64,000 nt of DNA. Origin: Nitrospirota bacterium (GTDB lineage: Bacteria > Nitrospirota > Thermodesulfovibrionia > Thermodesulfovibrionales > Dissulfurispiraceae). Shown piece by piece: positions 1 to 64,000 of the stretch (positions are counted from its first letter, which is position 1; the number at the start of each line of letters is the position of its first letter). A program made the position numbers and the translations under genes. Under the pieces are notes generated by a model that worked only from the letters and a program-made list of their open reading frames with translations, made no database searches and was not told the origin of the DNA. The stretch is from assembly GCA_004321915.1 (NCBI GenBank), contig SCQE01000041.1, positions 101,191-165,190 on the forward strand, given 5' to 3'.

Positions 1-1880
1 GCGCTGTGGTAAACGAGGGAGCCTTCGACCTTTATGGATTCCCTGTTTTTAGCAAGCTCCACTGCCTTTGCCCTCGGGACGTTCAGTTCGTATCTGCGGC
101 CTAACGCCTCCGCATCGAAGGCCTGCCGGTCCGCGTCGTATCTGCCGAGCTTTATGTCGAAGGAGTAGGGATAAAGAACAGTGCGGGACTGCTCCAGCGC
201 CCTGTCTATCTTTGCCTGATATTCCCTTTGCAGCCTCGATTTTTCACTGTCCGCAGATTTTATGCGGCCGTCGTATTCGGACGTGGTTTCGAACTCTCCC
301 TTAGGGGCGTATAGCGCTTTCGTTTTTTGGTCCAGCTCCTGATTGAGGCCGTCGATCACAGCCTTGAACGAATAATACCGCTCGTCGAGTACAGTGGACG
401 TTTTTGCAAAATCGAAGATGAGCAGGGAAGACTCTTTGTTTTTGTAGCTGGGTTCATGCACGGAGAATAATTTGTAGTCCGGACCGATTGTTACATTAGG
501 CGCGGATTTTGCGCCTTTCAGGCTTAGGATTTTCGTCATGGTATTCTTGTCCCATAGGATGGTTGTGTTGTCAGTGCTTCCGTTCGTATAAAAATACCTC
601 TCGAAGAATATGGCATAGCTGATGCCGCCGTCATGGGCGTTGATCTTTTTTACGGCCTTTCCCGAGGCCAAATCATAGACGGTCATGGTCCCGTCGCCTT
701 TACGTCCGTAGGACGAAACGTAGGAAAGGACCTTCGGAGCTTCCCCCGCATCAACAAATACTACGTCCGGAAACTTGTCGGCGCCGGAGACAGAGAAAAT
801 CCGCCTTCCGGTCCGGCTGTCCCAGATTGAGGTTGTTTTGTCTTTTGTGCCCTTTGTGACGAGATACCTGCCGTCTTTAAAAGTGTAATCGAAGTATGCG
901 CTGTCTACTCCGCCCGGATGCGCGGAAATGGTCCTAAGCTCCCTCCCGTTTTCCATGTCCCAAAGCGTTACCGGCAAGTCGTACCTGTACAAGCATGATG
1001 CTCCGAGCTTTTCGTTCCCGCTCAGAGAGAATGCAGGATAACCTGAAGAGGATTCTTTAGCGTCTGCATCTCCCTTTATGCGTAAGACTTTGTCCAAGCT
1101 TTTCAGGTCGAAGACATGACGGATTTTATCCAAAGACATGACCAAAAGATGTCTGGGATGAAGGTATGCGTTGTATATGCCGCTTTCGAATCCCGAAAAG
1201 GTCTTTATCTTTTCTCCGTTCGAGATATTTCGTATGACAATTTCATCCTCTCCGGGAATCTCGTCTATGTAACAGGCCGCATATGGCGACTTAAAGGCGT
1301 AAGCTATTATAGGCCTGCCTTTGTATGTCTGTGGATTATATTTGCCGTTGAGCGAGATTATCTTTTCACCGGTCACCGGCTCGATTATGGCAGCGTGGTT
1401 TCTATCTCCCGATTCGCACTGTATTTTTGAGGGCAGATGTCCCCACAAAAAATATGCAAATTCGATCCCGCTTTCGTGGCATTCCATTTCCCTGATCTTC
1501 CGGCCCGTTTCGAGCTCCCACAGGTATATTTTTTTGTCGCCGCTCTCTTTTTTAAAATACGCAAGCGCGGTCCTGTTGTCCGGGCTGAAGGACAGCTCCG
1601 CAGGGAACAGCTTGTTGTCAGGGCCGTGCTTATGTTTGATGGTGATGATCTTTTTCCATGTTTTTGTGTCCCATACTATGCCTTCGTCGTCAGCCCCGGA
1701 TGTGAACAAATAGCGGTCCCCGCCGAATGAAACCGTCCTTATCCCATTCTGGTGCTTTATCTGTTTTTCGACGTTATACAGTTGCGATACAGGAATAAGA
1801 AACTCGTCTCCTGCAAATGATAAAGAAGGGCTCAGGACAATCAACAAAACGAAAAAGAACAGTATATTAAGATTGTGCAT
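1..1880 (-). CDS. exported WD40-like/beta-propeller repeat protein; C-terminal end runs off the window
   Basis: Absent from the ORF track because it has no in-window stop. My translation of the minus strand from the ATG at 1880 gives MHNLNILFFFVLLIVLSPSLSFAGDEF (signal peptide). Repeated blade-like motifs follow (GADDEGIVWDTKTWK, KIYLWELETGRK, TTSIWDSRTGRR, TTILWDKNT). The segments I translated (about 1430-1880 and 1-840) are open, and no stop-bounded minus-strand ORF is listed for 1-1945 in the track, consistent with the frame staying open to base 1. Confidence 0.6.
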   Translation of the reverse strand, partial: MHNLNILFFFVLLIVLSPSLSFAGDEFLIPVSQLYNVEKQIKHQNGIRTVSFGGDRYLFTSGADDEGIVWDTKTWKKIITIKHKHGPDNKLFPAELSFSPDNRTALAYFKKESGDKKIYLWELETGRKIREMECHESGIEFAYFLWGHLPSKIQCESGDRNHAAIIEPVTGEKIISLNGKYNPQTYKGRPIIAYAFKSPYAACYIDEIPGEDEIVIRNISNGEKIKTFSGFESGIYNAYLHPRHLLVMSLDKIRHVFDLKSLDKVLRIKGDADAKESSSGYPAFSLSGNEKLGASCLYRYDLPVTLWDMENGRELRTISAHPGGVDSAYFDYTFKDGRYLVTKGTKDKTTSIWDSRTGRRIFSVSGADKFPDVVFVDAGEAPKVLSYVSSYGRKGDGTMTVYDLASGKAVKKINAHDGGISYAIFFERYFYTNGSTDNTTILWDKNTMTKILSLKGAKSAPNVTIGPDYKLFSVHEPSYKNKESSLLIFDFAKTSTVLDERYYSFKAVIDGLNQELDQKTKALYAPKGEFETTSEYDGRIKSADSEKSRLQREYQAKIDRALEQSRTVLYPYSFDIKLGRYDADRQAFDAEALGRRYELNVPRAKAVELAKNRESIKVEGSLVYHS

Positions 1881-1994
1881 ACAACCTCCCTTGATATTAA
1901 ATTATATCATTTCAAAAAGCAGCTGTGATTTATCAGGAACCGACTCTAAAATGGTAATATATCATCACAGAAAATAAAGATCGGGGACATTACA

Positions 1995-2945
1995 ATGAGA
2001 AAACGTATTATAGTTACAGGGGGGGCGGGTTTTTTAGGATCGCACCTCTGTGAAAAGCTGCTTAAAGAAGGCAAAGAAGTCATCTGCGTCGACAACTTTT
2101 TCACCGGCAGCAAACACAATATCAAGCATCTCATGGACAACCCTTATTTCGAGATGCTCCGTCATGATATTACTTTTCCCCTATATCTCGAAGCGGATGA
2201 AATATACAATCTCGCATGTCCGGCAAGTCCCGTGCATTACCAGTTCGACCCTGTACAGACCACCAAAACCAGCGTTATGGGGTCCATAAACATGCTCGGA
2301 CTCGCAAAGAGGCTGAAAATAAAGGTCCTGCTAGCATCCACATCCGAGGTTTACGGAGATCCTGAGGTCCACCCGCAGCCCGAATCATACAAAGGCAGTG
2401 TAAATCCCATCGGACCGAGGGCCTGCTACGATGAGGGGAAACGATGCGCCGAAACTTTATTCTTCGATTATAACCGCCAGCACAAACTAAAGATAAAAGT
2501 CGTGAGGATATTCAACACTTACGGCCCGTATATGCATCCTAACGACGGAAGGGTTGTGTCGAATTTCATAATGCAGGCGCTCCAGAACAAGGACATCACT
2601 ATCTACGGTGAAGGCACACAGACAAGAAGCTTCTGTTATGTGGACGACCTTGTGGACGGTCTGGTCAAGATGATGGATTCACGGCATGATTTTACAGGAC
2701 CGGTCAACCTCGGCAATCCTGACGAGTTTACTATGCTTGGACTTGCCAAAAAAATTATCGAACTTACAGGCTCAAAAGCGAAACTGGCGTTCAAGCCGCT
2801 GCCGTCTGACGATCCTATGCAGCGCAAGCCGGATATTGCACTCGCCCGCAAGGAACTGGCATGGGAACCCAAAGTAAAACTCGAAGAAGGCCTTAGAAAA
2901 ACTATCGCCTATTTTGACGGACTCTTGAAAAACGGCAGTATCTGA
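1995..2945 (+). CDS. UDP-glucuronate decarboxylase (UDP-xylose synthase, SDR family)
   Basis: N-terminal Rossmann motif [12 protein letters not shown]. Full-length resemblance to the UXS family, including [31 protein letters not shown] and RIFNTYGP. Confidence 0.85.
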
Positions 2946-4204
2946 TCCAAAACACCGGGATTACAGTCGCCTATCGCAGGCTTTTTGCATCGCTTGCCGT
3001 CTATCCACAGTGCATTGGTCAGTTCGGTCTTTTTAAACGAGGCGTTTTTTATTATTGCCCCTTCGAGCAAAGCTTCTGTCAGGTTGGCTTCCGACAGGTC
3101 GGCCCCGACAAGGTCCGCACTCTTAAGATTCGCCCTGAAAAGGTTTGCTGCTTTCAGATTGGACTTTGCAAGCACAGCCTTTGATAAATCGGCGCCTGCA
3201 AAGTTCATTTTAGCCAAGTCTTTGCCGGAAAGCGTTGTTCCGGAAAGCAGGGCCGAATCGAAATTAGCGCCGGTGACATTAACGGATGTAAGGTCCTTTC
3301 CCGTCAGGTCAACACGGTCCATTGCCGCATTCCTGAAATCAGCGTATGAAATATCGGTATCCCTAAGATCTATAGAAATAAGGTTGGCGCTGTTCAATCT
3401 GGTCCTTTTCAAAACAGCGCCTTTCAAATTCCCTGCCCTGAAATCAGCCGATATAAGGCTTGCGTCGGTAAAATCAGCTCCGTTTATGTCTGCATTCAGC
3501 AGGATTGCTCCGTTAAGGCTTGAACCTAAAAACTTTGCGTCCTTTAGAACAGCCCCGCTTAAATTCAAACCGTCAAGGTTCCTTCCGCTGAAATTTGCGC
3601 CTTTAAGGTTTGTATTCATCAGAACGGTCCCGGAAAGGTCGGCATTTGTCAGGTCCGCTCCTGACATGGCCGCATTTGAAAGATTGGCATTACCGAGATT
3701 TATTCCTGCCATCCTGCAACCCGACAAATTTGCATTGCTCATATCGGCATTAAAAAAAACAGCTCCGGTCAGATTGGCCCCGGTCATATCCGCATCGGAA
3801 AGCTTTGCACCTTTTAATGAGGCCCCGTTAAGGTCTGACGAGAGCATCTTGGCGCGGTTAAGTTTTGCGCCGTTCATGACCGCATTACTGAAATCGGCGT
3901 CGCCCAAATCAGCGCCCCGCAGGTCTATTTTCGACAGGTTCGCCCCGCGTAAAACAGCCCCGCCCAATTTTGCGCCTGCCAACCCGGCCTCGCCGAGTTC
4001 CGCGTTGCTCAAGTCACATTTCGGACAATTTTTGGTCTGCTGAAGCTGCGCTAAGTGGGCAGGATCGAAACAATACGCCTTGACCTGAAAAACAAAAAAA
4101 AGAATACAGAAAATATATGATAAAACCGCGTATAGAGGCAATTTAAATAAAGTCGAAGAGGCTCGATCCCATAAATTCCGACGAAAGCTTGCGAAGGCTT
4201 TCAA
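2909..4204 (-). CDS. exported/membrane-anchored pentapeptide-repeat protein
   Basis: About 330 aa in an uninterrupted A(D/N)LxX pentapeptide register ([34 protein letters not shown]...), preceded by a hydrophobic N-terminal segment ([22 protein letters not shown]). An alternative TTG start at 4141, one base after the flgL stop, would remove the 62-nt overlap with flgL. Confidence 0.8.
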
Positions 4205-5525
4205 GGGACTGCTGCTTCAACTGGACCTGTATGCTGAGCTGCGCATAATCCAACTGCTGCACATCTCGAATATCAGAAAGGTTGTTGGTGACTGTGCTTT
4301 TACGGGATATTTCGAACTTGTCCTCCATCTCTATCATATCCAGTCTTACACCGACATCTATCTGCTTGGTTTTGAGATTATCCAAGACCTTGGTCAGATA
4401 GTCAGAGCCCTTTGATATCCTGCGGGTATCGTCATTATCGATGGCCTCTTTCAGATAATTTACGGCCCTGAGCATATTATTCTCATTGAGATAATTGTTA
4501 TTGAAACTATAATAGTTGGGATTTGTAGGATCTGAAATGTAATTATAGTTCGTTATGTCTGTCCCTAACGTCAAATTCGAAAAAAGATTAAGGCCTGTGC
4601 CTGCGCCGTCGGCCGTAACCACAGAAATAGTCGTTTTAGTTATATCCATCTCGGTCGTCGAACCTAGGACTATTCTGTAATCATCATTGGCGGCAGCTCC
4701 TGTAGTGTTGAAGTTTACCACAGCAGCCTTGACTCCGGCATTGGCGGCATTTATATCGGAGGCTGTCTGGTTGAGGGTCCTGCCTGCGGCAATTGCAACG
4801 GCAGTTCCATTAATCGTCACCGTGCCGCCGTTTACCGTAAAAACATTTGTTCCTGCGGTAAAGCTTCCGTTCGCAGTATAGCGTCCCGATTGTGGGTCGG
4901 CATCATTGAGCGTAATTGCGCCGCTATTATTCCAGTTATAGGTCGGCATTACGGCAACCGATGAATCAGCAGGATTAATACGCTTAAAACTAAAAATCTG
5001 ATTGCCCGGAATATTGGTCAAAACCTTAACGCCGGCACCTATCTCGGCCTCCACATAATCGGTACTACCCACAAATTCACCTGTATTTCTGTCGACTGCC
5101 GGAGCATCCGCTTTCTGTCCCGAAAAAACGTATTTGTCCCCGGATTTCGTATTGGCGATATCTATCATTGTCGATATTATACTTTCAACCGTTTTTGTAT
5201 AAGCCTTTCTATCCACGCCCCCCATGCCCATCGTTTTTGCAGCAACGCCTTTTACGAGCGCGACATTTTGAGAAAGGCCGTTAAGGGATGTTTCAACCGT
5301 TTTTAACGTAAGCCTTACATCGCTGATAGACCTCGAATATTGATTGATACTCGAAAGCTGGACATTGTAATCGGTGATCCGGGACATTGCGGACGGGTCG
5401 TCAGACGGCCGGTTGATCTTTCTGCCGCTTGCGAGTTGCTCGTAGATATTAAACGACCCTTTGATACTATCCTGCATGGAATTGAGGATACTGTCATATA
5501 TCATCCTAGTGGTAATTCTGCTCAT
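4143..5525 (-). CDS. flgL: flagellar hook-associated protein 3 (hook-filament junction)
   Basis: N-terminus MSRITTRMIYDS...GRKINRPSDDP and a conserved flagellin-like C-terminal helix. Sits directly after flgK. An AGGTGA ribosome-binding site lies 5 nt upstream. Confidence 0.85.
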   Translation of the reverse strand: MSRITTRMIYDSILNSMQDSIKGSFNIYEQLASGRKINRPSDDPSAMSRITDYNVQLSSINQYSRSISDVRLTLKTVETSLNGLSQNVALVKGVAAKTMGMGGVDRKAYTKTVESIISTMIDIANTKSGDKYVFSGQKADAPAVDRNTGEFVGSTDYVEAEIGAGVKVLTNIPGNQIFSFKRINPADSSVAVMPTYNWNNSGAITLNDADPQSGRYTANGSFTAGTNVFTVNGGTVTINGTAVAIAAGRTLNQTASDINAANAGVKAAVVNFNTTGAAANDDYRIVLGSTTEMDITKTTISVVTADGAGTGLNLFSNLTLGTDITNYNYISDPTNPNYYSFNNNYLNENNMLRAVNYLKEAIDNDDTRRISKGSDYLTKVLDNLKTKQIDVGVRLDMIEMEDKFEISRKSTVTNNLSDIRDVQQLDYAQLSIQVQLKQQSLESLRKLSSEFMGSSLFDFI

Positions 5526-5529
5526 AATA

Positions 5530-7659
5530 TCACCTGCCTACAGTATTCATTAATGTTGTAAACGCTTCATCCGCCACAGATATCACCTTAGCGGCCGCCT
5601 GAAAGGCCTTTTGGTACTTTACAAGATTGATCGCTTCCTCATCGAGATTTACCCCTGAAGTTTCCTGTCTCCTTTTTTCCAACTGCTCTACAAGGGTCTT
5701 GTAAAAACCGGCATTTACCTTTGCGGAATTGGCCTCCACACCGCTGTCATCCACTATTGTGCGATAAAATGTGAACGTATTGTTTCCTGAAAAAATATTC
5801 GTATCTTCCGCAAGCCCTGCTATCAGGCCTGCATTCATGTTGTCCCCGGCCTTGCCTGAAGACGATAAAATAGGATAAACGGCAAAATCGCTGGTGTCCG
5901 TGCCGGCCACGGCGATAGGGGTATAGTTTGTTGTGTTGAACCCCATGACCCCTGCCGCAGTAGATATTGTGCTCGTCCAGTCCAGCAGTATGGGCTTTGC
6001 ATTGCCTGCATCGTTCGTAATTGTATACTTCTTGGTCGCCGCGCTGTATGCCACCGTGTATGTGCCGGCTGTGGTCGTATCAGCCCCCTCGAGGGCGGTT
6101 TTTACGGCCGCTGAAAGCTGATATCTTGTGTACGTCCCGGCAGCGATCTTTGCGGTCTTAAAGGCAGGCGAAGCCGCAGTCGTGTCTTCAGTAAAACGAA
6201 TAGTATCGTTGGATGAATCTATAATTATCGTATCGCCGGCTGCCGCTGCAACCAGTTTAGGGTCATTCAATTTAACAGCCATACTCATTGCAGCATTGCG
6301 GTTCTGTTTAAGCGTAAATGTCCCGGTTCCTGCAGCAGCAAGGCTCCCTGCGCCTGCTTGGGCACCGTCGATCCTGACTTTTATGCCGTTAAACGAAAGC
6401 GTCCTGTAATTAGGGCTTTCATTGTTATCGTACGCCAGAGTCACGCTTCCGACAGGAACATCGGCAATGGCATCCCATGATTGGGTTGTGCTGTTCCATG
6501 TGGTCTCTCTCACCCTCCAGAAGATACCCGAGGCGCCTTCCTGCTGATAACCCGCCCCTGCTGCGTTGCTGTAATCTATCGTGTATTGAGTGTCCTTATC
6601 GGTTGCAAAGGCATTTACATCCGTAACGTTGAATCTTGTAATCTGGCCTGTGGCCGGATTGGTTATGTCCGCAAGCGCGCCGTTCACGCTAAAAAAATCA
6701 TTGCCGGTAGAACCGTCAAGGGCATAGCCCTGTCTATGGTAATAATTGATATAATCCGATACATTTATCGCAAAAGCGTTCAGCCTGTTCTGTCTGTTAA
6801 TAATTACCGAATCCCTTAGATCGAGATTTGACTTCAACTGTCCGCCGGTTATGTCATTTGTTATCTCCCTAGCGGGTTCGGTTGAAGAAAGTGTCACCTT
6901 AAAATGCATCATTCCGACATTGTCAGACGAAACGCTCATATTGTAAGAACGCGCGCCGTCGACCAGAGCAACGCCTCCGACAAGCACCGTGTATCTGTGG
7001 TTATTGTCCTCGAAAGTATTCACCTTTACGGTCTCGTTAAGTTTCTCTATCAGACTGTCTCTCTGGTCCTGCAGATCATAGAGGCCGGGCGCGATAGATA
7101 TTTTTTCGTTCAATGAGGATATCTCGGATGTGAGCTTGTTGATCTCCGAAACAAGCACATTACTGTTCTTCAGTATCTCGGTGCGTTCATCATCAAGGGC
7201 CGTACCTGCCTGAGCTATTCTCGATGACAGATACTCGCCCCTATTAATCGTTAAAGCCCTGCCGGCGTAACCGACAGGATTTTTATAAAGTTCGTTCCAT
7301 GAGTTAAAAAAATCATTTATGCTCTGTCCGATACTGTTGTCGTCGGCCTCGTTAAACAAGCTCTCTACGTTCGATATCCCTGTTTCATAGTCTTCCCAGT
7401 ACGCAAGATTAGCTTTTTCTGTCCTGATCTGGAGAGAGGTAAAGGAATCATACATCCGGCTGATTTCAGATACCCTTACGCCCCTGCCCGAAACCCCGGC
7501 CATTGCGCTGAACCCCGCCGATATGCTCTCTAAAACCACCGATTGCCTCGAATATCCGGGCGTTGCCGCATTAGCGACATTGTGGGCCGCAACATCGAGC
7601 GCCCTTCTGCTCGTAATTAACGCCGACCTGCCGATATCGAATAACCCGCCTATAGACAT
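5530..7659 (-). CDS. flgK: flagellar hook-associated protein 1
   Basis: N-terminus MSIGGLFDIGRSALITSRRALDVAAHNVANAATPGYSRQ and C-terminus EEAINLVKYQKAFQAAAKVI. The central region is long and variable. Confidence 0.9.
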   Translation of the reverse strand: MSIGGLFDIGRSALITSRRALDVAAHNVANAATPGYSRQSVVLESISAGFSAMAGVSGRGVRVSEISRMYDSFTSLQIRTEKANLAYWEDYETGISNVESLFNEADDNSIGQSINDFFNSWNELYKNPVGYAGRALTINRGEYLSSRIAQAGTALDDERTEILKNSNVLVSEINKLTSEISSLNEKISIAPGLYDLQDQRDSLIEKLNETVKVNTFEDNNHRYTVLVGGVALVDGARSYNMSVSSDNVGMMHFKVTLSSTEPAREITNDITGGQLKSNLDLRDSVIINRQNRLNAFAINVSDYINYYHRQGYALDGSTGNDFFSVNGALADITNPATGQITRFNVTDVNAFATDKDTQYTIDYSNAAGAGYQQEGASGIFWRVRETTWNSTTQSWDAIADVPVGSVTLAYDNNESPNYRTLSFNGIKVRIDGAQAGAGSLAAAGTGTFTLKQNRNAAMSMAVKLNDPKLVAAAAGDTIIIDSSNDTIRFTEDTTAASPAFKTAKIAAGTYTRYQLSAAVKTALEGADTTTAGTYTVAYSAATKKYTITNDAGNAKPILLDWTSTISTAAGVMGFNTTNYTPIAVAGTDTSDFAVYPILSSSGKAGDNMNAGLIAGLAEDTNIFSGNNTFTFYRTIVDDSGVEANSAKVNAGFYKTLVEQLEKRRQETSGVNLDEEAINLVKYQKAFQAAAKVISVADEAFTTLMNTVGR

Positions 7660-8097
7660 TTATACCTCCACCGATACCTTCTGCCTCGGTTTGATATCGA
7701 ATGTATTTAAAAAATTATAAGAAGTCTTAAGGTAGTAAAGCGATTTTTCTATTAAAAGGCTGTTGAATCTGTTCAATTCGGTTATACTCTGAATTACGGA
7801 CCTGAACCGAGAAGCCATGCGGTCGACACTAGGCTTGTATTCATCCACAGCTATCTCGGCAACCTCAGAAATCGTCATGTGGCCGAATCCGAGTTCGCCG
7901 AGTATTTTTTCTCTGCGCACATCGCACATGCGTATCTTTTCGGAAATTTCATGCTTGCCGGCCAAAAGGTCTTCGAGGGCCTTGTGATCAAGAGAAACTA
8001 TCACATCCTTCTCCCTCTGCAACAATTCGAGCATCTTCGTGCAAAGATCGAATTCGGTCTCAAGCACATCAAGAAGATCTTCATACAATTGAATCAA
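7660..8097 (-). CDS. flgN: FlgN-family flagellar export chaperone
   Basis: A 145-aa helical protein between flgM and flgK, abutting the flgK start. Pattern is FlgN-like. Confidence 0.6.
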   Translation of the reverse strand: MIQLYEDLLDVLETEFDLCTKMLELLQREKDVIVSLDHKALEDLLAGKHEISEKIRMCDVRREKILGELGFGHMTISEVAEIAVDEYKPSVDRMASRFRSVIQSITELNRFNSLLIEKSLYYLKTSYNFLNTFDIKPRQKVSVEV

Positions 8098-8377
8098 TTA
8101 TAGCCTCCTTTAGCATTTTCCCGGCCACCGCCTCCCCTTTTACGTTATAGGTGCCGGCCTTTATTTTGTCTTTCACTTCATCGACCTTGTCAGCCCGTAT
8201 ATCCGGTATTTTCTGCGCTTCCTGCTGAAGCCGGCCGATCTCTTTTCCCTTTTCCGAAACAGTTACCTGATCGTTTTTCTGGACTTCCTCTGTCTTCTCA
8301 AAGCCTCTTTCCCTTACCCGTGCTACGCTTTGCAGGCCTCCGATTGGAGCTGCTTCGATTTTGTCCGGTATCCGCAT
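8081..8377 (-). CDS. flgM: anti-sigma-28 factor FlgM
   Basis: 98 aa with the C-terminal motif IRADKVDEVKDKIKAGTYNVKGEAVAGKMLKE typical of FlgM. Position immediately upstream of flgN fits. Confidence 0.8.
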   Translation of the reverse strand: MRIPDKIEAAPIGGLQSVARVRERGFEKTEEVQKNDQVTVSEKGKEIGRLQQEAQKIPDIRADKVDEVKDKIKAGTYNVKGEAVAGKMLKEAIIDSIV

Positions 8378-8426
8378 TTTAAGTCCTCCTGATAAAGATT
8401 TTGCCGCGTAATGCAGCTTATCTTAA

Positions 8427-8453
8427 TTATCGGAGAACAATGCCTAATATTAA
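8427..8453 (-). promoter_or_regulatory. sigma-28 (FliA)-type promoter upstream of flgM
   Basis: The minus strand reads TTAATATT-N11-TCCGATAA against the consensus TAAAGTTT-N11-GCCGATAA. It lies about 50 nt upstream of the flgM ATG. Confidence 0.5.
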
Positions 8454-8791
8454 CCCCCGCTACCCATCGATGAGTACTGCTTCAACCCATAATCCCTATG
8501 TTTTAATTCGTTTTTTACACTTTCAGCGCCGGTACTTCTCATAAAGAAGCCGCCTACTCCTATCCCCTTTTCAGCCATAAATTTCGAAACTTCCGATGTT
8601 ATGAAAGGCATATAGTTGCCGACCACCTTATCTTTTCCAAAACTTGTCTGCTCCATCATCACCTTTACAAATTCGTTTATAAAGAGCGTTTCCGCGTCCT
8701 TGGATAGACTTTTGATGTCTTTCTTGGCAACATCCCCAAAGCCGGTCACTTTATGCAAAGCATCTTTGAGCGACGGTACGGGTTTCATCAC
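8450..8791 (-). CDS. flagellar rod-binding protein (FlgJ N-terminal domain only, no muramidase domain)
   Basis: 113 aa with ETLFINEFVKVMMEQTSF, like the FlgJ/CheL rod-binding domain. Lies directly after flgI. Confidence 0.65.
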   Translation of the reverse strand: MMKPVPSLKDALHKVTGFGDVAKKDIKSLSKDAETLFINEFVKVMMEQTSFGKDKVVGNYMPFITSEVSKFMAEKGIGVGGFFMRSTGAESVKNELKHRDYGLKQYSSMGSGG

Positions 8792-9996
8792 ATTATCACC
8801 AAATCTGCTTTAAGTCCGCCTGCAGCCTTAATGGCCTGAAGTATCGCAACCATATCTCTAGGAGTTACTCCAAGAGTGTTAAGCGCCTTTACGAGTTCGC
8901 CTATCGTCGCCCCTTTTACCTCCATTAACGCGGCTTTTTTCTCTTCGACAGTAACCTCTTTCTGCGCAGTGACGGCAGTCTGCGCAGCAGCAGGAGCAAG
9001 GGAAGACGGTTGCGAAACCTGATAATCGGTCCTTATAGATATAGTAAGCCCTCCGTGAGAAAGGGCCACCGGCGCAATACTCACATTTTCGCCTATTACA
9101 ACCGTGCCGGTCCTCTCGTTTATGACCACACGCGCAGGAACATCTATCGCAACATTAATAAGTTCTATGACCGACATCAATTCAACAACCCTTTCATTGA
9201 AGACGTCAGGCACTACAACGGATATAACGGCAGGCCCTTCCGGTTTTGCGTATGGCCCCCCGAGTTTTTCGTTTATCTTCTCCGAAATCCTCGCGGCTGT
9301 CGTTATATCTTGGACCATCAACATAAGGTCCAGTCTGTTTTTCCTGTTAAGCTGAACAGGGACCTCTTTTTCAACAAGCCCGCCATTGGGGATCATTCCA
9401 ACGTTCGGATGGTTTTTGGTAGCTTGGGCGCCTCCCCCGCCGCCCGAAAAACCTCCTATCGAAAGCGCCCCCTGCGCCACCGCGTAAACATTCCCGTCAA
9501 GGCCTTTTAACGGGGTCATAAGCAGAGTGCCGCCCTGCAGACTTTTCGAATCGCCGATAGAAGAGACCTGAACATCGACCCTAGAACCGGGCTTTATATT
9601 TGTCTGGAGTTTTGCCGTAACTATTACGGCGGCTATATTTTTAGTCTTTCCCTTAATATCCGCCTGACTGACATTGACGCCCATGCGGCTCAACATATTG
9701 GCGAACGGTTGATAGATATAAGTGCCGTCCTTGTCTCCAGTACCGTTAAGCCCTACCACTATTCCATATCCTATGAGTTCATTTTCCCTGATGCCGGAAA
9801 AATTTCCGATGTCCTTTATTCTTTCCCCGTAAACGGTACCTGAAAACGAGAGCAAGAGGACCGCTATGATTATAAAAGCATTAATAACATCCATTGCCGC
9901 TCTTCTTTCTTTTGTTAGTCCAATCATCTTTGTCCGCCTCGATTTCATTTTCATACAAGATTTAGTGCATCTTTCATGCCAAGTTAAAACGGCCAT
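8788..9996 (-). CDS. flgI: flagellar P-ring protein
   Basis: RIKDIGNFSGIRENELIGYGIVVGLNGTGD and the C-terminal LQAIKAAGGLKADLVIM. The real start is probably internal (the ATG at 9927 follows a GAGG) and would give a signal peptide. Confidence 0.9.
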   Translation of the reverse strand: MAVLTWHERCTKSCMKMKSRRTKMIGLTKERRAAMDVINAFIIIAVLLLSFSGTVYGERIKDIGNFSGIRENELIGYGIVVGLNGTGDKDGTYIYQPFANMLSRMGVNVSQADIKGKTKNIAAVIVTAKLQTNIKPGSRVDVQVSSIGDSKSLQGGTLLMTPLKGLDGNVYAVAQGALSIGGFSGGGGGAQATKNHPNVGMIPNGGLVEKEVPVQLNRKNRLDLMLMVQDITTAARISEKINEKLGGPYAKPEGPAVISVVVPDVFNERVVELMSVIELINVAIDVPARVVINERTGTVVIGENVSIAPVALSHGGLTISIRTDYQVSQPSSLAPAAAQTAVTAQKEVTVEEKKAALMEVKGATIGELVKALNTLGVTPRDMVAILQAIKAAGGLKADLVIM

Positions 9997-10748
9997 ATCT
10001 TATCCAGAAACCTTACGAGCCAACCGCTTGATTGTTTGTCATCCAGCACACCATCGCCCACAAGGTATATTTGAGCGTCAGCTACATACTGGGACTGAAC
10101 AGTGTTGGACGGAGACACATCGTCCGGCCTTACCATGCCTCTAAAAACAAGTATCTCCTTTTCGTTGTTTACAACGATTTCCTTGCGCGATTCAAGCACC
10201 ATGTTCGTATTCGGAAGCACCTCGACCACCTTGGCGGTTATAGTCCCTGAGAGCTTGCCTTCCCTTGTAGTGTCGCCTTTGCCCTTAAAGTCGGATTTAG
10301 CGCTGCCCTTTGCCGAGGGCGCGAAGGGGCGTCCGTGCCAAATATCAGGCACACCCAACTTCTGGTGCAGCTTTTTCTCCAATTCCAAATTTGCCAGCGT
10401 ACTCCCAAAAATATTGTCAAGAGCATACGTGCCCGAAGAATCCCTGTTTGCGCTTGTAGTGGCCTTTTTAGATGCCGTCGATGTCTCACTGATAATGATT
10501 GTTACAAGATCGTTTACGCGTTTGGCCTTCCTGTCCTCAAAAAGAGAAGCGCTATCTCTCCACAGAGACCCTTCCGAAGCGTATCTCTCCTTAGTTTCCT
10601 TCGGTTCTACATATTTCGGAGGCATAGGCGCGTCCTTTATTTCACGCGCCTCTTTAAGCCCCGCGCATCCTAAAAACATGAAAGAGATTCCTACCGATAG
10701 GCAAATTTTTCCCATTTTGACACATAAACATGTCCGGCTTTTGTTCAT
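9984..10748 (-). CDS. flgH: flagellar L-ring lipoprotein
   Basis: Lipobox FMFLGC and the FlgH core DLVTIIISETSTASKKATTSANRDSSG. ATGA overlap with the flgA stop. Confidence 0.9.
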   Translation of the reverse strand: MNKSRTCLCVKMGKICLSVGISFMFLGCAGLKEAREIKDAPMPPKYVEPKETKERYASEGSLWRDSASLFEDRKAKRVNDLVTIIISETSTASKKATTSANRDSSGTYALDNIFGSTLANLELEKKLHQKLGVPDIWHGRPFAPSAKGSAKSDFKGKGDTTREGKLSGTITAKVVEVLPNTNMVLESRKEIVVNNEKEILVFRGMVRPDDVSPSNTVQSQYVADAQIYLVGDGVLDDKQSSGWLVRFLDKIWPF

Positions 10749-11455
10749 ATTTTTACCCTTACCGTTCCGGCATCCACAAGCATGCCGTTTATTTCTTTTT
10801 TGTGAGATTCACAGTAAATAACAGCGTTGCCGCCTATAGCGGCATCCTTTCTAAGGACGCCTTTGGTTGTCAGCGTTATATTATTTCCTTCAACAACAAC
10901 ATCCACCCGCTGACCTTTTTTAATGGTCAATAAGCTTGTAACGTGATCGGTCTTCAAAACAACGCCCTGTCCCACATTCACTTTGAGGATCTTACCTTCG
11001 ATATCCGAACGCTGCAGAGCGGCCCCGTAAGGGACCTTTGACAATCTCTGCTTGAGAGAGAAAATGCCGTCAGGGGTCAAATACGAACCTTTTGTCAGCG
11101 CCCGGGCGCTGACAAAAACATCTACCATAAGATCATACGAGGCTTCGACAATTATCCCGTAACCAATGCCGGCCCCGTCCTTGACTTTAACATCGTAATT
11201 CACCTTGTTCCGGCCCGAATACCCGCTCATCCGAGCAGAAACAAGAGTCATATTGCTTTTAACGGAATCAGCCCCCCTGACAACCCTTATCCCGTTGACT
11301 TCAACATCCGGGGACAAGGAGCGAGAAAGGTCGTTTTGTATCATAGTCCTGACCTCGCTGAAGAGCTTGACATCTTCGCCTGTTTCACAAAACCCCTGAA
11401 ATGGGACCGTAGCAGCAATCATGCTCCAGAGCAAGCTTATTAAGGCCGTTCTCAT
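10745..11455 (-). CDS. flgA: flagellar P-ring assembly chaperone FlgA
   Basis: Signal peptide plus a C-terminal SAF-like region (IKKGQRVDVVVEGNNITLTTKGVLRKDAAIGGNAVI). Confidence 0.8.
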   Translation of the reverse strand: MRTALISLLWSMIAATVPFQGFCETGEDVKLFSEVRTMIQNDLSRSLSPDVEVNGIRVVRGADSVKSNMTLVSARMSGYSGRNKVNYDVKVKDGAGIGYGIIVEASYDLMVDVFVSARALTKGSYLTPDGIFSLKQRLSKVPYGAALQRSDIEGKILKVNVGQGVVLKTDHVTSLLTIKKGQRVDVVVEGNNITLTTKGVLRKDAAIGGNAVIYCESHKKEINGMLVDAGTVRVKI

Positions 11456-11460
11456 ATCAA

Positions 11461-12249
11461 TTATCTCCTCAGGTTGGCAGAGGTCTGGAGCATCTCATCA
11501 GAGGCCTGCACAGCCTTTGAATTAATGTCGAACGCCCTCTGGGCTATAATCAAATTTGCCATTTCCTCAACAACATTCACATTGGACATTTCAAGGAAAC
11601 CCTGATTCAAAGTGCCTCTCCCTTCAAGGCCCGGGGCCCCCGTTACCGCCTCTCCGGAAGCGTCGGAGGTAAGAAAAAGGTTCTTCCCTATCGACAAAAG
11701 CCCTGCGGGATTTGCAAATTTCGCTATCGTAATAGGGGTTAGAGCTGTCGGCGTGGAACTGCCCGCAACAAAGGCGCTCACCTCTCCTGAAGCGCTTATA
11801 GTTATCTTTGTAGTGGCAGGATCGAATGTTATGCCGTCGGTAAGCGGATATCCGTCGGAATTCACCATTCTTCCGTCCTTATCGAGCTTGAACGCGCCGG
11901 CCCTTGTGTATGCGGTAGTGCCGTCAGGCCGCGTAACCTGAAAAAAACCGTCCCCTTCTATCACCAGATCGAGATCGTTATTTGTGGTCATAAAATCGCC
12001 TTGCGAAAAAAGCTTCTGTACGGCTACAGGTTTTACACCCAATCCGACCTGTATCCCTGTAGGCACCTGCACGCCTTCACCCGACGCAGCTCCGGGCCCC
12101 TTCATGGTCTGGTACAACAAATCCTGAAAGTCGGCCCGGCTTCTTTTAAACCCTACGGTATTAACGTTCGCCAAGTTGTGGGCTATTACATCTACGTTTA
12201 TCTGCTGCGACTGCATCCCTGTTGCTGCTGTAAATAGAGACCTTATCAT
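11461..12249 (-). CDS. flgG: flagellar distal rod protein
   Basis: MIRSLFTAATGMQSQQINVDVIAHNLANVNTVGFKR. The start is moved to the ATG at 12249, which is preceded by AAGGAGGAG. Confidence 0.9.
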   Translation of the reverse strand: MIRSLFTAATGMQSQQINVDVIAHNLANVNTVGFKRSRADFQDLLYQTMKGPGAASGEGVQVPTGIQVGLGVKPVAVQKLFSQGDFMTTNNDLDLVIEGDGFFQVTRPDGTTAYTRAGAFKLDKDGRMVNSDGYPLTDGITFDPATTKITISASGEVSAFVAGSSTPTALTPITIAKFANPAGLLSIGKNLFLTSDASGEAVTGAPGLEGRGTLNQGFLEMSNVNVVEEMANLIIAQRAFDINSKAVQASDEMLQTSANLRR

Positions 12250-12265
12250 TCCAACTCCTCCTTCA

Positions 12266-12985
12266 TTATGCCCTTGCCAATTCGAAGGCCCTCTTTGAGA
12301 GGTCTTCAAAGTTCTGTATTATTTTTTGAGCGGATTCATACTGTCTAAGGGCCGTTATTACACCGACCATCTCCCTGACAGGGTTTACATTAGACATCTC
12401 GAGCGAACCCTGCACCACATCGGCGGCTGAGGCCCCTGCTTCACTTCCTGAATAAAGAGAATCGCCTTCGTGCATCAACTCTTTCAGCTTGACCACCTTG
12501 AACTTTCCGACGACCTCTCCGTTCAGGTTGATAGTTCCGTCTTGGGCTATACTCAAACTGCCGTTATTTTCGATAGTTATCGGTTTCCCGTTCGTGTCAA
12601 GGACTTTATACCCGTTCCCCGTCATCAAGGTATTGTCCTTGTCGAGCGTTAAGGCCCCGTTTCTCGAATAGAAATTCTGTCCTTTTTTCTGAACAACGAA
12701 AAAACCCTCCCCCATAAGCGCCAAATCCAGAGGGTTGCCGGTGGTCTTTATGTTTCCTTCCGATGTGTCTATATGATACTTATTGAAATCGGTCATCGCC
12801 CTTGCCTTGGGATAGGCGGCATCAGGCTTTAGGTCCACACCCTCGAGAATATCGTAAAAACGGGAGGATGTGGATGTCTTCTTGTATCCGACCGTGCTTA
12901 CATTGGCAAGATTGTTAGTTACGGACTCAAGTTCCCGGCTTCTTAGAACAGCGCTGCTCAAAGCCACATATATTCCCTTTTGCAT
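12266..12985 (-). CDS. flgF: flagellar proximal rod protein
   Basis: Rod-protein N- and C-terminal motifs (NNLANVSTVGYKK, MSNVNPVREMV). The start is moved to the ATG at 12985 because a sigma-54 promoter lies inside the longest ORF. Confidence 0.8.
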   Translation of the reverse strand: MQKGIYVALSSAVLRSRELESVTNNLANVSTVGYKKTSTSSRFYDILEGVDLKPDAAYPKARAMTDFNKYHIDTSEGNIKTTGNPLDLALMGEGFFVVQKKGQNFYSRNGALTLDKDNTLMTGNGYKVLDTNGKPITIENNGSLSIAQDGTINLNGEVVGKFKVVKLKELMHEGDSLYSGSEAGASAADVVQGSLEMSNVNPVREMVGVITALRQYESAQKIIQNFEDLSKRAFELARA

Positions 12986-13019
12986 CCAGCCCTCTTTCTT
13001 CAAGTATTTAAAGAAAGAA

Positions 13020-13035
13020 AGCAATATTGATGCCA
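13020..13035 (-). promoter_or_regulatory. sigma-54 promoter for flgF-flgG-flgA-flgH-flgI
   Basis: The minus strand reads TGGCATCAATATTGCT. GG and GC have the canonical -24/-12 spacing. It ends 34 nt before the flgF ATG and AAGAGGG ribosome-binding site. Confidence 0.65.
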
Positions 13036-13125
13036 ATTCTAATACGCTGTTTTTCTTATGTTTTTAGGGGTCATTCGCAAGTCGAAACGTCTGCAGGTAG
13101 GAATTGTTTTCCGTGCGCGGGAAAA

Positions 13126-13329
13126 TTATGCCTTGATATCTATACCTTGTTTTTCTTTTTTACCTTCGGAGGAAGATTTGTCTTCCTCTTTGGGCTTTGA
13201 AACCTCTCGCTCCCGGGTGACCTTCTTTGCCGGCTTGTTTAAACGCGAAAAAAGCGTTACATGACCCTGCCCTATCAAGGCAGAGCCTGCTATTCCTAAA
13301 ACATTGCCTATGCCGTCATATCCTGCCAT
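13126..13329 (-). CDS. hypothetical 67-aa protein (Gly-rich hydrophobic N-terminus, Lys/Glu-rich tail)
   Basis: ORF only, with no recognisable family. It sits 10 nt downstream of a sigma-28-like -10 element and has no Shine-Dalgarno sequence. Confidence 0.3.
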   Translation of the reverse strand: MAGYDGIGNVLGIAGSALIGQGHVTLFSRLNKPAKKVTREREVSKPKEEDKSSSEGKKEKQGIDIKA

Positions 13330-13339
13330 CTTGCTTTAG

Positions 13340-13366
13340 TTATCGGACAAAATATAAAGGACTTCA
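13340..13366 (-). promoter_or_regulatory. sigma-28 (FliA)-type promoter
   Basis: The minus strand reads TGAAGTCC-N11-TCCGATAA against the consensus TAAAGTTT-N11-GCCGATAA. It has the same -10 octamer as the flgM promoter. Confidence 0.5.
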
Positions 13367-13418
13367 CATGACATGACAAGAAGCGCAACGCAGTAGAAAG
13401 ATTTTTTTTAGTCTGCAG

Positions 13419-14261
13419 TTACGCTTCGACTTGAGATTTCTGTTCCAGATAGGTCGTTTTGACTTTTTCGGAAATTTCACCGAACTTTTCTTGGCTTAAT
13501 CCTAAGCGTTCAAGCTCTATATTGGTCAGTTCCGTGGATGAGCGCAACCCGATATTAAGGTTCAGGCATAAAGCGTCGGCTATTTTCACTATGAGACACT
13601 GGACCTCAAAGTCGTTGTCGCCCAACATAGCAAAATCTTCAGAATGATGGTATTCGATGACGGCTTCAAGGTTCTTCGGCAGCTTCCATTTTCGGGCAAC
13701 CAGCCCCCCGACATTGCAATGGTTAAAGCCGAGCATATCGTTCTCTGCCTCTAAAAAAGAAATGCCCTCGTCATACACCCTCTCTATGACCAACGAATAC
13801 GAATCCGGCATGCTGTTGTTCAGTATGGTCTTGCCGATGTCGTGAATAAGCCCCACAACGAGCGCTTCTTCCGCTGACATCAATCTTGTTTCAGCCGCGA
13901 GCGCCGAGGCCGCGATAGACACGCCCAAACTGTGGTCCCATAGACGCTGCTCGAACAACCCGAATTTACGGTGTATGTCCTTAAGGGATGCGGCAACAAC
14001 AAGGTTTTTCATCGTGTTCAAGCCGATCAATATTATAGCGGTCGAAACAGAGTCCACTTTTTTCCCTCTTCCGTAATAGGGAGAGTTGGCTATCTTAAGC
14101 AGCCGCGTTGAAAAAGACTGGTCTTGCGAGATGATCTTTTCTAGTTGGTTGATGGACGAAAAATCATCGTTCATCAGTTGCAGGACTTTGCTCGCAACTG
14201 TAGGAAGACTTGGGATATCGATAGTTTCGAGGACTATCTTTTCTAAAAGCTCTTCGTTCAA
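13419..14261 (-). CDS. HDOD domain protein
   Basis: IPSLPTVASKVLQLMNDDFSSINQLEKIISQDQSFSTRLLKIANSPYYG and a later HDIGK motif. Confidence 0.8.
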   Translation of the reverse strand: MNEELLEKIVLETIDIPSLPTVASKVLQLMNDDFSSINQLEKIISQDQSFSTRLLKIANSPYYGRGKKVDSVSTAIILIGLNTMKNLVVAASLKDIHRKFGLFEQRLWDHSLGVSIAASALAAETRLMSAEEALVVGLIHDIGKTILNNSMPDSYSLVIERVYDEGISFLEAENDMLGFNHCNVGGLVARKWKLPKNLEAVIEYHHSEDFAMLGDNDFEVQCLIVKIADALCLNLNIGLRSSTELTNIELERLGLSQEKFGEISEKVKTTYLEQKSQVEA

Positions 14262-14284
14262 AACGTTAAACCCCTATGTCGGTT

Positions 14285-14752
14285 TTATTCAAGCAGGGCC
14301 ACAGAATCGGATTTACCGAGCATCCTGTCTAGATCAAGAAGTATTATAAGCCTGTCTTCGAGCTTGGCTATGCCCCTCATAAACTCGGTGCTTATATTCG
14401 AGGCCATGGGAGGTGTCGGTTCCACGATGTTCCCCGGGATCCTGAGCACCTCCGACACAGAATCAACAACAACCCCCATAGTAATGCCTTCTATGTCCAT
14501 AATCATGATCCGCGAACGGGAATCCGGCTCTTTCGCAGCAAGATTGAACTTCGTCCTTATATTGATCACAGGAATGACTTTGCCTCGAAGATTCACAACA
14601 CCCTCGACATAGGCCGGAGAGTTGGGCACCCTCGTAATTTCGGTCATTCTGTTTATTTCCTGAACTTTAAGTATGTCAACCGCATATTCCTCGTTGTCCA
14701 GATTAAAAGTAACAAGTTGTAAAAGCTCTTCGGCTGAAGTCAGCGCCTTCAT
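14285..14752 (-). CDS. cheW: chemotaxis coupling protein CheW
   Basis: 155 aa forming a single CheW domain (FNLDNEEYAVDILKVQEI...VVNLRGKVIPVINIR). Confidence 0.9.
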   Translation of the reverse strand: MKALTSAEELLQLVTFNLDNEEYAVDILKVQEINRMTEITRVPNSPAYVEGVVNLRGKVIPVINIRTKFNLAAKEPDSRSRIMIMDIEGITMGVVVDSVSEVLRIPGNIVEPTPPMASNISTEFMRGIAKLEDRLIILLDLDRMLGKSDSVALLE

Positions 14753-14763
14753 TTATGACCCTC

Positions 14764-15828
14764 CTAAACAGCGTTAATTATTTCGCCGGCAATTTCTTCA
14801 AGAGATAATATCTTATCGGCAGTGCCTGCATCAACCACCGCTTTGGGCATTCCATAGACAACACAGCTTTCTTCGTTCTGCGCAAATATTCTTGCCCCGG
14901 TCCGCTTCATCTCGGCTATTCCTTTTGCCCCGTCATTCCCCATTCCTGTAAGTATAACACCGAGCGCCCTTCCCGGAAAAAGTTCTGCAACTGACAGCAT
15001 GAGCGCATCGACCGACGGGCGGTATATATAATCTTCCTTTGCTTCGGAAATGGAAATAACGGTCTCGAGTCCCCTCGGACGTCTGACCCTCATATGGCCC
15101 TTCCCGGGCGCGACATATGCGACACCGCCCTTGAGCACATCTCCCTCAGCAGCCTCTTTTACCGTTATTTCACTGAGCTGATTAAGCCTCTCTGCAAAGG
15201 GCCCCGTAAAATTGGCAGGCATATGCTGCGCGATGAGGATAGGCAACGGGAAATCCTTCGGCAGTTTAGGTATTATTTCCTGAAGAGCTTTAGGGCCGCC
15301 CGTTGACGTGCCTATCGAAACTACGCTCACCCGCCTGTCTCCGGTGATTTTTGACGGCATGGCCTTCGGGATTTCGTGCGCAGCCGCAGAGACGAGCGGT
15401 TTAGGAGAAACAGGGAGCCGCTTCTTAGGTCTGCCCTTCCTGCCTATCTGCTTTATCTTGTCCACCAGCATCTCTTTTATTTTCACGATATTGATGGAAA
15501 GGTCCGAAAGGTTCTTCGGTATGAAGTCAACCGCTCCGAGGTCGAGTGCGTCAAGGGTCACTTTGGCCCCGTCCGTGGTAAGAGAGCTGACCATGATTAC
15601 AGAAACAGGGTCACGCTCCATAATATGTTTTAGAGTGGTCAGCCCGTCCATCCTCGGCATCTCTACATCGAGAGTTATCACATCAGGCTTAAGCGACGCG
15701 ATCTTTTCGAGCGCGTCAATCCCGTCCCTCGCAGTGCCCACAATCTTTATCTCCGGATCGGACGAAATCATGCTGGTCAATGCGTTTCTCATAAACGCGG
15801 AATCATCGACAATAAGAACTTTAACCAT
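14764..15828 (-). CDS. cheB: chemotaxis response regulator protein-glutamate methylesterase
   Basis: REC domain (VLIVDDSAFMR...DVITLDVEMPRMDG) followed by the CheB catalytic domain (IGTSTGGPKAL, GMGNDGA). Confidence 0.9.
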   Translation of the reverse strand: MVKVLIVDDSAFMRNALTSMISSDPEIKIVGTARDGIDALEKIASLKPDVITLDVEMPRMDGLTTLKHIMERDPVSVIMVSSLTTDGAKVTLDALDLGAVDFIPKNLSDLSINIVKIKEMLVDKIKQIGRKGRPKKRLPVSPKPLVSAAAHEIPKAMPSKITGDRRVSVVSIGTSTGGPKALQEIIPKLPKDFPLPILIAQHMPANFTGPFAERLNQLSEITVKEAAEGDVLKGGVAYVAPGKGHMRVRRPRGLETVISISEAKEDYIYRPSVDALMLSVAELFPGRALGVILTGMGNDGAKGIAEMKRTGARIFAQNEESCVVYGMPKAVVDAGTADKILSLEEIAGEIINAV

Positions 15829-15843
15829 TAATCAAACCCCTTT

Positions 15844-18657
15844 TCAATATGCTTTATGTTCTTTCTTTATCTCTTCGAGATGATCTACGATCTGTTTGGA
15901 CAGGGTCAACATCTCCCTGTAAAATCCGTCAGCTTTGACCTTATCGCCGGACTTATAAGTCTCGGCCATCTGTCTGGCCAAGGCATGAAACCGCTCATGA
16001 GGAGGGTCTATCGATACAAAACTCGGGAGATTGCCGCATAAACGTTTTCCCTCAGTATCGTACCATTTGCCGAAGCGGCATGCGTGGTGGTCAGGAAGGC
16101 TGTTAAGATCCATATCGGCTTCCCCTCTCAAAAACGCCCCGACTTTTCCTACAAACAGCCTGTGGTCGGCTTTGGCCAAATCCAGCATAAGCAGCTCATT
16201 GCCGCCCACCTTGAATTTGATTGTAAGCACCCTCAGTTCTTCTGTCACCTTTATCAGACCGCTTACGTCATGCATGACCTTGACCGCCGTTTCCTTCTGG
16301 TCCGTTGCAATTCCGGCAGTCTTTTCCACATTCTTCGAGACCTCTTCGGCCGTCATCGTCTGATCTTCCATCGCAGTCGCTATCCTTGCTATCTGGTCTC
16401 CGACATTTTCTACGGAACTGACAATATTCAAAAGAGAATCGCCGACCTCTTTTATCTGTCCTGTGATCATATTGACTTGGTCCGAAGCGGTCTTCATCGA
16501 TTTGTTCGTCTGTCCGGCCTCGGTCTGCACCGCCCCTATTTTCTCGGATATTTCCCCTGTGGCCGCGATAGTCCTTTCGGCAAGTTTCCTTACTTCATCC
16601 GCAACTACGGCAAAACCCCTGCCCTGCTCCCCTGCCCTCGCAGCCTCTATCGCAGCGTTCAGGGCAAGAAGATTGGTCTGATCGGCAATGTCTTTTATTA
16701 CGGTCACTATCTCGCCGATCTCGCTTACCCGGCTATTCAGTTTGGTCATCATGGAAGAAAGTTCGAGTGTAGACTTGTGTACGGTCTCCACTGTCCTGAC
16801 AGCATTATCAGCCACCTGCTGCCCGGCATTGGCCACCTGCTTTGCATCGGAAGACGACCCGGCAGCGGAAGAGGCTGTCTTTGCTATATCGCCGAAGGTC
16901 TGGCTCATCTCCTCGGCCGCCGTAGCGATCTGATGGGCCTGTCCGGCCTGCTCCTGCGCGCCGTCCGAACTCTTCTGCGCCTCCTGTCTCAAACCGTCCA
17001 GCACCTGCACGGTTTCATTTACCGACGTCAATATCTTGCTTATGACATCGCTGAAAGACTGCATCATCTTCTGCATGCTCTGGGAAAGCTTTCCGATCTC
17101 GTCCTCGGATTGAGTTTCGAGTTTGCAGGCCAGATTGCCCGAGGCTATCTCATCCGCAACTTTTATGATAGCTTCGAGCGGTTTGTCTATAGAACGGTAT
17201 ATCCATACTCCAAAACCTATGCTCAACACTATGGCCGCTATGCTTATGGCGATAGTGAGTCCAAGGCTGAACCTTATCATACTGTTCACTGTGCCTATGG
17301 CCTTTTCCTGCTCTCCTTTTGCCGTGCTCACGGACTCTTTGCTCTTCTCCGCCTGCTTCAACACGATCTCGCGCAGTTTCGCCGTTGCCTCGGCCGCCTT
17401 TTCTTTCATTGTCAGGTCATGTTTGATCTTTTCCACAACCCCGTCTTTAGCAAACAAAAGGCTTTTTATAGAATTCAATGAAACCATAATCGCCTGAAGC
17501 GTTTTCAGCTCTTCCTTTGTGTCCAGTTGTTTCATCCCTTTATCGAGAAGTTTCTGCACATTTTCCGCACGTTCAAAGGATTTCTTCAAATCAACAACCA
17601 AAGGCTCGACCTCTTTGGGGCTGTTGACCGAAAAAAGCCTTGTAGACAAACCTTCTATAGAAAGACCTAACGCAAGCAGTTCCGAATTGCTCACAAGGAC
17701 ATTATTGGCAACGTTCGTCTGGCCGAATACATTTGTCTGTCGGCTCGATTCCGATGAATACTTTTCACTTGCATTGCCTGCTTCCTGTTCGACCGAAAGG
17801 CTCAGGACCGAAACCCGTTCCCCGATGTCCCTTTTCAGGTTTTCATACTGGTTCTTAAGGTCCTCAGTCTGCTGGGAAAGAAGGGCCATTTGGAGCTTTG
17901 TAATCTCCTCGATTTTCTCGCCTACGGACTTTAACTGCTTTGAATACTCTTTCTGCGTCTGGACATAATCTATCTGCTGTCCCTTTGATAAGGTAGCATT
18001 GGCCTTGCTCCTGCCGATTATAAGGCTCTTTTTATCTGAGGCTTTTTGCAGTTCGACAAAGACAAGCTGGAGATCTTTGATGATAAGTTTTAAAGACTCA
18101 AGGTCCTTAAGCTTGGTAGTGATATTCTTCGTATCTTCCATGGAAGATACTAGGGCGCCCTGCCTGTTCAACTGCAAGGACTTGATCTTGGCATCGAGCT
18201 CTTTAAGTTTTTGCGAAGACTCCTTCATCTTCTGCGTAATGGCCTTATTGGCAATATGCGCCTCTTCTTCTGCCTTTATCTTGTTTTCGCTGATATTAAA
18301 AATCTCGGCGCCGATCTTATGCAATTCCTCACTTACACCTATATTGGCCCCGCCCGTAAGCGCATCGAGAGAACTCTGCGTATTTTTGACCTCGTCGAGC
18401 GATTTTTCGGCCTCTGTCCTCAGGTTCTTGTAGTCGTTTACATTGTCCGCCAGCACAACCTTAATGAGGTCCGAAGTCGCTCCCTGAATAGCACGCTGAA
18501 ACTCCACCGTCCTCAACTGGAAAGGAGTGCTCCTCTCTGTGAGGTATGAAAGCTTGTTCTTCACAAAGTTCATCCCGACAACGCTTGTGCCCGCGACCGC
18601 ACAGAGTATGGCCAGAACCAGAACCAGATTCAGTGTAAGCTTTCTTTTTATAGTCAT
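15844..18657 (-). CDS. methyl-accepting chemotaxis protein with a roughly 430-aa periplasmic helical sensor, HAMP, a signalling domain and a C-terminal CZB zinc-binding domain
   Basis: Two TM segments at about residues 8-30 and 460-487. Highly conserved hairpin [38 protein letters not shown]. The C-terminus carries [10 protein letters not shown]...[11 protein letters not shown]...HERFHAL, the 3His/1Cys CZB pattern. Confidence 0.85.
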
Positions 18658-18689
18658 AATTTACGTCCCACTCCAAACTTAATTTAATT

Positions 18690-18720
18690 GCCGGCATTCG
18701 CAGGCGCACGAACGCCCGGC
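18690..18720 (-). terminator. GC-rich stem-loop between the binding-protein gene and the MCP gene (possible attenuator)
   Basis: GCCGG...CCGGC outer pairs and GGCG-CACGAA-CGCC inner pairs. There is no strong U-tract. Confidence 0.25.
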
Positions 18721-18730
18721 ACTCGAAAAA

Positions 18731-19486
18731 TTACTTAATATACTTCGGGCCTTCCGTCTTAATAAAATCAAGAAGTTTTTGCACATTGGCCGAAGGCGCC
18801 CCCTTGGTCACAAGTATGAGAGGTCTTCCGACTTCTGGCGTCTCAGGGACCTTGATCTTATCGTCGGACATAATGATCGGACCAAAGCCTATGCCCTCAG
18901 GCGTATCTATGATCTGCTTTTTAACATCATCGGCCGTATTTACTTCAAGAACATCCTTTGTAGCCGCCTCGCCGTCAAGGATATTTTTTGTAAACAGACT
19001 GTTCGTGCCTGTTGAGAGTTTTCCCCATACGACTATGATCGGGGTGTCTTTGCCTCCCACATCCTTCCAGTTTACCACCTTGCCCGTAAATATGCCTTTA
19101 AGCTGGTCTTTGCTGAGTTTGGCTATGCCGTTCGATTTATTAAGAAACACGATCATCTTGTCTTTAGCTATGACAACGTGCTTGTAAGCCGACGGGTCGC
19201 CTGCGTTCATATTCTCTTTTTTAGCTATATTCATAAGCCCTTCGAAATCCACGTCCGCGGTGGACGCATCTACAGAGCCTTTCAGAAGCTCGGCAAATGC
19301 ATGCTTGGAGCCGACCTTAAGAAAATTGATCTTTAATCCGGTGGCCTTCTCAAACGGCTCCTTGATAGGTTTGATAACAGTGGATTCGACGGTCCCCCCG
19401 CCTGCCAGCTTTAGCTCGGAAGCCGTGGCAGAAGAGGCCCAAACCAATAGACATATCAGTACGAAAACCTTTACGAAACTTTTCAT
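18731..19486 (-). CDS. periplasmic substrate-binding protein, PstS/PBP_like_2 family (orphan, no transporter partner nearby)
   Basis: Signal peptide, and LSKDQLKGIFTGKVVNWKDVGGKDTPIIVVWGK typical of the phosphate-binding-protein family. Confidence 0.7.
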   Translation of the reverse strand: MKSFVKVFVLICLLVWASSATASELKLAGGGTVESTVIKPIKEPFEKATGLKINFLKVGSKHAFAELLKGSVDASTADVDFEGLMNIAKKENMNAGDPSAYKHVVIAKDKMIVFLNKSNGIAKLSKDQLKGIFTGKVVNWKDVGGKDTPIIVVWGKLSTGTNSLFTKNILDGEAATKDVLEVNTADDVKKQIIDTPEGIGFGPIIMSDDKIKVPETPEVGRPLILVTKGAPSANVQKLLDFIKTEGPKYIK

Positions 19487-19504
19487 GCTCTTTCCCCCTT
19501 TAAG

Positions 19505-20257
19505 CTACTTTTTGATATATTGGGCGCCGGCGCCCTTCATAAAATCTATCAGTTTCTTCACGTTTGCGGACGGCTCGCCTTTGGTGACTATAATAATAGG
19601 ACTTAACAACGCCGGAGTTTCCGGGACCCTGACGGATTGGTCGGCAAGCCCTATGGGGTCTATGCCTATGGCCTCAGGAGTGGTTGATACGCTCTCTTTT
19701 ATGCTTGCATAATCCGTGACGTCAAACACCTCTTTGATGACCTTCTCCCCATCGAGGATCTCCTTTACAAACTGGGCGTTCTGTCCCGGCGTTGCCTTTC
19801 CCCACACAACTATAATGGCCCCGTCCTTTCCGCCGACCTCCTTCCAGTTGTTGATCTTTCCTGTAAATATGCCCTTAAGCTGGTCCTTGGAAAGTTTGGG
19901 AACCATATTGCTTTTATGAAGCAGTATCGCGGTCCTGTTCTGCGCCACTTCAGTTTTTTTAAAATCTGCGGCATTGACCTTCACTCCGTCTTTCTCGGCC
20001 CCGCCTATCATGCTTTCAATAGAAACAGCGGCAACGGCAGCATCGACCTTTCCATTCGCAAGCTCAATAAAACCGTGTTTAGGAGTGCTCTGAAACAGCG
20101 ACAAATTAATTCCCGACGCCTTTTCAAAATGAGGCTGCACCGGTCTGAAAGCGGTATTCATGGCCGCCCCGCCCCCGCCGATCCTGATCTCTTCGGCAAA
20201 AGCGTTTAAAGAAACAAGCATAAAAACAACCGTAGCGACACACAACAGTCTTCTCAT
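19505..20257 (-). CDS. periplasmic substrate-binding protein, PstS/PBP_like_2 family (tandem paralogue)
   Basis: Collinear with the neighbouring gene. Shared blocks are KLSKDQLKGIFTGK, IIVVWGK, ILDGE, VPETP and VTKGxPSANVxKLxDF. Confidence 0.7.
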   Translation of the reverse strand: MRRLLCVATVVFMLVSLNAFAEEIRIGGGGAAMNTAFRPVQPHFEKASGINLSLFQSTPKHGFIELANGKVDAAVAAVSIESMIGGAEKDGVKVNAADFKKTEVAQNRTAILLHKSNMVPKLSKDQLKGIFTGKINNWKEVGGKDGAIIVVWGKATPGQNAQFVKEILDGEKVIKEVFDVTDYASIKESVSTTPEAIGIDPIGLADQSVRVPETPALLSPIIIVTKGEPSANVKKLIDFMKGAGAQYIKK

Positions 20258-20283
20258 AATTCCTCCCCGTCTAATAGTAGAGG

Positions 20284-21480
20284 TTAAAAACCGAAATCTT
20301 TAAGCAGATCATCGACGCCTTCCTGAGAGACCTGCTCGGCCTTAACGGCTTCCGCCTTTACCCCTGCGTCAACCTTCACTCCGAACGTGGTTATCAACTT
20401 CACAAGCTCATCCTCTATCTCGCTGACAAGCGTTATGACTTTTTTTATGGTTTGCCCTGTCAGGTCCTGAAATGATTGTGTGGTCAATATTTCGGTAAAG
20501 TCATCTTCGAGCTTATTTTTAAAATCTTTTATGTAGACAACCGATTCCTCGGGCCCGGTAAGGTTTCTGATATGTGAGGCAAGGTCATCCATCACGAGGA
20601 TATTGTTCTCTACTATCCCCATAGTCTTATTGGCAGCCTCTTCGGTCTTCTCTATAACATATTTAAGCCTGTCAACGGCATTAGGCATCTCTGAGGAAGC
20701 CATGTCCTTAAGCCTCGGATCGAGGGCTTCTTTGAAGCTCCTGATGGAATCGTGAAGCTTCCTCGTGACCTTGCCGACCTCTTTGAAGAGATCGCTCTGT
20801 CCTTTGTTCATTATATTCTGGATGGCTTCATCCGCCTTATCGTAATCCTGTCCGGTGACTGAATTCATAAAAGAAACCATTTCATCGAACAGAGCATAAC
20901 GAGGGTCATCGACCGCTATGCCCTTCTTTTCGAAAAATTCTTTTGCATCGTGAATTTCACGAACGACCATCTCTCCGCCCATGCCTTCTATCTTCTTGAC
21001 AACCTCCACCTTGTCGCCGATCTGCTCTCCGACCTCGTATATCTGGTCCTCAAAAAGACTTGCGTCCTCGACAGGTATAAGTTTTTTTGTGTCGAGCAGG
21101 ACAATAAGCCTGTCGTCAACCTTTGCTACGCCCTCGACCTGCGCAATGTGGGTCTGCATAAAATTCTCGGCAGGTTCTATTGCATTCTGTTCTATGGTCA
21201 CCACGCCGGTTATGCCGTCAACCAGCACACCGAAAGTCATCCTGCCGCTCGTAACCACTATGACCTTCTCCGTCGTAATCTCGGATATCTCTCCGAAAAG
21301 GCCTACAAGTTTTTTGAGGTTGACCACGGGTATTATACGGCCCCTCAGATTTGTGACACCCTCGATATAATCCGGCGACTGGGGAAGTTTCGTTATGGAA
21401 GGCAGATTTATTATTTCCTGCACCTTCAAGATCGGAATCGTGTATTCATTGCCCGACATGGTAAACCCTATATACTGCAT
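20284..21480 (-). CDS. CheW-domain / CheZ phosphatase fusion protein
   Basis: Residues 1-150 form a CheW domain (EYTIPILKVQEI...VTNLRGRIIPVVNLKK). The C-terminal half has DRLKYVIEKTEEAANKTMGIVE, the CheZ active-site block SFQDLTGQTIKKV and the CheY-binding tail SQEGVDDLLKDFGF. Confidence 0.8.
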   Translation of the reverse strand: MQYIGFTMSGNEYTIPILKVQEIINLPSITKLPQSPDYIEGVTNLRGRIIPVVNLKKLVGLFGEISEITTEKVIVVTSGRMTFGVLVDGITGVVTIEQNAIEPAENFMQTHIAQVEGVAKVDDRLIVLLDTKKLIPVEDASLFEDQIYEVGEQIGDKVEVVKKIEGMGGEMVVREIHDAKEFFEKKGIAVDDPRYALFDEMVSFMNSVTGQDYDKADEAIQNIMNKGQSDLFKEVGKVTRKLHDSIRSFKEALDPRLKDMASSEMPNAVDRLKYVIEKTEEAANKTMGIVENNILVMDDLASHIRNLTGPEESVVYIKDFKNKLEDDFTEILTTQSFQDLTGQTIKKVITLVSEIEDELVKLITTFGVKVDAGVKAEAVKAEQVSQEGVDDLLKDFGF

Positions 21481-21502
21481 ATATCCTCCCGGTGTTCCTT
21501 TA

Positions 21503-23311
21503 TTATTTATTTACGGTGGCGAATATGGTGCGGGAAATCACAGCAAGGTCGAGTATCAAAACAACGCGGCCGTCTCCTGTTATTGTGGCCCCTAATATTC
21601 CGCACTCTTCGGACTCTATCCCGTTTATCATCTTGATCACTATTTCTTCCTGACCTAGAAGTTCGTCGACCGACATACAGAACCGTCTGTCGCCTACAAG
21701 CGCAACGAGCAGATACCTGTTTTCCGTGTCCAACATCTGCCTGTTACGCACACCCAGAATTTCCGACATATCGAAAAGAGGTATCACCCTGCCTCTTATA
21801 GTCAGGACCTTCTGTTTGGTCACATCCTTTATATCGCTCTTTTTGACCCTGAGCGTCTCCTCGATCATAGACTGAGGAATAGCGTAATATTCTTCACCGA
21901 TACGCACCATCATAGCTTGCAGTATCGCCAAGGTAAGAGGCAGGCTTATGCGGAAGGTCGACCCTACATCTTTCTTTGTCATGACCTCGCAATAGCCGTT
22001 CAGTTTGGCCACGTTGGTTTTAACGACATCCATTCCCACGCCGCGTCCGCTGAGTTCTGTGGAGACCTCTTTGGTCGAGAAACCCGGGAGGAATATCAGA
22101 TTAATGGCCGAATCGTCCGACATTTTCAAGGCCTCGTCCTCGGTTATCAGTCCGTTTTTAATGGCCTTACGTTTAACGGCGTCAACGTCTATCCCCTTCC
22201 CGTCATCCGCCACCTCTATGATAATCTGAGTGCCTTTCTGTTCGGCGCTGAGTATGATCCTGCCCTTTCTTGGTTTGCCTTTTTTCTCCCTTTCGTCGCT
22301 GAACTCTATCGCATGGTCTATCGAATTTCTTATGATGTGGACCAAGGGATCGCCTATATTCTCTATGACCGTCTTGTCAACTTCGGTCTCTTCGCCGAAC
22401 ATCTCAAGATCTATGTCTTTGCCTAGGGTGCGGGACATGTCCCTGACCATTCTGGGAAACTTGCCGAACACTTTTTGAATGGGCTGCATCCTCATCTTCA
22501 TTACGGCAAGCTGGAGATCGGAGGTCACTCTGTCCAAAAATGCTGTGGTCTCCAGCATGCTTTCCACGTTTCTGTCGCCTGAATAACTTGCATCAAGCTT
22601 GGCCGCAAGGTTCAGTAATCTGTTTCTCGCAAGAACGATTTCGCCCGCAAGATCCATGACCTTATCTATCCTAGATACATCGACCCTGAGGTTTGCCACC
22701 ACTTCCTTTTCTTTGGATATTTGCTGGACCGTCTCCTCGGCAGGAGCAGGAGCAGCCGGTCTTTTTTCTTCTTTGGGTTCAGTTTTGCTTTCGGTCACGG
22801 CAGAAAACTGGACCGGTTCCGCCTCCTGTTTTGCCTGTTCGGGCTTCTGCTCTTCCGCTGCAGAAGAAGTAACGGGTGCGGCCTGCGTTTCAGCCGCAGC
22901 GGCAGGCGCGCTGCCTGCAGACACCGCAGTATCCAGCGCGAGATCGAGTCTGCCGGTTATGCCTGAAATGTCCTCCTCAACCCCATCCTTGATCTTGACA
23001 TGATGGATCAAAGACCTGAGGACATCGACACTCTGGAAAACAACATCCATCAACTCACGCGAAAGGGCTATTTCGCCTTCACGAAGTTTCTTCATGATAC
23101 TCTCGGACCTGTGGGCCACATCGACAATCTGCTGAAAGCCTAGAAAACCGGCAGCGCCCTTAAGAGTATGCATGCCCCTGAATATTTCGTTAAGTATGTC
23201 CTTGTCGTGCCCCCTCGTTTCGAGCTCGACGAACATGGGGTCTATCTTTTCTATCGTCTCTTCGGCTTCGGTGACAAATTCGGATATTATTTCATCCATT
23301 TCATCAGCCAT
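21503..23311 (-). CDS. cheA: chemotaxis histidine kinase CheA (no recognisable P2 domain)
   Basis: Hpt motif FRGMHTLKGAAGFLG, an Ala/Pro/Glu-rich linker, a dimerisation domain, HATPase (DDGKGID, GRGVGMDVV) and a C-terminal CheW-like domain. Confidence 0.9.
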   Translation of the reverse strand: MADEMDEIISEFVTEAEETIEKIDPMFVELETRGHDKDILNEIFRGMHTLKGAAGFLGFQQIVDVAHRSESIMKKLREGEIALSRELMDVVFQSVDVLRSLIHHVKIKDGVEEDISGITGRLDLALDTAVSAGSAPAAAAETQAAPVTSSAAEEQKPEQAKQEAEPVQFSAVTESKTEPKEEKRPAAPAPAEETVQQISKEKEVVANLRVDVSRIDKVMDLAGEIVLARNRLLNLAAKLDASYSGDRNVESMLETTAFLDRVTSDLQLAVMKMRMQPIQKVFGKFPRMVRDMSRTLGKDIDLEMFGEETEVDKTVIENIGDPLVHIIRNSIDHAIEFSDEREKKGKPRKGRIILSAEQKGTQIIIEVADDGKGIDVDAVKRKAIKNGLITEDEALKMSDDSAINLIFLPGFSTKEVSTELSGRGVGMDVVKTNVAKLNGYCEVMTKKDVGSTFRISLPLTLAILQAMMVRIGEEYYAIPQSMIEETLRVKKSDIKDVTKQKVLTIRGRVIPLFDMSEILGVRNRQMLDTENRYLLVALVGDRRFCMSVDELLGQEEIVIKMINGIESEECGILGATITGDGRVVLILDLAVISRTIFATVNK

Positions 23312-23312
23312 C

Positions 23313-23729
23313 TTAGCCCCCTGCCTTCAAAGATTTCTTTTTGTCCGCGATCTTGTCCAGTTTCTCTTTAAGGACTTCCGCTGTAAACGGCTTGACTATA
23401 TAGTTGTCGACTCCGGCCTTAATGGCTTCTATTACTTTTTCTTTTTCGGCTTCGGCAGTGACCATAAGCACCGGTATATCCTTTATTTTATCGTTAGGCT
23501 CTTTTCTAAGGTTTCTAAGCAGGTCTATGCCTTCCATTACAGGCATGTTCCAGTCGGTCACAAGAAGGCCAAAACCACCAGCCCGCAGCTTATCCAAGGC
23601 CTGCTGTCCGTTTTCAGCCTCTTCGATATTTTCGAATCCTATCTGCTTCAGAAGGTTCTTGACTATCCTTCTCATAGTCGGGAAGTCGTCAACCACAAGC
23701 ACTTTAAGGGTCACATTCAAATTAGACAT
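23313..23729 (-). CDS. cheY: chemotaxis response regulator CheY
   Basis: [18 protein letters not shown]...[13 protein letters not shown]...NYIVKPF. The ATG at 23729 is preferred over the GTG at 23744 because it follows an AGGTGGAGG ribosome-binding site. Confidence 0.85.
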
Positions 23730-24114
23730 CAGCTGCACCTCCACCTTTGAACATTTTTTTAAGTATCTTTTTTATCCCGTCAGTTATCTGTTCAGCATTG
23801 GTAGGCTTTACGAGATAATCGTCTACACCTGCCTCAAACGCTTTCTTCTTCTCGTCCTCATCGGCCTCGGTGGTGACCATGATAATCGGCATGCCCGACA
23901 AAGCAGGGTCTTTTCTTACGGTTTTCGTAAGTTCAATCCCGTCCATGTACGGCATGTTCATATCCGATACTATAAGGTTTATGCCTTCCGTGCCTATTTT
24001 TTCCAAGGCCTCCAACCCGTTCTCGGCAGTCACAATCTCGTAGCCCTTGCCTTTAAGGTAAAGAGACAGCAGTTTTCTTGTAGTCTTGTCGTCATCAACG
24101 ATCAGTATTTTCAT
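23722..24114 (-). CDS. single-domain CheY-like response regulator
   Basis: [16 protein letters not shown]...[13 protein letters not shown]...DYLVKP. Confidence 0.8.
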
Positions 24115-24142
24115 CCGAGCCTCCCCATCTTAACTTTCGATC

Positions 24143-24973
24143 TCATACTTTTTGATAAACGATTACCTTGTTGATAATTACCGGCCTGAAAGCCCTTGTA
24201 ATATTATGCAGACTCTCGGAAGTGCCGACAAAAAGATAACCGTTAGGTCTCAACGCGTCATACATCAAAGAAACAGCCTTTTGTTTGGCCTTCTCATCAA
24301 AATATATCAGGACGTTCCGGCAGAAGATGACATCAACGCCCCTTACGGCCCTGACGTCCTTGTCATCCATAAGATTTATCTTCATGTACTTGACCATCGA
24401 TTTGACGGATGAAGAAAGCTGGTACTGCTGATTCGTAACGCTGAAATATTTCTTCATATAGAGCTCCGATATATTCCTGACCGCATACGAACCGTATGAT
24501 GCGGCCTTTGCCGAAGCCAGCACGGATTCGCTGATATCGGAAGCATATATCTCGGTCCTGAGGGCTTTTGCCTCGGGTTTTTCGAGAAGGAGCATGGCTA
24601 TTGTATAAGGCTCCTCCCCTGTGGAGGAAGCGGCGCACCATATCTTGATGTCCCTGCGTCCGCCCTTTGCGTTCTCAGCGGTTATGCGGTTAAAGAGTTC
24701 TCCGGTAAAAACATCGAACTGCTGCGGCTCCCTGAAAAAAAATGTTTCATTTGTAGTGACCAGATCGAAAAGCTTGACCATCTCGTTTTTGTCAGCCCCG
24801 AATTTGACCACATAAAGATAATCCTCATACCCTTTAAGGCTTTTCTCCTGCACCCTTCTGCCGAGCCTGTTTTCAAGAAAATATTTCTTATTATCGGGGA
24901 TGAATATCCCGCTCTTTTCGTATATGAAATCACGGATCTGCTTAAAAATGTCTTCGGTCATGACAAGGTTCAT
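24143..24973 (-). CDS. cheR: chemotaxis protein methyltransferase
   Basis: CheR N-terminal helical domain followed by the SAM-binding fold (IWCAASSTGEEPYTIAMLL, IFCRNVLIYFD). Confidence 0.9.
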   Translation of the reverse strand: MNLVMTEDIFKQIRDFIYEKSGIFIPDNKKYFLENRLGRRVQEKSLKGYEDYLYVVKFGADKNEMVKLFDLVTTNETFFFREPQQFDVFTGELFNRITAENAKGGRRDIKIWCAASSTGEEPYTIAMLLLEKPEAKALRTEIYASDISESVLASAKAASYGSYAVRNISELYMKKYFSVTNQQYQLSSSVKSMVKYMKINLMDDKDVRAVRGVDVIFCRNVLIYFDEKAKQKAVSLMYDALRPNGYLFVGTSESLHNITRAFRPVIINKVIVYQKV

Positions 24974-26865
24974 ATCGCGTCCAGCGCCTCCCTTATCTTC
25001 TCTCTGACATCGGGATTGTGATGCTCCTCATAGACGCTCAAAACCTCATAAGCCTCTCTGCCGCCGATGTTCGAAATCGCGTCTATAGCGGACATGACAA
25101 CCGGAATAAATTCATCTTTAAGCATGTCCTTTATCAATTCCAGCGACCTTTCTCTGTCGCAAGAAAAACCGACACTCTTTATCGTATAAAACCTCACCCA
25201 TGGGTCCGAGTCGTGAAGAGCGTTTATCAACTCCTGTGAACAGTAACCCGCCTCACCCAGACCGACAACAGCGGCCCTTCTGATATCGGCATCGCTGTCC
25301 GAAAGAAATGACGAAAGTTTTAGCAGCGCCTCCGCAGTGCCGACCTTGCCCATGCTGTGTATTGCCGAGCTTTTTACGTTTTTTGCGTCGTCTTCGGAAA
25401 GCTTGAACAGCACTCCCAGATCCATGACTGTGTCAGCTATTATCTCCTTGACTACCACATTGTACCCGTCTATGCCGGCAAGAAAAGATCCGGGGTCTAT
25501 GTTTAAAAGGGCCTTTACTATTCTTTCAAGCACATCCCGGTACCGCTCAACTTCCATAAGTTCAAGCAAAGGCTTTACCGCAGCCTTCGACTTTATATTG
25601 CCTAGGGCATCTATAGCGGTGCGCCTGACATGAGCATCGACATCCTGATAAGAAGCGTCCAAGAGACCTTTAATAGCATCCGGGGCAGGGTCCTTAATTT
25701 CCCCTAGCGCCTCTGCGGACGCCCTTCTAAGGTCTCTGCGCATGTCGTTAAGATAATTCAACAACCTTGAAACCGCCTTTTTGCTCCCCGCCTCTCCTAA
25801 TATTTCTATCGCAAAAGACTTCCCGCGATATCTGAGATCCTGCGAGTCGAGAAGTTTGATCAGTTCGTCTTCGGAATCGATAGACATAAGGGTGTTCTTG
25901 ACGTCAAACAGTCTTTCTTCATTGCCGGGCATCGAAGGATCGAGAGAGCCCGCTATATCTACGAGAAGGGGCACCGCCCCCGTACATTTGAGATCAACTA
26001 TACCTTTCAGCGCCACTTCCCTGTCATCCCAGTCGCCCTCTTTGAGCATAGGGAGCAGATGACAGGATATTTCGGACATATCGGGCGTTACTCCGATCTG
26101 TATCAGGCTCTTTATAACAGCATTCTTTTCGTCATCCGACGCCTTTGCTAGATATCCCCTCAAAAAATCACTGCCTTTCGAGGAACCTATCTGTCCTAAC
26201 GTTTCTATCGCAACGAACCTTACAGCCTCGGAGCCTTTTTCTAAAAGGGCAGCAATACTTTCGACCGATTCCTCCGCTTTCAAGAGACCGAGAGACTCCA
26301 GCGCAGAAAAACAGACCCATTCTTCATCGTCAAGCGCTTCTACAAGATAAGGCAAAGCCTCCATATATCCGAGCAGTCCTACCGCTTTTGCCGCAGCCGA
26401 ACGCGCATTGGCATTCGGGTCCTTAAAACTCGGTAAAAGTCTGGACGCATCTACACCGGTAATTATCTCCCCCAAAAGATCGATAGCGAATTTTCTTACA
26501 TCTTCGTCTTTATCTTTAAGCAGGGCATAAAGCAGCGGCACAGAGATTTCACCTAAATCCCTGAGTATGATCAAGGCGGTGTTTCTAAGCAGGGTATTCT
26601 CTCTAAGCAGCGGAAGCACCATATAGGCAGTAACTTCGCCGCCTATAGCCATGAGTGACCTCATAGCCGCGTCTTGGACCCCTGCATTGTCGTCATTGAG
26701 GCATTTAATCAGAGGATAAACGGCCCTTTCATCGGTTTCAGAGAGGTCCTCGACAGCCGCCCTTCTTACCGAGGCATCATTGTTTGACAGCTTTTGAATC
26801 AGTTTCTTGATATTCTTAGCCATCTTTCGTCCCTTCATTAATCGAAATTTACCAAAATTCATCAA
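24970..26865 (-). CDS. HEAT-repeat (PBS-lyase-type) protein, first gene of the che operon
   Basis: Repeated units of about 30 aa of the type DxxVRxxAxxALGxIG along the whole length. ATGA overlap with the cheR start. The real start may be the MAKNIKK ATG at 26823. Confidence 0.75.
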   Translation of the reverse strand: MMNFGKFRLMKGRKMAKNIKKLIQKLSNNDASVRRAAVEDLSETDERAVYPLIKCLNDDNAGVQDAAMRSLMAIGGEVTAYMVLPLLRENTLLRNTALIILRDLGEISVPLLYALLKDKDEDVRKFAIDLLGEIITGVDASRLLPSFKDPNANARSAAAKAVGLLGYMEALPYLVEALDDEEWVCFSALESLGLLKAEESVESIAALLEKGSEAVRFVAIETLGQIGSSKGSDFLRGYLAKASDDEKNAVIKSLIQIGVTPDMSEISCHLLPMLKEGDWDDREVALKGIVDLKCTGAVPLLVDIAGSLDPSMPGNEERLFDVKNTLMSIDSEDELIKLLDSQDLRYRGKSFAIEILGEAGSKKAVSRLLNYLNDMRRDLRRASAEALGEIKDPAPDAIKGLLDASYQDVDAHVRRTAIDALGNIKSKAAVKPLLELMEVERYRDVLERIVKALLNIDPGSFLAGIDGYNVVVKEIIADTVMDLGVLFKLSEDDAKNVKSSAIHSMGKVGTAEALLKLSSFLSDSDADIRRAAVVGLGEAGYCSQELINALHDSDPWVRFYTIKSVGFSCDRERSLELIKDMLKDEFIPVVMSAIDAISNIGGREAYEVLSVYEEHHNPDVREKIREALDAI

Positions 26866-26990
26866 AACAACTGCACTGAATTTTCATCCTGATTTACGAA
26901 ACAGAACCGTATACCTTAACTTAAAGATACATTATACTATCTTGATACAGAAAAAATCCTCAACAAACGGACAACGCAGGGTTGAAAAAA

Positions 26991-27719
26991 TCAACTGCCG
27001 TTACGGAAAGATTCCACCTTGCTGCGGAGTTTCAAAAGCGTCTTGCCGTGAAGCTGGCAAACCCTCGATTCGCTTACATCCAGCACCTTGCCTATTTCCT
27101 TCATGGTCAGTTCCTCATAATAATACAGCGTGAGAACAAGACGCTCTTTCTCCGGCAACTCGTTGATGGCCTCTCCCAGAACGCTTTTGAGCTCTTTCAG
27201 GTTAAGTTGCTCTATAACATCCGTGTCATCTTCTTTCGCTACACATTCGAGGATATCCAGAGTTTCACCGTCGGTATTTACCGCAATGTCGTCGATATTG
27301 AGCATATTGAGGGTGTTTGCCGTGGAAAGCGTTTTGTATAAATCATCCAGAGTAAGGTTCAGCCTTTCTGCAACTTCCTCATCGGAAACGCTCCGGTTCA
27401 TCTCTTTTTCCATTGCAGAGTAAGTCTGCCTTACATCATCCAGTTTTTTACGGGCGTCCTTGGACGCCCACTGCATGGCCCGCACCTCGTCAATTATGGC
27501 GCCGCGAATACGGAAATCGGCAAAAGTGCTCAGACTTGCATTCATTTCCGGATCATATCTTTCCGCGGCCTCCAGCAACCCCACTATGCCTGCGGACACC
27601 AAGTCTTCATAGCTGAGCCCCGGAGGAAGGCCGAAAGCGTATTTGCCCGCGTAATACTTGACGCGAGGCAAGAACTGTTCAACTATCTTTTCCCTCTGTT
27701 TTTTAGTTACCTTGCCCAT
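26991..27719 (-). CDS. fliA: flagellar sigma factor sigma-28
   Basis: Sigma-70 regions 2, 3 and 4, with the region 4.2 HTH MKEIGKVLDVSESRVCQLHGKTLLKLR. Sits downstream of flhG. Confidence 0.9.
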   Translation of the reverse strand: MGKVTKKQREKIVEQFLPRVKYYAGKYAFGLPPGLSYEDLVSAGIVGLLEAAERYDPEMNASLSTFADFRIRGAIIDEVRAMQWASKDARKKLDDVRQTYSAMEKEMNRSVSDEEVAERLNLTLDDLYKTLSTANTLNMLNIDDIAVNTDGETLDILECVAKEDDTDVIEQLNLKELKSVLGEAINELPEKERLVLTLYYYEELTMKEIGKVLDVSESRVCQLHGKTLLKLRSKVESFRNGS

Positions 27720-27751
27720 TTATAAAATTGTATCACATTACATGCCCGCTC

Positions 27752-28594
27752 TCAGTCAACCCTGAACGCCTTCTTAAAAAACTGCACAGGTATCTTCTTG
27801 GCCCCTGCTTTAGCTTTCGAAGCCTTCTCCTCTGCGTACTCAAAGCCTGCATCAAAAAGTTTTCTGCCTATTTCGGACAATTTTTTAGCAAAACCGCTGT
27901 TCGGATACATCGTTATAAATCCCCTCTGGGCAATTATAGAGTCCTTGACGTGCTGGTCAAAAGGCAGGTACCCCAGATAATCCAGAGAAATACTCAAAAA
28001 CTTGTCGGCCACTATATACAACTTCCTGAACGTATCATGCGCCTCTTTTTCGCTCCTTGCGGTATTGACAAGTATCCTGAAACTCTTACCCCCGAAATCC
28101 CTCGATAATATTTTAATAAGAGCGTAAGCGTCCGCAAGGGACGTAGGCTCGGGTGTTACTATAACCACAACATCCTGAGCAGCACCGCAGAAAAAAAGAA
28201 CATTGTCCGATATACCGGCCCCTGTATCTATCAAAAAGATATCGCATTCCGGGCTGAAGTTTTCAACCTCCGAAATAAGCCTGAGCTTTTGTTCGACCGT
28301 TAGGTTTGTCAAGGCCCTTACGCCTGAACTTGCCGGAATTATCATTAATCCTGAAGGTCCCTTAATGATAATGTCCTTGAATTTTTTCTCGCCCAAAAAC
28401 ACATGTTTAAGATTGAATCTCGGCGCTAACCCGAACAACACATCTATATTGCTCAAACCTAGGTCGGCATCGAATATCACCACCTTCTTGTTCATCCCTG
28501 CGTAAAGAAGCGCAAGGTTGGCGACAAAATTGGTCTTGCCGACCCCTCCCTTACCGCTGGATACCGCTATTATTTTAGGCCCTTCTATTTTCAT
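27752..28594 (-). CDS. flhG: MinD-like flagellar number regulator FlhG (FleN/YlxH)
   Basis: Deviant Walker A motif SGKGGVGKT, DADLGLSNIDV, and the position after flhF. Confidence 0.85.
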   Translation of the reverse strand: MKIEGPKIIAVSSGKGGVGKTNFVANLALLYAGMNKKVVIFDADLGLSNIDVLFGLAPRFNLKHVFLGEKKFKDIIIKGPSGLMIIPASSGVRALTNLTVEQKLRLISEVENFSPECDIFLIDTGAGISDNVLFFCGAAQDVVVIVTPEPTSLADAYALIKILSRDFGGKSFRILVNTARSEKEAHDTFRKLYIVADKFLSISLDYLGYLPFDQHVKDSIIAQRGFITMYPNSGFAKKLSEIGRKLFDAGFEYAEEKASKAKAGAKKIPVQFFKKAFRVD

Positions 28595-29634
28595 TAAACC
28601 CCTCCGATCACAAGTCCCGCAAGGAATTGGGAGGACGGAACCCTTATGGCATCAGGCACATCAGGCCCTGTGGTCACCAAAGAAAGAGGCCTGCCGGTCA
28701 TTAGTGAAAGATTATAAAGGCCCCCGTATTGAGTCGCCATATCAAGCTTTGTGAAACCTATCGAATCTATTGTGTCGGTATCACAACTCCTCCATGCCTT
28801 TAAAGCAGCATCCGTGTTTATAGATGCATCCATTAAAAAGCATTTCTTGAGCGGAAAACCCGACGGGAATATCTCTTTTATATCGCTCAATGTTTCCCTG
28901 AACGAATGCCCCGGAGTATCGATCAAAACAGGTCCCCTGTGTATGTCCTTATAGACCACTTTCGGAAGATCTGACATCTTCTTTACGGTCTTAAGCGGAC
29001 ATTTTAAACGGCCTGCAAGCATCTTCATTTCCGCGATAGAGCCTATTCTGTCCTCATCGAGCGAGACAAGGCTGACCTGCTTATCTTTGTCCGCAAACAT
29101 CCGGGCCACCTTGGCCATAGTGGTGGTCTTTCCGACGCCCGAAGGACCTAAAAAAACAAGCCCCCTTTCCTCGGCCTGTTTAAGCCCGTCTATTTTCAAA
29201 TCACCGCCTATCACCTCTTTAAGGCTGTCTATCGATTCCTTTGCCCGTTCAAGAAGGATCATCGCAAAATGCGTATCGACACCCTGCCTTACAAGCAGAT
29301 TGAAAAGCCCTTTCTTGTCCTTGCCGACCCTCAATGTCGGAACTATCGGCCTTAACGTCTCTTTTAAAAAACCGAGTTCGTCGCGGAGGCTCCTAAGTTC
29401 CTGCATTATTTCATGGGCGCCCGAAATATTTGATGCTTCGAAATTACGCGGGGGCGGCGCGGCGGTCGTCTCATCTATAGCCGCAGTAACTTCTATGGCA
29501 TCTTTGTTCATTATACCGAAGGGTCCGGAATTTATTTTCTTGTGAGAAACAATTATCGCATCAGGCCCCAGTTCCTGCTTAATTGTCTCCATGACCTCTT
29601 TAAAGCTCCGCCCTACGAATTTCTTAAATTTCAT
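28594..29634 (-). CDS. flhF: flagellar SRP-type GTPase FlhF
   Basis: GPSGVGKTTT, DTPG and TKLD motifs. Sits between flhA and flhG. Confidence 0.85.
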   Translation of the reverse strand: MKFKKFVGRSFKEVMETIKQELGPDAIIVSHKKINSGPFGIMNKDAIEVTAAIDETTAAPPPRNFEASNISGAHEIMQELRSLRDELGFLKETLRPIVPTLRVGKDKKGLFNLLVRQGVDTHFAMILLERAKESIDSLKEVIGGDLKIDGLKQAEERGLVFLGPSGVGKTTTMAKVARMFADKDKQVSLVSLDEDRIGSIAEMKMLAGRLKCPLKTVKKMSDLPKVVYKDIHRGPVLIDTPGHSFRETLSDIKEIFPSGFPLKKCFLMDASINTDAALKAWRSCDTDTIDSIGFTKLDMATQYGGLYNLSLMTGRPLSLVTTGPDVPDAIRVPSSQFLAGLVIGGV

Positions 29635-29646
29635 TCATTCCCCCCA

Positions 29647-31686
29647 TTAATCAATCTTCACCGTGCCTATCGAATAAACCTTGGCGGTAGGCAATATTTC
29701 TCCATGAGATACCACTGCAATGCTTGCCGAAATCCTTTCGGCAATTCTCTTGAGAAAACGTCTTGTTGCCGGAGAACATAGTATTACCGGAACAAAGCCC
29801 TTAGTTACGGCATCCTCAAAATTGCCCCTTATGCTTTCGTTCAGTTTTTCCATAACAGCGGGATCGAGCGACAGATATGTGCCCTGAGGAGTGGTCTGAA
29901 CTGATTCCATTACAGAGCGTTCAACCTTAGGGTCCATTACTATAACGGAAATGTTCCCGTCCGAATTCTGTATCTGCTTGGTAATGCTCCTCGAAAGGGC
30001 CTGTCTTACATATTCAGTAAGCGTATCCGGGTCCTTTGTGGATGAAGCAAACTCAGAAAGAGTCTCGAGTATGGTCTGCAAATCGCGTATGGAGACCCTC
30101 TCTTTTATAAGGTTCTGGAGCACCTTTTGCACTGCGCCAAGACTTAAAGAGCCCGGAATCAGGTCTTCCACAACCTTAGGATGCGTAGTTGAAATGGTAT
30201 CTATAAGCTTCTGTGCGTCCTGTTTACCCAGAAGTTCGTGGGCATAGTTCCTGACTATCTCTGTAAGATGTGTGGTTATTACTGCAGAAACATCTACGAC
30301 CGTGTACCCGGCAAGCTGCGCCCGTTCCATGTCCTTTTCATCGATCCATTTCGCCTTAAGTCCAAAGGCAGGATCAACAGTTGAAACCCCGTCTATATTT
30401 TCCCTTTCGGTCCCGGGTGATATGGCCAGATACTTATTGAGCATGACCTCGCCCGAAGCCACTTCTACGCCCTTTATAAGAAACGAGTATCCCGTAGGCT
30501 TAAGAGAAAGATTGTCTTTGATATGGACAGGCGGAACTATAAAACCCAGTTCCGTGACCATCTGTTTTCTTATGGCCTTGATCCTTGCAAGCAGAGAGCC
30601 CCCCTCTTCGACAAGAGGTATGAGTGCATACCCTATCTCAAGAGAAAGAGGGTCGAGAGGTAAAAGAGATTCAAGTGTTTCAGGAAGCTTCACCGCTTCC
30701 TGAGGAGGGGGCGCTTCCTCTGCAGGTGGTGTGCTCTTTAACAAATACGCTCCGGTGCCTATAACTACGGCCGTCATAAGAAACGGTATATGAGGCAGAC
30801 CGGGTATCAACCCGAAGAAACCCAATATTGCCGATGCAGTGCCCAAAACTTTCGGATTAGAGAACAACTGACCTATGACCTCTTTTCCCATATTCGCTTC
30901 AGCAGCGGCCCTCGATACTATAACGCCTGCGGCCGTCGAGATGATCAACGACGGTATCTGTGCTACGAGGCCCTCTCCGACCGTGAGAATAGTATAAGTC
31001 TGGGCGGCTTCCAGCAGCGCCATGTTTTTCTGAAGCACGCCTATCATAAATCCGCCGATGACATTTATAAGCATGATAATAACTCCAGCTACTGCGTCGC
31101 CCCTTACGAACTTGCTCGCGCCATCCATTGCCCCGTAAAAATCGGCCTCACGCTTGATCTCTTCCCTGCGCCTACGCGCCTCCTTTTCATCGATCAAGCC
31201 CGCATTCAGGTCGGCATCTATGCTCATCTGTTTGCCGGGCATAGCATCCAATGTAAAACGCGCCGCCACTTCGGCAATTCTTCCGGAGCCTTTCGTTATT
31301 ACAACGAAGTTGATAACCACAAGGATTATAAAGACCACCAGACCTACTGCAAAGTTACCGCCGACCACAAACTGACCGAAAGACTTGATGACCTTTCCGG
31401 CAGCCTCTACACCTTCATCCCCCCTCAGGAGTATGAGCCTTGTTGAGGCAATATTCAACGACAACCGGAGAAGAGTGGTTATAAGCAGGACCGAAGGGAA
31501 GGCCGAAAATTCCAACGGTTTCATAACATACGCGGATATGAGCAAAATAACAACAGACAATGTAATGCTCAGCGTCAAACCCAAATCGAGCAGCAGCGGC
31601 GGCAAAGGGAGTATCATAATGACCAGAACGGTCATTATGCCTACTGCAAGCAGCATATCGCTTCTTTTTAACAATGCGTCCATCAT
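29647..31686 (-). CDS. flhA: flagellar type III export gate protein
   Basis: 679 aa with the FlhA N-terminal TM region, the FHIPEP motif region and a cytoplasmic domain. Confidence 0.95.
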   Translation of the reverse strand: MMDALLKRSDMLLAVGIMTVLVIMILPLPPLLLDLGLTLSITLSVVILLISAYVMKPLEFSAFPSVLLITTLLRLSLNIASTRLILLRGDEGVEAAGKVIKSFGQFVVGGNFAVGLVVFIILVVINFVVITKGSGRIAEVAARFTLDAMPGKQMSIDADLNAGLIDEKEARRRREEIKREADFYGAMDGASKFVRGDAVAGVIIMLINVIGGFMIGVLQKNMALLEAAQTYTILTVGEGLVAQIPSLIISTAAGVIVSRAAAEANMGKEVIGQLFSNPKVLGTASAILGFFGLIPGLPHIPFLMTAVVIGTGAYLLKSTPPAEEAPPPQEAVKLPETLESLLPLDPLSLEIGYALIPLVEEGGSLLARIKAIRKQMVTELGFIVPPVHIKDNLSLKPTGYSFLIKGVEVASGEVMLNKYLAISPGTERENIDGVSTVDPAFGLKAKWIDEKDMERAQLAGYTVVDVSAVITTHLTEIVRNYAHELLGKQDAQKLIDTISTTHPKVVEDLIPGSLSLGAVQKVLQNLIKERVSIRDLQTILETLSEFASSTKDPDTLTEYVRQALSRSITKQIQNSDGNISVIVMDPKVERSVMESVQTTPQGTYLSLDPAVMEKLNESIRGNFEDAVTKGFVPVILCSPATRRFLKRIAERISASIAVVSHGEILPTAKVYSIGTVKID

Positions 31687-31689
31687 CGC

Positions 31690-32766
31690 TTATCTCTTGA
31701 CCTTCTTGCCCTTCATCTTATAGACATTCGCAAGTATCGTGGCCACCGCCTTATAGAGCACTTCCGGGATCTCCTGCCCGATTTCGATCTTAAAAAGCGT
31801 GCGCGCCAGAGGCTTGTCTTCGAAGACCGGCACCTTGTGCTTTTTAGCGATCTCTTTTATTCTTTCGGCAACGAGATTTGCGCCCTTGGCGACCACCTTA
31901 GGCGCTACCATTTTCGATGTGTCATATTTAAGCGCCACCGCAAAATGGGTCGGGTTGGTTATGACCACGTCCGCCTTGGGCACCTCCTGCATCATCCTTT
32001 TCATCGCCATCTGTCTCTGAAGGCTCCTGATCCTCGCCTTTACCTTAGGGTCCCCCTCGGAAGACTTCATCTCGTCTTTAATGTCCATCTTCGTCATTTT
32101 GAGACTATCTTCGAACTGCCATCGCTGATAAAAAAAATCCACGATACCGAAAAAGCTAAGCACTACGGCCGAAATCAAAATGAGCTTATTTATCTGCCCG
32201 AAACAAATTCCTGCTATAGACAAGATGTCCATGTCTACAAGGAGCGGCAGTGTCAAAATCTCTTTTTTAAGTATGAAATAGAGTATAAGACTCAGGACGA
32301 TCATTTTTAAGAAACCCTTTGCGAGATCGAAGACCATGGTTTTGCTGAACATTCTTTTGATGAAATTCAAAGGATTAAGGTTGAGCAATCCTGCGTTTTC
32401 AAACTTCATTTTTGCGGTAGAGAAGTAAAAATCAGTTGAGTAAAGGTGTATGACAATAGACAGAACTATCATCCACCCGAAAAGAGGCAGCATAAGCTGT
32501 CCCAACTGAACAGCATCCGTTTTGAATATCTCCATCAGCGACGCATCGTTCAACGATGTCTCAAAGCTCCTCTTAAGAGAAGACTTAAAGAAGACGACCA
32601 TCGTATTGAAAAAAGCGATCCCGGTGAAAGAAAAAAAGGTAAACAGCACCCATAAAGGAACCAAGCTTATAAGCTCCCTGCTCGTTGCTATGTTCCCTTT
32701 GCCTCTGGCCTCGTCGCGCCGTCGCGGTGTCGCGGCTTCTGTGCGGCCTTCGTCTTCGGCACCCAT
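31690..32766 (-). CDS. flhB: flagellar export switch protein
   Basis: N-terminus EDEGRTEAATPRRRDEARGKGNIATSREL and the autocleavage motif NPTH (VITNPTHFAVAL). Confidence 0.95.
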   Translation of the reverse strand: MGAEDEGRTEAATPRRRDEARGKGNIATSRELISLVPLWVLFTFFSFTGIAFFNTMVVFFKSSLKRSFETSLNDASLMEIFKTDAVQLGQLMLPLFGWMIVLSIVIHLYSTDFYFSTAKMKFENAGLLNLNPLNFIKRMFSKTMVFDLAKGFLKMIVLSLILYFILKKEILTLPLLVDMDILSIAGICFGQINKLILISAVVLSFFGIVDFFYQRWQFEDSLKMTKMDIKDEMKSSEGDPKVKARIRSLQRQMAMKRMMQEVPKADVVITNPTHFAVALKYDTSKMVAPKVVAKGANLVAERIKEIAKKHKVPVFEDKPLARTLFKIEIGQEIPEVLYKAVATILANVYKMKGKKVKR

Positions 32767-32769
32767 CCG

Positions 32770-33507
32770 TTACCTCGTAAACAAAAAGATAGCTTCCTTC
32801 ATATTGAGGAAAGCCTTGGAAATGAGCATAAAAGTCAATGACAGTGACGCAATGATAAAAATAAACCCTATCGCAAGCAAAACAGGGAAACTGACAAAAA
32901 ATATGTTGGCCTGCGGCATCGCCTTAGACAAAAAACCCATCGCAACGTTAACAAGCATCTGAACAACTATTACGGGCGCGGCTATCTTGAATGCAAGAGG
33001 GAAGAGCAATGTATTAAGATTTATAATAGTCTGGAATATGGTTTTGTATTGGACCTGCTCGATTTCGAAACTTCTTACTATGCCCTCGATAAAATGATGG
33101 TGTATGTCGAGAGCGAAAAAAAAGACCATGGTCAGAAACATATAGAAAAAATTAAGCGGCCCCATAGTCTCGCCGAACTGTGGATTAAAAACAGCCGCCA
33201 GACCGAATCCCATCTGTAAACTTATCCATTGAGCAGCCATCTCTACAGCGCCAAATATGATCCTTACTGCAAGTCCCATCGCCATACCCACAAATATTGC
33301 GTCCAATATGGACCTGAACGGGTCTTCGGCATTAACTTTGGCAAAGGGCGCAACCAAAAGGCTAAAGGCCAAAACAAGACCCACCTTAAACATCATCGGG
33401 GTCGCCTTAGCGCCGAAAAAAGGGATGAACGAGAACATCGCAGCGATTCTTATGAATACCGGGATAAGTTTTCCTGAGTAGCTATTGACTATATTAAGAA
33501 GTTCCAT
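32770..33507 (-). CDS. fliR: flagellar export apparatus protein
   Basis: 245-aa polytopic membrane protein between fliQ and flhB. Confidence 0.85.
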   Translation of the reverse strand: MELLNIVNSYSGKLIPVFIRIAAMFSFIPFFGAKATPMMFKVGLVLAFSLLVAPFAKVNAEDPFRSILDAIFVGMAMGLAVRIIFGAVEMAAQWISLQMGFGLAAVFNPQFGETMGPLNFFYMFLTMVFFFALDIHHHFIEGIVRSFEIEQVQYKTIFQTIINLNTLLFPLAFKIAAPVIVVQMLVNVAMGFLSKAMPQANIFFVSFPVLLAIGFIFIIASLSLTFMLISKAFLNMKEAIFLFTR

Positions 33508-33512
33508 ATCAT

Positions 33513-33782
33513 CTATCTCACATAGAGCGGTATATTTTCAAAAATGTTTCTGGTAAACGAAACCATAATTTTGACCATCCACGGCAATGCGATCAAAAGC
33601 GTCAAAAAAACGGCGATTATCTTTGGCACGAATGTTATTGTAGCCTCCTGAAGCTGAGTCATGGCCTGAAAAAAGCTGATTAAAATACCTATAACAAGAC
33701 TGGCAACCAGAACCGGTCCGCCAACCATCAAAACCGTTTCGAACGTCTGCTTTGATATCTGTTGAAGGAGCTCGACCGTCAT
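33513..33782 (-). CDS. fliQ: flagellar export apparatus protein
   Basis: 89 aa with two TM segments and the conserved FQAMTQLQEATITFVPK. Confidence 0.9.
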   Translation of the reverse strand: MTVELLQQISKQTFETVLMVGGPVLVASLVIGILISFFQAMTQLQEATITFVPKIIAVFLTLLIALPWMVKIMVSFTRNIFENIPLYVR

Positions 33783-34822
33783 CTAAAACTCCCTATCAAA
33801 GAACCTATGATAAGCTCCCACCCGTCAGCCAATACAAACAAAAGAAGTTTCACGGGCAATGAGACCATAACAGGCGGGAGCATCATCATACCCATAGCAA
33901 GCAAAATACTGCCGACAACCATGTCAATAACGAGAAAAGGCAAATAGATAAGAAATCCTATCTCAAAAGCTTTCTGAAGTTCTCCGATAGCAAAAGCAGG
34001 GACAACAACCTTCATTGGTAAATCCATGGGGCTTGCAGGCCTTTCGCTCTTTGAAATCTTTAAGAAAAGCGCCAGATCCTTTTCCTTGGTCTGTCTAAGC
34101 ATAAATTCTTTTAGAGGCACACTCGCCTTGTTCAACGCAGTTTCAGCATCAATCTGTTTTTTAGTATATGGTAGATAAGCCTCTGAATATACACGGTCAA
34201 ATACTGGCGACATTATAAAAAAAGTGATGAAAAGCGCCAATCCTATCAAAACTGTATTAGGGGGGGCTTGAGGCGTGCCCATAGCCTGTTTTAGAAAGGA
34301 CAAAACAACTATTATTCTTGTAAAACATGTACACATAACCAACATTGCAGGCAAAATTGACAACAAAGTAAAAAAAAGTAATATCTCAAGCGGTGAATTA
34401 AGTCCGAGTATCCCCCCACCTACAGCAGGCGGTGCAGGTGCGCAAAAAGCGGTTTCGGAAAATAAAAGACCGCATAAAAACCAAAATGAAGAAAATATAA
34501 GTTTTCCTTTGTTTTTAAACAAATCTTTTATACTAAAACTCTGTACATTATTTTCTGTCATTACATTTAGTGATGCTTCTGCAACTTTGGGATTTAACTT
34601 ATCTATCAAGGAAACATTTTGATCGCCTATACCCAAAACAAAATACTCATCCAGAACTTTAACTATTCCTATGCCTCGTTTTGTTCCCAAGGGATAAAAA
34701 TATATTAAATCTATAAAACCTTTTTGTGGCATTACCCTTTGTTTTATCAGACGTAAGAACATATATAATCCGGCAAGTATAATTATCAGAACAAGCAGAA
34801 TTTTCAACACCTCAAAAGCCAA
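33779..34822 (-). CDS. fliP: FliO-like N-terminal module fused in frame to FliP
   Basis: Residues 1-85 have a TM segment plus LIYFYPLGTKRGIGIVKVLDEYFVLGIGDQNVSLIDKL (FliO pattern). A second hydrophobic, signal-like segment follows (FWFLCGLLFSETAFCA), then the FliP core (TRIIVVLSFLKQAMGTPQAPPN). Confidence 0.8.
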   Translation of the reverse strand: MAFEVLKILLVLIIILAGLYMFLRLIKQRVMPQKGFIDLIYFYPLGTKRGIGIVKVLDEYFVLGIGDQNVSLIDKLNPKVAEASLNVMTENNVQSFSIKDLFKNKGKLIFSSFWFLCGLLFSETAFCAPAPPAVGGGILGLNSPLEILLFFTLLSILPAMLVMCTCFTRIIVVLSFLKQAMGTPQAPPNTVLIGLALFITFFIMSPVFDRVYSEAYLPYTKKQIDAETALNKASVPLKEFMLRQTKEKDLALFLKISKSERPASPMDLPMKVVVPAFAIGELQKAFEIGFLIYLPFLVIDMVVGSILLAMGMMMLPPVMVSLPVKLLLFVLADGWELIIGSLIGSFR

Positions 34823-34849
34823 GTTTATTCCTCCGTTATGCTTAATATG

Positions 34850-35179
34850 CTACTTTAACGATCTCACCCTTTCTGTGGGGCTGATTATATCCGTTACCCT
34901 TATACCGAACTTTTCATTTACAACAACAACTTCGCCTCTTCCGACAAGTCTGTCATTTACATATACCTCCATCGGTTCGCCGGCAAGTTTCTCAAGCGCT
35001 ATTACCGACCCCTGCCCCAATTGCAATAGTTCCTGAATAAGTATCTTTGTCCTTCCTATCACAACTGTAAGTTCAAGCGGTACATCAAGAATAAAATTAA
35101 CATCTCTTTGTTGTACCCTCTGCATTTGGTCTTCCGAGCCAAACTCCTCCATGTTTAAATCCTTAACATCTTCTGACAT
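34850..35179 (-). CDS. fliN: flagellar motor switch protein
   Basis: 109 aa with a SpoA-type C-terminus (LDVPLELTVVIGRTKILIQELLQLGQGSVIALEKLAGEP). Confidence 0.9.
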   Translation of the reverse strand: MSEDVKDLNMEEFGSEDQMQRVQQRDVNFILDVPLELTVVIGRTKILIQELLQLGQGSVIALEKLAGEPMEVYVNDRLVGRGEVVVVNEKFGIRVTDIISPTERVRSLK

Positions 35180-35201
35180 TTTGCCTCCTAACCAATTGTT
35201 T

Positions 35202-36164
35202 CTAAATGATTTGAGTTATTTTTAATGCGTATGATCCCTTAAAAATACCAAATTTCCCCTGAAACTTAGGTACACCTTCTATATCTATATCTATATCTTC
35301 ATCTACCCTTTTATTGAGCATTATGATATCCGAGGTCTGCATGTTTAAAATATCTTCAACCGAAACCACGGCACTACCAAGAGTTGCGGTAAAATTCAAA
35401 GGGATCTCTTTTAATCTTTCACGTAATCGTTCAATCCATTTCTGGTCCATCTCATCCCTGTCGGCAGAAAAAGCGCTATAAAGTTTCTCTTTAATCGGTT
35501 CAACCGTTCCATAAGGGATACATAAAAATATCCTGCACTGTTTGCCTTCGATTTCAAGGATAAATTCAACTTTAATAACAACGTCTACAGGCGTTACTAT
35601 TGTTACAAACTGAGGATTCATTTCAGATCTTACATAGTTAGGCATAACAGGATAAATAGGTTTCCAAGCCTCTTCCATGTCACTAAAAAACATCATTACA
35701 ACTTTATGTATGATTTTTTGTTCAATTGGTGTAAATTCACGGCCCTCAGGCTTATAATGTCCCTTTCCAGTACCACCGAAGAAAAATTCGATAAGCGTAA
35801 AAATCATCGGGGCATCAAAAACCAAAAGCCCGAATCCCCTTAAAGGTTCCATCTTGAACACATTGATACTTGAGGGAAAAGGTATTCCCCTCATAAAATC
35901 GTAAAATTTAGTTATATTTACATTAACATTCGTAACATCAACCATATGCCTTATTGCAGCGGAAAGCGATAGACGAAAATTTCTCGCAAGTCTCTCATTG
36001 GCAATATCAAGAGACGGCATTCTGCCACGAACAATCTTCTCCTGACCGCTAAAATCATAGAGTTTTACACCCGAAACTTCCTCTACTTTTTCGGTTTCTA
36101 CATCTCCGTCAGATATACCTTTAAGTAGCGCATCGACTTCATCCTGCGATAGGATATCTTCCAT
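35202..36164 (-). CDS. fliM: flagellar motor switch protein
   Basis: The N-terminal CheY-P binding motif LSQDEVDALL and the FliM middle domain. Confidence 0.9.
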   Translation of the reverse strand: MEDILSQDEVDALLKGISDGDVETEKVEEVSGVKLYDFSGQEKIVRGRMPSLDIANERLARNFRLSLSAAIRHMVDVTNVNVNITKFYDFMRGIPFPSSINVFKMEPLRGFGLLVFDAPMIFTLIEFFFGGTGKGHYKPEGREFTPIEQKIIHKVVMMFFSDMEEAWKPIYPVMPNYVRSEMNPQFVTIVTPVDVVIKVEFILEIEGKQCRIFLCIPYGTVEPIKEKLYSAFSADRDEMDQKWIERLRERLKEIPLNFTATLGSAVVSVEDILNMQTSDIIMLNKRVDEDIDIDIEGVPKFQGKFGIFKGSYALKITQII

Positions 36165-36209
36165 TATCTCCTCTTAAAACAATAAGTTAAACATCTACAT
36201 ATAAAGTTT

Positions 36210-36713
36210 TTATTGCATTACAAATTCTGTCAGATAGACATTCTTAACAGCATTTTCTCCTAATATCTGGTTTGTCCTGACAGATATCTCATCCTTAAGC
36301 TGCAACTTTCCTTCAGGGGATACCAATGTCTCAGCCGATTTACTAGTGAGCAAAGTGATAATAGCGTCCCTCAACTGAGGATTTTTCAGCTTTGTTTTTT
36401 CAGCAGTTTGCGGTCCTGCATTGGCAAGCTCAAGTTGAAGTGTAACTTTAAGGAATTTATTTCCGCCCTGATCGCTTAGATTTACAACAAAAGGATCTAT
36501 AGGGTACATAACTACTTCTTCAGCTTTTTTATCGGCCTCTTTTTTGGCATCTTTCCCCTCGCCGCCACCTGATTTTTTCAGAAAAAAGAAAGCCCCGCCC
36601 CCGCCCGCAACCAACAAAACTACGGCTATAATAATTATTATTAAAAGTTTTCCTTTTTTCTTAGGCGCCGCTTCGACCGGAACTTCGCCTTCTTTAGGTT
36701 CTTCATCAGCCAT
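36210..36713 (-). CDS. fliL: flagellar basal-body-associated protein
   Basis: One TM segment, then YPIDPFVVNLSDQGGNKFLKVTLQLEL. Confidence 0.85.
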   Translation of the reverse strand: MADEEPKEGEVPVEAAPKKKGKLLIIIIIAVVLLVAGGGGAFFFLKKSGGGEGKDAKKEADKKAEEVVMYPIDPFVVNLSDQGGNKFLKVTLQLELANAGPQTAEKTKLKNPQLRDAIITLLTSKSAETLVSPEGKLQLKDEISVRTNQILGENAVKNVYLTEFVMQ

Positions 36714-36762
36714 AATGTCCCCTCCATATGCTTAAAATTATACAAATTGCCATTTAATTGTT

Positions 36763-36778
36763 TGCACATAATATGCCA
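36763..36778 (-). promoter_or_regulatory. sigma-54 promoter for the fliL operon
   Basis: The minus strand reads TGGCATATTATGTGCA with canonical GG/GC spacing, ending 49 nt before the fliL ATG. Confidence 0.6.
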
Positions 36779-36840
36779 AACAATAACTGATTGATTTTAA
36801 TATGGTTTATTAGAAAAAGGAAGGAGTATAGTCAATACAA

Positions 36841-36877
36841 TGACGGTTGGATGCTTAAAGAGAGCATCCAACCGTCA
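36841..36877 (-). terminator. stem-loop downstream of flgE (probable intrinsic terminator or RNA stabiliser)
   Basis: Perfect 15-bp inverted repeat TGACGGTTGGATGCT / AGCATCCAACCGTCA with a 7-nt loop, 27 nt after the flgE stop. On the minus strand it is followed by TTGTATTG. Confidence 0.55.
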
Positions 36878-36904
36878 CCTAAGCAAACAAAGACAGGCTA
36901 AAAA

Positions 36905-38251
36905 TTATCTGACTATATTGGTAACCTCTGCAAGCATATTGTCCGATGTCGTGATGACCCTTGCATTTGCCTGAAAGCCTCTCTGCGCAGCAATCATTCT
37001 GACAAATTCCTCGGCAATATCGACATTGCTCAATTCGACCGTGTTAGGGAGAATACCGCCTCTGCCCGAGGTATTGGGCGTACCTATAACAGCCTGTCCT
37101 GAATCGAACGACTGTGCATATAAACTCTTGCCCATTTTAGTGAGCCCTTCAGGAGAAACGAACCTAGAAAGAGCAACCTGAGCGATATTTTTGACCTGAC
37201 CGTTGGTAAAGACACCGCCTATAACGCCATTGCTGCTTATGGTCAAAGCCCTGAGAGAACCGGCAGTCCACCCGTTCTGGTTCTGGAATACCATGGTAGA
37301 AGGAGAGCCGTATTGGGTCGTGTTTATGCCGTTATAGCCCATGCTGATAGCGATAGTTTGAGTTGCGGCCCCACCCACCCAAGAGGTAAAATCAAAAACA
37401 GCATTCTTTGCAGCAGGGGCTGTAGGCGCTGCAATACCCGGAGGCGCAGTATCGACTATATCAACACCGGTCAGAGTGCCGCTCGAATCGAACGTAAGCG
37501 TAAGCGGTTGTGTGCCTGCAGTGCCCCCGTCAAAATCGATTTCCACATAGTTGGTACTTGTAGCGCTGTTGTTATAGACAAAATGGGCATCCCATGTGTT
37601 TGAAGCAGTCTTCCTGTAGTATATGCTCACAGGATGGTCATTGCCCTGACTATCATATACGGTCATGGTCGTATTAAAATTATAACAACCTGAAACCGGC
37701 CCTGATGCGGCAACCAGAGACCATGCCGTTGCCTTAATACTTTCCCTCGAATCTAGGTTAGCTTCAAGATTCACTTGGCTCGATGCGCTCGGATTACTGT
37801 TGACCGTAGCTACGTTGACGTCCCCCAACGAGCCTGTAAAGTTACCGTTTGCATCGTACAGATAGCCTTGGTATCTCAGACCTGTCGGGGACACTATGTA
37901 TCCGTCCTTATCGAGACCCGACTGACCGCTTCTTGTATAAAAGGTACCACCGGTAGGTTCCTTGACAACAAAGAACCCCTCGCCGTCAACAGCCATATCC
38001 AGCGGATTGTTAGAGGTCTCGAAGTTGCCCTGCGTAAACAAGGCCTGCGTTCTCAGCATACTTGCGCCTCTTCCTATCTGAACGGCTGAACTTCCTCCCA
38101 AGGCCTGACTTAATACGTCGCCGAAAATAGACCTACTGCCCTTAAAGCCCACAGTATTTGAGTTGGCAATATTGTCGCCGACTATGGACAAGGCCTGACC
38201 ATTAGTGTTTAATCCGCTGACTCCGGTAAATAATGATGTCAAGATACTCAT
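36905..38251 (-). CDS. flgE: flagellar hook protein
   Basis: MSILTSLFTGVSGLNTNGQALSIVGDNIANSNTVGFKGSR and the C-terminus LSNVDIAEEFVRMIAAQRGFQANARVI. Confidence 0.95.
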   Translation of the reverse strand: MSILTSLFTGVSGLNTNGQALSIVGDNIANSNTVGFKGSRSIFGDVLSQALGGSSAVQIGRGASMLRTQALFTQGNFETSNNPLDMAVDGEGFFVVKEPTGGTFYTRSGQSGLDKDGYIVSPTGLRYQGYLYDANGNFTGSLGDVNVATVNSNPSASSQVNLEANLDSRESIKATAWSLVAASGPVSGCYNFNTTMTVYDSQGNDHPVSIYYRKTASNTWDAHFVYNNSATSTNYVEIDFDGGTAGTQPLTLTFDSSGTLTGVDIVDTAPPGIAAPTAPAAKNAVFDFTSWVGGAATQTIAISMGYNGINTTQYGSPSTMVFQNQNGWTAGSLRALTISSNGVIGGVFTNGQVKNIAQVALSRFVSPEGLTKMGKSLYAQSFDSGQAVIGTPNTSGRGGILPNTVELSNVDIAEEFVRMIAAQRGFQANARVITTSDNMLAEVTNIVR

Positions 38252-38263
38252 GATGCCCCTCCT

Positions 38264-38701
38264 TTAAACAATATATGGATTTCTTATCTCTTTGACCCTA
38301 TCGAAAGGGACCTGTTTGCCGTTTACCGTCAGATAGACCCCCTTATCATCCACAACAACACTCTTGACCACGCCGCTGTCGTTATCCAAACTGGAAATGC
38401 TCTGGCCTATAAGAGACGATGCCGTAGCCGCATTTGAAAGCTGCTGCTGCTTCAAAAACGAAGCTATATTATTGCTCATAGACGTCATCTGCTCGAGACT
38501 GCTGAATGTGGCAAGCTGGGCCACAAAATCTTTGTCCTCAAGCGGATTAAGCGGGTCCTGATGTTTGATCTGTGTGAGCAGAAGTTTCATGAATTCATCT
38601 TTGCCCATGGAAGAAACATCTTGTTTACTGCCTGTCGTTTTTGAATTTTTCGCGCTGCTCGAATACAATGGGTCGCTGAATATAGGCGCTGTCAATGACA
38701 T
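38264..38701 (-). CDS. flgD: flagellar hook capping protein
   Basis: MGKDEFMKLLLTQIKHQDPLNPLEDKDFVAQLATFSSLEQ. Confidence 0.9.
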   Translation of the reverse strand: MSLTAPIFSDPLYSSSAKNSKTTGSKQDVSSMGKDEFMKLLLTQIKHQDPLNPLEDKDFVAQLATFSSLEQMTSMSNNIASFLKQQQLSNAATASSLIGQSISSLDNDSGVVKSVVVDDKGVYLTVNGKQVPFDRVKEIRNPYIV

Positions 38702-38713
38702 TTTATTTCCTCC

Positions 38714-39943
38714 TTAAGCGAAAAGGTCCGAAAAGCTGAGCTTTTCGTCTTTTGCCTGTCGCTGTTGGTTTTGTTGCTGCTGCTTAGAGTCGTCTTTGTT
38801 GCCGCCTTGACTGCGGTCATCCGAATAGTAAAAACCTTCCTCACTGACATCCACGAAAAACTCGCCCACTTTCAGTCCCGAATTTTCGAGGGATGTCTTT
38901 ATGTGAGGCATGTTTGCGGTAAACAAATCTTTTATGGCCGAAGACTCGACTTTAAAGTCGGCCCTAAGCACGCCGTTGTCCATCGATAACTTTATCTGCA
39001 CGCTTCCGAGGTCAGGTGGATCGAGTCTTACCAAGAGATGTTTCCCGCCCCCCTCGATCGTTTTCATAATCGGCACATCTATATCCTTGATCTTCGTTAC
39101 ATTAACAGCGTCTTTGACGGTTACATTCTTATTGTCATTATAAGCTGTCCCGGCCGCAGCCAAGGCCGACATATTCGAATTGCCGTTTGCATCCGTTTTT
39201 AACGGCCCCTCATCTTTTAAGACAGTCAGGCCTGCCTCTTTAAGCAGACTTTCGGCGGACGTATCTTTAGACATGGCATCTATCAACGAGAACTCCTTGT
39301 CCCCAAGCACCGTAAATTTAACATCCACATTTACAGCCTGAAGCTCTTTGCTCGCATCGCCGAGCAGCAATTTAAAATCAGCTATATCCATCTTGCCTGA
39401 ATTGTCCATCACAGGCGTTGCAGTATCCGCCTTCATCACACCTTTAAACGCCTCTGCAAGCTCAATTGCTCCGTCACTTGCGGAATAAGCCTGCATTAAC
39501 GATTTAAGTTCCGTATTGGCGGGGGGCTGTTTGAACGCATTCACCATCGAAAGCATCGGAAACATAAGACCGGCCATGCCTTCCCCTTGCTGAACGGCCC
39601 CCTGTCCGGATTGAACAGGACCTTGCCGGACCACAAAACCGGACTGAATGCCGCTGCCTGACTGAAACTGGGCCATCAACTGCTCCAAAATACTTATAAC
39701 ATCTTCCCCGAATATATTTTTGTCCTTAGATATATTTTGCATCAAATCCATGACCTTGACTTGATTGCCGTTTGCATCAACAACCAGAGAATCCTTGTTT
39801 ACCTCATTGCCCGAAAGCAACACTTTCAGGTTCTTTGCAAAATCATTATCAGGACCCGCCGTACTCTGCAAATCCACGCCAAAAGATTTCATATCGGATT
39901 TTTTTACTGCAGCCTCAACATTTACCGCCGGTGTCAACATCAA
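38714..39943 (-). CDS. fliK: flagellar hook-length control protein
   Basis: C-terminal Flg_hook domain (LLVRLDPPDLGSVQIKLSMDNGVLRADFKVES), a Gln-rich tail, and the position upstream of flgD. Confidence 0.8.
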   Translation of the reverse strand: MMLTPAVNVEAAVKKSDMKSFGVDLQSTAGPDNDFAKNLKVLLSGNEVNKDSLVVDANGNQVKVMDLMQNISKDKNIFGEDVISILEQLMAQFQSGSGIQSGFVVRQGPVQSGQGAVQQGEGMAGLMFPMLSMVNAFKQPPANTELKSLMQAYSASDGAIELAEAFKGVMKADTATPVMDNSGKMDIADFKLLLGDASKELQAVNVDVKFTVLGDKEFSLIDAMSKDTSAESLLKEAGLTVLKDEGPLKTDANGNSNMSALAAAGTAYNDNKNVTVKDAVNVTKIKDIDVPIMKTIEGGGKHLLVRLDPPDLGSVQIKLSMDNGVLRADFKVESSAIKDLFTANMPHIKTSLENSGLKVGEFFVDVSEEGFYYSDDRSQGGNKDDSKQQQQNQQRQAKDEKLSFSDLFA

Positions 39944-39980
39944 GTCACCTCCGAATTTTCATTAAATCAATAATGATAAT

Positions 39981-39996
39981 TGCAATAGACGTGCCA
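39981..39996 (-). promoter_or_regulatory. sigma-54 promoter for fliK-flgD-flgE
   Basis: The minus strand reads TGGCACGTCTATTGCA, a perfect match to TGGCACG-N4-TTGCA. It ends 37 nt before the fliK ATG and GGAGGTGA ribosome-binding site. Confidence 0.75.
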
Positions 39997-40074
39997 GATC
40001 GACAATCGATTGTTTTTTATAGATAACTTGTGTTTTTAATGCGAAAAAGAGAAAGAAAAGGATGAAACTTTTTC

Positions 40075-40581
40075 CTACCGGGAAGATTTTTCCTGCGAGG
40101 CCCTGCTCTTTGCTATCATCTTTTTTGATAAGGATGCGGCCATATCGACTTCTATCTGCGCAAGGATCTTTCCGGCGATCTTAGGTTTAAGCGAACTCAG
40201 TATCAGTACTGAATTATTCTCATCAAGTTTCTCTATCCTACGCGCCGCATCTTCTGCAGGCATCGATTCGAAAATTTTTACTATTTTGTCTAGGGATTCC
40301 TGTCTCTTTTGATCAAGCTCTCTCTTGGCATCCTCGACCTCTTTCTTCAGCTTGGTCAATTGCTCCATCTCTTTCTTGATGTCAGCCTTCAAAACCGATA
40401 AACGCTCTTCTTCTATCGATTTCATAGATTGAAGCTTGGCCTGCCCGGTCAAATTGTCGTTTGGGGACTTGCCTGCATCAAGCCCCTCTTTTGTATCTAT
40501 AGAGTATGAATCGGGATATGAAAAAAACAAGACCCCCAATACGAGGGTCATTGTAAAAATAAATAATTTTTTCCCCGGCAT
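40075..40581 (-). CDS. MgtE-N-like (MotE/FlbB-type) flagellar accessory protein
   Basis: One TM segment, a coiled coil, then FESMPAEDAARRIEKLDENNSVLILSSLKPKIAGKILAQ. The ATG at 40581 is chosen because it lies just after the fliJ stop, whereas the longest ORF overlaps fliJ. Confidence 0.6.
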   Translation of the reverse strand: MPGKKLFIFTMTLVLGVLFFSYPDSYSIDTKEGLDAGKSPNDNLTGQAKLQSMKSIEEERLSVLKADIKKEMEQLTKLKKEVEDAKRELDQKRQESLDKIVKIFESMPAEDAARRIEKLDENNSVLILSSLKPKIAGKILAQIEVDMAASLSKKMIAKSRASQEKSSR

Positions 40582-40582
40582 C

Positions 40583-41032
40583 TTAACCTGTCTCACCGCC
40601 CTGCTTTCGACCATGCCTTGCAGAAGCATGCTCATCGGTTATTTTTTGTTCCTTACGTTCCATATCTTTTTTAATAATATCTTTCTGTCTTTCATCCAGC
40701 TTCTCAAAGGTCTTTCTTTCCTTTGTGGCTTCTGTCAACAACAGACGGGCCCTCTCAACTTCGAGCCCCTTGATCTTTATCACTTCCTCCTGACTGTGGA
40801 TCCTGTACAACAACCCCTCTATAAAGACAAGAAGCTCCTGCAGCTTATCTATTGTTTTCGGCTCATCTGAACAATTCTTGACTTTTTGGGCGGACAAAGC
40901 ATAGTCCTGCTCGAGTCGGGCCAAGATGCCTTCCTCGACAGCAAGCTCTTTCAAACGCATGGCAAACCTGTTCTTCGCCTCATCTTCCTCCCATTTTTTA
41001 AGATTCAACAGACTTTCGATCGGCGTTGCCAT
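40583..41032 (-). CDS. fliJ: flagellar export protein FliJ
   Basis: 149-aa coiled-coil protein directly after fliI. Confidence 0.7.
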   Translation of the reverse strand: MATPIESLLNLKKWEEDEAKNRFAMRLKELAVEEGILARLEQDYALSAQKVKNCSDEPKTIDKLQELLVFIEGLLYRIHSQEEVIKIKGLEVERARLLLTEATKERKTFEKLDERQKDIIKKDMERKEQKITDEHASARHGRKQGGETG

Positions 41033-41042
41033 AGATCAACCC

Positions 41043-42380
41043 TTATTGTTCGAAAAGACCGGTAAGTCTTGCGATACCATCCTCAAAAGTAACCCTCTCG
41101 GAAATATCCTGTTTTAAGAAATTTCTTATCTTTTCCATCATCCTGATAGAATAATCGAGTTTCGGGTTCGTGCCTTCCTTATAAGCTCCGATGGTTATGA
41201 CGTCTTCGTATCTTTTGTACGTAGCCATGATTTCAAGGGCCTTCTCCACAGCAGCCCTGTGCTTCTGTCCGGTAATGTCCTTCATAAGCCTGCTCACACT
41301 CTGAAGCACGTCTATGGCCGGATAATGGTTATGGTTCGCAAGTTCCCGTGAAAGAACAACATGCCCGTCGAGGATCGAACGTGCGGCGTCCGCTATAGGC
41401 TCATTCATGTCATCGCCCTCGACCAGCACCGTATAGAGACCGGTTATTGTGCCTTCGCTGCTCCATGTGCCGGCGCGTTCGAGAAATTTAGGCAGCAGAT
41501 TAAAGACCGACGGGGGATATCCTTTGGTCGTAGGCGGCTCTCCGGCTGCAAGTCCTATCTCTCTCTGCGCCATGGCAAACCTCGTGAGAGAATCCATCAT
41601 CAAAAGCACGTCCTTCCCCTGCGACCTGAAATATTCCGCGATTGCGGTTGCGACATATGCGCCCCTTATCCTCATCAACGGCGAAGTGTCCGAGGTCGCC
41701 ACCACAAGCACCGAACGTTTACAGCCCTCTTCGCCCAAGTCCTTCTCTATGAATTCCCTGACTTCCCTTCCGCGCTCTCCTATAAGCGCTATGACATTCA
41801 CGTCAGCGGTCGTATTCCTCGCCATCATGCCCAGCAGTACGCTCTTGCCCACACCGCTGCCGGCCATTATGCCTATCCTCTGCCCCTTGCCTATAGTAAG
41901 CATACAGTTAATCGACTTTATACCGAGGTCCAGAGACTCGACTATCCTCCTCCTGTACAAAGGGTTTATAGGCTCTTTATAAATCGGGTACAGATGTCCG
42001 GATATACTGCCTTTGCCGTCGATAGGATTGCCGAGACCGTCCAGCACCCTTCCTAAAAGCGCGTCGCCTACTTTGATATATTTCTGCTTGCCTCTCGCTA
42101 TTATCTTTGAACCCGGCCCTATACCGACCATGTTCCCCAAAGGCATAAGCAGCACCTTGTCCTCTTTAAAACCTATTACTTCCGCTTCTATAAAAGAACC
42201 GTGTTCTTCGGCTTTGCCCTCGTTGGACTGGATCTGGCATATGTCCCCGATATTCGTCTTGGGCCCCTGTCCTTCAAGTATCAGCCCCACACCGCGCGTA
42301 ACCCTGCCGTAAATTTTGACAAGGTCCGCGTCTTTCAGGAATTCTTTACACTTGGCTATTTGTGGCGGTGTCGATGACAT
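41043..42380 (-). CDS. fliI: flagellum-specific ATPase
   Basis: Walker A motif GSGVGKS and F1/T3SS-ATPase-like sequence throughout. Confidence 0.95.
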   Translation of the reverse strand: MSSTPPQIAKCKEFLKDADLVKIYGRVTRGVGLILEGQGPKTNIGDICQIQSNEGKAEEHGSFIEAEVIGFKEDKVLLMPLGNMVGIGPGSKIIARGKQKYIKVGDALLGRVLDGLGNPIDGKGSISGHLYPIYKEPINPLYRRRIVESLDLGIKSINCMLTIGKGQRIGIMAGSGVGKSVLLGMMARNTTADVNVIALIGERGREVREFIEKDLGEEGCKRSVLVVATSDTSPLMRIRGAYVATAIAEYFRSQGKDVLLMMDSLTRFAMAQREIGLAAGEPPTTKGYPPSVFNLLPKFLERAGTWSSEGTITGLYTVLVEGDDMNEPIADAARSILDGHVVLSRELANHNHYPAIDVLQSVSRLMKDITGQKHRAAVEKALEIMATYKRYEDVITIGAYKEGTNPKLDYSIRMMEKIRNFLKQDISERVTFEDGIARLTGLFEQ

Positions 42381-42987
42381 TGTCGAGTTCCTTAAACTTC
42401 TCCTCTATTCTCGCGTCTATCTCTCCGGTCTGCGTTTCTATGTAACAACCGCCCCTCGAAATTGAGTGTGAAGGTTCGATGACAATATCTTTGAGACCGG
42501 AAAGTTCTTTAAAGAACTCGCTGTTTTCCACCATCAACTCATAATCGAGAGGATTGATCCTTATTGCGATGCGCTCATCGCGCTCGGACACTTTTTTTAT
42601 CGCCTCGGCAGCAACCTTCATTACTATAGTCCTGTCGAGAGACACTTCCTTGAGGATCACTTTCCGGGCTATAGTAGAAGAAAGTGAAATAATCTCGGGC
42701 ATAAGCTTATCTACAAGCTTAGCGCTGAAATCTTCGAGAGAAGCTATAAGGCTCTCCAAACCCCTAAGCTTCTCATCTATCTCGGCTTTGGCCTCTCCCA
42801 AAGTTTTTTCGTAGGCCGCTTTATACCCTTTGTCGTATCCTTCCTTTTCTTTAAGCCTTACTCTTTCGACAATATCCTTCTCGGTCTTTAATTCTTTCGC
42901 CCTTATCTCGGATGAGGATTCGAACTGCACGGGCGCGTAAAGCTTAACGACGGACGCGTCATCATTAGGCGATGACTTCTTCTCCAC
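42346..42987 (-). CDS. fliH: flagellar export ATPase regulator
   Basis: 213 aa with a charged coiled-coil N-terminus and a FliH C-terminal domain (RINPLDYELM...GGCYIETQTGEIDARIE). Confidence 0.8.
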   Translation of the reverse strand: MEKKSSPNDDASVVKLYAPVQFESSSEIRAKELKTEKDIVERVRLKEKEGYDKGYKAAYEKTLGEAKAEIDEKLRGLESLIASLEDFSAKLVDKLMPEIISLSSTIARKVILKEVSLDRTIVMKVAAEAIKKVSERDERIAIRINPLDYELMVENSEFFKELSGLKDIVIEPSHSISRGGCYIETQTGEIDARIEEKFKELDNVIDTATNSQV

Positions 42988-43945
42988 CCTTGCCTCCGAT
43001 CACGATCTTGCCTTCTTCCTCGAGTCTCCTCGCAACCCTGACGATATTCATCTGGGCCTTCTCGACATCGGAAACCTTGACCGCCCCCTTTGCCTCCATC
43101 TCTTCCTTGAGTATCTGTGCCGCCCTCTGGGACATGTTCTTGAATATCTTGGTTTTGAGCTCTTCGGAGGCCATTTTAAGGGCGAGCGCAAGATCGTCGG
43201 TGGTTATCTCTTTCATGACCATCTGAATGCCCCTGTCATCTATGTGAACGAGATCGTCGAACGTAAACATAAGTTTCCGTATTTCGTCCGCAAGAATCTG
43301 GTCCTTCTCCTCGATATTTTTAATAATGAGGTCTTCCGACGCCCTGTCAAGCTGGTTGAGTATTTCGGCCACAGTTTTGATACCGCCGATTTTTCTGCCT
43401 CGAGTATATGTATGGAGCTGCTTCTGAAGCACATCTTCGAGTTCCTCGAGAATGGAAGGGGATATCTGGTCGAGACTCGCAATCCTAAGCGAAACGTCTA
43501 TTTTTATATGTTCAGGAAGTTTAGCAAGAACTTCCGCAGCCTGAGTAGGTTCGAGATGCGCCAGCACTATCGCTATCGTCTGTGGATGCTCACGCGCAAG
43601 CATGCTGGCTATGGCCCCTGAATCGAGCCACCTCAAAACATCGAAGGCGCTCGCCCCGCTTTCTATCTTGTCCATCAGCTTTTTGGCCTGATCGTCTCCA
43701 AAAGCCTTGGTCAGTATTTTCTTGATGTATTCATCATCGACAGCCAGCATGGCGCTGCCTGTTTTGTCATAAAATTCCCGGATAACAAAAATGGCTTCTT
43801 CAGGGGATATCTTTACCCTCGACATCATAGGGACTATTCTGGAAAGCTCCATGGGGTCCAAATGTTTAAAGACTTGGGTGGCCGATTCTTCTCCGACCAT
43901 AGAAAGAAAAGCCGCAACCTTCTCTACTCCCGAAAGCTTCTTCAT
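42965..43945 (-). CDS. fliG: flagellar motor switch protein
   Basis: LSGVEKVAAFLSMVGEESA, plus the torque-helix region and MFTFDDL motif. Confidence 0.95.
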   Translation of the reverse strand: MKKLSGVEKVAAFLSMVGEESATQVFKHLDPMELSRIVPMMSRVKISPEEAIFVIREFYDKTGSAMLAVDDEYIKKILTKAFGDDQAKKLMDKIESGASAFDVLRWLDSGAIASMLAREHPQTIAIVLAHLEPTQAAEVLAKLPEHIKIDVSLRIASLDQISPSILEELEDVLQKQLHTYTRGRKIGGIKTVAEILNQLDRASEDLIIKNIEEKDQILADEIRKLMFTFDDLVHIDDRGIQMVMKEITTDDLALALKMASEELKTKIFKNMSQRAAQILKEEMEAKGAVKVSDVEKAQMNIVRVARRLEEEGKIVIGGKGGEEVIA

Positions 43946-43949
43946 CTAT

Positions 43950-45482
43950 CTATTCCGACATCCACTCTTTAAGAACGCCTGCAGCCTTTCGCGGGTCCTG
44001 TTTAACGATACTTAACACCTGATCTTTCACAACCTCGTCCGGAGAGACTTCTTCTTGGATCTTACCCCCGCCCACCCCCATCGAAATGGATTCCGGCGCA
44101 AACTCGGGCCTGCGCACCGGCACCTTCAGGATGTCTATAATCGGCTTGAGCACAAAAAGAACAAGTATTAAAACTACGATGATCGGGACGAGATATTTCA
44201 AAACAGACGACACTATCTTCATGTAATCCGTTTTTTCGGGCACTATATCTTCGACGGATTCTTCGAAAGATACATTAGAAACTATGACTTGGTCCCCACG
44301 GTCTTTGTTAAAACCGATAGCGGCCCTTACCAGTTCATCGTACTTTTTAAGGTCGGCCTCGTTTCTGGGCACATAAACCTTTTTATCTTTTTCTTTCTTG
44401 TATGTGCCGTCGACAAGAACGGCAACTGATACGCTCTTGACCTCGCCTCTCGGCTGAAGTATTTTACTGACGCTCCTGCTGACCTCGTAATTGATGCTCT
44501 CCGTCTGTTTTTGTGCAGATGCGCCTCCGCCGCCCGCTCCGCTCTGCCCTGAGCCGGGCTGGTTGGACATAACTCCGGGAACGCCGCCGCCGGATGAAGG
44601 ACCGCTGCTCTTGTCCTGAACGCGCTGTTCGCTTCTCACCGCTATAGTATCGGGATCGTATCTCTCTTCTGTTTTTTCTATCTGCGTAAAGTCTATCTTT
44701 GTAGCGACCCTTACTATCGCCTTTCCGCGGCCAATAACGCCTTCCATCATGCTCTGCAGCCTGCTCTCGTATTCTTTCTCTACCGACTTCTGGTATTCCA
44801 ACTGTTTGGAATCTGCAGCCGAATCGCCCGAAGCACCTGAACTCTTAGAAAGCAGTGTGCCCATATTGTCGATGACCGTGACGTCGTGAGGCCTCATACC
44901 CTCAACGCTGCTGGCTATAAGGTGTACTATGCCGCCGATCTGGGCGTTGTTCAGCACCCTTCCGCCCTTGAGTTTAAGCACCACAGAAGCGGTCGGATGC
45001 TGTTCCCTGTCTGTAAAAATGGTTTTTTCGGGAATTGCTATATGGACCCTGCACTGGTCAACCTCTGCAAGCTGTTTTATGGTCCTTGAAAGCTCTCCCT
45101 GCAATGCGCGGCGGTAGTTGAGCTTCTGTACGAATTCGGTGACCCCCAACTGCGTCTTATCGAATATCTCGAATCCGACCCCTCCGCCCTGAGGAACCCC
45201 CTGCGATGCAAGTTCAAGTCTGAGGTCGTAGACACGGTTGCTCGGCACATAGATGACATTTCCTTCGACATTGTACGGGACCTTCATTTCTTTCAGCCTG
45301 ACAACAACCTGTCCGGCATCTTCGGTCCCCAGATTGCTGTATAAAACCTGAAAATCGATCCTCTCGCTCCACATAACAATCCCGGCTATCAGGGCAATAC
45401 TGAGCACAACAGAGAAAATAAGAGCGACCTTCCTTTTTAAAGGCCAGTCTTTTATCTGATCGATAACGTCGGTCAATCCCAT
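43950..45482 (-). CDS. fliF: flagellar MS-ring protein
   Basis: 510 aa with an N-terminal TM segment, an RBM/YscJ-like domain, a Gly/Ser-rich segment and a C-terminal TM segment. Confidence 0.95.
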   Translation of the reverse strand: MGLTDVIDQIKDWPLKRKVALIFSVVLSIALIAGIVMWSERIDFQVLYSNLGTEDAGQVVVRLKEMKVPYNVEGNVIYVPSNRVYDLRLELASQGVPQGGGVGFEIFDKTQLGVTEFVQKLNYRRALQGELSRTIKQLAEVDQCRVHIAIPEKTIFTDREQHPTASVVLKLKGGRVLNNAQIGGIVHLIASSVEGMRPHDVTVIDNMGTLLSKSSGASGDSAADSKQLEYQKSVEKEYESRLQSMMEGVIGRGKAIVRVATKIDFTQIEKTEERYDPDTIAVRSEQRVQDKSSGPSSGGGVPGVMSNQPGSGQSGAGGGGASAQKQTESINYEVSRSVSKILQPRGEVKSVSVAVLVDGTYKKEKDKKVYVPRNEADLKKYDELVRAAIGFNKDRGDQVIVSNVSFEESVEDIVPEKTDYMKIVSSVLKYLVPIIVVLILVLFVLKPIIDILKVPVRRPEFAPESISMGVGGGKIQEEVSPDEVVKDQVLSIVKQDPRKAAGVLKEWMSE

Positions 45483-45504
45483 AAGCAGCCCTTACCCGGT
45501 ATTA

Positions 45505-45798
45505 TCAAACCTGCATCCTCATCACTTCCTCGTAAGCGGTAAGGAGCTTATTTCTTACAGTCATAAGCGTTTGAAGAGACACATCGGCTTTTTCCATAGC
45601 TATAACGACCGTATGTATGTCTTTTACCTCACCCTTCGAAAAGCCCTCTATCGCCTTTTCCGCCTCGTTCTGTATCTCGGACACCTGCTTCAAAGCGTCC
45701 TTTATCGCGTCCTCAAAAGAGGCCTCAGGCTTCGGGGTAGTCTTTGAAATTCCGGAGACGGACTGAGAAACCTCGTTTATTTTTTTAATCTCGTTCAT
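45505..45798 (-). CDS. fliE: flagellar hook-basal body protein FliE
   Basis: 97 aa with the C-terminus VVIAMEKADVSLQTLMTVRNKLLTAYEEVMRMQV. Confidence 0.9.
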   Translation of the reverse strand: MNEIKKINEVSQSVSGISKTTPKPEASFEDAIKDALKQVSEIQNEAEKAIEGFSKGEVKDIHTVVIAMEKADVSLQTLMTVRNKLLTAYEEVMRMQV

Positions 45799-45833
45799 CC
45801 TGATACCTCCTGCTTATATCATACACTTTTAGC

Positions 45834-46241
45834 TTATGTCTTTAGAATATCCAAAGCCCTTAAATACATGTCCCTGAAAGAGTTGATCACCGTCAGATTA
45901 GCCTCATATGCCCGCGAAGCAGTCATAAGATTGACGGTTTCTTCAATACCGTTAACATTGGGGTAAGTCACATACCCGTCCTTGTCAGCATCGGGATGCC
46001 CCGGCTCGAACATCTTTTTAAAAGGCCTCTGGTCCTCGACAATCTTAGGTATATCCACGCCTGCCGCATTCTCACCGAACAGATACGTCTGGAAAAGCAC
46101 GTCCTTCCTCTTGTAAGGCCCGCCTTCCGGGGTCTGCGTCGAACTCATGTTCGCTATATTGGACGCAATAATATTCATTCTCACTTTTTGCGCCTCAAGG
46201 GCCGATGCGCTGACATTAAGCTGCATAAACATATTTTCCAT
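45834..46241 (-). CDS. flgC: flagellar proximal rod protein
   Basis: LNVSASALEAQKVRMNIIASNIANMSSTQTPEGGPYKRK. Confidence 0.9.
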   Translation of the reverse strand: MENMFMQLNVSASALEAQKVRMNIIASNIANMSSTQTPEGGPYKRKDVLFQTYLFGENAAGVDIPKIVEDQRPFKKMFEPGHPDADKDGYVTYPNVNGIEETVNLMTASRAYEANLTVINSFRDMYLRALDILKT

Positions 46242-46243
46242 TG

Positions 46244-46603
46244 TTACCTGCCTCCCTTGATCGCATCCTTCATCATTCTGACCTTCATGCTCAAAAGCTG
46301 CGCCGCAGTGCTGAATATCATCGAGTTTTCGCCTACCTTGGCCATCTCCATATCCAGACTCACAGTGTTACCGTCCCTGCTTAACAGGCTTGAGGGTGAT
46401 TCAAAAACCTCGAATTTATGTTTTACCCCTTTGCCCCCTGCAGCCGCTTCCGAGACTGCGCTGTCAAGTTCCTTCTGAAAAGATATGTCTTTGGCCTTAT
46501 AGTTAGGCGTATCTATATTAGCGACATTGGACGCGAGCAGTCTCTGCCTGTATGCTGAAACATCCATCATCTTTTCCAAAAGCATCATGCTTTTATCGGG
46601 CAT
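46244..46603 (-). CDS. flgB: flagellar proximal rod protein
   Basis: YRQRLLASNVANIDTPNYKAKD, as the first gene of the flgBC-fliE block. Confidence 0.9.
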   Translation of the reverse strand: MPDKSMMLLEKMMDVSAYRQRLLASNVANIDTPNYKAKDISFQKELDSAVSEAAAGGKGVKHKFEVFESPSSLLSRDGNTVSLDMEMAKVGENSMIFSTAAQLLSMKVRMMKDAIKGGR

Positions 46604-46639
46604 CCGTCCTCCATAATTCGAGATTATCCATAAATTTCA

Positions 46640-46655
46640 TGCAAATTTCATTCCA
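46640..46655 (-). promoter_or_regulatory. sigma-54 promoter for the flgB operon
   Basis: The minus strand reads TGGAATGAAATTTGCA with canonical GG/GC spacing, ending 36 nt before the flgB ATG. Confidence 0.65.
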
Positions 46656-46665
46656 TTTATTTTCT

Positions 46666-47976
46666 TCAACCGCCTATTTCCTCTTCGGTTATCCCGTATT
46701 CCTTCAACTTGTTCCTTATGGTACGCACCGTAACCCCGAGGGCCTCTGCCGCCCGCGTCCTGTTTCCATTTGTTTCTCTTAGGGTTTTTACTACAAGGTC
46801 CCTTTCCATGTCCTTTATGGTACCTTTGGGGGCATTTTCGACGACACTCGGCTTTCCGGTATTGGTGATGCCTGAAACCTCGTCATACAACAGCGGCATC
46901 AGAAGGTCCGATTTCGAAACAACCGCTAACCGGTAGGCAAAATTTTCCAGTTCCCTTACATTTCCTTCCCAGTTCCTGCTTACAAGATGCTTCTTAAGTT
47001 CATCGGACAATTCAAAAACCCTTCCCATTTTCTTGGAGAGCCTTCTGACAAAAAAATCCGCAAGAGGCGCTATGTCGTCGCGTCTCTCCCTGAGAGCGGG
47101 TATCTTGATCGGAAACACATTAAGTCTGTAGTATAGGTCTTCCCTGAATCTGCCTGCCTTGACCTCGGACATGAGGTCCCTGTTAGTGGTGGCTATAATC
47201 CTTACATCGACAGGGATGGGGGCTTTGCCCCCCACCCTGTCGATCTCACGCTCCTGAATTGCCCGTAAAAGCTTGGCCTGAAGAGGGTAAGCCATCTCGC
47301 TTATCTCGTCCAGAAGAAGCGTGCCTTTATTGGCAAGCTCGAACTTTCCGATACGTCTCTCCGTGGCCCCGGTAAAAGCGCCCTTCTCATAACCGAACAA
47401 CTCTGATTCGAGCAGATTTTCAGAAATTGCGGCGCAGTTTATCGCAACAAAAGCCTTGTCTGCGCGCAGACTGCTCTTGTGTATCTTGCGCGCGATGATC
47501 TCTTTGCCGGTGCCGCTCTCGCCTGTTATAAGAACAGTAATATCGGCCTTTGCCACATCACGGACAATCGCGAGAAGATTTTTCATACTCTGCGATTCGG
47601 CCACCATATCCGTTTCTTCGGAAGGCATTATCCGGGCTATGACCCTTTGGAGAGACTCAAAAGGAAAAGGCTTCATTATGTAATCCGTAGCGCCAAGTTT
47701 CATCGCGTCCACAGCATTCTCTACGGTCCCGTATCCGGTAATGACTATGACAGGGGTAAACAAACCTTTTTTCCTTATTTCCTGAAGAAACTCTATGCCG
47801 TCCATCTTAGGCATCTTCATATCGGTAATAATAAGCTCAAAGTCGGACAGATTAAGCTCGGACAAGGCCGTGACAGGGTTATGGCAAACCACCGGAGCAA
47901 ACCCGCACCTCTTAAGGCTCTCTTTCAAGGCCAACGCCATGTCTATTTCATCATCCAGAATCAGCACATTTTTCAT
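46666..47976 (-). CDS. sigma-54-dependent response regulator (FlrC/FleR/FlgR type)
   Basis: REC domain (LILDDEIDMAL...LIITDMKMPKMDG), sigma-54 AAA+ domain (GESGTGKE, GAFTGA) and a Fis-type HTH. Confidence 0.9.
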   Translation of the reverse strand: MKNVLILDDEIDMALALKESLKRCGFAPVVCHNPVTALSELNLSDFELIITDMKMPKMDGIEFLQEIRKKGLFTPVIVITGYGTVENAVDAMKLGATDYIMKPFPFESLQRVIARIMPSEETDMVAESQSMKNLLAIVRDVAKADITVLITGESGTGKEIIARKIHKSSLRADKAFVAINCAAISENLLESELFGYEKGAFTGATERRIGKFELANKGTLLLDEISEMAYPLQAKLLRAIQEREIDRVGGKAPIPVDVRIIATTNRDLMSEVKAGRFREDLYYRLNVFPIKIPALRERRDDIAPLADFFVRRLSKKMGRVFELSDELKKHLVSRNWEGNVRELENFAYRLAVVSKSDLLMPLLYDEVSGITNTGKPSVVENAPKGTIKDMERDLVVKTLRETNGNRTRAAEALGVTVRTIRNKLKEYGITEEEIGG

Positions 47977-49082
47977 AGGCCGCCTTTCCCCTCCGGCAAA
48001 GTAATTACAAACTCGGACCCGCCGCCCAACTCGCTTACTACCCTAACAGTACCTTTGTGGGCCTTGATAATACTTGCGGTTATCGACATGCCGAGCCCGG
48101 TGCCCCTGTCTTTTGTAGAGTAAAACGGCTCGAATATCTTGGCCTTTGTCTCTTCATCCATCCCTACGCCTGTATCTCGCACAGAAAGCTCCACCTCACG
48201 CCCTGACTCTCTTCTGGCTATCTTTACAGAAATCTTTCCTCCGTCAGGCATAGATTGTACGGCATTGAGCATGATATTCATCAGGGCCTGTCTCATAAGT
48301 CCCCTGTCAACATTAACAATCAAAGGAGCATCAAATCCTAAGTCAAAAACAATCCTGTCATGAGAAAAAAGTTCACTGAATTCACGGCCAATCTCGGCAA
48401 CTATATCATTAAGATTTACCGGCTCCAATCTAGGCTTCAGATCTTTAGAGAACCTGAGCATATTGTCCAGCGCATTGACCAGCATACGAACAGAATTCGA
48501 TATGCGGTTAGCATAGTCACCATGGTCTGTACCTCTTAGATCTGATGACAGCAGACTTGCAAAAAGCTCGATACTACCAAGAGGATTTCGTATCTCGTGG
48601 GCGATTCTAAGAACAAGCTCACCCATGGATGTAAGCCTTCTGTTCCGTTCATTTTCCTCTTCAAGCTGCTTAAGCCGGCTTATGTCTTTGAATATCAGAA
48701 CCTGACCTATTGTGCATCCGCTTCCATCCCTTACATCCGACCTTGAGACTATCGCAAAAAAAGGCTTGCCGTTTTCGGGTGTTATCACCTCGTCTTCTAT
48801 AACTGCCTTTATTGAACTGCCTCCAACAACACCTTCGGCAGTAACATTCAAAAGTTTTTCGGCAACATGATTTATAAGCCTTATGATCCCGTCGCCGTCA
48901 AAAAAAACAACTCCTACATCAATGCTCTGCAAAATACTGTCGAGCAGCTGCTTCTTGTGGTCAACCTCGGCAGTAAGTAAAGTAACCTTCTCTTCAAGTA
49001 TCCGATGAGACTGTATTGCTCTTTCGGAGGCAGCAATTATAGTCTTTTTCAAAAGCTCTATGTCGGTTGTATTTATGTTCAT
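47973..49082 (-). CDS. cytoplasmic PAS histidine kinase (FlrB/FleS type)
   Basis: PAS-like segment, H-box HEIRNPLGSIE and HATPase motifs (DTGVGMD, GTGLGMS). The ATG at 49082 forms an ATGA overlap with the TPR gene stop, and the kinase stop overlaps the regulator start. Confidence 0.85.
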   Translation of the reverse strand: MNINTTDIELLKKTIIAASERAIQSHRILEEKVTLLTAEVDHKKQLLDSILQSIDVGVVFFDGDGIIRLINHVAEKLLNVTAEGVVGGSSIKAVIEDEVITPENGKPFFAIVSRSDVRDGSGCTIGQVLIFKDISRLKQLEEENERNRRLTSMGELVLRIAHEIRNPLGSIELFASLLSSDLRGTDHGDYANRISNSVRMLVNALDNMLRFSKDLKPRLEPVNLNDIVAEIGREFSELFSHDRIVFDLGFDAPLIVNVDRGLMRQALMNIMLNAVQSMPDGGKISVKIARRESGREVELSVRDTGVGMDEETKAKIFEPFYSTKDRGTGLGMSITASIIKAHKGTVRVVSELGGGSEFVITLPEGKGGL

Positions 49083-50842
49083 TCCTTCAGAAGCATGGAG
49101 GCGGCCTCGCCTATCTCGCCTCCCCCTTTTGCCGCTCGCCTCAGATAATCGCTGTTGTTTGTAAGCTTTCCGTACTGATACTCCGCCCACTGCTTTGTGC
49201 TTGCGTCCTTGAGCCCTCCCTTTAAGGCTTTTTCATAAAAAGTTACCGCCTTTTTTTCCTTGCCTATCAAATAAAGGCAATCGCCAGCCTTTACGGACGC
49301 AACACCGTCCCCCCTTTTCGAGGCGAATAGATAATGCTTGAGCGCGCTCATCGGGTCGTCTTTTTTCCAGTACAGATCGCCGAGCATTATGGCTGTTTTG
49401 CTGTCTTTGGTCTCCCTAAACGATCTGGTCAGATATTCGACGGCGCGGGTAATTTCGCCCTTTTTAACGAATATGGATGCGAGCAACAACGATGCCTGCG
49501 CACTGTAATCCCTGTTTTCTACAAGCTGCTCAAGCATCTTCGCAGCCTCTTTGTCCCTGTCCTCGCCTATGTAAATTTCAGCCTGCATAAGCATCGCCGT
49601 TTCTTTCGCGCTGCCTTTTTTGGCAAGATTCAAAAGACTGCCGCCTTCCTTCTTCTTGCCGTTGTCTATCAGGTATTTAGCCGCTTCTATAAAAAAGGGA
49701 CTGCCGGGCGACAGGTACGACGCATATTTCTGCAGATACTCAACAGTCCTATTGTCCTTAGAACCCATGGCCCCCTTTAAAATACGCTCAACCTCGGAAT
49801 ATCTTTTTGCCTTGGTCTTTAAATAGATCAGCCCTTTTACGGCATTGTCTATGTTCCCGGTCCTCTCGAAAAAAGATATCAAACGCATTTTAAAATCATC
49901 CGGCGCATCAACCGACATGAGTTCACGGGCGAGATTCGAGGCCTCTTCGTTCTTGCCCTCCTTCTCGTAAATAAAAAAAAGGATCTTCTTGGCCTCGACA
50001 CTCTCGCTGAAAAAAATAGGCTTTGCAATAATAGCCTCGAGCCTTTTCGCGGCCTCCCTGTCCTTGTCTGCTTTAAACAGCACCTCAGCCTGTTTTACCC
50101 TTAGATTTTCCTCCTTGAGCGTATCATCTAAGACCTTTGCAAAGGTTTTAACGGCATCAGCGTGCAAGCCCTTCCGGCTTAAGATCATGGCCCTTATATA
50201 CAAGGCCCTAGGATCACGATCGTAAAGATTTTTTCCAATCCCGGCAAGAAGAGTTTCCGCTCGTAACACATTATCATCGAGAATCGCCAGTTCAGCCTCT
50301 CCTAACAGCGCCTTTGGACCTAATTCACCCTGAATGCGCTTGAAATATTCGGCAGCCTCTTTGTACTCTCTCAGATCGATAGACATATAACCGAGCAAGA
50401 GATACGCATCGTCAATGTATCGGGTCCGGGGAAAGTTCGAGAAAAGCGTTTTAATCCCCGTCTTAGTTTCAAAATAATGCCTAAGGCGATATTCGCTTCT
50501 GATAACGCCCCAGAGCGTTTTTTCCAAAAACACCGGGTCTTTTCCTTTTAGATATAACTCCTTGAATATCTGGCGCGATTTGACATAGTCCCTTCTCTTA
50601 AATGCCGTTTCAGCGGTTTCGAATTTAGCTTCGGGAGAGATTTCTTTTACCGCCTTGTCATCCTTTTCAGCCTTAGGTTTTGCCTCTGCAGTTTTTTTGC
50701 TCTCGGCAGCGCCGAATGCAGGCGAAGAAAACAAACAGAATGCCGCTGTAAAAAATACGATCGCTATTTTTGCCGTATGCATAGTTTCTCCTGACCGTTT
50801 ACGCATAAATATCCTGAATATAGAATGAAAGAAATGTGCCAA
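49079..50842 (-). CDS. exported TPR-repeat protein
   Basis: Signal peptide MHTAKIAIVFFTAAFCLFSSPAFG (the start is probably the ATG at 50782), followed by many TPR-like helical repeats. Confidence 0.7.
   Translation of the reverse strand: MAHFFHSIFRIFMRKRSGETMHTAKIAIVFFTAAFCLFSSPAFGAAESKKTAEAKPKAEKDDKAVKEISPEAKFETAETAFKRRDYVKSRQIFKELYLKGKDPVFLEKTLWGVIRSEYRLRHYFETKTGIKTLFSNFPRTRYIDDAYLLLGYMSIDLREYKEAAEYFKRIQGELGPKALLGEAELAILDDNVLRAETLLAGIGKNLYDRDPRALYIRAMILSRKGLHADAVKTFAKVLDDTLKEENLRVKQAEVLFKADKDREAAKRLEAIIAKPIFFSESVEAKKILFFIYEKEGKNEEASNLARELMSVDAPDDFKMRLISFFERTGNIDNAVKGLIYLKTKAKRYSEVERILKGAMGSKDNRTVEYLQKYASYLSPGSPFFIEAAKYLIDNGKKKEGGSLLNLAKKGSAKETAMLMQAEIYIGEDRDKEAAKMLEQLVENRDYSAQASLLLASIFVKKGEITRAVEYLTRSFRETKDSKTAIMLGDLYWKKDDPMSALKHYLFASKRGDGVASVKAGDCLYLIGKEKKAVTFYEKALKGGLKDASTKQWAEYQYGKLTNNSDYLRRAAKGGGEIGEAASMLLKE
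50826..50841 (-). promoter_or_regulatory. weak sigma-54-like promoter upstream of the TPR/kinase/regulator operon
   Basis: The minus strand reads TGGCACATTTCTTTCA. The -24 element is perfect but the -12 element is TC rather than GC. Confidence 0.3.
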
Positions 50843-50909
50843 CTTGAAACCTGTTGTTTTATATGAGGTTAATTTATAAGGAAGTCAAATAAATGACGAG
50901 TCGTTGCAG

Positions 50910-51935
50910 CTACATGCCGAGCCGCTTCATCTTCTCTATAAGGGTCGTTCTGTTTATGTTCAAATATTTTGCGGCTTGGGCCTTTATGCCCTTATGCAGC
51001 TCAAGGGCGTGATTTATAAGCCGGCGCTCATATTCGTCTATGGCGCTGTTCAGATCGATGCCGCCCACAAAGGGGTTGAACCCTTCATCGTCGCCTAAGA
51101 TATCGGGCAGATCCGGCATGTTACGTCCGGTTATCTTATCGGGCAGATCGCTAAGCCCTACAATATTGTTTTCATTCAAGACCAGCAACCTCTCGACAAC
51201 GTTTTCTATCTCCCTCACATTGCCCGGCCAAGCGTAATTTATAAACGCATTCATCGCGTCATCCCTCAGTCTCACATCGACCCTGTCGAACTTCTCCGCA
51301 TGCTTATCCAGAAGGAACCTGCAGAGTTCTGGAATGTCCTCTTTTCTCTCCCTTACCGGAGGGATTTCTATAGGGATGACATCGAGCCTGTAGTAGAGGT
51401 CTTCCCTGAATTTCCCCTGTTTTATTGAATCCTCGAGATTTTTATTGGTCGCAGATATGACCCTGACATTCACCGGAATCGTATCGTTGCCTCCGAGTCT
51501 TTCAATCGCCCTCTCCTGCAAAACCCGCAAAAGCTTTGATTGAAGAGTAAGGGGCATGTCTCCTATCTCGTCAAGAAAGATCGTGCCTCCGTCGGCATGC
51601 TCGAACCTCCCTGTCCGTCTGGCAACAGCGCCTGTAAAGGCCCCCCTCTCATGACCGAACAACTCAGCTTCGAGCAATTCATGGGGAAAGGCCGCGCAGT
51701 TGACGGCAACGTAACGTTTCTTGGCGCGGGGGCTCTTGATATGTATCGTCTTGGCCACAAGCTCTTTGCCTGTGCCGCTTTCGCCGGTTATTAATACGGT
51801 GCTGTCCGCTTTTGCCACCTGTGCTATAGTCTCATGTATATGCCTGATTGCGCTTGATATGCCTATTATTTGGGGTAGTATCGGGACTGCAGCGGTCATG
51901 TCATAAATATGACATACGGGGCGACGAAAGGTCAA
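50910..51935 (-). CDS. sigma-54-dependent activator lacking any N-terminal regulatory domain (AAA+ plus Fis-type HTH only)
   Basis: GESGTGKE, ELFGHERGAFTGA and the C-terminal HTH AAKYLNINRTTLIEKMKRLGM. Only about 20-30 residues precede the AAA+ core. The start may be the ATG at 51899. Confidence 0.85.
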   Translation of the reverse strand: MTFRRPVCHIYDMTAAVPILPQIIGISSAIRHIHETIAQVAKADSTVLITGESGTGKELVAKTIHIKSPRAKKRYVAVNCAAFPHELLEAELFGHERGAFTGAVARRTGRFEHADGGTIFLDEIGDMPLTLQSKLLRVLQERAIERLGGNDTIPVNVRVISATNKNLEDSIKQGKFREDLYYRLDVIPIEIPPVRERKEDIPELCRFLLDKHAEKFDRVDVRLRDDAMNAFINYAWPGNVREIENVVERLLVLNENNIVGLSDLPDKITGRNMPDLPDILGDDEGFNPFVGGIDLNSAIDEYERRLINHALELHKGIKAQAAKYLNINRTTLIEKMKRLGM

Positions 51936-51949
51936 TTTCGACGCCCCGT
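51916..51949 (-). terminator. stem-loop downstream of the dsbC-like gene
   Basis: 14-bp stem with one mismatch (ACGGGGCGACGAAA / TTTCGACGCCCCGT), 17 nt after the stop at 51966. It overlaps the longest-ORF start of the next gene. Confidence 0.45.
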
Positions 51950-51965
51950 AGAAAAATTGCGGTTT

Positions 51966-52700
51966 TTACTTCAGAAGATAACTCTCGAATTTCTTGGTGT
52001 CCGCACCGGACAGGAAGTTGCCGTTTATGAAAAAGGTGGGTGTGCCATTGATGCCTGCCTGAGAGGTTATATTAATATGGTCCTCAAGAAGCTTAAACGC
52101 CTCTTTATCCTTGCATTCCTCAGGATCTTTACTATCGAACTTGCCGGACATGACCTCTTCGAGGGCCTTGGCCTTGTCTTGGGAACATAGAACATACCTT
52201 GATTTGGCCTCGGCCTTCGGATGTATGTTTGTAAGAGGAAACATAAACACATACCTCGTAAGATCATTCCTTGTTTTTAAATAATCCGACATCTTTCTGC
52301 AATACGGGCAGTCCGGATCTGTAAACTCCACAACTATATTTTTGCCGCTGCCTATTTTAATAGCCTTGTTGAGTGGCAGTTCCTTGAATTTAGCGCTCTT
52401 TATCTGCCCCATTCTCTCTTCCGTAAGATTAACGCTTCCCTCAGACTCTTTAGTAATGATAGGACCGCCGACTATATAACCCTTCTTGGGATAATAGTAA
52501 AAAATTCCCCTTGCTGTAACAACCTCATAGAGTCCGTTTACGTCGCTTTCTTTTACACTCTCAAACTTAATTTTCGGAAAATCCTTTTTCAGGCTCTCCT
52601 CCACCTTGCCGCCCTCGCACGCAGTTGAAATGAAAAGCAGCGCCGTTATCATGACCGCAAAAATACCTTTTGACATTTTACCCTCCTGAAATATTTTCAA
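51966..52700 (-). CDS. DsbC/DsbG-like periplasmic thiol:disulfide interchange protein
   Basis: Signal peptide and the thioredoxin-fold motif FTDPDCPYCRKM. Confidence 0.75.
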   Translation of the reverse strand: MKIFQEGKMSKGIFAVMITALLFISTACEGGKVEESLKKDFPKIKFESVKESDVNGLYEVVTARGIFYYYPKKGYIVGGPIITKESEGSVNLTEERMGQIKSAKFKELPLNKAIKIGSGKNIVVEFTDPDCPYCRKMSDYLKTRNDLTRYVFMFPLTNIHPKAEAKSRYVLCSQDKAKALEEVMSGKFDSKDPEECKDKEAFKLLEDHINITSQAGINGTPTFFINGNFLSGADTKKFESYLLK

Positions 52701-52801
52701 ATGGCGTTTCGTATACGCAATGCAGAATTATTAAGGATATCACAGCGGGCCCAAAATAATCATTAATAGACTGCTCAAACAGGATTCTGATATTATTAAC
52801 C

Positions 52802-53656
52802 ATGATAAGAAACGAAAAATTGGAAGATATCATCCTCAAAACCGTTGATGTGCCTAGCATACCGGCCATCGCAGCTAAAGTCCTGAAAATAACCAATGAC
52901 GACCGCGCATCGATCGCAGAACTCGAAAAAATAATAAGCAAGGACGAGGCCTTTGCGGCAAGGGTGCTTAAAGTGGCGAATTCGCCCTACTTCGGCAGAA
53001 GCAGGGACATATGTTCCATCTCTACGGCCATGATGGTCATAGGCTTTAATAATATGCATTCGCTGGTGGTCGCTTCTGCGCTGAAAGACCTCTATAAGAA
53101 AAACACGGTCTATGAAAAGAGCCTTTGGGAACACAGCCTCTGCGTGTCTATCGCCGCCGCCATTTTGGCCTGCGAAACGCGCCTCGTGCCTACCGAAGAG
53201 GCCCATATAGCAGCGCTGGTGCATGATCTGGGGGCCAGCGTTCTCCTGAACTGTATGCCTAACGATTACAAGGCCATAACCGACAAAGCATACAGGGACG
53301 GCATTTCCCTGATAAAGGCGGAAGAGGAATTTCTTAGATTCAACCACTGCGACACAGGCAACCTCATAGCGAGAAAATGGAGGCTGCCTATGAGCATGGA
53401 ACTGGTCATGTCATACCATCACAAAGAAACTATCGACGCCATTCCGAAAAGCACCGAAGAACTGGACTTGAATATCTGCAGGGTGGTGAAAGCGGCCGAC
53501 GAACTCTGTCTGAATATCGGCATCGGGTTGAAAAATCCCGATACCTCGGCGCGTCTCGATTTGGGCGATATAGGCATTCCCGAAAGCAGAATTCCTGAAA
53601 TCAAAAAAGAGATAGAAAAAAATTACTTGGAACACACCTCGGACATAATCCTTTAG
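52802..53656 (+). CDS. HDOD domain protein
   Basis: VPSIPAIAAKVLKITNDDRASIAELEKIISKDEAFAARVLKVANSPYFG and HDLG. It is a paralogue of the 13419-14261 gene. Confidence 0.8.
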   Translation: MIRNEKLEDIILKTVDVPSIPAIAAKVLKITNDDRASIAELEKIISKDEAFAARVLKVANSPYFGRSRDICSISTAMMVIGFNNMHSLVVASALKDLYKKNTVYEKSLWEHSLCVSIAAAILACETRLVPTEEAHIAALVHDLGASVLLNCMPNDYKAITDKAYRDGISLIKAEEEFLRFNHCDTGNLIARKWRLPMSMELVMSYHHKETIDAIPKSTEELDLNICRVVKAADELCLNIGIGLKNPDTSARLDLGDIGIPESRIPEIKKEIEKNYLEHTSDIIL

Positions 53657-54135
53657 TCGCGGGGCCCGCATACCACCCGATGCAATTTATAACCGACGCT
53701 GCCGGGGGTGATAAACTTCCAGTCGGACGAAAAGGTATCGAAGGGCGAAATCAGCGTTAACCTCTTATCGAAGTAATTGTATGAAACCTCCCGCATCATG
53801 CGATTGGAGCATTTTATATCTATCAGAAATGTAGCAAAGCTTATATTTTCGACTTCCCGCGCAGGGAGCACACCGATTTTCGTCTTTTCCGCAAGCCAGT
53901 TCCTGCCCTTTTCGCCTTTGAGCGTGCTCCTGCATCTGACCCTTACCGTATTGTTGTCCAACCACTCGATGCTTTTTTTGTTGTACAAAAAATAAAGGTA
54001 TTCACTTTCATCGTAGCGTCTCCAATCATTCGCCTCGACGTCCGGAACAGCCGCCGTAAAAAAAAGCGCCCCGACCAGCGCCAAACTGAAAACAGCGGTC
54101 TTACGGAGAAAAAGCCGATAGCTTTTCATATTCAA
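53653..54135 (-). CDS. hypothetical exported protein
   Basis: Signal peptide MKSYRLFLRKTAVFSLALVGALFFTAAVP. No family can be assigned with confidence. Confidence 0.5.
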   Translation of the reverse strand: MNMKSYRLFLRKTAVFSLALVGALFFTAAVPDVEANDWRRYDESEYLYFLYNKKSIEWLDNNTVRVRCRSTLKGEKGRNWLAEKTKIGVLPAREVENISFATFLIDIKCSNRMMREVSYNYFDKRLTLISPFDTFSSDWKFITPGSVGYKLHRVVCGPRD

Positions 54136-54167
54136 AACTTATACCACATGCCGGGCCAAGAAGCAAC

Positions 54168-55442
54168 TCAAAGCAGCTTTGCGGCCCGCTCTGCAAGCGT
54201 CGAGCGCGCGGTCTTGGTAAGGTTCAGATAGCAGAAAGCCTCCTCGTTGATGAACCTGCTTATCAGATAAGCGAGCCCGTTGGAATGCGAATCGAGGAAC
54301 GGGTGGTCCACCTGTTCGAGGTCCCCCGTAAATACGATCTTGGTGCCGGAACCGCACCTTGTAACGATAGTTTTTATGTCTATCGGACGCAGCTGCTGCG
54401 CCTCGTCCACGATAAAATAACGCGAGGGCAGCGACCTCCCCCGTATATAGGTCAAAGGCTCGACCTGCAAAATGCCGGCATCGATCAGATATTGATAATT
54501 CTTGTATTTCGAAGATATGGCGGCATTGTCCTTCATCAGCCCGCGCGGGGTATTCACTATGACCTCGAGGTTGTCGAATATAGGCTGCATCCACGGAGAA
54601 AGCTTTTCCTTTATGTCTCCCGGAAGAAAACCTATGTCGACGCCCCCGAGAGGAATGGTCGGCCTAGCTACAAGCACCTGTTCGTAAAGAGGCGATTTCT
54701 TGGTGGTCTGGTGTATGCCTGCCGCAAGGGCGAGCAGCGTCTTGCCCGTGCCTGCTGTGCCTGTAAGGGCGACTATCTCCACATCCGGATTGGTGAGCGC
54801 GTCTATGGCGCATTCCTGTTCGATGTTTTTGGGGGCGATGTTGTCGAGGGTCTTGCCCGGCTTGACCTTGGTCTGTTTGTCTTCGCCCTGAAGCCTGAAA
54901 ATATCGTTGCCGCTCTTCATATACCTTACGGAATGTATGCCGTTCGGATAATCGGTATTTTCAAGCACCCTGCCGTACTCTTTAAATATGGACGTCTTGT
55001 CGTTTTTGTAGTCCTGCGACGGTATTCCGAGAGACTCGGCCTTTATCCTGACGGCAGTGTCCTTTGAGACCATGACCACAGGCGCATTGCGGTTGCCCTT
55101 TAAGAGATTCAACGCCACGGAAACTATCCTGTTGTCCGGCGATTGTTTCTGCAGCACTGACAATTTTTCATCCATCTCTATCCTCAGCTTTCCTCCCCTG
55201 CCGTTGGGCACCGGAACGCCTTTCGCTATATTGATATGCTCGCCGTTCTCCCCTTCCCTCAATGAATCTATCAGCTTAAGCGCATGCCTCGCCGAATAAG
55301 GGATCTCTCCATGCCCCTTCTTCATTTCGTCCAGTTCCTCGATAACGCTTATCGGGACGACTATGTCGTTATCCTCGAACCTTAGAATGGACTCTGGATC
55401 GTGAATCAGGACATTAGTATCGAGAACAAAAATTTTCTTCAT
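54168..55442 (-). CDS. PhoH2-type protein (N-terminal PIN domain fused to a PhoH ATPase)
   Basis: PIN start IFVLDTNVLIHDP and the P-loop LTGTAGTGKTLLALA, followed by a PhoH-like C-terminus. Confidence 0.85.
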   Translation of the reverse strand: MKKIFVLDTNVLIHDPESILRFEDNDIVVPISVIEELDEMKKGHGEIPYSARHALKLIDSLREGENGEHINIAKGVPVPNGRGGKLRIEMDEKLSVLQKQSPDNRIVSVALNLLKGNRNAPVVMVSKDTAVRIKAESLGIPSQDYKNDKTSIFKEYGRVLENTDYPNGIHSVRYMKSGNDIFRLQGEDKQTKVKPGKTLDNIAPKNIEQECAIDALTNPDVEIVALTGTAGTGKTLLALAAGIHQTTKKSPLYEQVLVARPTIPLGGVDIGFLPGDIKEKLSPWMQPIFDNLEVIVNTPRGLMKDNAAISSKYKNYQYLIDAGILQVEPLTYIRGRSLPSRYFIVDEAQQLRPIDIKTIVTRCGSGTKIVFTGDLEQVDHPFLDSHSNGLAYLISRFINEEAFCYLNLTKTARSTLAERAAKLL

Positions 55443-55514
55443 ACCCCATCACCTCGTCTGATTATTTTATTTCCGGACGTTTAATTATAGCACTAAAGTA
55501 ATATACCCTGACAT

Positions 55515-55543
55515 TTGCAATATAGGCCGATAAGCGTTATAAT
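55515..55543 (+). promoter_or_regulatory. sigma-70-type promoter upstream of the DUF465 gene and ilvD
   Basis: TTGCAA-N17-TATAAT read directly, 55 nt upstream of the ATG at 55598. Confidence 0.45.
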
Positions 55544-55597
55544 TATTCGAAAAATATCTTTTCCGCAGCGGATAAATATAAATATCAGGGGGTAGCA

Positions 55598-55822
55598 ATG
55601 AAGGACGAAGATATCATCGAAATTCTGAAAAAAGAAAACGAGGACTTCAAGAAGGTCTACCTTGAGCACAGAGATCTCGACGGCAAGCTCAACGAGCTGG
55701 ACAAGAAACATTACCTGTCGACAGACGAAGATATGGAAAGAAAAAAGATGCAGAAAGAAAAACTTCACAAAAAAGATAAGATGGCCGAGTTCGTAAGGGA
55801 CTACAAAAAACAACACCCTTAG
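55598..55822 (+). CDS. DUF465 (YdcH-like) small protein
   Basis: 74 aa with the coiled-coil pattern [29 protein letters not shown]. Confidence 0.65.
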
Positions 55823-55877
55823 ACGGCCGCAGCGTTTCCCATCCGATACAACCCATTCACAGCTTAAAGGGAGAATT

Positions 55878-57542
55878 ATGACCATGAGAAGCAATACGAT
55901 AAAATGCGGAATCGAGCGTGTTCCTCATCGCGCGCTGCTTTACGCAACAGGCATTCCTAAAACCGAGATGGACAAACCCTTTATCGGGGTAGCTACCAGT
56001 TTCACCGACATCATACCCGGACATATAGGGATGAAAGACCTCGAGCGCTTTATCGAAAAAGGCGTTCACACAGGCGGAGGCTACCCGTTCTTTTTCGGCG
56101 TGCCCGGAATATGCGACGGCATCGCCATGGGACACAAAGGCATGCACTACTCGCTCGCATCGAGGGAATTGATAGCCGACATGGTGGAAACCATAGCTGA
56201 AGCCCACAGGCTCGATGGGCTTGTATTGCTGACCAACTGCGACAAGATAACCCCCGGAATGTTGATGGCGGCCGCAAGAGTCAACATCCCCAGCATAGTA
56301 GTGACCGCAGGTCCTATGCTCGCGGGACATTACAAAGGAAAAAGGCGCAACCTTACGAGCGACACCTTCGAGGCGGTTGGAAAGTTTAAAAAAGGCCTTA
56401 TAAGTAAAGACGAACTCTCCGACCTCGAAATGTGCGCGTGCCCCGGCGGAGGCTCGTGTCAAGGCATGTACACCGCAAACACTATGGCCTGCATAACCGA
56501 AGCCCTCGGAATGAGCATTCCGGGTTGCGCCACATCTCCCGCTGTCATGGGACAGAAAAGACGCATAGCCTTCGAAAGCGGCAGGCTTATCACAGGCTTG
56601 GTAAAGAAAAATATCACACCGAGAAAGATCATGACTGCTGCGGCCTTTAGAAACGCCATCACCGTCGACCTCGCGCTCGGAGGCTCGACCAATACGGTCC
56701 TTCACATCCCGGCCATCGCCCACGAAGCGGGCGTAAAACTGCCGATAGATACGTTCGACGAGCTGAGCAAACAAACTCCGCACATAGCCAACATGATCCC
56801 GGGCGGCGAGCATTACATGGAAGACCTCGACTATGCAGGAGGCATTCCTGCGGTTTTAAAACGATTGAAAAAACTGCTCGCCAAATCAAAAACAGTTTCG
56901 GGCCGGGACATAATCGATATCGCCGACAAGGCATATATCGCCGATGAGGAAATCATAAGACCGGTAGAAAAGGCGTATCACAAGCAGGGAGGGATCGCAA
57001 TTCTAAAGGGCAATTTAGCGCCGCACAGCGCAGTCGTTAAGCAGACTGCCGTAAGCAAGAACATGATGTGCTTTGAAGGCTCGGCAAAGGTCTTTAATTC
57101 TGAAGAGGATGGAATGAAGGCGATAATAAACGGAAAGATAAAGGCCGGCGATGTGGTTGTTATCAGATACGAAGGCCCTAAAGGCGGGCCGGGCATGCGC
57201 GAAATGCTTTCTCCTACGGCAGCCATAGCAGGCATGGGCCTAAGCGAATCCGTAGCATTGATCACCGACGGCAGGTTCTCCGGAGGGACGCGAGGACCAT
57301 GCATCGGCCACATATCGCCCGAAGCTATGGAAGGCGGGCCGATAGCGATTATTAAAGACGGCGACAGGATTTCTATAGACATAACGAAAAGGAAAATAGA
57401 TGTAAAGCTTTCGGACGAAGAAATAAAAAACAGACTCTCCAAGTGGAAGCAGCCTTTGCCTAAAATAAAACACGGCTACCTTTCGAGGTATGCAAAACTC
57501 GTAACATCCGCAGGCACAGGCGGCGTGATGAAAAGCGACTGA
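55878..57542 (+). CDS. ilvD: dihydroxy-acid dehydratase
   Basis: Full-length IlvD/Edd family sequence ([37 protein letters not shown]). Confidence 0.95.
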
Positions 57543-57625
57543 ACAAGCAAGACATCTGACTGCAAAAATAATTCAAGCAACTCTCGATCCCGTAGACGGT
57601 TATGCTCGATCGGACCGTTATGGCC

Positions 57626-58912
57626 CTATTCTTCGATAAAATTCATGTCTCTGTTAAATGTCTCTTCAAGCCTGTACAATGCGTAGAAAGAGATGCAAAG
57701 ACAGACCGCCCCGACAAGCGCGCCGCCATAAAGAATGCCTAAATCTTTTTTTATGAACTGAAACAAAAACATTATCGGTATGACCGCACTGCGAACAAAA
57801 TTAGGAACAGTGGTTGCAACGGTTGCCCTCAAATTCGTACCGAACTGTTCGGCTGCGATTATTATGAGCACGGCCCAATAGCCGCTCGCAAAACCGAGCG
57901 CCCAGCATACAACGTAAAATGTCTCTACGCTCGAGTTTTGTAGAGAGAAGTAGACCGCTATAAAAAAAAGATTGAGCGACATGAATGCGCAAACGGCTTT
58001 CTTGCGGCTCCTGAGCCGCTGGCTCAAAAATCCGCAAACGCAATCCCCTACCAGACCGCCGAAATATCCGAACATTACCGCCTTGCCTGCAGAAACAGGG
58101 CCGGTTATCCCGAGTTCCCTTGCAAACTCCGGAGATAGAGTTATCAGCAATCCTGCCCCGTACCAAAGCGGCATACCTATCAGAATAGTCTTCATGTATC
58201 TGAAAAATCTTGCGCGGCTGGTAAAGAGCTTTAGAAAAGCCCCCTTATGCACGTTCATGCCTTCCATCTGCTTGAACATTGAAGATTCGATGACCCCTGC
58301 CCTAAGGACAAGCAGCATAAGCCCCAACACGCCGCCTATATAATATGCGACCCTCCAGTCGAAACGCTCCGCGATTGTATTTGCCAGTATAGCTCCGGCA
58401 AAGCCGACCGCCGCTATGACCATGGCCCCATACCCGCGTGATCCTCTCGGGAGTATTTCAGCCACCAATGTTACACCCGCGCCCAACTCACCTGCCAAAC
58501 CTATACCTGCGATAAAGCGCCAGAACGCATACGCATGCAGCGATGCGACCGTACCATTCGCAATATTGGCCACCGAATAAAGGAATATCGAGCCGAACAA
58601 TATCTTCATCCTTCCTTTTTTGTCGCCGAAAATCCCCCACAAAATGCCGCCGATCAAAAGACCCGCCATCTGTATGTTGAGCAGAAATACGCCGTGATCA
58701 AGAAGCTCCTGTCCCGAGAACCCGATGGATTTAAGACTTGTTATCCTTACAATACTGAAAAGGACGAGATCGTAGACATCGACGAAATTACCGAGAGACG
58801 CGACTATTACCGGAACGGTAAGTATATCTCCCGCCTTGAACCTGCAATCTGAGGGCGAACAATTTTTATAATCCGTCACTGGGCGACTCCCGGAAATAGC
58901 ATATCTTATCAT
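57626..58912 (-). CDS. MFS transporter
   Basis: About 12 predicted TM segments and an MFS signature around GDKKGRMKILFGS. Confidence 0.8.
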   Translation of the reverse strand: MIRYAISGSRPVTDYKNCSPSDCRFKAGDILTVPVIVASLGNFVDVYDLVLFSIVRITSLKSIGFSGQELLDHGVFLLNIQMAGLLIGGILWGIFGDKKGRMKILFGSIFLYSVANIANGTVASLHAYAFWRFIAGIGLAGELGAGVTLVAEILPRGSRGYGAMVIAAVGFAGAILANTIAERFDWRVAYYIGGVLGLMLLVLRAGVIESSMFKQMEGMNVHKGAFLKLFTSRARFFRYMKTILIGMPLWYGAGLLITLSPEFARELGITGPVSAGKAVMFGYFGGLVGDCVCGFLSQRLRSRKKAVCAFMSLNLFFIAVYFSLQNSSVETFYVVCWALGFASGYWAVLIIIAAEQFGTNLRATVATTVPNFVRSAVIPIMFLFQFIKKDLGILYGGALVGAVCLCISFYALYRLEETFNRDMNFIEE

Positions 58913-58995
58913 GAAGCCGAAAAACCGGATACCACAAAATCGATTGCGTCATTTTTAGGACGGCTTGAGTTATAATATCAATTGAGCATAAATTT

Positions 58996-59067
<72 letters not shown>

Positions 59068-59172
59068 TTCTTGAAAACCAACCCTAAAAGGCATTTACAC
59101 AAAAAAATTTAGACCTTCACATTTGTTTTTCCGTTTATACGATCATTTCTATTTTTTGAATTTAACGTTTGA

Positions 59173-59243
59173 GGTAACCGGCCGCCGGAGCGCGAAGCGC
59201 GGAGGGAACCCGCAAGCGCAGCTTGCGGGCGGTCCGGTTGACC
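59173..59243. other. GC-rich segment with nested hairpins (possible structured RNA or protein-binding site)
   Basis: Perfect 9-bp hairpin CCCGCAAGC-GCA-GCTTGCGGG (59209-59229). GCGC-GAA-GCGC hairpin (59190-59200). Outer pairing AACCGG (59176-59181) with CCGGTT (59234-59239). Confidence 0.35.
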
Positions 59244-59283
59244 GAAGGGTTAGGCGGCGGGGTGATGTGCGTTTTCAACAAAA

Positions 59284-60015
59284 TTACTCACTGTGTAATG
59301 CTATGAATATGTCAGAGCCGGCCTGCGGAGTTTCGACATTTATGCCAGCTATGGCACCCTCGACTGAATCCTCCAACTTCGCGACAAACGGCCTCATAAG
59401 TTCCCACACATCGGATATGCATACTCGGTATTCGCCTGCAGCTAAGTGAACCAACGATGTCGGTCTTACCACTGCTTGGCCAACCGGGTTTACAAGCTCC
59501 ATCTTCTTGAAGGGATACATGGTGCCGGGGCGAAGGACACAGGTTAGATGTTGAAAGGAAATGTCGTCAACAAACGTGATCCATGTGAGAACCCCAAGAG
59601 CGGTTGACTCCTTTGCGACTACGTAATCGATCCGTTGGGCTAGATGGTCAGCTACATTTCGCAGTTGTCGGACTTCCTGAGATAGCTTGATGAAGCTTTC
59701 CACCCTCTCGTCACTCATGAATTCATCAGCGACGTTTGGCATTTGCTGTATGAGAGTGCGTACTCGATCTGTTGCATCGACGAATGCCCAGGCGTCGAGG
59801 AATGCGGAAGTGTAGTGTCTAGCAAAGTGTGCCTTGGTGTTGCCGTCCGCATTCCCTGTGATGTGACCTCTAGCCATTTCTGTCAGGGCCGTGACAAGGC
59901 GGTTATAGGCTAGGTCCGCTATTTCAACCGCATGCCGTATGCCGTCGATGAATACCACTTGACGTCGATTGCGCAAAGCGGGGAGGCGTCGCAGTATGGA
60001 ATTCTCCGATATCAC
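59284..60015 (-). CDS. orphan 243-aa protein with an RNxxxH (HEPN-like) motif
   Basis: Clean ORF with no family recognised. The helical N-terminal half contains VRQLRNVADHLAQRI, which matches the HEPN Rx4-6H signature. Confidence 0.4.
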   Translation of the reverse strand: MISENSILRRLPALRNRRQVVFIDGIRHAVEIADLAYNRLVTALTEMARGHITGNADGNTKAHFARHYTSAFLDAWAFVDATDRVRTLIQQMPNVADEFMSDERVESFIKLSQEVRQLRNVADHLAQRIDYVVAKESTALGVLTWITFVDDISFQHLTCVLRPGTMYPFKKMELVNPVGQAVVRPTSLVHLAAGEYRVCISDVWELMRPFVAKLEDSVEGAIAGINVETPQAGSDIFIALHSE

Positions 60016-60344
60016 AGTGGCTCCTTTGGGGGCGATTGAGCCGCCTAACTACTTATTAGATAGTTTCTCGCTATCACCGGAATATTTCATATTCACAATC
60101 TTCCATAAATATTGCCATCCGCATAACTGCTTGATTTGCTGTGTTATCAAGTCTGTCTAATATTACTTTTGTGATGTTATCGAGTTTTCTGTCTAACAAC
60201 GCTTCCCCTAAGCAGTTTTGTTATACCCTGTCAGAGGTCTCCCCGTCAATAGGCAAGCTGAACTGAAAAGATGTTGATTCCAGCTCATAACCCCGCTGTA
60301 TTTTGATATACTAAAAATAACGAAATAGGGATTGAGGTGATAGC

Positions 60345-60500
60345 ATGGAATCGGCGGCATCGAAAGAATTGCAGGATATTTTTTCGGTATTACCCCAAAA
60401 GGCAAAGGTCGAAGCTATAGACTATGTTATTGCCGTTGATCTAAATATGCCCGTGCTGACAATATTTCCAGGTCGAATAGCAGACCATTTAAATCGATAA
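60345..60500 (+). CDS. 51-aa ORF with a strong ribosome-binding site; possible relic of a small antitoxin-like gene
   Basis: GAGGTGA lies 4 nt before the ATG. KELQDIFSVLPQKAKVEAIDYV resembles the N-terminus of DUF2281-type antitoxins. Its 3-prime part overlaps the PIN gene in antisense. Confidence 0.25.
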   Translation: MESAASKELQDIFSVLPQKAKVEAIDYVIAVDLNMPVLTIFPGRIADHLNR

Positions 60501-60813
60501 GATCATTATCGCCTGTTATCAGAAGCCCTGCTTTTGCTTCAAGACAGCATTCAAGAACCATATTGTCTTTAGGATCACGACAAACTATTAAATTTCTGCG
60601 CGGGAATACAATCTTAGCCTTAGACACAACAGCAGCAATGCCTGTAATTAATGCCTCTAACTGAATATGAGTGATTTTGCCTTTTGCCACAAGCTCTAAA
60701 GGGACATTGCGATATTCGCTTAGAAGGGTTGGAGAAACATAAATATCTGCTTCTGTAAAAGCTTTTTTGACGGCCTTTGCCGGGATACCACCAAAAGCAA
60801 AAGCAGAAATCAA
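60427..60813 (-). CDS. PIN-domain toxin (VapC-like); the annotated TTG start truncates the conserved N-terminus
   Basis: ISAFAFGGIP...LITGDNDL is a PIN-family pattern. The in-frame sequence just upstream encodes KIVLDTGIL, which carries the catalytic Asp but has no ATG, GTG or TTG before it. Confidence 0.65.
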   Translation of the reverse strand: MISAFAFGGIPAKAVKKAFTEADIYVSPTLLSEYRNVPLELVAKGKITHIQLEALITGIAAVVSKAKIVFPRRNLIVCRDPKDNMVLECCLEAKAGLLITGDNDLIDLNGLLFDLEILSARAYLDQRQ

Positions 60814-60835
60814 AATACCTGTATCAAGAACTATT

Positions 60836-61033
60836 TTATCTCTTTTTCTCGTAAGCCTTTCTCCTTACAGCTTTTACTGCATTGTCAACATCCTTCATGG
60901 TTAATTTTGTGGTTTTGAATGCCTCCTTTGCCACCTTAAAAGCTGCATCAAGCCGCTCTTCAGGAGAAAGGACCGAAAGGATATAATCTTCAGGGTTAAT
61001 TTTTTTTGCAGTGGCAACGCTCATATAAAACAC
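60836..61033 (-). CDS. small antitoxin-like protein upstream of the PIN gene
   Basis: 65 aa with a basic C-terminus. Position is typical for the antitoxin of a type II pair. GAGGAGGTG lies upstream of the ATG. Confidence 0.5.
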   Translation of the reverse strand: MFYMSVATAKKINPEDYILSVLSPEERLDAAFKVAKEAFKTTKLTMKDVDNAVKAVRRKAYEKKR

Positions 61034-61272
61034 CTCCTCAATTTTTTTCTCTCAATCACAAATCAAGACCTGTTACATATCATTGTATCACATTCAGTAA
61101 GCGATGAAGCTTGCATATTTAGAATAATCGCCTCATTGTTTATTTCAATTCGACTGTAGCAAATTTTGTAGCAGAAAATTGCAGAACATATCGAATCACC
61201 AATTTCCTGTTAAATAAGTATGTTACTGATACTCAACTAAAAAGCCAACTCGTTCTGAAGCGCTTCCAAATT

Positions 61273-61307
61273 GCTGAAGGTCGCGGGTTCGAATCCCGTC
61301 GCCCGCT
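61273..61307 (+). repeat. right copy of the 35-nt tRNA-Gly 3-prime repeat; putative attR
   Basis: Identical to 59033-59067. No matching 5-prime tRNA half lies upstream. Confidence 0.85.
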
Positions 61308-61384
61308 CTTAAGACAACGACAAAAAACCGAGGTTCCTTCTCCAATATTGACATAGATGTAAAAATACTTTACACTTTTACATC

Positions 61385-62560
61385 ATGATAACAAGAGCGT
61401 TAAAGCTGCCGACAAATAGATCATTCTTCCTGTTCGGCCCCAGACAGACCGGCAAAACCACCCTTATCAACAGTGTCTTCAAGGACAGGGTCTTTAAAGT
61501 CAATCTACTGCTGAGTGACCAGTACTTCAAATATTCAAAAGACCCCTCGCTGCTGAGAAAAGAGGTCATGGAGAAGACGAAAAGCATTAACTATGTCTTT
61601 ATAGATGAGATCCAGAGGGTCCCTGAACTGCTCAATGAAGCGCAACATCTTATAGACAGCACATCGCTGTATTTCATCATGTCCGGTTCGAGCGCACGAA
61701 AACTTAAACGCGGTTATGCCAACCTCCTCGGAGGGCGGGCCGTGCAGCGGTTTCTTTTTCCTTTTATGTGGAGTGAGGTTTCAGAAAAAGCTAGGCTTAT
61801 GGATTTTCTAAGGTTCGGGGCACTGCCGCCTGTTTTCTTTGCTAAGAATGAAACCGACAAGATAGACCTCCTTAAGGCATATGTGGATATTTATCTGCGT
61901 GAAGAGATACAGGCAGAGGGTATTGTCAGAAAAATAGGCGCATTCTCAAGGTTTCTTGATATGGCGGCGAGCCAGTTCGGAGAGATTGTAAACTATTCGA
62001 CCATAGCGCGCGAATGCCAGCAGGCTGTCATGACGGTCAAGACATATTATGAGATTCTTGTTGACACTCTGATAGGTTTTCGTCTGGAGCCGTGGAGGAA
62101 GAGCATGAAGAAGCGGCTTGCCGGACATCCCAAGTTCTACCTGTTCGACAATGGCGTTACGAATATCATCAACCAGTATGACCATGCCATATCCGACCCC
62201 TATCTTCTCGGCAGGTTGTTTGAGCAATTCATCATCATAGAAACCATGAAATCAATAAAGACATCACAAAAAATGACCAATCTGTATTACTGGCGTACAA
62301 ACACCGGTGCGGAGGTGGACCTCCTAGTGGAACAGTCGGGAAAACTCACCGGAGCTTATGAGATTAAATGGTCGAAGACTGTTACCACAGCACAGATTAC
62401 CGGATTAAAGTCTTTTCAACAGGACCATCCCGGGGTGCCGTGTTACGTGATTTGCAATGCCGATGAATCCTATAGGCTCGGGAATGTGCTTGTGATGAAC
62501 TGGAAGAAGTTCCTGCTTGAGACAGGGAAAAAACACCCACGGCGGTCGGAAAACCGCTGA
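61385..62560 (+). CDS. AAA-family ATPase with a DUF4143-type C-terminal domain
   Basis: FLFGPRQTGKTTLI Walker A, FIDEIQ Walker B and the C-terminal pattern YYWRTNTGAEVDLL. Confidence 0.75.
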   Translation: MITRALKLPTNRSFFLFGPRQTGKTTLINSVFKDRVFKVNLLLSDQYFKYSKDPSLLRKEVMEKTKSINYVFIDEIQRVPELLNEAQHLIDSTSLYFIMSGSSARKLKRGYANLLGGRAVQRFLFPFMWSEVSEKARLMDFLRFGALPPVFFAKNETDKIDLLKAYVDIYLREEIQAEGIVRKIGAFSRFLDMAASQFGEIVNYSTIARECQQAVMTVKTYYEILVDTLIGFRLEPWRKSMKKRLAGHPKFYLFDNGVTNIINQYDHAISDPYLLGRLFEQFIIIETMKSIKTSQKMTNLYYWRTNTGAEVDLLVEQSGKLTGAYEIKWSKTVTTAQITGLKSFQQDHPGVPCYVICNADESYRLGNVLVMNWKKFLLETGKKHPRRSENR

Positions 62561-62583
62561 CGCGCAAAAGAGAGGATTGATAC

Positions 62584-62739
62584 ATGTCAAGCTTATATCT
62601 TCTTATAGCTATTTCTTTAGTTCTCGGTGTCGTGTGCTGGCTGCTGTTTATGTGGGCGGCCAAAAAGGGGCAGTACGACGATGTCGAGGGGCCAAAGTAC
62701 AGAATGCTCGATGACGACGACGAGAAAGATGGGAAATAG
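62584..62739 (+). CDS. ccoS: cbb3-type cytochrome oxidase maturation protein CcoS/FixS
   Basis: Below the ORF-track size cut-off. My translation is MSSLYLLIAISLVLGVVCWLLFMWAAKKGQYDDVEGPKYRMLDDDDEKDGK, which matches the CcoS pattern (TM helix, KxGQYDD, RxLxDDD). Confidence 0.7.
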   Translation: MSSLYLLIAISLVLGVVCWLLFMWAAKKGQYDDVEGPKYRMLDDDDEKDGK

Positions 62740-63187
62740 GTCAAAAGTTTTTTTGACCAAAGCCGTGGCCTCGGTTTTTTTCATAGGCCACATTCCGGTT
62801 GCTCCGGGCACCTTCGGCACGCTTGCGGCTGTCGCTTTTGTCTGGGGCGTTAAACCCGAAGCAGCTTCGATGCTCATTATCTCGGCGGTCCTTTTTCTTG
62901 CAGGTACAGCGAGCTCTCACTATGCCGAAACCTTTTACGGCAGCCGGGACAGCGGACATATAGTGATAGATGAATTCGTAGGATATCTCGTTTCGATTAT
63001 TTCTCTGCCGCAAACCGCAGGCTATATTATCGCCGCATTTGTTATTTTCAGGTTTTTCGATATTGTAAAGCCGCCGCCGATAAAGAATGTCGAACGCAAA
63101 CTGCACGGAGGATTAGGCGTGATGATGGATGATGTTCTTGCCGGAATAGCTACAAATATGGTTTTGCAGGCATGGAAGCTGGTCTGA
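62729..63187 (+). CDS. pgpA: phosphatidylglycerophosphatase A
   Basis: GHIPVAPGTFGTLAAV, IDEFVGY and FDIVKPPPI motifs. The ATG at 62729 is chosen because the longer ORF overlaps ccoS. Confidence 0.85.
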   Translation: MGNRSKVFLTKAVASVFFIGHIPVAPGTFGTLAAVAFVWGVKPEAASMLIISAVLFLAGTASSHYAETFYGSRDSGHIVIDEFVGYLVSIISLPQTAGYIIAAFVIFRFFDIVKPPPIKNVERKLHGGLGVMMDDVLAGIATNMVLQAWKLV

Positions 63188-63657
63188 TCTCAAAAACAGC
63201 CGGACTGCTGGCGCTGCTCGAGAGAAAAGGACTGAAACTCAGCGCCGCAGAATCATGCACCGGCGGGCTTCTGTGCCATGCGCTCACATCCGTCACAGGC
63301 GCGTCGAAGGTCTTTCATTCAGGCATAGTCGCATACTCCGACGATTCAAAGATAAAGCTGCTCGGCGTTGCGCCCGAAGTAATCGCACAATACGGAGCGG
63401 TAAGCGCCGAAACCGCGTCGGCAATGGCAGAGGCCATTTTCTTAAAAAGCGGAGCGGACATATCTGTCGGCATTACAGGGAATATCGAACCCGACGCCTC
63501 GGAGGCAAAGGCGCCGGTAATAGTATTCATCGCAGTCAGAGACAGAAATGGCATAGAAAGCGCCAGCCTCGGTTTGTCGGGCAACAGGATCGAGAATAAA
63601 TACAAGGCCGCTGATTCGGCCCTTGATCTTCTTTTAAAAAGGGCGTCGGGTTTATGA
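63172..63657 (+). CDS. CinA C-terminal domain protein (nicotinamide-nucleotide amidohydrolase PncC type)
   Basis: LSAAESCTGGLLCHALTSVTGASKVFHSGIVAYSDDSKIKLLGV. Confidence 0.85.
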   Translation: MEAGLISKTAGLLALLERKGLKLSAAESCTGGLLCHALTSVTGASKVFHSGIVAYSDDSKIKLLGVAPEVIAQYGAVSAETASAMAEAIFLKSGADISVGITGNIEPDASEAKAPVIVFIAVRDRNGIESASLGLSGNRIENKYKAADSALDLLLKRASGL

Positions 63658-64000
63658 GATGTTTTATAGCGATAGATATCCCTTCGGTTATCAGAGAATC
63701 GCTCGCAAAACTTATCTCTCATATCTCAGCTAAATCCTCAGGCGTCAAATTCGTGCAGCCCGAAAACATTCATATCACCATGAAGTTTCTGGGCGAGATC
63801 GATGAAAAAAAAACGCAGGATGTTATTGCATCACTAAAAGTTTTGTCCGCATCGCATTCCCCCTTCTCTCTCGAAATCAAAGGCGCAGGCGTATTCCCCG
63901 ATCCCAAAAGACCGAATGTGCTTTGGGTAGGTGTTTCGGAATCAGGCCGTCTTCAATCGATGTATAAGGCGATGGAAGCTTCGCTCGCCCTGCTCGGCTT
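63654..64000 (+). CDS. thpR: RNA 2',3'-cyclic phosphodiesterase (2H family, ThpR/LigT); 3-prime end off the window
   Basis: Not in the ORF track because it is edge-truncated. My translation is MRCFIAIDIP...FVQPENIHITMKFLGEI, which contains the first HxT motif. ATGA overlap with the preceding stop. Confidence 0.7.
   Translation, partial: MRCFIAIDIPSVIRESLAKLISHISAKSSGVKFVQPENIHITMKFLGEIDEKKTQDVIASLKVLSASHSPFSLEIKGAGVFPDPKRPNVLWVGVSESGRLQSMYKAMEASLALLG

Follow-up and report, generated by a model that had tools for sequence, protein, structure and literature searches.

Few model systems are known in which periplasmic binding proteins mediate indirect chemoreception. In Pseudomonas aeruginosa, PstS and the chemoreceptor CtpL together mediate chemotaxis to phosphate (Rico-Jimenez et al. 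2016, PMC4926252; PMC8050422), and the CtpL sensor is a helical bimodular domain (PMC8050422). According to a 2021 review, chemoreceptor-stimulating binding proteins of E. coli and P. aeruginosa have their genes alongside those of transporters rather than those of chemoreceptors, and its sole examples of binding proteins encoded next to a chemoreceptor are archaeal (PMC8050422). A full-text literature search found no paper on PstS-like genes beside MCP (methyl-accepting chemotaxis protein) genes in Nitrospirota or Geobacter, and a paper on Geobacter che clusters does not mention binding proteins (PMC2577667). Here we characterize two PstS-like proteins, termed PBP-A and PBP-B, encoded beside an MCP gene in a Nitrospirota bacterium; we consider it likely that they are dedicated, transporter-independent periplasmic sensor proteins for this MCP that derive from PstS.

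The two genes sit in a che operon within a flagellar cluster of the window, the whole 64-kb stretch of DNA that was analyzed (Table 1). The earlier note had described two ~250-aa paralogues in tandem between the CheW-CheZ and MCP genes, on the same strand with short gaps, and this arrangement was confirmed: both are exact open reading frames (ORFs) on the minus strand, the neighboring domains are recognized by Pfam, and the successive gaps measure 26 nt (CheW-CheZ/PBP-A), 18 nt (PBP-A/PBP-B) and 73 nt (PBP-B/MCP); these gaps yielded no terminator-like site on the minus strand. The CheW-CheZ fusion is conserved in five Nitrospirota che operons (L001, L085, L165, L166, L168). We make no claim for the stem-loop in the PBP-B/MCP gap as an mRNA-stability or attenuation element, because the region folds no better than shuffled sequence (z = -0.41 over a 96-nt stretch). 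The remaining ORFs of the window are flagellar, regulatory and housekeeping genes, assigned mostly by Pfam and otherwise by phmmer or by reading their first residues. Neither an ABC permease nor an ATPase had been noticed in the window, in agreement with our searches of it: phmmer returned no match to PstC, PstA or PstB seeds within the 64 kb, and the LSGGQ motif is absent from all of its ORFs.

Table 1 Features of the che operon in the window (positions are those of the window)
Feature	Position	Strand	Basis or remark
HEAT-repeat protein, operon head	24970..26865	-	Conserved in related operons
CheR methyltransferase	24143..24973	-	
Two CheY-like receiver proteins	23313..24114 (23313-23744, 23722-24114)	-	Pfam annotation
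CheA histidine kinase	21503..23311	-	Pfam annotation
CheW-CheZ fusion, directly upstream of PBP-A	20284..21480	-	Pfam CheW + CheZ
PBP-A, PstS-like binding protein, "A-type" subfamily	19505..20257	-	250 aa; ORF and translation; predicted secreted
PBP-B, PstS-like binding protein, "B-type" subfamily	18731..19486	-	251 aa; ORF and translation; predicted secreted
Stem-loop, PBP-B/MCP gap	18689..18721	-	13-bp stem; centroid fold about -20 kcal/mol
Methyl-accepting chemotaxis protein (MCP)	15844..18657	-	937 aa; Pfam HAMP, MCPsignal, CZB; NCBI TAN44304
MCP periplasmic sensor domain (~aa 31-459), proposed docking surface	17281..18567	-	All-helical AF2 model
MCP HAMP domain (aa 485-534)	17056..17205	-	Pfam
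MCP signalling domain (aa 601-782)	16312..16857	-	Pfam
MCP C-terminal CZB (chemoreceptor zinc-binding) domain (aa 832-897)	15967..16164	-	Pfam
CheB methylesterase	14764..15828	-	Pfam annotation
CheW	14285..14752	-	Pfam annotation

PBP-A (NCBI TAN44306) and PBP-B (TAN44305) each have hundreds of homologues and are thus real genes, members of a family of about 270 clusters at 50% identity. They are 45% identical across their full length (E 5e-78), and every sequence element previously reported for them is present in the translations: both contain the blocks KLSKDQLKGIFTGK, IIVVWGK, VPETP and VTKGxPSANV, while GGGT and LSTGT occur in PBP-B and TPGQN in PBP-A. A recent tandem duplication was rejected as the origin of the pair in view of this identity level and of their placement in separate clades that each span phyla, the A-type clade taking in Nitrospirota and Geobacter members. 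The signal peptides that had been proposed are consistent with the N-termini as read from sequence, which run in Sec-like fashion from a basic start through a hydrophobic core to ATA|SE or AFA|EE; throughout the family, the Ala at the cleavage site and the Glu that follows hardly vary.

Family and structure comparisons place both proteins in the PstS fold, as the earlier note had proposed. Pfam PBP_like_2 (PF12849) matches PBP-B with 78 bits and PBP-A with 55 bits (cut-off 27), and the AF2 model of PBP-B (pLDDT 91.8), with an intact two-lobe hinge fold, retrieves short PstS structures as its top Foldseek matches (4EXL, 1TWY, 9L8J and 4Q8R; best PDB matches at E 1e-20 to 1e-16). An assignment of ligand by homology to TupA, ModA or Sbp was dropped, as NCBIfam gave no match of either protein to TupA, ModA, WtpA or Sbp/CysP at E<0.01, none was among the top Foldseek matches, and a molybdate-type protein (4KD5) ranked only 44th. 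PBP_like_2 and TIGR02136 being the best family matches, and NCBI naming both proteins "phosphate ABC transporter substrate-binding protein", the plainest reading would be an ordinary phosphate-uptake PstS that serves a pstCAB system elsewhere, its che position incidental or reflecting moonlighting as in PstS-CtpL. However, the scores for the PstS-specific models fall under half of their cut-offs, at 94.7 bits for PBP-B and 85.6 bits for PBP-A against 206.6 for TIGR02136 and 26 bits against 205 for TIGR00975 (PstS). Furthermore, the genes are co-oriented, across short gaps lacking any terminator-like site, with motility genes and not with phosphate-starvation genes.

The binding pocket separates the family from canonical PstS more sharply. 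We aligned 155 family members with 112 PstS proteins encoded next to pstC/pstA (among the matches listed) at E. coli PstS positions 8-11, 38-39, 56-57, 134-137 and 139-142; numbering by the E. coli sequence used as reference agreed with published positions, and the columns of the canonical group were in line with expectation. An equivalent of Arg135 was found in 0 of the 155 family members and in all 112 transporter-linked PstS proteins (among the matches listed), and Gly occupies the position in PBP-A, PBP-B and 140 of the 155. Similarly, position 139, which is Ser in 112/112 canonical proteins (among the matches listed), is mostly Pro in the family, in which position 8 is Gly throughout (155/155) and Trp134, Lys136 and Asn142 are near-invariant, unlike in canonical PstS. 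At most other phosphate-ligating positions the canonical side chain has given way to residues that are specific to each subfamily. PBP-A (signature GGAA/PK/AV/WGKA/PGQN) carries A10, P38, A56, P139 and Q141 at phosphate-ligand positions and so has lost nearly every PstS ligand. In PBP-B (GGTV/SK/DV/WGKL/TGTN, a signature common to about 16 sequences, namely PBP-B itself (P0001) and P0002-P0015) the pocket is only partly diverged, since the equivalents of Thr10, Ser38, Asp56 and Gly140-Thr141 are kept, with Thr at the Ser139 position, a retention that speaks for the phosphate-uptake reading. The suggestion that the anion-binding loops have diverged therefore holds for the family through Arg135 and almost in full for PBP-A, and only in part for PBP-B. 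Judged on these comparisons, PBP-A and PBP-B are not ordinary PstS proteins, and a role in routine phosphate uptake appears very improbable. The ligand of PBP-A is probably not orthophosphate; a possible ligand of PBP-B is a tetrahedral oxyanion similar to phosphate, bound in a modified manner, and because most PstS-like hydroxyl and Asp ligands are retained in PBP-B, phosphate sensing is still conceivable for it. Within subfamilies the pocket residues are strongly conserved across phyla, and they differ between subfamilies (Trp134-Gly-Lys136, Asn142, Lys39), a crispness that argues for selection on distinct ligands.

To place the pair in its wider genomic setting, we collected 34 family loci with sequence patterns; since many come from related Nitrospirota, the counts that follow are not phylogenetically independent. 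A receptor whose ~430-aa helical sensor domain is homologous to that of the window MCP (roughly 140-500 bits) lies within 3.5 kb of the binding-protein gene in 24 of the 34 (among the matches listed), in Nitrospirota, Geobacter, Geomonas, Caldimicrobium, Margulisbacteria and Gammaproteobacteria. By contrast, pstC/pstA occurred within 3.5 kb of none of the 34, and no importer gene of any kind was linked to a family gene in them (both among the matches listed). Canonical PstS proteins, which made up the bulk of the genome and metagenome scan matches listed, at lower scores than the family, and served as the control group, were nearly all surrounded by PstCAB-PhoU. The orphan status assigned to the pair in the window is thereby extended to the family, and the phosphate-uptake reading loses further ground. 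As for the gene order, whose conservation had been put forward as a check, L166 likewise has an A-type gene followed by a B-type gene upstream of its MCP, and sampling in reverse, from the receptor side, placed a binding protein directly upstream of the receptor in three of four cases, the exception (L171) having only a rhodanese there. A secreted rhodanese also adjoins the receptor in L001/L002, L004 and L166, although not in the window; we note this neighbor as a hint at a sulfur ligand, and as a lead only.

Such linkage could arise if PBP-A and PBP-B bound a solute for some importer of the ABC, TRAP or another type, or for a periplasmic metabolic process, and were merely co-regulated with the receptor, which would sense its own ligand directly. 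Consistent with this, the MCP sensor domain has room for ligand sites of its own, family members in L010, L019, L087 and L092 have neither a receptor nor a transporter nearby, and the L171 receptor lacks a binding protein. Indeed, a receptor is missing from 10 of the 34 loci (among the matches listed), and one subclade is orphan (L008, L087, L092 and L093, plus L010 and L016), so the fold does not strictly require this receptor as a partner. Nevertheless, the genes adjoin a single family of sensor domains in four phyla or more. This adjacency occurs inside flagellar che operons of Nitrospirota (L001, L085, L165, L166 and L168) and equally in isolated two-gene units amid unrelated genes (L003 from Margulisbacteria, L167, L169, and L170 from Geomonas), where co-regulation with motility explains nothing. 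Duplicated pairs moreover diverge together, with binding-protein/sensor-domain scores of 257/395 and 106/167 in L006 and of 367/391 and 108/172 in L165. Given these patterns and the lack of linked importers in the 34 loci, we regard the importer or metabolic explanation as unlikely. Domain fusions were also considered as "Rosetta stone" support and set aside: the long profile matches (P0311, P0328, P0336, P0364 and others) consist solely of PBP_like_2 domains repeated in tandem, lack signaling domains and add no support.

The MCP itself is a transmembrane receptor with a periplasmic sensor domain. Hydrophobic segments at ~aa 8-30 and 460-487 flank the ~430-aa helical domain, which is followed by HAMP and MCPsignal domains; the C-terminal CZB domain is absent from most of its 816-817-aa relatives and is shared by the L007 receptor. 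No Pfam family matched aa 1-480 at E<0.1, so the domain does not match HBM (PF16591). Its AF2 model (pLDDT 88) is all-helical and includes helices 77 and 97 residues long, and in Foldseek it most resembles, weakly, the McpZ ligand-binding domain (8F7N; E 1e-6, TM ~0.3-0.37) and TorS in its complexes with TorT (3O1I/3O1H; E 5e-3 to 0.1, probability 1.0, TM 0.35-0.56). These structural matches are weak (TM 0.3-0.56), and the domain could also bind ligands directly. On the other hand, TorS docks TorT, and together with the conserved receptor linkage across phyla, inside and outside che operons, the resemblance supports the earlier note's proposal of indirect chemoreception through the neighboring MCP.

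Taken together, since the family adjoins one receptor type in several phyla and a transporter in none of the 34 loci, the proteins are most likely chemotaxis antennae dedicated to catching ligands. We hypothesize that PBP-A and PBP-B are exported via the Sec pathway and that each captures a small ligand by closing its two lobes around it. The loaded protein, or a constitutive complex reshaped upon loading, would then dock on the helical periplasmic domain of the MCP, shifting its control of CheA and thereby steering flagellar rotation. Since the subfamily-conserved pocket residues of the two paralogues differ, they probably provide one receptor with two ligand specificities. It may be asked whether a ligand is involved at all: having lost most canonical ligand contacts, the proteins could be pseudo-binding proteins that stay bound to the MCP sensor domain at all times and modulate receptor activity or the assembly of the array, and ligand-free binding to the sensor is described for certain binding proteins, TorT with TorS among them (PMC8050422). 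The pocket positions are, however, not degenerate; they are conserved by subfamily as expected of functional, specific sites, and the high-confidence model retains the complete two-lobe hinge fold, which makes a ligand-free co-receptor quite unlikely.

A broader and more tentative picture, which we hold possible though doubtful, is that of an undescribed, multi-paralogue family of PstS-derived sensors that has lost its transporter, recognizes non-phosphate anions, and duplicates as a two-gene module in co-evolution with a new, very long helical receptor domain, the receptor serving as a periplasmic hub. If so, this receptor would be the hub of core flagellar chemotaxis in anaerobic sulfur- and iron-cycling bacteria, with A-, B- and C-type binding proteins, the secreted rhodanese and a Tll0287-like protein as its inputs, and the ligands might be sulfur species, giving taxis toward electron acceptors or donors. 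More immediately, the widespread annotation as phosphate transporter components would be corrected by a PstS-derived family that had abandoned transport for coupling to a single type of receptor, with its Nitrospirota genes placed within the core flagellar che operon. The family also offers a concrete target for ligand discovery in the chemotaxis of poorly studied anaerobes, including the genetically tractable Geobacter and Geomonas, and its naturally occurring pocket variants, which share one scaffold and a proposed docking partner, lend themselves to studies of the evolution of specificity and docking.

Compared with known systems, PBP-A and PBP-B are closest in fold and size (~250 aa) to the short (S-type and D-type) PstS proteins 4EXL, 4Q8R/4GD5, 1TWY and 9L8J, which are also their nearest PDB relatives by sequence (E 1e-13 to 1e-8), at an identity of just 21-24%. 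In short PstS proteins with a described phosphate site (C. perfringens PBP-1 and Sll0540), an Arg stabilizes the bound phosphate (PMC13614923), whereas the family described here carries a Trp-Gly-Lys motif instead, with Gly in the place of Arg135. On the receptor side, the best structural match to the MCP periplasmic domain is McpZ of Sinorhizobium meliloti (8F7N), a chemoreceptor sensor built of several helical modules over a long span, at only 11% identity and a TM of about 0.3-0.37. TorT-TorS, and likewise LuxP-LuxQ, also comprise a transporter-independent binding protein encoded beside its receptor, and TorS has a helical stacked-bundle sensor that is among the top, if weak, structural matches of the MCP sensor; in these systems, however, the output is a histidine kinase rather than an MCP, and TorT belongs to Peripla_BP_1. 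In PstS-CtpL, as proposed here, a PBP_like_2 protein signals through a chemoreceptor, and the CtpL sensor is a stacked helical bundle, an architecture that the all-helical MCP model may share. P. aeruginosa PstS is nonetheless a true transporter component, encoded with pstCAB rather than with ctpL, induced by phosphate starvation and binding phosphate at 9 nM, whereas PBP-A and PBP-B have no transporter and no Arg135, their genes lie beside the receptor gene in a che operon, and the ~430-aa sensor domain of the MCP has no Pfam match at E<0.1, HBM (PF16591) included. The BasB-BasT and CosB-CosT systems of Halobacterium salinarum differ in being archaeal, in using Peripla_BP_6 and OpuAC binding proteins with dCache-like sensors, and in responding to amino acids and quaternary amines (PMC8050422). 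They nevertheless share the gene arrangement seen here, a binding-protein gene directly upstream of a transducer gene, and BasB and CosB appear to be dedicated to taxis (PMC8050422), as we propose for PBP-A and PBP-B.

The PBP-A and PBP-B genes lie in a long flagellar region on the minus strand of the window, whose central block reads, in transcription order, FlhA, FlhF, FlhG, FliA, a HEAT-repeat protein, CheR, two CheY-like proteins, CheA, a CheW-CheZ fusion, PBP-A, PBP-B, the window MCP, CheB, CheW, an HDOD protein, FlgF, FlgG, FlgA and FlgH. Both genes therefore sit in one co-oriented string with cheA, cheW-cheZ, cheB and cheR, with surrounding gaps of 26, 18 and 73 nt and a GGAGG-like ribosome-binding site ahead of each gene. 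No terminator-like site was found on the minus strand between the CheW-CheZ, PBP-A, PBP-B and MCP genes. A 13-bp stem-loop in the last gap is statistically no different from shuffled sequence. The two proteins share 45% identity (E 5e-78), carry Sec signal peptide features at their N-termini (read from sequence) and are labelled “phosphate ABC transporter substrate-binding protein” at NCBI, in a Nitrospirota metagenome-assembled genome. Within the 64-kb window, phmmer seeds for PstC, PstA and PstB and a search for the LSGGQ motif returned no matches, and the other ORFs are flagellar, regulatory and housekeeping genes. An earlier sequence-only note had described two signal-peptide-bearing paralogues closely spaced between CheW-CheZ and MCP, on the same strand, with no ABC permease or ATPase in the window; since its quoted sequence blocks all recur in the translations, the gaps are short and ABC genes are absent, that observation holds in every detail.

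Coordinates of the features discussed (L-numbers are handles of other genome or metagenome loci compared)
Feature	Locus	Position (strand)	Remark
PBP-A	window	19505-20257 (-)	250 aa; TAN44306
PBP-B	window	18731-19486 (-)	251 aa; TAN44305
MCP	window	15844-18657 (-)	937 aa
CZB of MCP	window	15967-16164 (-)	aa 832-897; zinc-binding
Stem-loop	window	18689-18721 (-)	PBP-B/MCP gap
CheW-CheZ fusion	window	20284-21480 (-)	
	L001	8427-9614	
	L085	4693-5889	
	L165	5694-6890	
	L166	4850-6046	
	L168	1879-3054	
HEAT-repeat protein	window	24970-26865 (-)	631 aa; heads che operon, 4-nt overlap with cheR
HDOD proteins	window	13419-14261 (-), 52802-53656 (+)	one closes che operon
Apparent FliO-FliP fusion	window	33779-34822 (-)	FliO aa 34-96, FliP aa 151-342
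Lowest-GC part	window	34-36 kb	GC 0.37; holds FliO-FliP ORF
Rhodanese (~158 aa)	L001	10862-11338	adjoins receptor
	L004	958-1437	adjoins receptor
	L166	8554-9027	adjoins receptor
	L171	3412-3888	adjoins receptor
Tll0287-like (PF11845)	L166	7770-8513	
Lactamase_B/ODP	L001	15066-15857	oxygen-binding di-iron protein
HAMP-PAS-GGDEF-EAL locus	L086	5974-9492	
GAF fusions	L018, L089	7433-9799, 2-2020	
Binding-protein fragments	L005	1-1021	contig end

Both proteins match Pfam PBP_like_2, and an AlphaFold2 model of PBP-B (35 homologues as input; mean pLDDT 91.8) retrieved short PstS structures as its top PDB matches (4EXL, 1TWY, 9L8J, 4Q8R and 4GD5; E 1e-20 to 1e-16; 21-24% identity), demonstrating the PstS fold and bearing out the family assignment made previously. 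PBP-A and PBP-B descend from PstS and differ from ordinary PstS, scoring 86 and 95 bits, respectively, on the NCBIfam PstS-family model, for which the cut-off is 206.6. When 1.84 billion cluster representatives were searched with a profile, 269 clusters fell in the family (E<=1e-30), a moderate size among the >10,000 PstS-like clusters in the same search.

The genomic surroundings of the family were compared across 34 loci, comprising the window, 14 representative-genome and 10 metagenome loci (both among the matches listed) and 9 exact look-ups (from the binding-protein side, L001-L004 and L165-L167). ORFs were annotated by phmmer, the seeds being window sequences together with PstC, PstA, PstB and PhoU of a canonical Romboutsia locus. 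A receptor sharing a homologous periplasmic domain with the window MCP (~140 to 500 bits) lay within 3.5 kb, and mostly directly adjacent, in 24/34 loci, a count that is phylogenetically non-independent because sampling was pattern-seeded and many loci are related Nitrospirota. No PstC or PstA was detected with these seeds near the family gene at any of the 34 loci. Proteins below ~85 bits among the scan matches listed were canonical PstS; PstC-PstA-PstB-PhoU surrounded nearly all of them, which provides an internal control. Conversely, of four receptors taken from a sensor-domain search solely for their long contigs, three were directly preceded by a binding protein and the remaining one (L171) by a secreted rhodanese alone. 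At the loci surveyed, the family is linked to no transporter, and its linkage to one sensor-domain family is both conserved and reciprocal.

The pair recurs in the same flagellar che operon of other Nitrospirota (L001, Dissulfurispira thermophila; L085, L165, L166, L168), as an isolated two-gene unit amid unrelated genes (L003, from Margulisbacteria, ordered MCP-PBP-MCP; L167; L169; L170, Geomonas silvestris), and in Caldimicrobium (L004), a MAG labelled Ectothiorhodospiraceae (L014) and Geobacter and Geomonas (L009, L011-L013). Several paralogues per receptor are common (L006, L009, L011, L088, L089, L090), and the SBP-SBP-MCP order, whose conservation the earlier note had proposed checking, reappears in L166, where an A-type and next a B-type gene precede that of the receptor. 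In the tandem pairs of L006 and L165, the more divergent binding protein accompanies the more divergent sensor domain (257/395 vs 106/167 and 367/391 vs 108/172 for binding protein/sensor domain), suggesting that the two duplicate and diverge as a unit. Simple co-regulation with the receptor, without docking, accounts poorly for this co-divergence and for two-gene modules spanning phyla, and we consider it unlikely. An intermediate PstS-like clade (87-111 bits) is likewise encoded beside MCPs, with 4HB_MCP_1 sensor domains in 3/3 examined. No receptor was found nearby in one subclade (L008, L087, L092, L093, plus L010 and L016) or in L019.

Three further arrangements were observed. In L086, a membrane HAMP-PAS-GGDEF-EAL protein takes the place of an MCP after the family binding protein, and c-di-GMP signalling may be another output of the family. 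GAF replaces the MCP signalling domain as fusion partner of the window-type helical periplasmic domain in L018 and L089; CheR-like, CheB-like and receiver genes come after, and a PstS-like gene adjoins. The closest relative (L005, Nitrospirae bacterium MYbin3; 93% identity) has binding-protein fragments on both strands beside an inverted cheW-cheZ, which looks like an assembly artefact.

We aligned 155 family members with 112 canonical PstS (from the same database scans, each adjoining pstC or pstA), 11 intermediate proteins and what we take to be the E. coli PstS sequence, whose numbering reproduces the published T10, S38, D56, R135 and S139-T141. Canonical PstS carried Ser8 (107/112), Ser or Thr at 10 (most), Ser38 (109/112), Gly39 (99/112), Ser56 (100/112) or Asp56 (12/112), Gly or Ser at 134 (most), Glu136 (91/112), Arg142 (64/112), and Arg135, Ser139, Gly140 and Thr141 (112/112 each). 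The family instead carried Gly8 (155/155), Ala10 (127/155), Pro38 (128/155), Lys39 (144/155), Gly56 (126/155), Trp134 (136/155), Gly135 (140/155; Arg 0/155), Lys136 (114/155), Pro139 (105/155) and Asn142 (152/155), keeping Gly140 (143/155) and Thr141 (127/155). The PstS phosphate site has thus been lost. Given this loss, the sub-cut-off scores and the absence of PstC and PstA from the surveyed loci, it is very unlikely that these are ordinary PstS working for a distant transporter, and their present annotation is probably wrong.

The replacements are not random decay, since crisp subfamily signatures hold across phyla: GAAP/PK/GL/WGKL/PGTN (Main type), GSTS/SK/[AG]H/[IV]SNL/PG[TS]N (C-type), GGAA/PK/AV/WGK[A/N]/PGQN (A-type, to which PBP-A and other proteins from Nitrospirota as well as Geobacter belong) and GGTV/SK/DV/WGKL/TGTN (B-type, PBP-B and its 15 closest relatives); the family tree is a simple neighbour-joining one. 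Such strong conservation of pocket positions, subfamily by subfamily, also makes a ligand-free structural co-receptor improbable. The claim that the anion-binding loops are diverged stands for the family at large and for PBP-A, in which PstS-like pocket residues are almost all gone, and less so for PBP-B, which has lost the Arg and kept Thr10, Ser38, Asp56, Thr139, Gly140 and Thr141. The gain of Lys39 and Lys136, the conservation of Asn142 and Trp134 and a Gly140-Thr141 helix cap still in place suggest that the ligand may be an anion, for PBP-B possibly a phosphate-like tetrahedral oxyanion.

In the window MCP, hydrophobic segments (~aa 8-30 and 460-487) bracket a ~430-aa periplasmic domain; HAMP, the MCP signalling domain and, at the C-terminal end, CZB come next. 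No Pfam family matched the periplasmic domain at E<0.1. Its own family numbers at least 266 proteins, for the most part MCPs of 816-817 aa, in Nitrospirota, Geobacteraceae and Desulfuromonadales. On a comparison by eye, at least 15 of its listed matches have a longest contig equal in length to that of a listed binding-protein match. The AlphaFold2 model of the domain (pLDDT 88) is all helical, with helices up to 97 residues, and among PDB structures comes closest, at low TM-scores, to the sensing domain of McpZ (8F7N; E 1e-6) and next to the TorS sensor domain crystallised with the binding protein TorT (3O1I, 3O1H, 3O1J). Binding-protein signalling via a stacked helical bundle is known from TorT-TorS and PstS-CtpL (PMC8050422), receptors of the same general architecture, and by this analogy docking of PBP-A and PBP-B on the sensor domain is plausible.

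On the basis of comparative genomics and predicted structures, both proteins would be exported, each holding a small ligand in its cleft and modulating CheA by docking on the sensor domain of the MCP. By analogy with RBP and GBP, two binding proteins that extend the ligand range of one receptor, Trg, the paralogues most likely widen that of a single receptor.

A rhodanese gene lies between binding protein and receptor in Dissulfurispira (L001) and Caldimicrobium (L004), and in L166 immediately ahead of the receptor; N-termini are signal-peptide-like in both translated copies (L001, L004). Rhodanese may serve as another type of periplasmic accessory sensor; as a lead only, its presence hints at sulfur compounds as ligand. 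In L166, the Tll0287-like gene separates the two binding-protein genes from that of the receptor, alongside genes for rhodanese and hemerythrin. The ODP gene beside further MCPs in the Dissulfurispira operon suggests that che operons of this kind have a part in redox or oxygen sensing. CZB also occurs in the L007 MCP; most receptor relatives are of the shorter form without it, several (L165, L166, L167) with a hemerythrin gene alongside, and the cytoplasmic accessory sensor may be swapped between CZB and hemerythrin. The CheW-CheZ fusion (391-398 aa), kept in all related Nitrospirota che operons examined, would anchor CheY phosphatase at the receptor array, and the HEAT-repeat gene holds an equivalent position in L001, L005, L015, L085, L165 and L166.

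Indirect chemoreception via binding proteins is a well-known principle, and PstS-CtpL offers a direct precedent for the PstS-type fold in chemoreception; the idea will not surprise a chemotaxis specialist. The linkage is unusually clean, and tractable Geobacter and Geomonas relatives open the system to direct testing. A literature search found no published description of this PstS-like family or its receptor domain, no NCBIfam model matches PBP-A or PBP-B above cut-off and the receptor domain lacks a Pfam family. From sequence comparison, the proteins appear to form a dedicated sensor family that derives from PstS, works with no transporter and is coupled to a helical sensor domain not described before. 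According to a review of the field (PMC8050422), genes for the chemoreceptor-stimulating binding proteins of E. coli and P. aeruginosa accompany those for transporters and not those for chemoreceptors, and its only chemoreceptor-adjacent cases are archaeal BasB/BasT and CosB/CosT; in Nitrospirota, the binding-protein/receptor pair forms part of the core flagellar che operon.

Follow-up and report, generated by a model that had tools for sequence, protein, structure and literature searches.

A CheW-CheZ fusion gene next to cheA in the Nitrospirota

The position of the CheY-P sink relative to its source shapes gradient sensitivity and response time in chemotaxis. The E. coli solution is an internally initiated short form of CheA (CheA-short) that binds the hairpin tip of the phosphatase CheZ, a device that most bacteria lack. 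In E. coli, CheZ is found at receptor clusters because CheA-short recruits it (Cantwell et al. 2003, as cited in PMC7750401), and it is the DDWF tip of the CheZ hairpin that docks onto this partner (PMC7750401). Other localisation routes exist, such as the N-terminal helix in Azorhizobium; the CheZ proteins of Azorhizobium caulinodans, in which this helix is longer, and of Helicobacter pylori (CheZ-HP/ChePep) are non-enteric, lack the CheA-short motif, have a shorter hairpin and reach the pole otherwise (PMC7750401).

CheV, in which an N-terminal CheW-like domain carries a phosphorylatable receiver, coexists with canonical CheW. Bacillus subtilis FliY joins a CheC-type phosphatase to a FliN-like switch domain and is a precedent for covalent tethering of a CheY-P phosphatase to the chemotaxis machine; its phosphatase fold (CheC/CheX) is unrelated to CheZ and its tether is at the motor end, whereas that of the protein described here would be at the receptor end. 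The CheW-CheZ architecture itself is already on record in databases and, in a single sentence, in one paper; there Vass, Bourret and Foster list it among rare CheW-like architectures with fewer than 40 sequences; these were excluded from their analysis, and no distribution, anatomy or function is given (bioRxiv 10.1101/2022.05.07.491035). No experimental study of a CheW-CheZ fusion was found in the literature. Here we describe such a fusion from a Nitrospirota genome, which is probably an active CheZ-type CheY-P phosphatase with a working N-terminal CheW domain. New here are its family distribution in the phylum, the two clades of its CheZ part, the retention of a separate CheW and the phylum-wide absence of the DDWF motif.

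Two domains in one reading frame

The window, the whole 64,000-nucleotide stretch analysed here and the source of all positions given, contains a cheW::cheZ fusion gene at 20284..21480 on the reverse strand, as are all features described below. The gene is a single frame in the ORF listing, running from ATG to TGA with 398 codons plus stop; this listing and the Pfam matches bear out an initial annotation that placed a complete CheW-like domain and a CheZ-like C-terminal half in one 398-aa ORF. The layout is CheW at residues 1-140, a 39-residue linker at 141-179, and a complete CheZ at 180-398 that includes the C-terminal CheY-binding peptide. A Shine-Dalgarno sequence, GGGAGG, is read directly at 21485..21490, 4 nt 5' of the ATG (21478-21480), and the fusion begins 22 nt downstream of the cheA stop. 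Among the eight relatives in which the start of the fusion gene could be examined, seven have a Shine-Dalgarno core of at least 5 nt. A homologue search with the fusion protein gave 816 matches, and the best 120 of these all have both domains.

Pfam CheW (PF01584) matches residues 2-135 with profile positions 1-134 of 138 (E 2e-34; 118.6 bits, cut-off 23.5). The match to Pfam CheZ (PF04344) is in two parts (E 6e-37; 127.9 bits, cut-off 30.7), the split being due to a shortened hairpin. Both halves score far below the NCBI equivalog cut-offs for enteric CheW and enteric CheZ; with PRK11166, the NCBIfam equivalog for enteric CheZ, the fusion reaches 79 bits against a cut-off of 257.

The CheW domain (21061..21480) matches the CheW chains of the PDB in phmmer with E-values of 2.8e-23 to 6.8e-17. 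When its modelled residues 1-140 (pLDDT about 70-78) are superposed on nine solved CheW chains, the two-barrel CheW fold is recovered, with target-normalised TM scores of 0.64-0.80 and E-values of 3e-11 to 2e-8. A complete CheW had been assigned to residues 1-150; the domain is complete and ends at about residue 140. N44-L45-R46-G47 is invariant in 47 homologues, and R46 aligns with R62 of E. coli CheW, a residue tied to receptor coupling. The domain is 38 % identical to a stand-alone CheW encoded in the same operon (14285..14752; Pfam CheW, E 2.5e-39), and its majority-residue frequency is 0.70 across 77 fused proteins.

The inter-domain linker (residues 141-179, SLFEDQIYEVGEQIGDKVEVVKKIEGMGGEMVVREIHDA; 20944..21060) contains beta strands in a low-confidence structure model. 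Residues 155-178 are gap-free, and thus of fixed length, in the 77 fused proteins (57-90 % identity), with a mean majority-residue frequency of 0.61. We place the start of the CheZ unit near residue 180 because CheZ-only representatives of 221-240 aa align from query residues 175-189 onward; at least one of them, P0173, is a credible full-length stand-alone protein. Residues 141-229 are not a separate known domain, as they match no Pfam family at E <= 10 and their helical half belongs to this CheZ lineage. We also considered an internal start that would release a free CheZ, comparable to CheA-long and CheA-short. The start methionine of CheZ-only P0167 aligns with M172 of the fusion, inside an EGMGGEM motif, and upstream of this ATG the DNA has no more than GGAG at a spacing of 2 nt. 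Any methionine in this stretch is found in 41 of 80 relatives, and a 5-nt Shine-Dalgarno core at usable spacing accompanies it in 3 of these 41, against seven of eight at the real starts. The weak ribosome-binding signals and the poorly kept methionine lead us to reject such a start.

Catalytic residues and hairpin of the CheZ half

The CheZ half begins with a lineage-specific N-terminal helical extension (residues 180-229; 20794..20943) that lies outside the Pfam CheZ profile. The CheZ-only proteins P0167, P0173 and P0200 (221-240 aa) share an FM..IA.QD..KA motif with it, and the structure model predicts helices at 193-209 and 213-227. The N-helix and helical hairpin follow at residues 230-366 (20383..20793) as the bundle-forming core, with predicted helices at 230-252, 255-264, 266-305 and 310-366. 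In BLASTP, fusion residues 230-398 align with residues 16-214 of the reference, E. coli K-12 CheZ (b1881), at E 9e-17. This core is the most conserved long region of the 77 fused proteins, with a majority-residue frequency of 0.81. The AlphaFold monomer model (mean pLDDT 58) predicts the hairpin helices 266-305 and 310-366, and a fold search with it did not recover E. coli CheZ (PDB 1KMI). We used the model for secondary structure and the CheW fold only, its confidence being too low beyond these.

The alignment to E. coli CheZ confirms three elements that had been pointed out in the initial annotation. The first is a helix, DRLKYVIEKTEEAANKTMGIVE, that aligns with a 22-letter segment of E. coli CheZ. 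The second is the active-site block FQDLTGQ (20452..20472), whose D339 and Q343 map to the catalytic D143 and Q147 of E. coli. The third is the C-terminal CheY-P-binding peptide (residues 386-398, QEGVDDLLKDFGF; 20287..20325), which aligns with QDQVDDLLDSLGF of E. coli CheZ and ends in VDDLLKDFGF, compared with VDDLLDSLGF in E. coli. D339, Q343, G397 and F398 are invariant in 47 homologues, and the active-site helix (0.90) and the C-terminal tail (0.84) have the highest conservation of any part in the 77 fused proteins. The flexible linker that precedes the peptide (residues 367-385; 20326..20382) has a low conservation of 0.56 and 11 residues fewer than its E. coli counterpart, of which residues 182-192 are missing; pLDDT is below 50 over residues 359-386. 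Judged by these residues, the CheZ half looks catalytically competent. The fusion and E. coli CheZ belong to the same enzyme family, with aligned catalytic Asp and Gln, helical hairpin and C-terminal CheY-binding peptide, and differ in the N-terminal helical extension and shorter flexible linker of the fusion.

A further difference is at the hairpin tip. The fusion lacks E. coli CheZ residues 94-104 and 121-130, so that the segment equivalent to E. coli residues 73-143 is 21 residues shorter, and the D(D/E)WF tip has no counterpart in the fusion, DDWF (95-98) being part of the deleted 94-104 stretch. With the tip absent, this CheZ needs some other localisation route. The loss is not tied to the fusion, since no DDWF motif is present in any of the Nitrospirota CheZs examined, whether fused or stand-alone. 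A tip deletion that followed from fusion is ruled out in the same way, with stand-alone P0173 having the same 50-residue segment.

Conservation and distribution in the phylum

The fusion gene is real, intact, conserved and syntenic, and keeps all sequence determinants of both domains. The initial annotation had named a frameshift that merged two genes as the outcome that would undo its reading, and comparison with relatives does not bear such an artefact out: 79 of the 80 related species genomes have CheW and CheZ in a single frame, as do all 14 genomes checked from seven family codes, and the single frame is also present in closed one-contig genomes. In L073, one of the relatives, an A8 run and then a garbled stretch precede an in-frame TAG in the linker; taken alone this would fit a sequencing or assembly error, or a decaying gene with a catalytically dead CheZ remnant. 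Invariant catalytic residues, a CheZ core that is the best conserved long region and the strong Shine-Dalgarno sequence before the start all speak against these readings; with the single frame so widely kept, artefact and decay together are extremely improbable and close to refuted.

Within the phylum, fusion-sized CheZ frames occur in 12 family codes of the source's class (f1, f3, f5-f11, f13, f14 and f16) and in f24 and f25, and stand-alone CheZ in families f26, f29, f30 and f36. The CheZ parts form two deep clades. Fused proteins are present in both, a hint of more than one gain, or retention, of the CheW-CheZ junction. Some homologues carry off-phylum labels (Alphaproteobacteria, Smithellaceae, Deltaproteobacteria), which we treat with caution; P0038, labelled 'Alphaproteobacteria', and L026, labelled 'Nitrospira sp.', both match the query at 72 %, have longest contigs of identical length (273,981 bp) and are probably the same contig.

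Proposed tethering of the phosphatase to array or kinase

The fusion most likely functions as a CheY-P phosphatase with a tether to either the array or the kinase. The simplest interpretation is docking at the array, which agrees with the lack, throughout the phylum, of the motif by which enteric CheZ docks on CheA-short. A plausible scenario is that the CheW domain binds the usual CheW sites, namely CheA-P5 and/or the chemoreceptor tips, and so would place a sub-stoichiometric phosphatase at the polar chemosensory array of the flagellar Che system, beside the kinase that makes CheY-P. The CheZ part would dimerise into a shortened four-helix bundle, the C-terminal peptide would capture CheY-P, and Gln343 and Asp339 would be inserted into the CheY active site and speed up hydrolysis. 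That the protein binds the array, dimerises and acts as a phosphatase on this CheY is inferred from the sequence and its conserved determinants. The presumed outcome, a phosphatase beside the kinase, is shared with E. coli, and the fusion would do covalently, through its CheW domain, what E. coli does non-covalently through the DDWF tip and CheA-short. The Azorhizobium and H. pylori CheZs are stand-alone proteins localised by their own helices or a partner protein; the fusion instead has a CheW domain.

Docking on the kinase without receptors is an alternative. The cheA gene (21503..23311; Hpt, dimerisation, HATPase and CheW-like P5 domains by Pfam) lies immediately upstream of the fusion gene, and this order is kept in all related loci with the upstream flank present, within a conserved order FliA-HEAT-CheR-CheY-CheY-CheA-W::Z. 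The CheW domain could bind CheA P5, or make contacts of the CheW-P5 type, so that the phosphatase rides on CheA; the constant position directly after cheA agrees with this, as does the localisation of E. coli CheZ through CheA and not receptors (PMC7750401), and canonical CheW copies remain for lattice building. The CheW domain is nevertheless full length with an invariant R62 equivalent, and no sequence feature separates CheA binding from receptor binding. We regard a tether to the kinase only as unlikely; the physiology would be similar, with source and sink of CheY-P kept together, but the protein would stand outside the lattice.

A census of CheW genes bears on what the fusion would do if docked at the array. 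Of the 61 related loci that extend at least 5.5 kb downstream, only 13 include a separate small cheW, as would be expected if the fusion were the main CheW of the flagellar Che system and every CheW lattice position carried a phosphatase. Against this, the operon in the window has its own canonical cheW, and the source genome encodes seven CheW-sized frames (155-210 aa) and, elsewhere, a true CheV (CheW plus Response_reg, 322 aa). At least one high-scoring stand-alone CheW of 162-200 aa is likewise present in all ten other fusion-bearing genomes surveyed, five of them single-contig. The census rules out the fusion as the only CheW of the system and makes a role as principal scaffold very improbable. 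The retention of a separate CheW in the source genome and all ten others points to the fusion as an auxiliary adaptor and not a lattice builder. The fusion is the only CheZ in the source genome, which is 99.6 % complete.

As such an auxiliary adaptor docked at the array, the fusion would stand beside canonical CheW much as CheV does, with an N-terminal CheW-like domain and a C-terminal module that acts on phosphoryl flow. The passengers differ, in that CheZ would remove phosphoryl groups catalytically whereas the CheV receiver accepts them; as the C-terminal module is a CheZ and not a Response_reg domain, CheV is an analogy and not the family of this protein. A further reading, which we consider improbable, is that the fusion does more than tether passively: a CheZ dimer with two CheW domains on linkers of fixed length could span two CheW sites in the lattice, so that phosphatase activity, or the access of CheY-P, would respond to the signalling state of the receptors. 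Kinase and phosphatase would in that case be under reciprocal control by the array, much as in bifunctional histidine kinases, and the fixed length and conservation of residues 155-178 and the fusions in both CheZ clades would reflect selection for this coupling.

The fusion departs only modestly from known wiring. As a natural covalent CheW-CheZ chimera that is kept in much of one phylum, it would offer a second and simpler solution to placing the sink. The auxiliary CheW-domain adaptors, with CheV as the known example, would gain a member that bears a phosphatase. The chimera could serve as a probe of how important co-localisation of kinase and phosphatase is, and of whether a CheW position in the lattice can carry cargo. 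Its practical value is limited, the architecture being on record, the mechanism guessable by a specialist and the hosts hard to manipulate genetically.

The neighbouring CheA lacks a P2 domain: its residues 95-215 have no Pfam match to P2 or another CheY-binding domain at E <= 10 and form an Ala/Pro/Glu/Lys-rich linker. The initial annotation was correct on this absence. The absence is no mark of a special organisation of CheY traffic, which the annotation had raised as a possibility, since P2 is missing from more than 50 % of CheAs. The CheY-P that the C-terminal peptide would capture is most likely the product of the enteric-type cheY gene that directly precedes cheA (23313..23744); this CheY is 59 % identical to E. 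coli CheY and keeps the DWNMP, TAEA and YIVKPF blocks. A second cheY-like receiver gene (23722..24114; Pfam Response_reg) encodes a protein with 42 % identity to E. coli CheY.

A single open reading frame in a chemotaxis operon

The cheW::cheZ gene (20284..21480, minus strand) is a single ATG-to-stop open reading frame of 398 amino acids that begins 22 nt beyond the cheA stop codon and has a GGGAGG Shine-Dalgarno sequence 4 nt upstream of its start. Residues 2-135 match a full CheW-like domain in Pfam (profile positions 1-134 of 138, E 2e-34) and CheZ is matched as two stretches (E 6e-37), with both scores far over the gathering scores. The joining of CheW and CheZ in one 398-residue ORF, as described in the initial annotation, thus stands, but its CheW domain extends to about residue 140 and not to 150. 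The CheW half (85.8 bits) and the CheZ half (79 bits) fall far below the NCBIfam equivalog cut-offs of 260 for enteric CheW and 257 for enteric CheZ, and because of these scores we class them as relatives of the E. coli proteins and not as equivalogs.

A frameshift artefact merging two genes is contradicted by the relatives. A large protein collection contains 816 homologues (E <= 1e-5), and all of the best 120 (343-411 aa) carry both Pfam domains; those with a source name bear the label Nitrospirota, Thermodesulfovibrionales, Dissulfurispiraceae or plain 'CheZ'. In a set of species-representative genomes, 207 encode a relative, and nearly all of the best 80 span the query end to end, three being cut by contig ends. 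In 79 of these 80 loci, ORF and phmmer analysis shows a single unbroken frame containing both CheW and CheZ, and the fused frame is also present in single-contig genomes (open frames of 398-437 aa), such that the fusion is genuine. The sole exception, L073, carries an in-frame TAG within the linker between CheW and CheZ (6440-6540 of that locus) after approximately 12 garbled residues. Its sequence is ...KVEVVKKRQTMAGYIRLK*IHDAKEF..., compared with ...KVEVVKKIEGMGGEMVVKEV.DAK.F... in relatives; the garbling begins past an A8 homopolymer run, and the reading then returns to frame. In this one MAG the gene has probably suffered a pair of local indels or become a pseudogene. Release of a free CheZ from an internal start within the fusion was tested and rejected.

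The fusion lies inside a flagellar and chemotaxis super-operon with every gene on the minus strand, in the order flhB, flhA, flhF, flhG, fliA, a HEAT-repeat protein gene, cheR, cheY, cheY, cheA, cheW::cheZ, two PstS-like binding protein genes, an MCP gene (HAMP, CZB), cheB, cheW, HDOD, flgF, flgG, flgA and flgH. The core order from FliA through HEAT, CheR, CheY, CheY and CheA to the fusion is kept in essentially all related loci. The CheY adjoining cheA is 59% identical to E. coli CheY, with intact DWNMP, TAEA and YIVKPF blocks, and is the predicted natural substrate of the fusion; the other CheY is 42% identical. CheA indeed lacks a recognisable P2 domain, as first proposed: residues ~100-207 form an Ala/Pro/Glu/Lys-rich linker and have no Pfam match at E <= 10.

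Among other features of the operon, we note that the two cheY ORFs, in their listed extents, share 23 nt (23722-23744); the downstream ORF has a GTG as its called start and resembles E. coli CheY only from residue 13 onward, and its true start may be later. The HEAT-repeat protein (24970-26865, minus strand; 631 aa) consists almost entirely of HEAT repeats and keeps its position between fliA and cheR in nearly all 80 related loci. The tandem PstS-like periplasmic binding protein genes (PBP_like_2; 18731-20257, minus strand), between the fusion and the MCP gene, have no transporter genes alongside, and fewer than half of the related loci have a PBP-MCP pair after the fusion. The MCP (15844-18657, minus strand) has 937 aa and a C-terminal CZB zinc-binding domain, and the HDOD-domain protein (13419-14261, minus strand) closes the che block in many relatives. 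Just past the flagellar export genes, at 34001-36000, the G+C content dips to 0.37 compared to ~0.47 elsewhere.

Anatomy of the CheZ moiety and the linker

Alignment with the annotated E. coli K-12 CheZ matches fusion residues 230-398 to E. coli residues 16-214 (BLASTP, E 9e-17). The catalytic D143 and Q147 correspond to D339 and Q343, within the FQDLTGQ block (20452-20472, minus strand), and the C-terminal tail QEGVDDLLKDFGF corresponds to QDQVDDLLDSLGF. The three CheZ motifs named in the initial annotation are therefore real, since the helix region, active site and tail all align with the actual E. coli protein. Relative to E. coli CheZ, the fusion lacks residues 94-104 (WDDWFADPIDL) from one hairpin arm, residues 121-130 from the other, and residues 182-192 from the flexible linker. 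A helix rises 1.5 Å per residue and, because residues are missing from both arms, the helical bundle should be about 15 Å shorter than that of E. coli CheZ. The D(D/E)WF hairpin tip is absent from every Nitrospirota CheZ examined, fused or stand-alone. The tip segment, measured between the alignment columns of E. coli residues 73 and 143, has 71 residues in E. coli, 67 in f14 (f-codes denote anonymous families within the phylum), 60-61 in f6, f8, f13 and f24, 59-60 in stand-alone f26 and f29, and 50 in both the window's subfamily and the stand-alone P0173.

The helical stretch at residues 180-229 is an N-terminal extension of this CheZ lineage and not a linker, because three CheZ-only representatives (P0167, P0173 and P0200; 221-240 aa) align to the query from residues 175-189 on and share its FM..IA.QD..KA motif. 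It resembles the extended N-terminal helix described for Azorhizobium CheZ (PMC7750401). The true inter-domain linker is residues 141-179, which match no Pfam family even at E <= 10. Its residues 155-178 are gap-free across 77 fused proteins (57-90% identity) and about as conserved as the N-terminal extension (0.61 and 0.62), which points to a structured connector of fixed length. In the same comparison conservation peaks in the active-site helix (0.90), C-terminal peptide (0.84) and CheZ core (0.81), with the CheW domain at 0.70. An AlphaFold monomer model predicts, at low confidence, a beta-hairpin within the linker. The model as a whole is of low quality (mean pLDDT 58), which is what an obligate dimer would be expected to give. 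When its CheW portion (pLDDT ~70-78) is superposed on nine solved CheW chains, target-normalised TM scores are 0.64-0.80; the NLRG motif of this domain is invariant, and its R46 aligns with E. coli CheW R62.

A possible auxiliary adaptor

The window's genome (3.63 Mb, 99.6% complete) has exactly one CheZ, the fusion, and 14 CheW domains: five in CheA-sized frames, seven in stand-alone-sized frames (one of them in the fusion's operon), one in a CheV and one in the fusion. Besides the five CheA-sized frames there are thus three kinds of CheW-domain adaptor. The CheV (CheW plus receiver, 322 aa) is confirmed at G000:C121:46740-47708, minus strand (locus L102, 441-1409). A separate cheW is present in 13 of the 61 related loci with enough downstream sequence, and all ten other fusion-bearing genomes surveyed (1-9 contigs each, five single-contig) encode one or more high-scoring stand-alone CheWs at other sites. 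Identity between the CheW domain of the fusion and the operon's separate CheW is 38%. The idea that the fusion serves as the system's CheW is rejected because of these stand-alone copies, retained in the window's genome and in all ten others, and the fusion is most plausibly an auxiliary adaptor with a cargo domain, comparable to CheV, whose own cargo is a receiver.

PMC7750401, with reference to Cantwell 2003 and to Vaknin and Berg 2004, describes how CheZ is brought to receptor clusters in E. coli: its hairpin tip (residues 70-133, DDWF 95-98) binds CheA-short, and loss of localisation (F98S) weakens the chemotactic response. The fusion lacks this tip and has a complete CheW domain instead. 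The most economical scenario from the sequence is that the CheW domain would take a CheW-type site on CheA-P5 and/or the receptor tips, from which the CheZ dimer would dephosphorylate CheY-P at source. The phosphatase would then be localised by a covalent link, and the fusion would be an auxiliary CheW adaptor that bears a phosphatase. The fusion is real, conserved and open to testing, and the proposed mechanism matches what a specialist would expect. A fusion dimer would present two CheW domains, and that these bridge lattice sites or pass receptor state to the phosphatase is an improbable speculation.

Distribution and origin

The exact phrase 'CheW-CheZ' does not occur in the literature searched. 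The architecture is mentioned in the preprint by Vass, Bourret and Foster (bioRxiv 10.1101/2022.05.07.491035) among rare ones of fewer than 40 sequences excluded from analysis, and databases name such proteins 'protein phosphatase CheZ' or 'chemotaxis signal transduction protein/... CheZ'. From this listing and these annotations, its existence is on record; its function, anatomy and distribution are not.

A CheZ profile search finds CheZ in 221 of 401 Nitrospirota genomes. Fusion-sized open frames (~395-525 aa) occur in f1, f3, f5-f11, f13, f14 and f16, of the window's class, and in f24 and f25 of other classes, and stand-alone-sized frames (~200-290 aa) in f26, f29, f36 and one f30 genome (264 aa); two other f30 frames are 347 and 391 aa from stop to stop. 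Frame content was checked at 20 loci from CheZ-bearing genomes: CheW and CheZ share one frame at all 14 from f5, f6, f8, f13, f14, f24 and f25, and CheW is absent from the CheZ frame at all six from f26, f29, f30 and f36, including the longer f30 frames. After clustering at 50%, the representatives fused along their whole length or most of it number only about a dozen, and the matches ranked below them are multi-CheW-domain proteins.

In a maximum-likelihood tree the CheZ moieties form two deep clades (support 100/99), one being the main fused family and the other comprising the divergent f24 fusions and stand-alone Nitrospirota CheZs. The fused or stand-alone label requires at least 5-6 changes on this tree, a count raised by probable fragments from short contigs and by the length of the E. 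coli branch, with long branches meeting. Fusion or fission has probably, but not demonstrably, occurred more than once.

Several source labels merit comment. P0038 ('Alphaproteobacteria bacterium') and L026 (NSJL01000002.1, 'Nitrospira sp.') are both 72% identical to the query and are probably one contig under two labels, and the off-phylum labels of MAGs that carry the fusion (Smithellaceae L085, Deltaproteobacteria L088) need checking before they are relied on. The nearest named relative, at 90% identity, is in 'Nitrospirae bacterium MYbin3' (L022, PEAD01000028.1), a name that appears in a study of magnetotactic bacterial genomes (PMC5955933), and the window's organism may be a magnetotactic member of the Nitrospirota.

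Follow-up and report, generated by a model that had tools for sequence, protein, structure and literature searches.

HEPN domains are four-helix up-down bundles composed of two alpha-hairpins, about 100-120 residues in length, with an Rx4-6H motif at the end of helix 3 (PMC3710099). The polar residue after the motif arginine is "mostly N, D or H", helix 2 contributes a second conserved acid, typically in the form Ex3[KR], which adjoins the motif, and the insert between helices 2 and 3 is poorly conserved (PMC3710099). Outside these motifs, the HEPN families are mutually undetectable by sequence (PMC3710099). In Csx1, a beta-hairpin directly follows the motif, which sets a precedent for a beta insertion at this point (PMC3710099). 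A family named "Integron cassette HEPN" (PDB 3jrt) has already been described, and a role as a stress or dormancy RNase was proposed for it (PMC3710099). Moreover, integron cassettes were reported to be rich in compact single-gene anti-phage systems, including HEPN ones, and the systems of sedentary chromosomal integrons include AbiV, the AbiJ-like Taranis, and Esos, which is described as having a "HEPN-like domain only" (10.1101/2024.07.02.601686).

The gene described here lies in the window, that is, the whole 64,000-nt stretch of Nitrospirota DNA that was analysed, and encodes a 243-aa protein. Like the family of 3jrt, it is a protein with a HEPN-type motif that is carried as a single integron cassette. 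However, 3jrt was found neither by the family profile against the PDB sequences at E<=10 nor in the top 50 fold matches, and it is described as gammaproteobacterial, whereas the 243-aa family spans at least six phyla. With AbiV, Taranis and Esos the family shares the format of a compact single-gene cassette and, as proposed below, a HEPN-type domain. Those systems cause growth arrest or death on infection and are Vibrio cassettes with experimental phenotypes; no Abi_C or AbiV Pfam match was obtained for the 243-aa family. It also differs from the HEPN domains of Csx1/Csm6: neither a CARF domain nor a CRISPR context is present, and sequence and fold show no detectable similarity to them. We consider the best overall explanation, with a probability of about 0.55, to be that the protein is a cassette-borne, self-regulated RNase effector that belongs to a new branch of HEPN proteins.

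The coordinates of the gene and its surroundings are listed in Table 1. As the initial annotation had read it, the ORF is a real 243-aa gene, with a GTG start, a perfect Shine-Dalgarno sequence and an N-terminus that is conserved in homologues. The GenBank entry for the identical protein (P0001, "MAG: Nitrospirae bacterium") is 224 aa long. Because the first 19 residues are conserved in the homologues (M1, S6, L8, R9, P12, Q19), the 224-aa GenBank call is truncated and the 243-aa reading is right.

Table 1. Positions of the gene, its cassette and the surrounding islet in the window, with the regions of the encoded protein.
Feature	Position	Strand	Remarks
tRNA-Gly(CCC)	58996..59067	plus	left edge of the AT-rich islet that holds the cassette
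attC, 96 nt	59160..59255	minus	R'' GCCTAAC, paired arms, CCTCAAAC-GTTAAAT R'; begins 28 nt past the ORF stop
Integron gene cassette, 883 bp (TTAGGC...ORF...attC...G)	59166..60048	minus	GC 0.535
ORF, 243 aa	59284..60015	minus	starts with GTG, ends with TAA; belongs to a large unannotated family
Residues 200-223, C-terminal helix	59347..59418	minus	conserved E215; candidate bundle-closing "helix 4"
Residues 136-199, four-stranded beta region	59419..59610	minus	insertion after the motif, packs on upper helix 1 (predicted)
Residues 1-135, helical region	59611..60015	minus	AF2 models, alignment, DCA contacts
R119-N120-V-A-D123-H124 codons, Rx4H (HEPN-type) motif	59644..59661	minus	end of helix 3
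Shine-Dalgarno AAGGAG	60021..60026	minus	sequence read directly; perfect match, 5 nt before GTG
Cassette 5' boundary G/TTAGGC	60043..60049	minus	reverse complement of the attC R'' box, without mismatch
PIN toxin (60427-60813) and small VapB-like antitoxin (60836-61033)	60427..61033	minus	GC 0.39-0.40; outside the cassette
Direct repeat of the tRNA-Gly 3' end	61273..61318	plus	identical over the first 35 nt; right edge of the ~2.24-kb islet

The protein had been called an orphan, which turned out to be wrong. A word-indexed search yielded 174 relatives of ~240-250 aa with 37-52% identity, all of them unnamed, and a deep exhaustive profile search recovered 1,451 representatives of 50%-identity clusters at E<=1e-3, 315 of them at E<=1e-30. 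The further claim that the protein belongs to no curated family held up, as Pfam, NCBIfam, PADLOC and the PDB sequences gave no match at threshold, whether queried with the protein alone, with sets of 55 and 100 members of the family, or with the family consensus. With the 243-aa protein and the 55 members, Pfam returned only a sub-threshold DUF7168 match (E=7e-4), which was confined to one of the 55 members and treated as chance. NCBIfam gave no meaningful match for the 243-aa protein, and the PADLOC 2.0 defence-protein models gave 0 families at E<=1. Among the PDB sequences, no match was found with the single protein, and the family profile searched against all of them came back empty at E<=10; a match to the MS2 coat protein was discarded as inflated by a tandem-duplicate chain. 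Longer "fusion" forms of the family were also set aside, having no Pfam domains and looking like gene-call extensions. By these searches, the family is large (at least 1,451 sequence clusters) and completely unannotated.

The initial annotation had placed the gene in a tRNA-flanked island next to a PIN toxin-antitoxin pair and had taken this as a defence context. The tRNA-Gly, its 3' repeat and the PIN/VapB-like genes are indeed present, and the pair adjoins the gene; however, the pair is no conserved partner, and adjacency to a tRNA is no family trait, being seen in one of 29 other loci. What the annotation had missed is an integron cassette, which replaces the tRNA island as the context of the gene: the gene is the single cargo of an 883-bp integron-type cassette. 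When both strands of the 64 kb were searched at full sensitivity with a covariance model (R2) trained on 26 attCs from seven other genomes, with the window excluded from training, one significant match was obtained, which is the attC of Table 1 (39 bits, E=9.2e-9). Another covariance model (R1) found the same attC at E=0.0019, and its predicted single-stranded DNA fold has a free energy of -22.8 kcal/mol (z about -3). A manual pairing of GCCTAAC with GTTACCT was rejected, the covariance model placing R' at GTTAAAT (59166-59160). At the other end of the gene, GTTAGGC at 60049-60043 pairs with R'' GCCTAAC at 59255-59249, and a 5' boundary complementary to the element's own R'' is the hallmark of a linearised cassette. 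Such R'/R'' boundary pairs were present in 6 of 29 loci, against 0.62 expected from shuffles and 11 of 262 control genes.

The base composition changes abruptly at both junctions, from 0.23 to 0.70 GC at 59166 and from 0.55 to 0.32 at 60048, and the islet around the cassette has a GC of 0.28-0.39. The leader 5' of the ORF within the cassette is 33 nt long and includes the Shine-Dalgarno sequence, and no promoter-like site was found on the minus strand between 60050 and 60426. The locus thus combines the features of an integron cassette, namely a 3' attC on the strand of the gene, boundary complementarity, a short promoterless leader and a compositional break. The window holds no integron platform, since there is no second attC and no attC upstream of the 5' boundary, and it has no tyrosine-recombinase box II motif. 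With a single attC and no recombinase in the window, the element is a solo cassette at a simple GTT site and not a complete integron or CALIN. The idea that the PIN/VapB pair forms a second cassette was dropped, there being no attC and no R'/R'' pair around these genes. Searches for an RNA antitoxin or tandem repeats next to the gene found none, Rfam likewise gave nothing, and the predicted empty insertion site had no match in metagenomes, a negative that carries no information.

The association of the gene with attC sites recurs across the family. In a sample of 30 non-redundant genome loci, from Nitrospirae, Thermodesulfobacteriota, Gamma- and Betaproteobacteria, Acidobacteriota, Verrucomicrobiales, Chlorobiaceae and Smithella, an attC abuts the gene in 14 (the window, L007, L008, L009, L013, L014, L015, L021, L025, L027, L030, L031, L032 and L033), and the same holds for 17 of 80 loci in an independent metagenome sample. 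Since the attC model is narrow, both counts are lower bounds; more than half of the loci show no attC. Nearly all of the metagenome matches (21 of 22) are on the strand of the gene, where upstream sites end 9-26 nt before the start and downstream sites on that strand begin at -6 to +28 nt relative to the stop. In a Verrucomicrobiales MAG (L015), the family gene (8001-8735) sits between two attCs in an array of 17, each of ~125 nt and on the gene's strand. In 11 of 11 consecutive pairs of this array, the first heptamer RYYYAAC is the reverse complement of the last GTTRRRY of the preceding element, and the array stem shows compensatory changes in 12 of 15 pairs; the rule of boundary complementarity also holds in L060 and L106. 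L030 carries the C-terminal half of an integron integrase intI (TIGR02249, E=2e-51), divergent from the array. The R'' GCCTAAC is common to several of the family's own attCs, suggesting joint inheritance of gene and attC. In GC-rich hosts, the GC of the family gene is far below that of its surroundings, and the low-GC patch is exactly gene-sized in L001, L017, L026 and L028, which argues that the gene moves as a single-gene unit. This unit of gene and attC is in circulation in at least six phyla of bacteria.

The neighbourhood of the gene is variable. No recurrent neighbour, partner or antitoxin gene was found across the 30 genome loci, so that the adjacent conserved antitoxin of type II toxin-antitoxin systems is missing from them, and the nearest neighbours are mostly housekeeping genes. 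In a minority of loci they comprise IS66, CcdB, DUF4411, methyltransferases, type IIG R-M, FRG/PDC-S15 and DUF4143/PDC-S01. No member was found in 50,697 phage genomes or in IMG/VR, and plasmid carriage is limited to one megaplasmid.

The HEPN hypothesis of the initial annotation was based on an RNxxxH motif and on the context of the gene. The stretch that it quoted, VRQLRNVADHLAQRI, is present in the 243-aa protein and carries R119, N120 and H124, and the conservation of the arginine and the histidine in homologues, which it had named as a check, was borne out: among the 256 aligned family sequences, residue 119 is R in 255/255 and residue 124 is H in 255/256. Position 120 is N in 239, H in 10, D in 5 and R in 1 of 255 sequences, and the family therefore has an Rx4H motif with a polar residue directly after the arginine. 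When the 100 members that diverge most are aligned (mean column identity 24%), no columns other than the motif Arg and His are invariant. Judged from these alignments, the RNxxxH motif is far beyond chance. Upstream of the motif, D80 is conserved in 247/255 and W76 in 254/255 sequences, and position 84 is always basic (R in 249 and K in 6 of 255). The helix-2 acid followed by x3 and K/R that HEPN proteins place near the motif thus has its counterpart in D80-x3-R/K84, with Asp instead of Glu as the acid. D24, R27, D74, E215 and D235 are further conserved polar residues of the family.

An AlphaFold2 (AF2) model computed with the family alignment reached a pLDDT of 89.7 and a pTM of 0.90, and a second one, built on a Smithella homologue with 38% identity, shows the same arrangement (pLDDT 91.4). 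The N-terminal region is predicted to form helix 1 (17-53), helix 2 (58-91, carrying D74, W76 and D80-x3-R84) and helix 3 (103-123). Residues 92-102, which link helices 2 and 3, vary and are gapped among the aligned sequences, with a short helix at 96-100 in the model, and correspond to the variable helix-2/helix-3 insert of HEPN domains. The motif is followed by a loop and a short 6-residue helix (129-134), and then by strands 142-150, 155-161, 186-193 and 196-199 and by helix 200-223. In the beta region (residues 136-199), G141, W145 and the P163-G164-T165 loop are conserved. Both models agree with the earlier description of the N-terminal half as helical and, for residues 142-199, of the following part as beta strands. 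By contrast, the motif had been put at the start of the last helix, and in both models it lies at the end of the third long helix (in the Smithella homologue, helix 100-115 with the motif R111..H116). As this is the position given for HEPN domains in PMC3710099, the correction favours the HEPN hypothesis.

Mean-field DCA on 245 near-complete sequences (Meff 211), which is noisy at this depth, was used to examine how these elements pack. The strongest coupling links helix 2 to helix 3 (D83-R116), and D83-N120 and D80-H124 are also coupled, which indicates that the acids of helix 2 lie against the motif. Helices 1 and 2 run antiparallel (A43-A71, I26-V85, R39-D74, F22-Q91). The helix formed by residues 200-223 lies alongside helix 1 in parallel orientation (V30-V211, I26-M207) and alongside helix 2 in antiparallel orientation (V85-F210, T82-V203, F72-E215), and couples more with these two than with helix 3. 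The sheet lies against the upper half of helix 1 (T45-T186, A48-T186, V41-V189), and the P163-G164-T165 loop is coupled to D123 and H28 (D123-P163, H28-P163). The C-terminal ~105 residues had been described as beta-rich and unrelated to the rest; the former stands for residues 142-199, whereas the latter does not, since helix 200-223 coevolves with helices 1 and 2. The models and couplings fit better with a beta insertion that comes after the motif, and with a C-terminal helix that folds back to the bundle. A four-helix bundle would accordingly consist of the three long helices and the distal helix 200-223, the closure by the latter being taken from the noisy DCA.

In direct comparisons with known HEPN families, neither profile-profile nor fold searches, which the initial annotation had named as checks, produced a significant match to any of them. 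Foldseek searches of the PDB with the two models returned nothing at E<0.001 (all E>=0.28), and a search of BFVD with one model gave nothing significant. With the first model, HepT (6m6u/6m6w) ranked second at E 0.93, probability 0.41 and TM 0.46; with the second model, HepT was again the best listed by probability, TM-score and rmsd, likewise below threshold. Fold matches to Mn-SOD and a megabody, with rmsd of 14-20 Å, were dismissed as meaningless. HepT (DUF86, PF01934), the toxin of the HEPN/MNT system, shares the RNxxxH type of motif and recurs as the best sub-threshold fold match with either model, over 113-123 aligned columns and with a TM of 0.39-0.46 on the HepT chain. However, the Foldseek E is about 1, the 243-aa protein has no MNT partner and is twice the size of HepT, and hhalign against 46 PF01934 HepT proteins gave a probability of 1.9% with the two RNxxxH motifs not aligned; this HepT/DUF86 alignment was seeded with a consensus, and only real PF01934-labelled matches were used.

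No Pfam HEPN model reached the threshold with any set of family members searched. The weak Pfam matches of divergent members include DUF4145 in two members (E 0.042) and, on L026, HEPN_Cthe2314 (E 0.11) and Abi_2 (E 0.13), both of which end exactly on RNVSAH; these HEPN-clan matches stand among ~45 scattered one-off Pfam matches. Their recurrence at the sequence level is to be read as an enrichment and not as proof. With AbiD/AbiF (Abi_2), HEPN_Cthe2314 and DUF4145 the family has in common R-[NHD]-x3-H at the end of helix 3, an acid and a base in helix 2, a variable helix-2/3 insert and a stand-alone gene without antitoxin. It differs from them in that the matches are far below threshold (E 0.04-0.13) and in that a ~60-residue beta module follows the motif, with a distal helix apparently closing the bundle. 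Taken together, the invariance of the motif, its position and its coupling to helix 2 speak for the HEPN hypothesis, and the missing profile or fold match speaks against it. Since HEPN families are often mutually undetectable, the missing match lowers the HEPN claim and does not exclude it. The HEPN hypothesis comes out strengthened, having withstood all the checks that might have eliminated it; it is plausible, not proven, and we rate it as reasonably probable that the protein is HEPN-type in its chemistry.

Other readings of the locus were weighed against a HEPN-type RNase effector. One would make the gene a third component of the PIN/VapB module, or ordinary cargo of the tRNA-Gly island, as it shares the strand of the PIN gene and follows it downstream at 410 nt without an intervening terminator-like site, and both it and the PIN pair are inside the tRNA-Gly repeats. 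Yet a PIN or antitoxin neighbour occurs in 0 of 29 other clustered loci, the GC of 0.535 contrasts with 0.38-0.40 and changes in sharp steps at the cassette junctions, and the gene has its own attC whereas the toxin-antitoxin genes have none, nor an R'/R'' pair. We regard this reading as extremely improbable, and it is already contradicted by the data. Another reading keeps the HEPN-type RNase and gives it a role other than phage defence: it would induce dormancy under stress, or would stabilise cassettes by addiction. Such roles were proposed for integron HEPN proteins by Anantharaman et al. (PMC3710099), and the absence of the family from phages and PADLOC, as well as the many loci amid housekeeping genes, would suit them. 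Classical addiction, however, requires an antidote, none of which is conserved; cassettes with HEPN-like domains that were tested gave anti-phage phenotypes (10.1101/2024.07.02.601686), and the minority neighbours include R-M, CcdB, and FRG/PDC-S15 or DUF4143/PDC-S01. A role outside defence therefore appears quite improbable to us.

The more serious challenge concerns the fold itself. The protein might have a new alpha+beta fold that is not HEPN, in which the Arg/His pair forms, together with D24, R27, D74, W76, D80, E215 and D235, an active or binding site of a different kind, for example for a nucleotide or phosphate ligand, and an RNxxxH motif that arose by convergence. This would explain why no HEPN family is matched significantly by fold or profile and why a proper helix 4 is absent directly after the motif; it would also agree with a pTM of 0.90, which points to a single compact alpha+beta unit rather than a bundle with an appendage, and with a set of conserved polar residues (D24, R27, D74, W76, E215, D235) larger than a minimal HEPN site needs. 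Against it, N/H/D at position 120, the motif at the end of a long helix and the coupled helix-2 acid are specific HEPN traits, the family-labelled weak matches that end on the motif are all HEPN families, HepT recurs as the best sub-threshold fold match, and HEPN families cannot be detected from one another by sequence in any case (PMC3710099). On balance, we hold a non-HEPN fold to be rather unlikely. Its bolder form, in which a previously unseen alpha+beta fold with a convergent Arg-Asn-x3-His centre defines a new class of self-contained, integron-disseminated effectors whose beta module senses a trigger and releases the active site, is unlikely too, and a little more so.

Under the preferred reading of a new HEPN branch, we propose the following mechanism. 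The cassette was inserted by attC x GTT recombination into the small AT-rich tRNA-Gly islet. Its product would be a HEPN protein of an unannotated branch, with three long helices, Asp-x3-Arg in helix 2 and the invariant Arg/His motif, after which the predicted beta-sheet module follows and the C-terminal helix would pack back onto helices 1 and 2. If it works like the HEPN enzymes that have been characterised, the protein may cleave RNA independently of metal, with His124 as the putative general base and Arg119/Asn120 holding the phosphate, so that the products would have 2',3'-cyclic phosphate ends; as in those enzymes, the active site is probably formed across a homodimer. The absence of a conserved partner, together with the lack of room for a second gene in the cassette, excludes a classical toxin-antitoxin arrangement. 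As no antitoxin or partner travels along, the protein would have to be kept off by itself, and the beta module is the likely regulatory or sensor part that does so. A trigger, such as phage infection or stress, would then activate the protein and lead to growth arrest, as expected of an abortive-infection or dormancy-type effector. The analysis shows the family, the invariance and position of the motif, its coupling to helix 2, and the cassette with its spread, whereas HEPN homology, RNase chemistry, dimerisation, self-regulation and the defence role are inferences. The gene thus makes a good candidate for a compact toxin or an anti-phage gene, albeit an unproven one.

To our knowledge, most integron cassettes outside the clinical resistance genes are without known function, and according to recent work a sizeable fraction of them are miniature anti-phage systems. 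Our study adds an unannotated cassette family that is spread over Nitrospirae, Verrucomicrobia, Acidobacteria and Proteobacteria, and it provides a catalytic hypothesis of two residues, R119 and H124, that is testable by two point mutants. For the locus itself, an apparent tRNA island gene has become a solo integron cassette that landed in a tRNA islet, and the start codon annotation has been corrected (243 aa versus 224 aa). If the proposed reading is true, the family would represent a new HEPN branch with an unusual inserted beta module, and its members would be single-protein, antitoxin-less RNases whose mechanism of self-control would be worth knowing.

The integron gene cassette carrying the family gene, which encodes the 243-aa HEPN-like candidate, lies in an AT-rich islet with a GC content of about 0.38 (cassette left out), and the repeat of the tRNA-Gly(CCC) 3′ end at the far islet edge comprises 35 identical nt. 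The islet carries the PIN/VapB-like pair but no integrase was found within it, and it therefore resembles the decayed remains of an integrative element that targeted the tRNA, at which the cassette appears to have arrived later. A Pfam search with the 41-aa ORF of the islet gave no match; an imperfect direct repeat, TTAGACAGA(AAA)CT(C/T)GATAACA, was observed within this ORF. For the neighbouring AAA_14/DUF4143 ATPase, PADLOC gave a match (E=2e-63) to PDC-S01, a candidate defence family, and a second DUF4143/PDC-S01 gene adjoins a family member at one other locus. Low GC (0.37-0.39) was also found at 34-37 kb of the window, where an island was rejected because the genes form an ordinary operon for flagellar export and the hook (FlhB, FliR, FliO/P, FliM, FliL, FlgE).

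Positions of features in the window and at homologous loci of the family
Feature	Sequence	Position	Strand	Remark
AT-rich islet, ~2.24 kb	window	58996-61318		bounded by tRNA-Gly(CCC) and repeat of the tRNA 3′ end
41-aa ORF	window	60074-60199		between cassette boundary and PIN gene
Imperfect direct repeat	window	60110-60200	-	
AAA_14/DUF4143 ATPase	window	61385-62560	+	directly outside the islet
Flagellar operon	window	31690-38251	-	rejected as island
attC array	L015, Verrucomicrobiales MAG JARGOD010000100.1	1-13220		
Integron integrase remnant	L030, Methylobacter MAG JAUYMY010000047.1	5204-6175	-	
Repeat copies	L011, Polaromonas MAG	7096-7432, 9189-9521, 10418-10580		
GCCTAAC (R''), 7-nt gap, GTTAGAT	L002, Methylobacter sp. 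G7, CP159583.1	8754-8776		3′ of the family gene

The start of the family gene was reassigned to the GTG at 60015, which is preceded by a perfect SD sequence and from which an N-terminus kept in the homologues is encoded; in GenBank, where the identical protein is listed as EPN22_07625 with 224 aa, the start is thus placed 19 codons too late (window 59959-60015).

At the Verrucomicrobiales locus, 17 attC sites (~125 nt) are packed in 13 kb with a perfect R'-to-R'' complementarity chain; every cassette ORF of the array lacks annotation, and no intI was found within positions 1-13220. The integron integrase of the Methylobacter MAG is intact in its C-terminal half only (TIGR02249 positions 165-313), and its upstream portion is split into other frames; either the integron platform is decaying or the assembly contains an error here. 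In the Polaromonas MAG, the family gene is surrounded by three repeat copies (95-184 nt, 72-81% identity), none of which was recognized by attC models.

In Methylobacter sp. G7, the short R''-containing element looks like an attC site with its centre deleted, and since the GTTAGGC boundary 5′ of the family gene is still intact, the gene and its flanks may represent a fossilised cassette. The GC content of the family gene was about 0.41-0.56 despite a host GC of 0.61-0.68 at five loci (L001, L017, L025, L026 and L028). Four of these (L001, L017, L026 and L028) show a GC anomaly that spans precisely one gene, with no detectable attC, and the genes may be cassette-derived insertions after attC loss or may have been inserted by another route.
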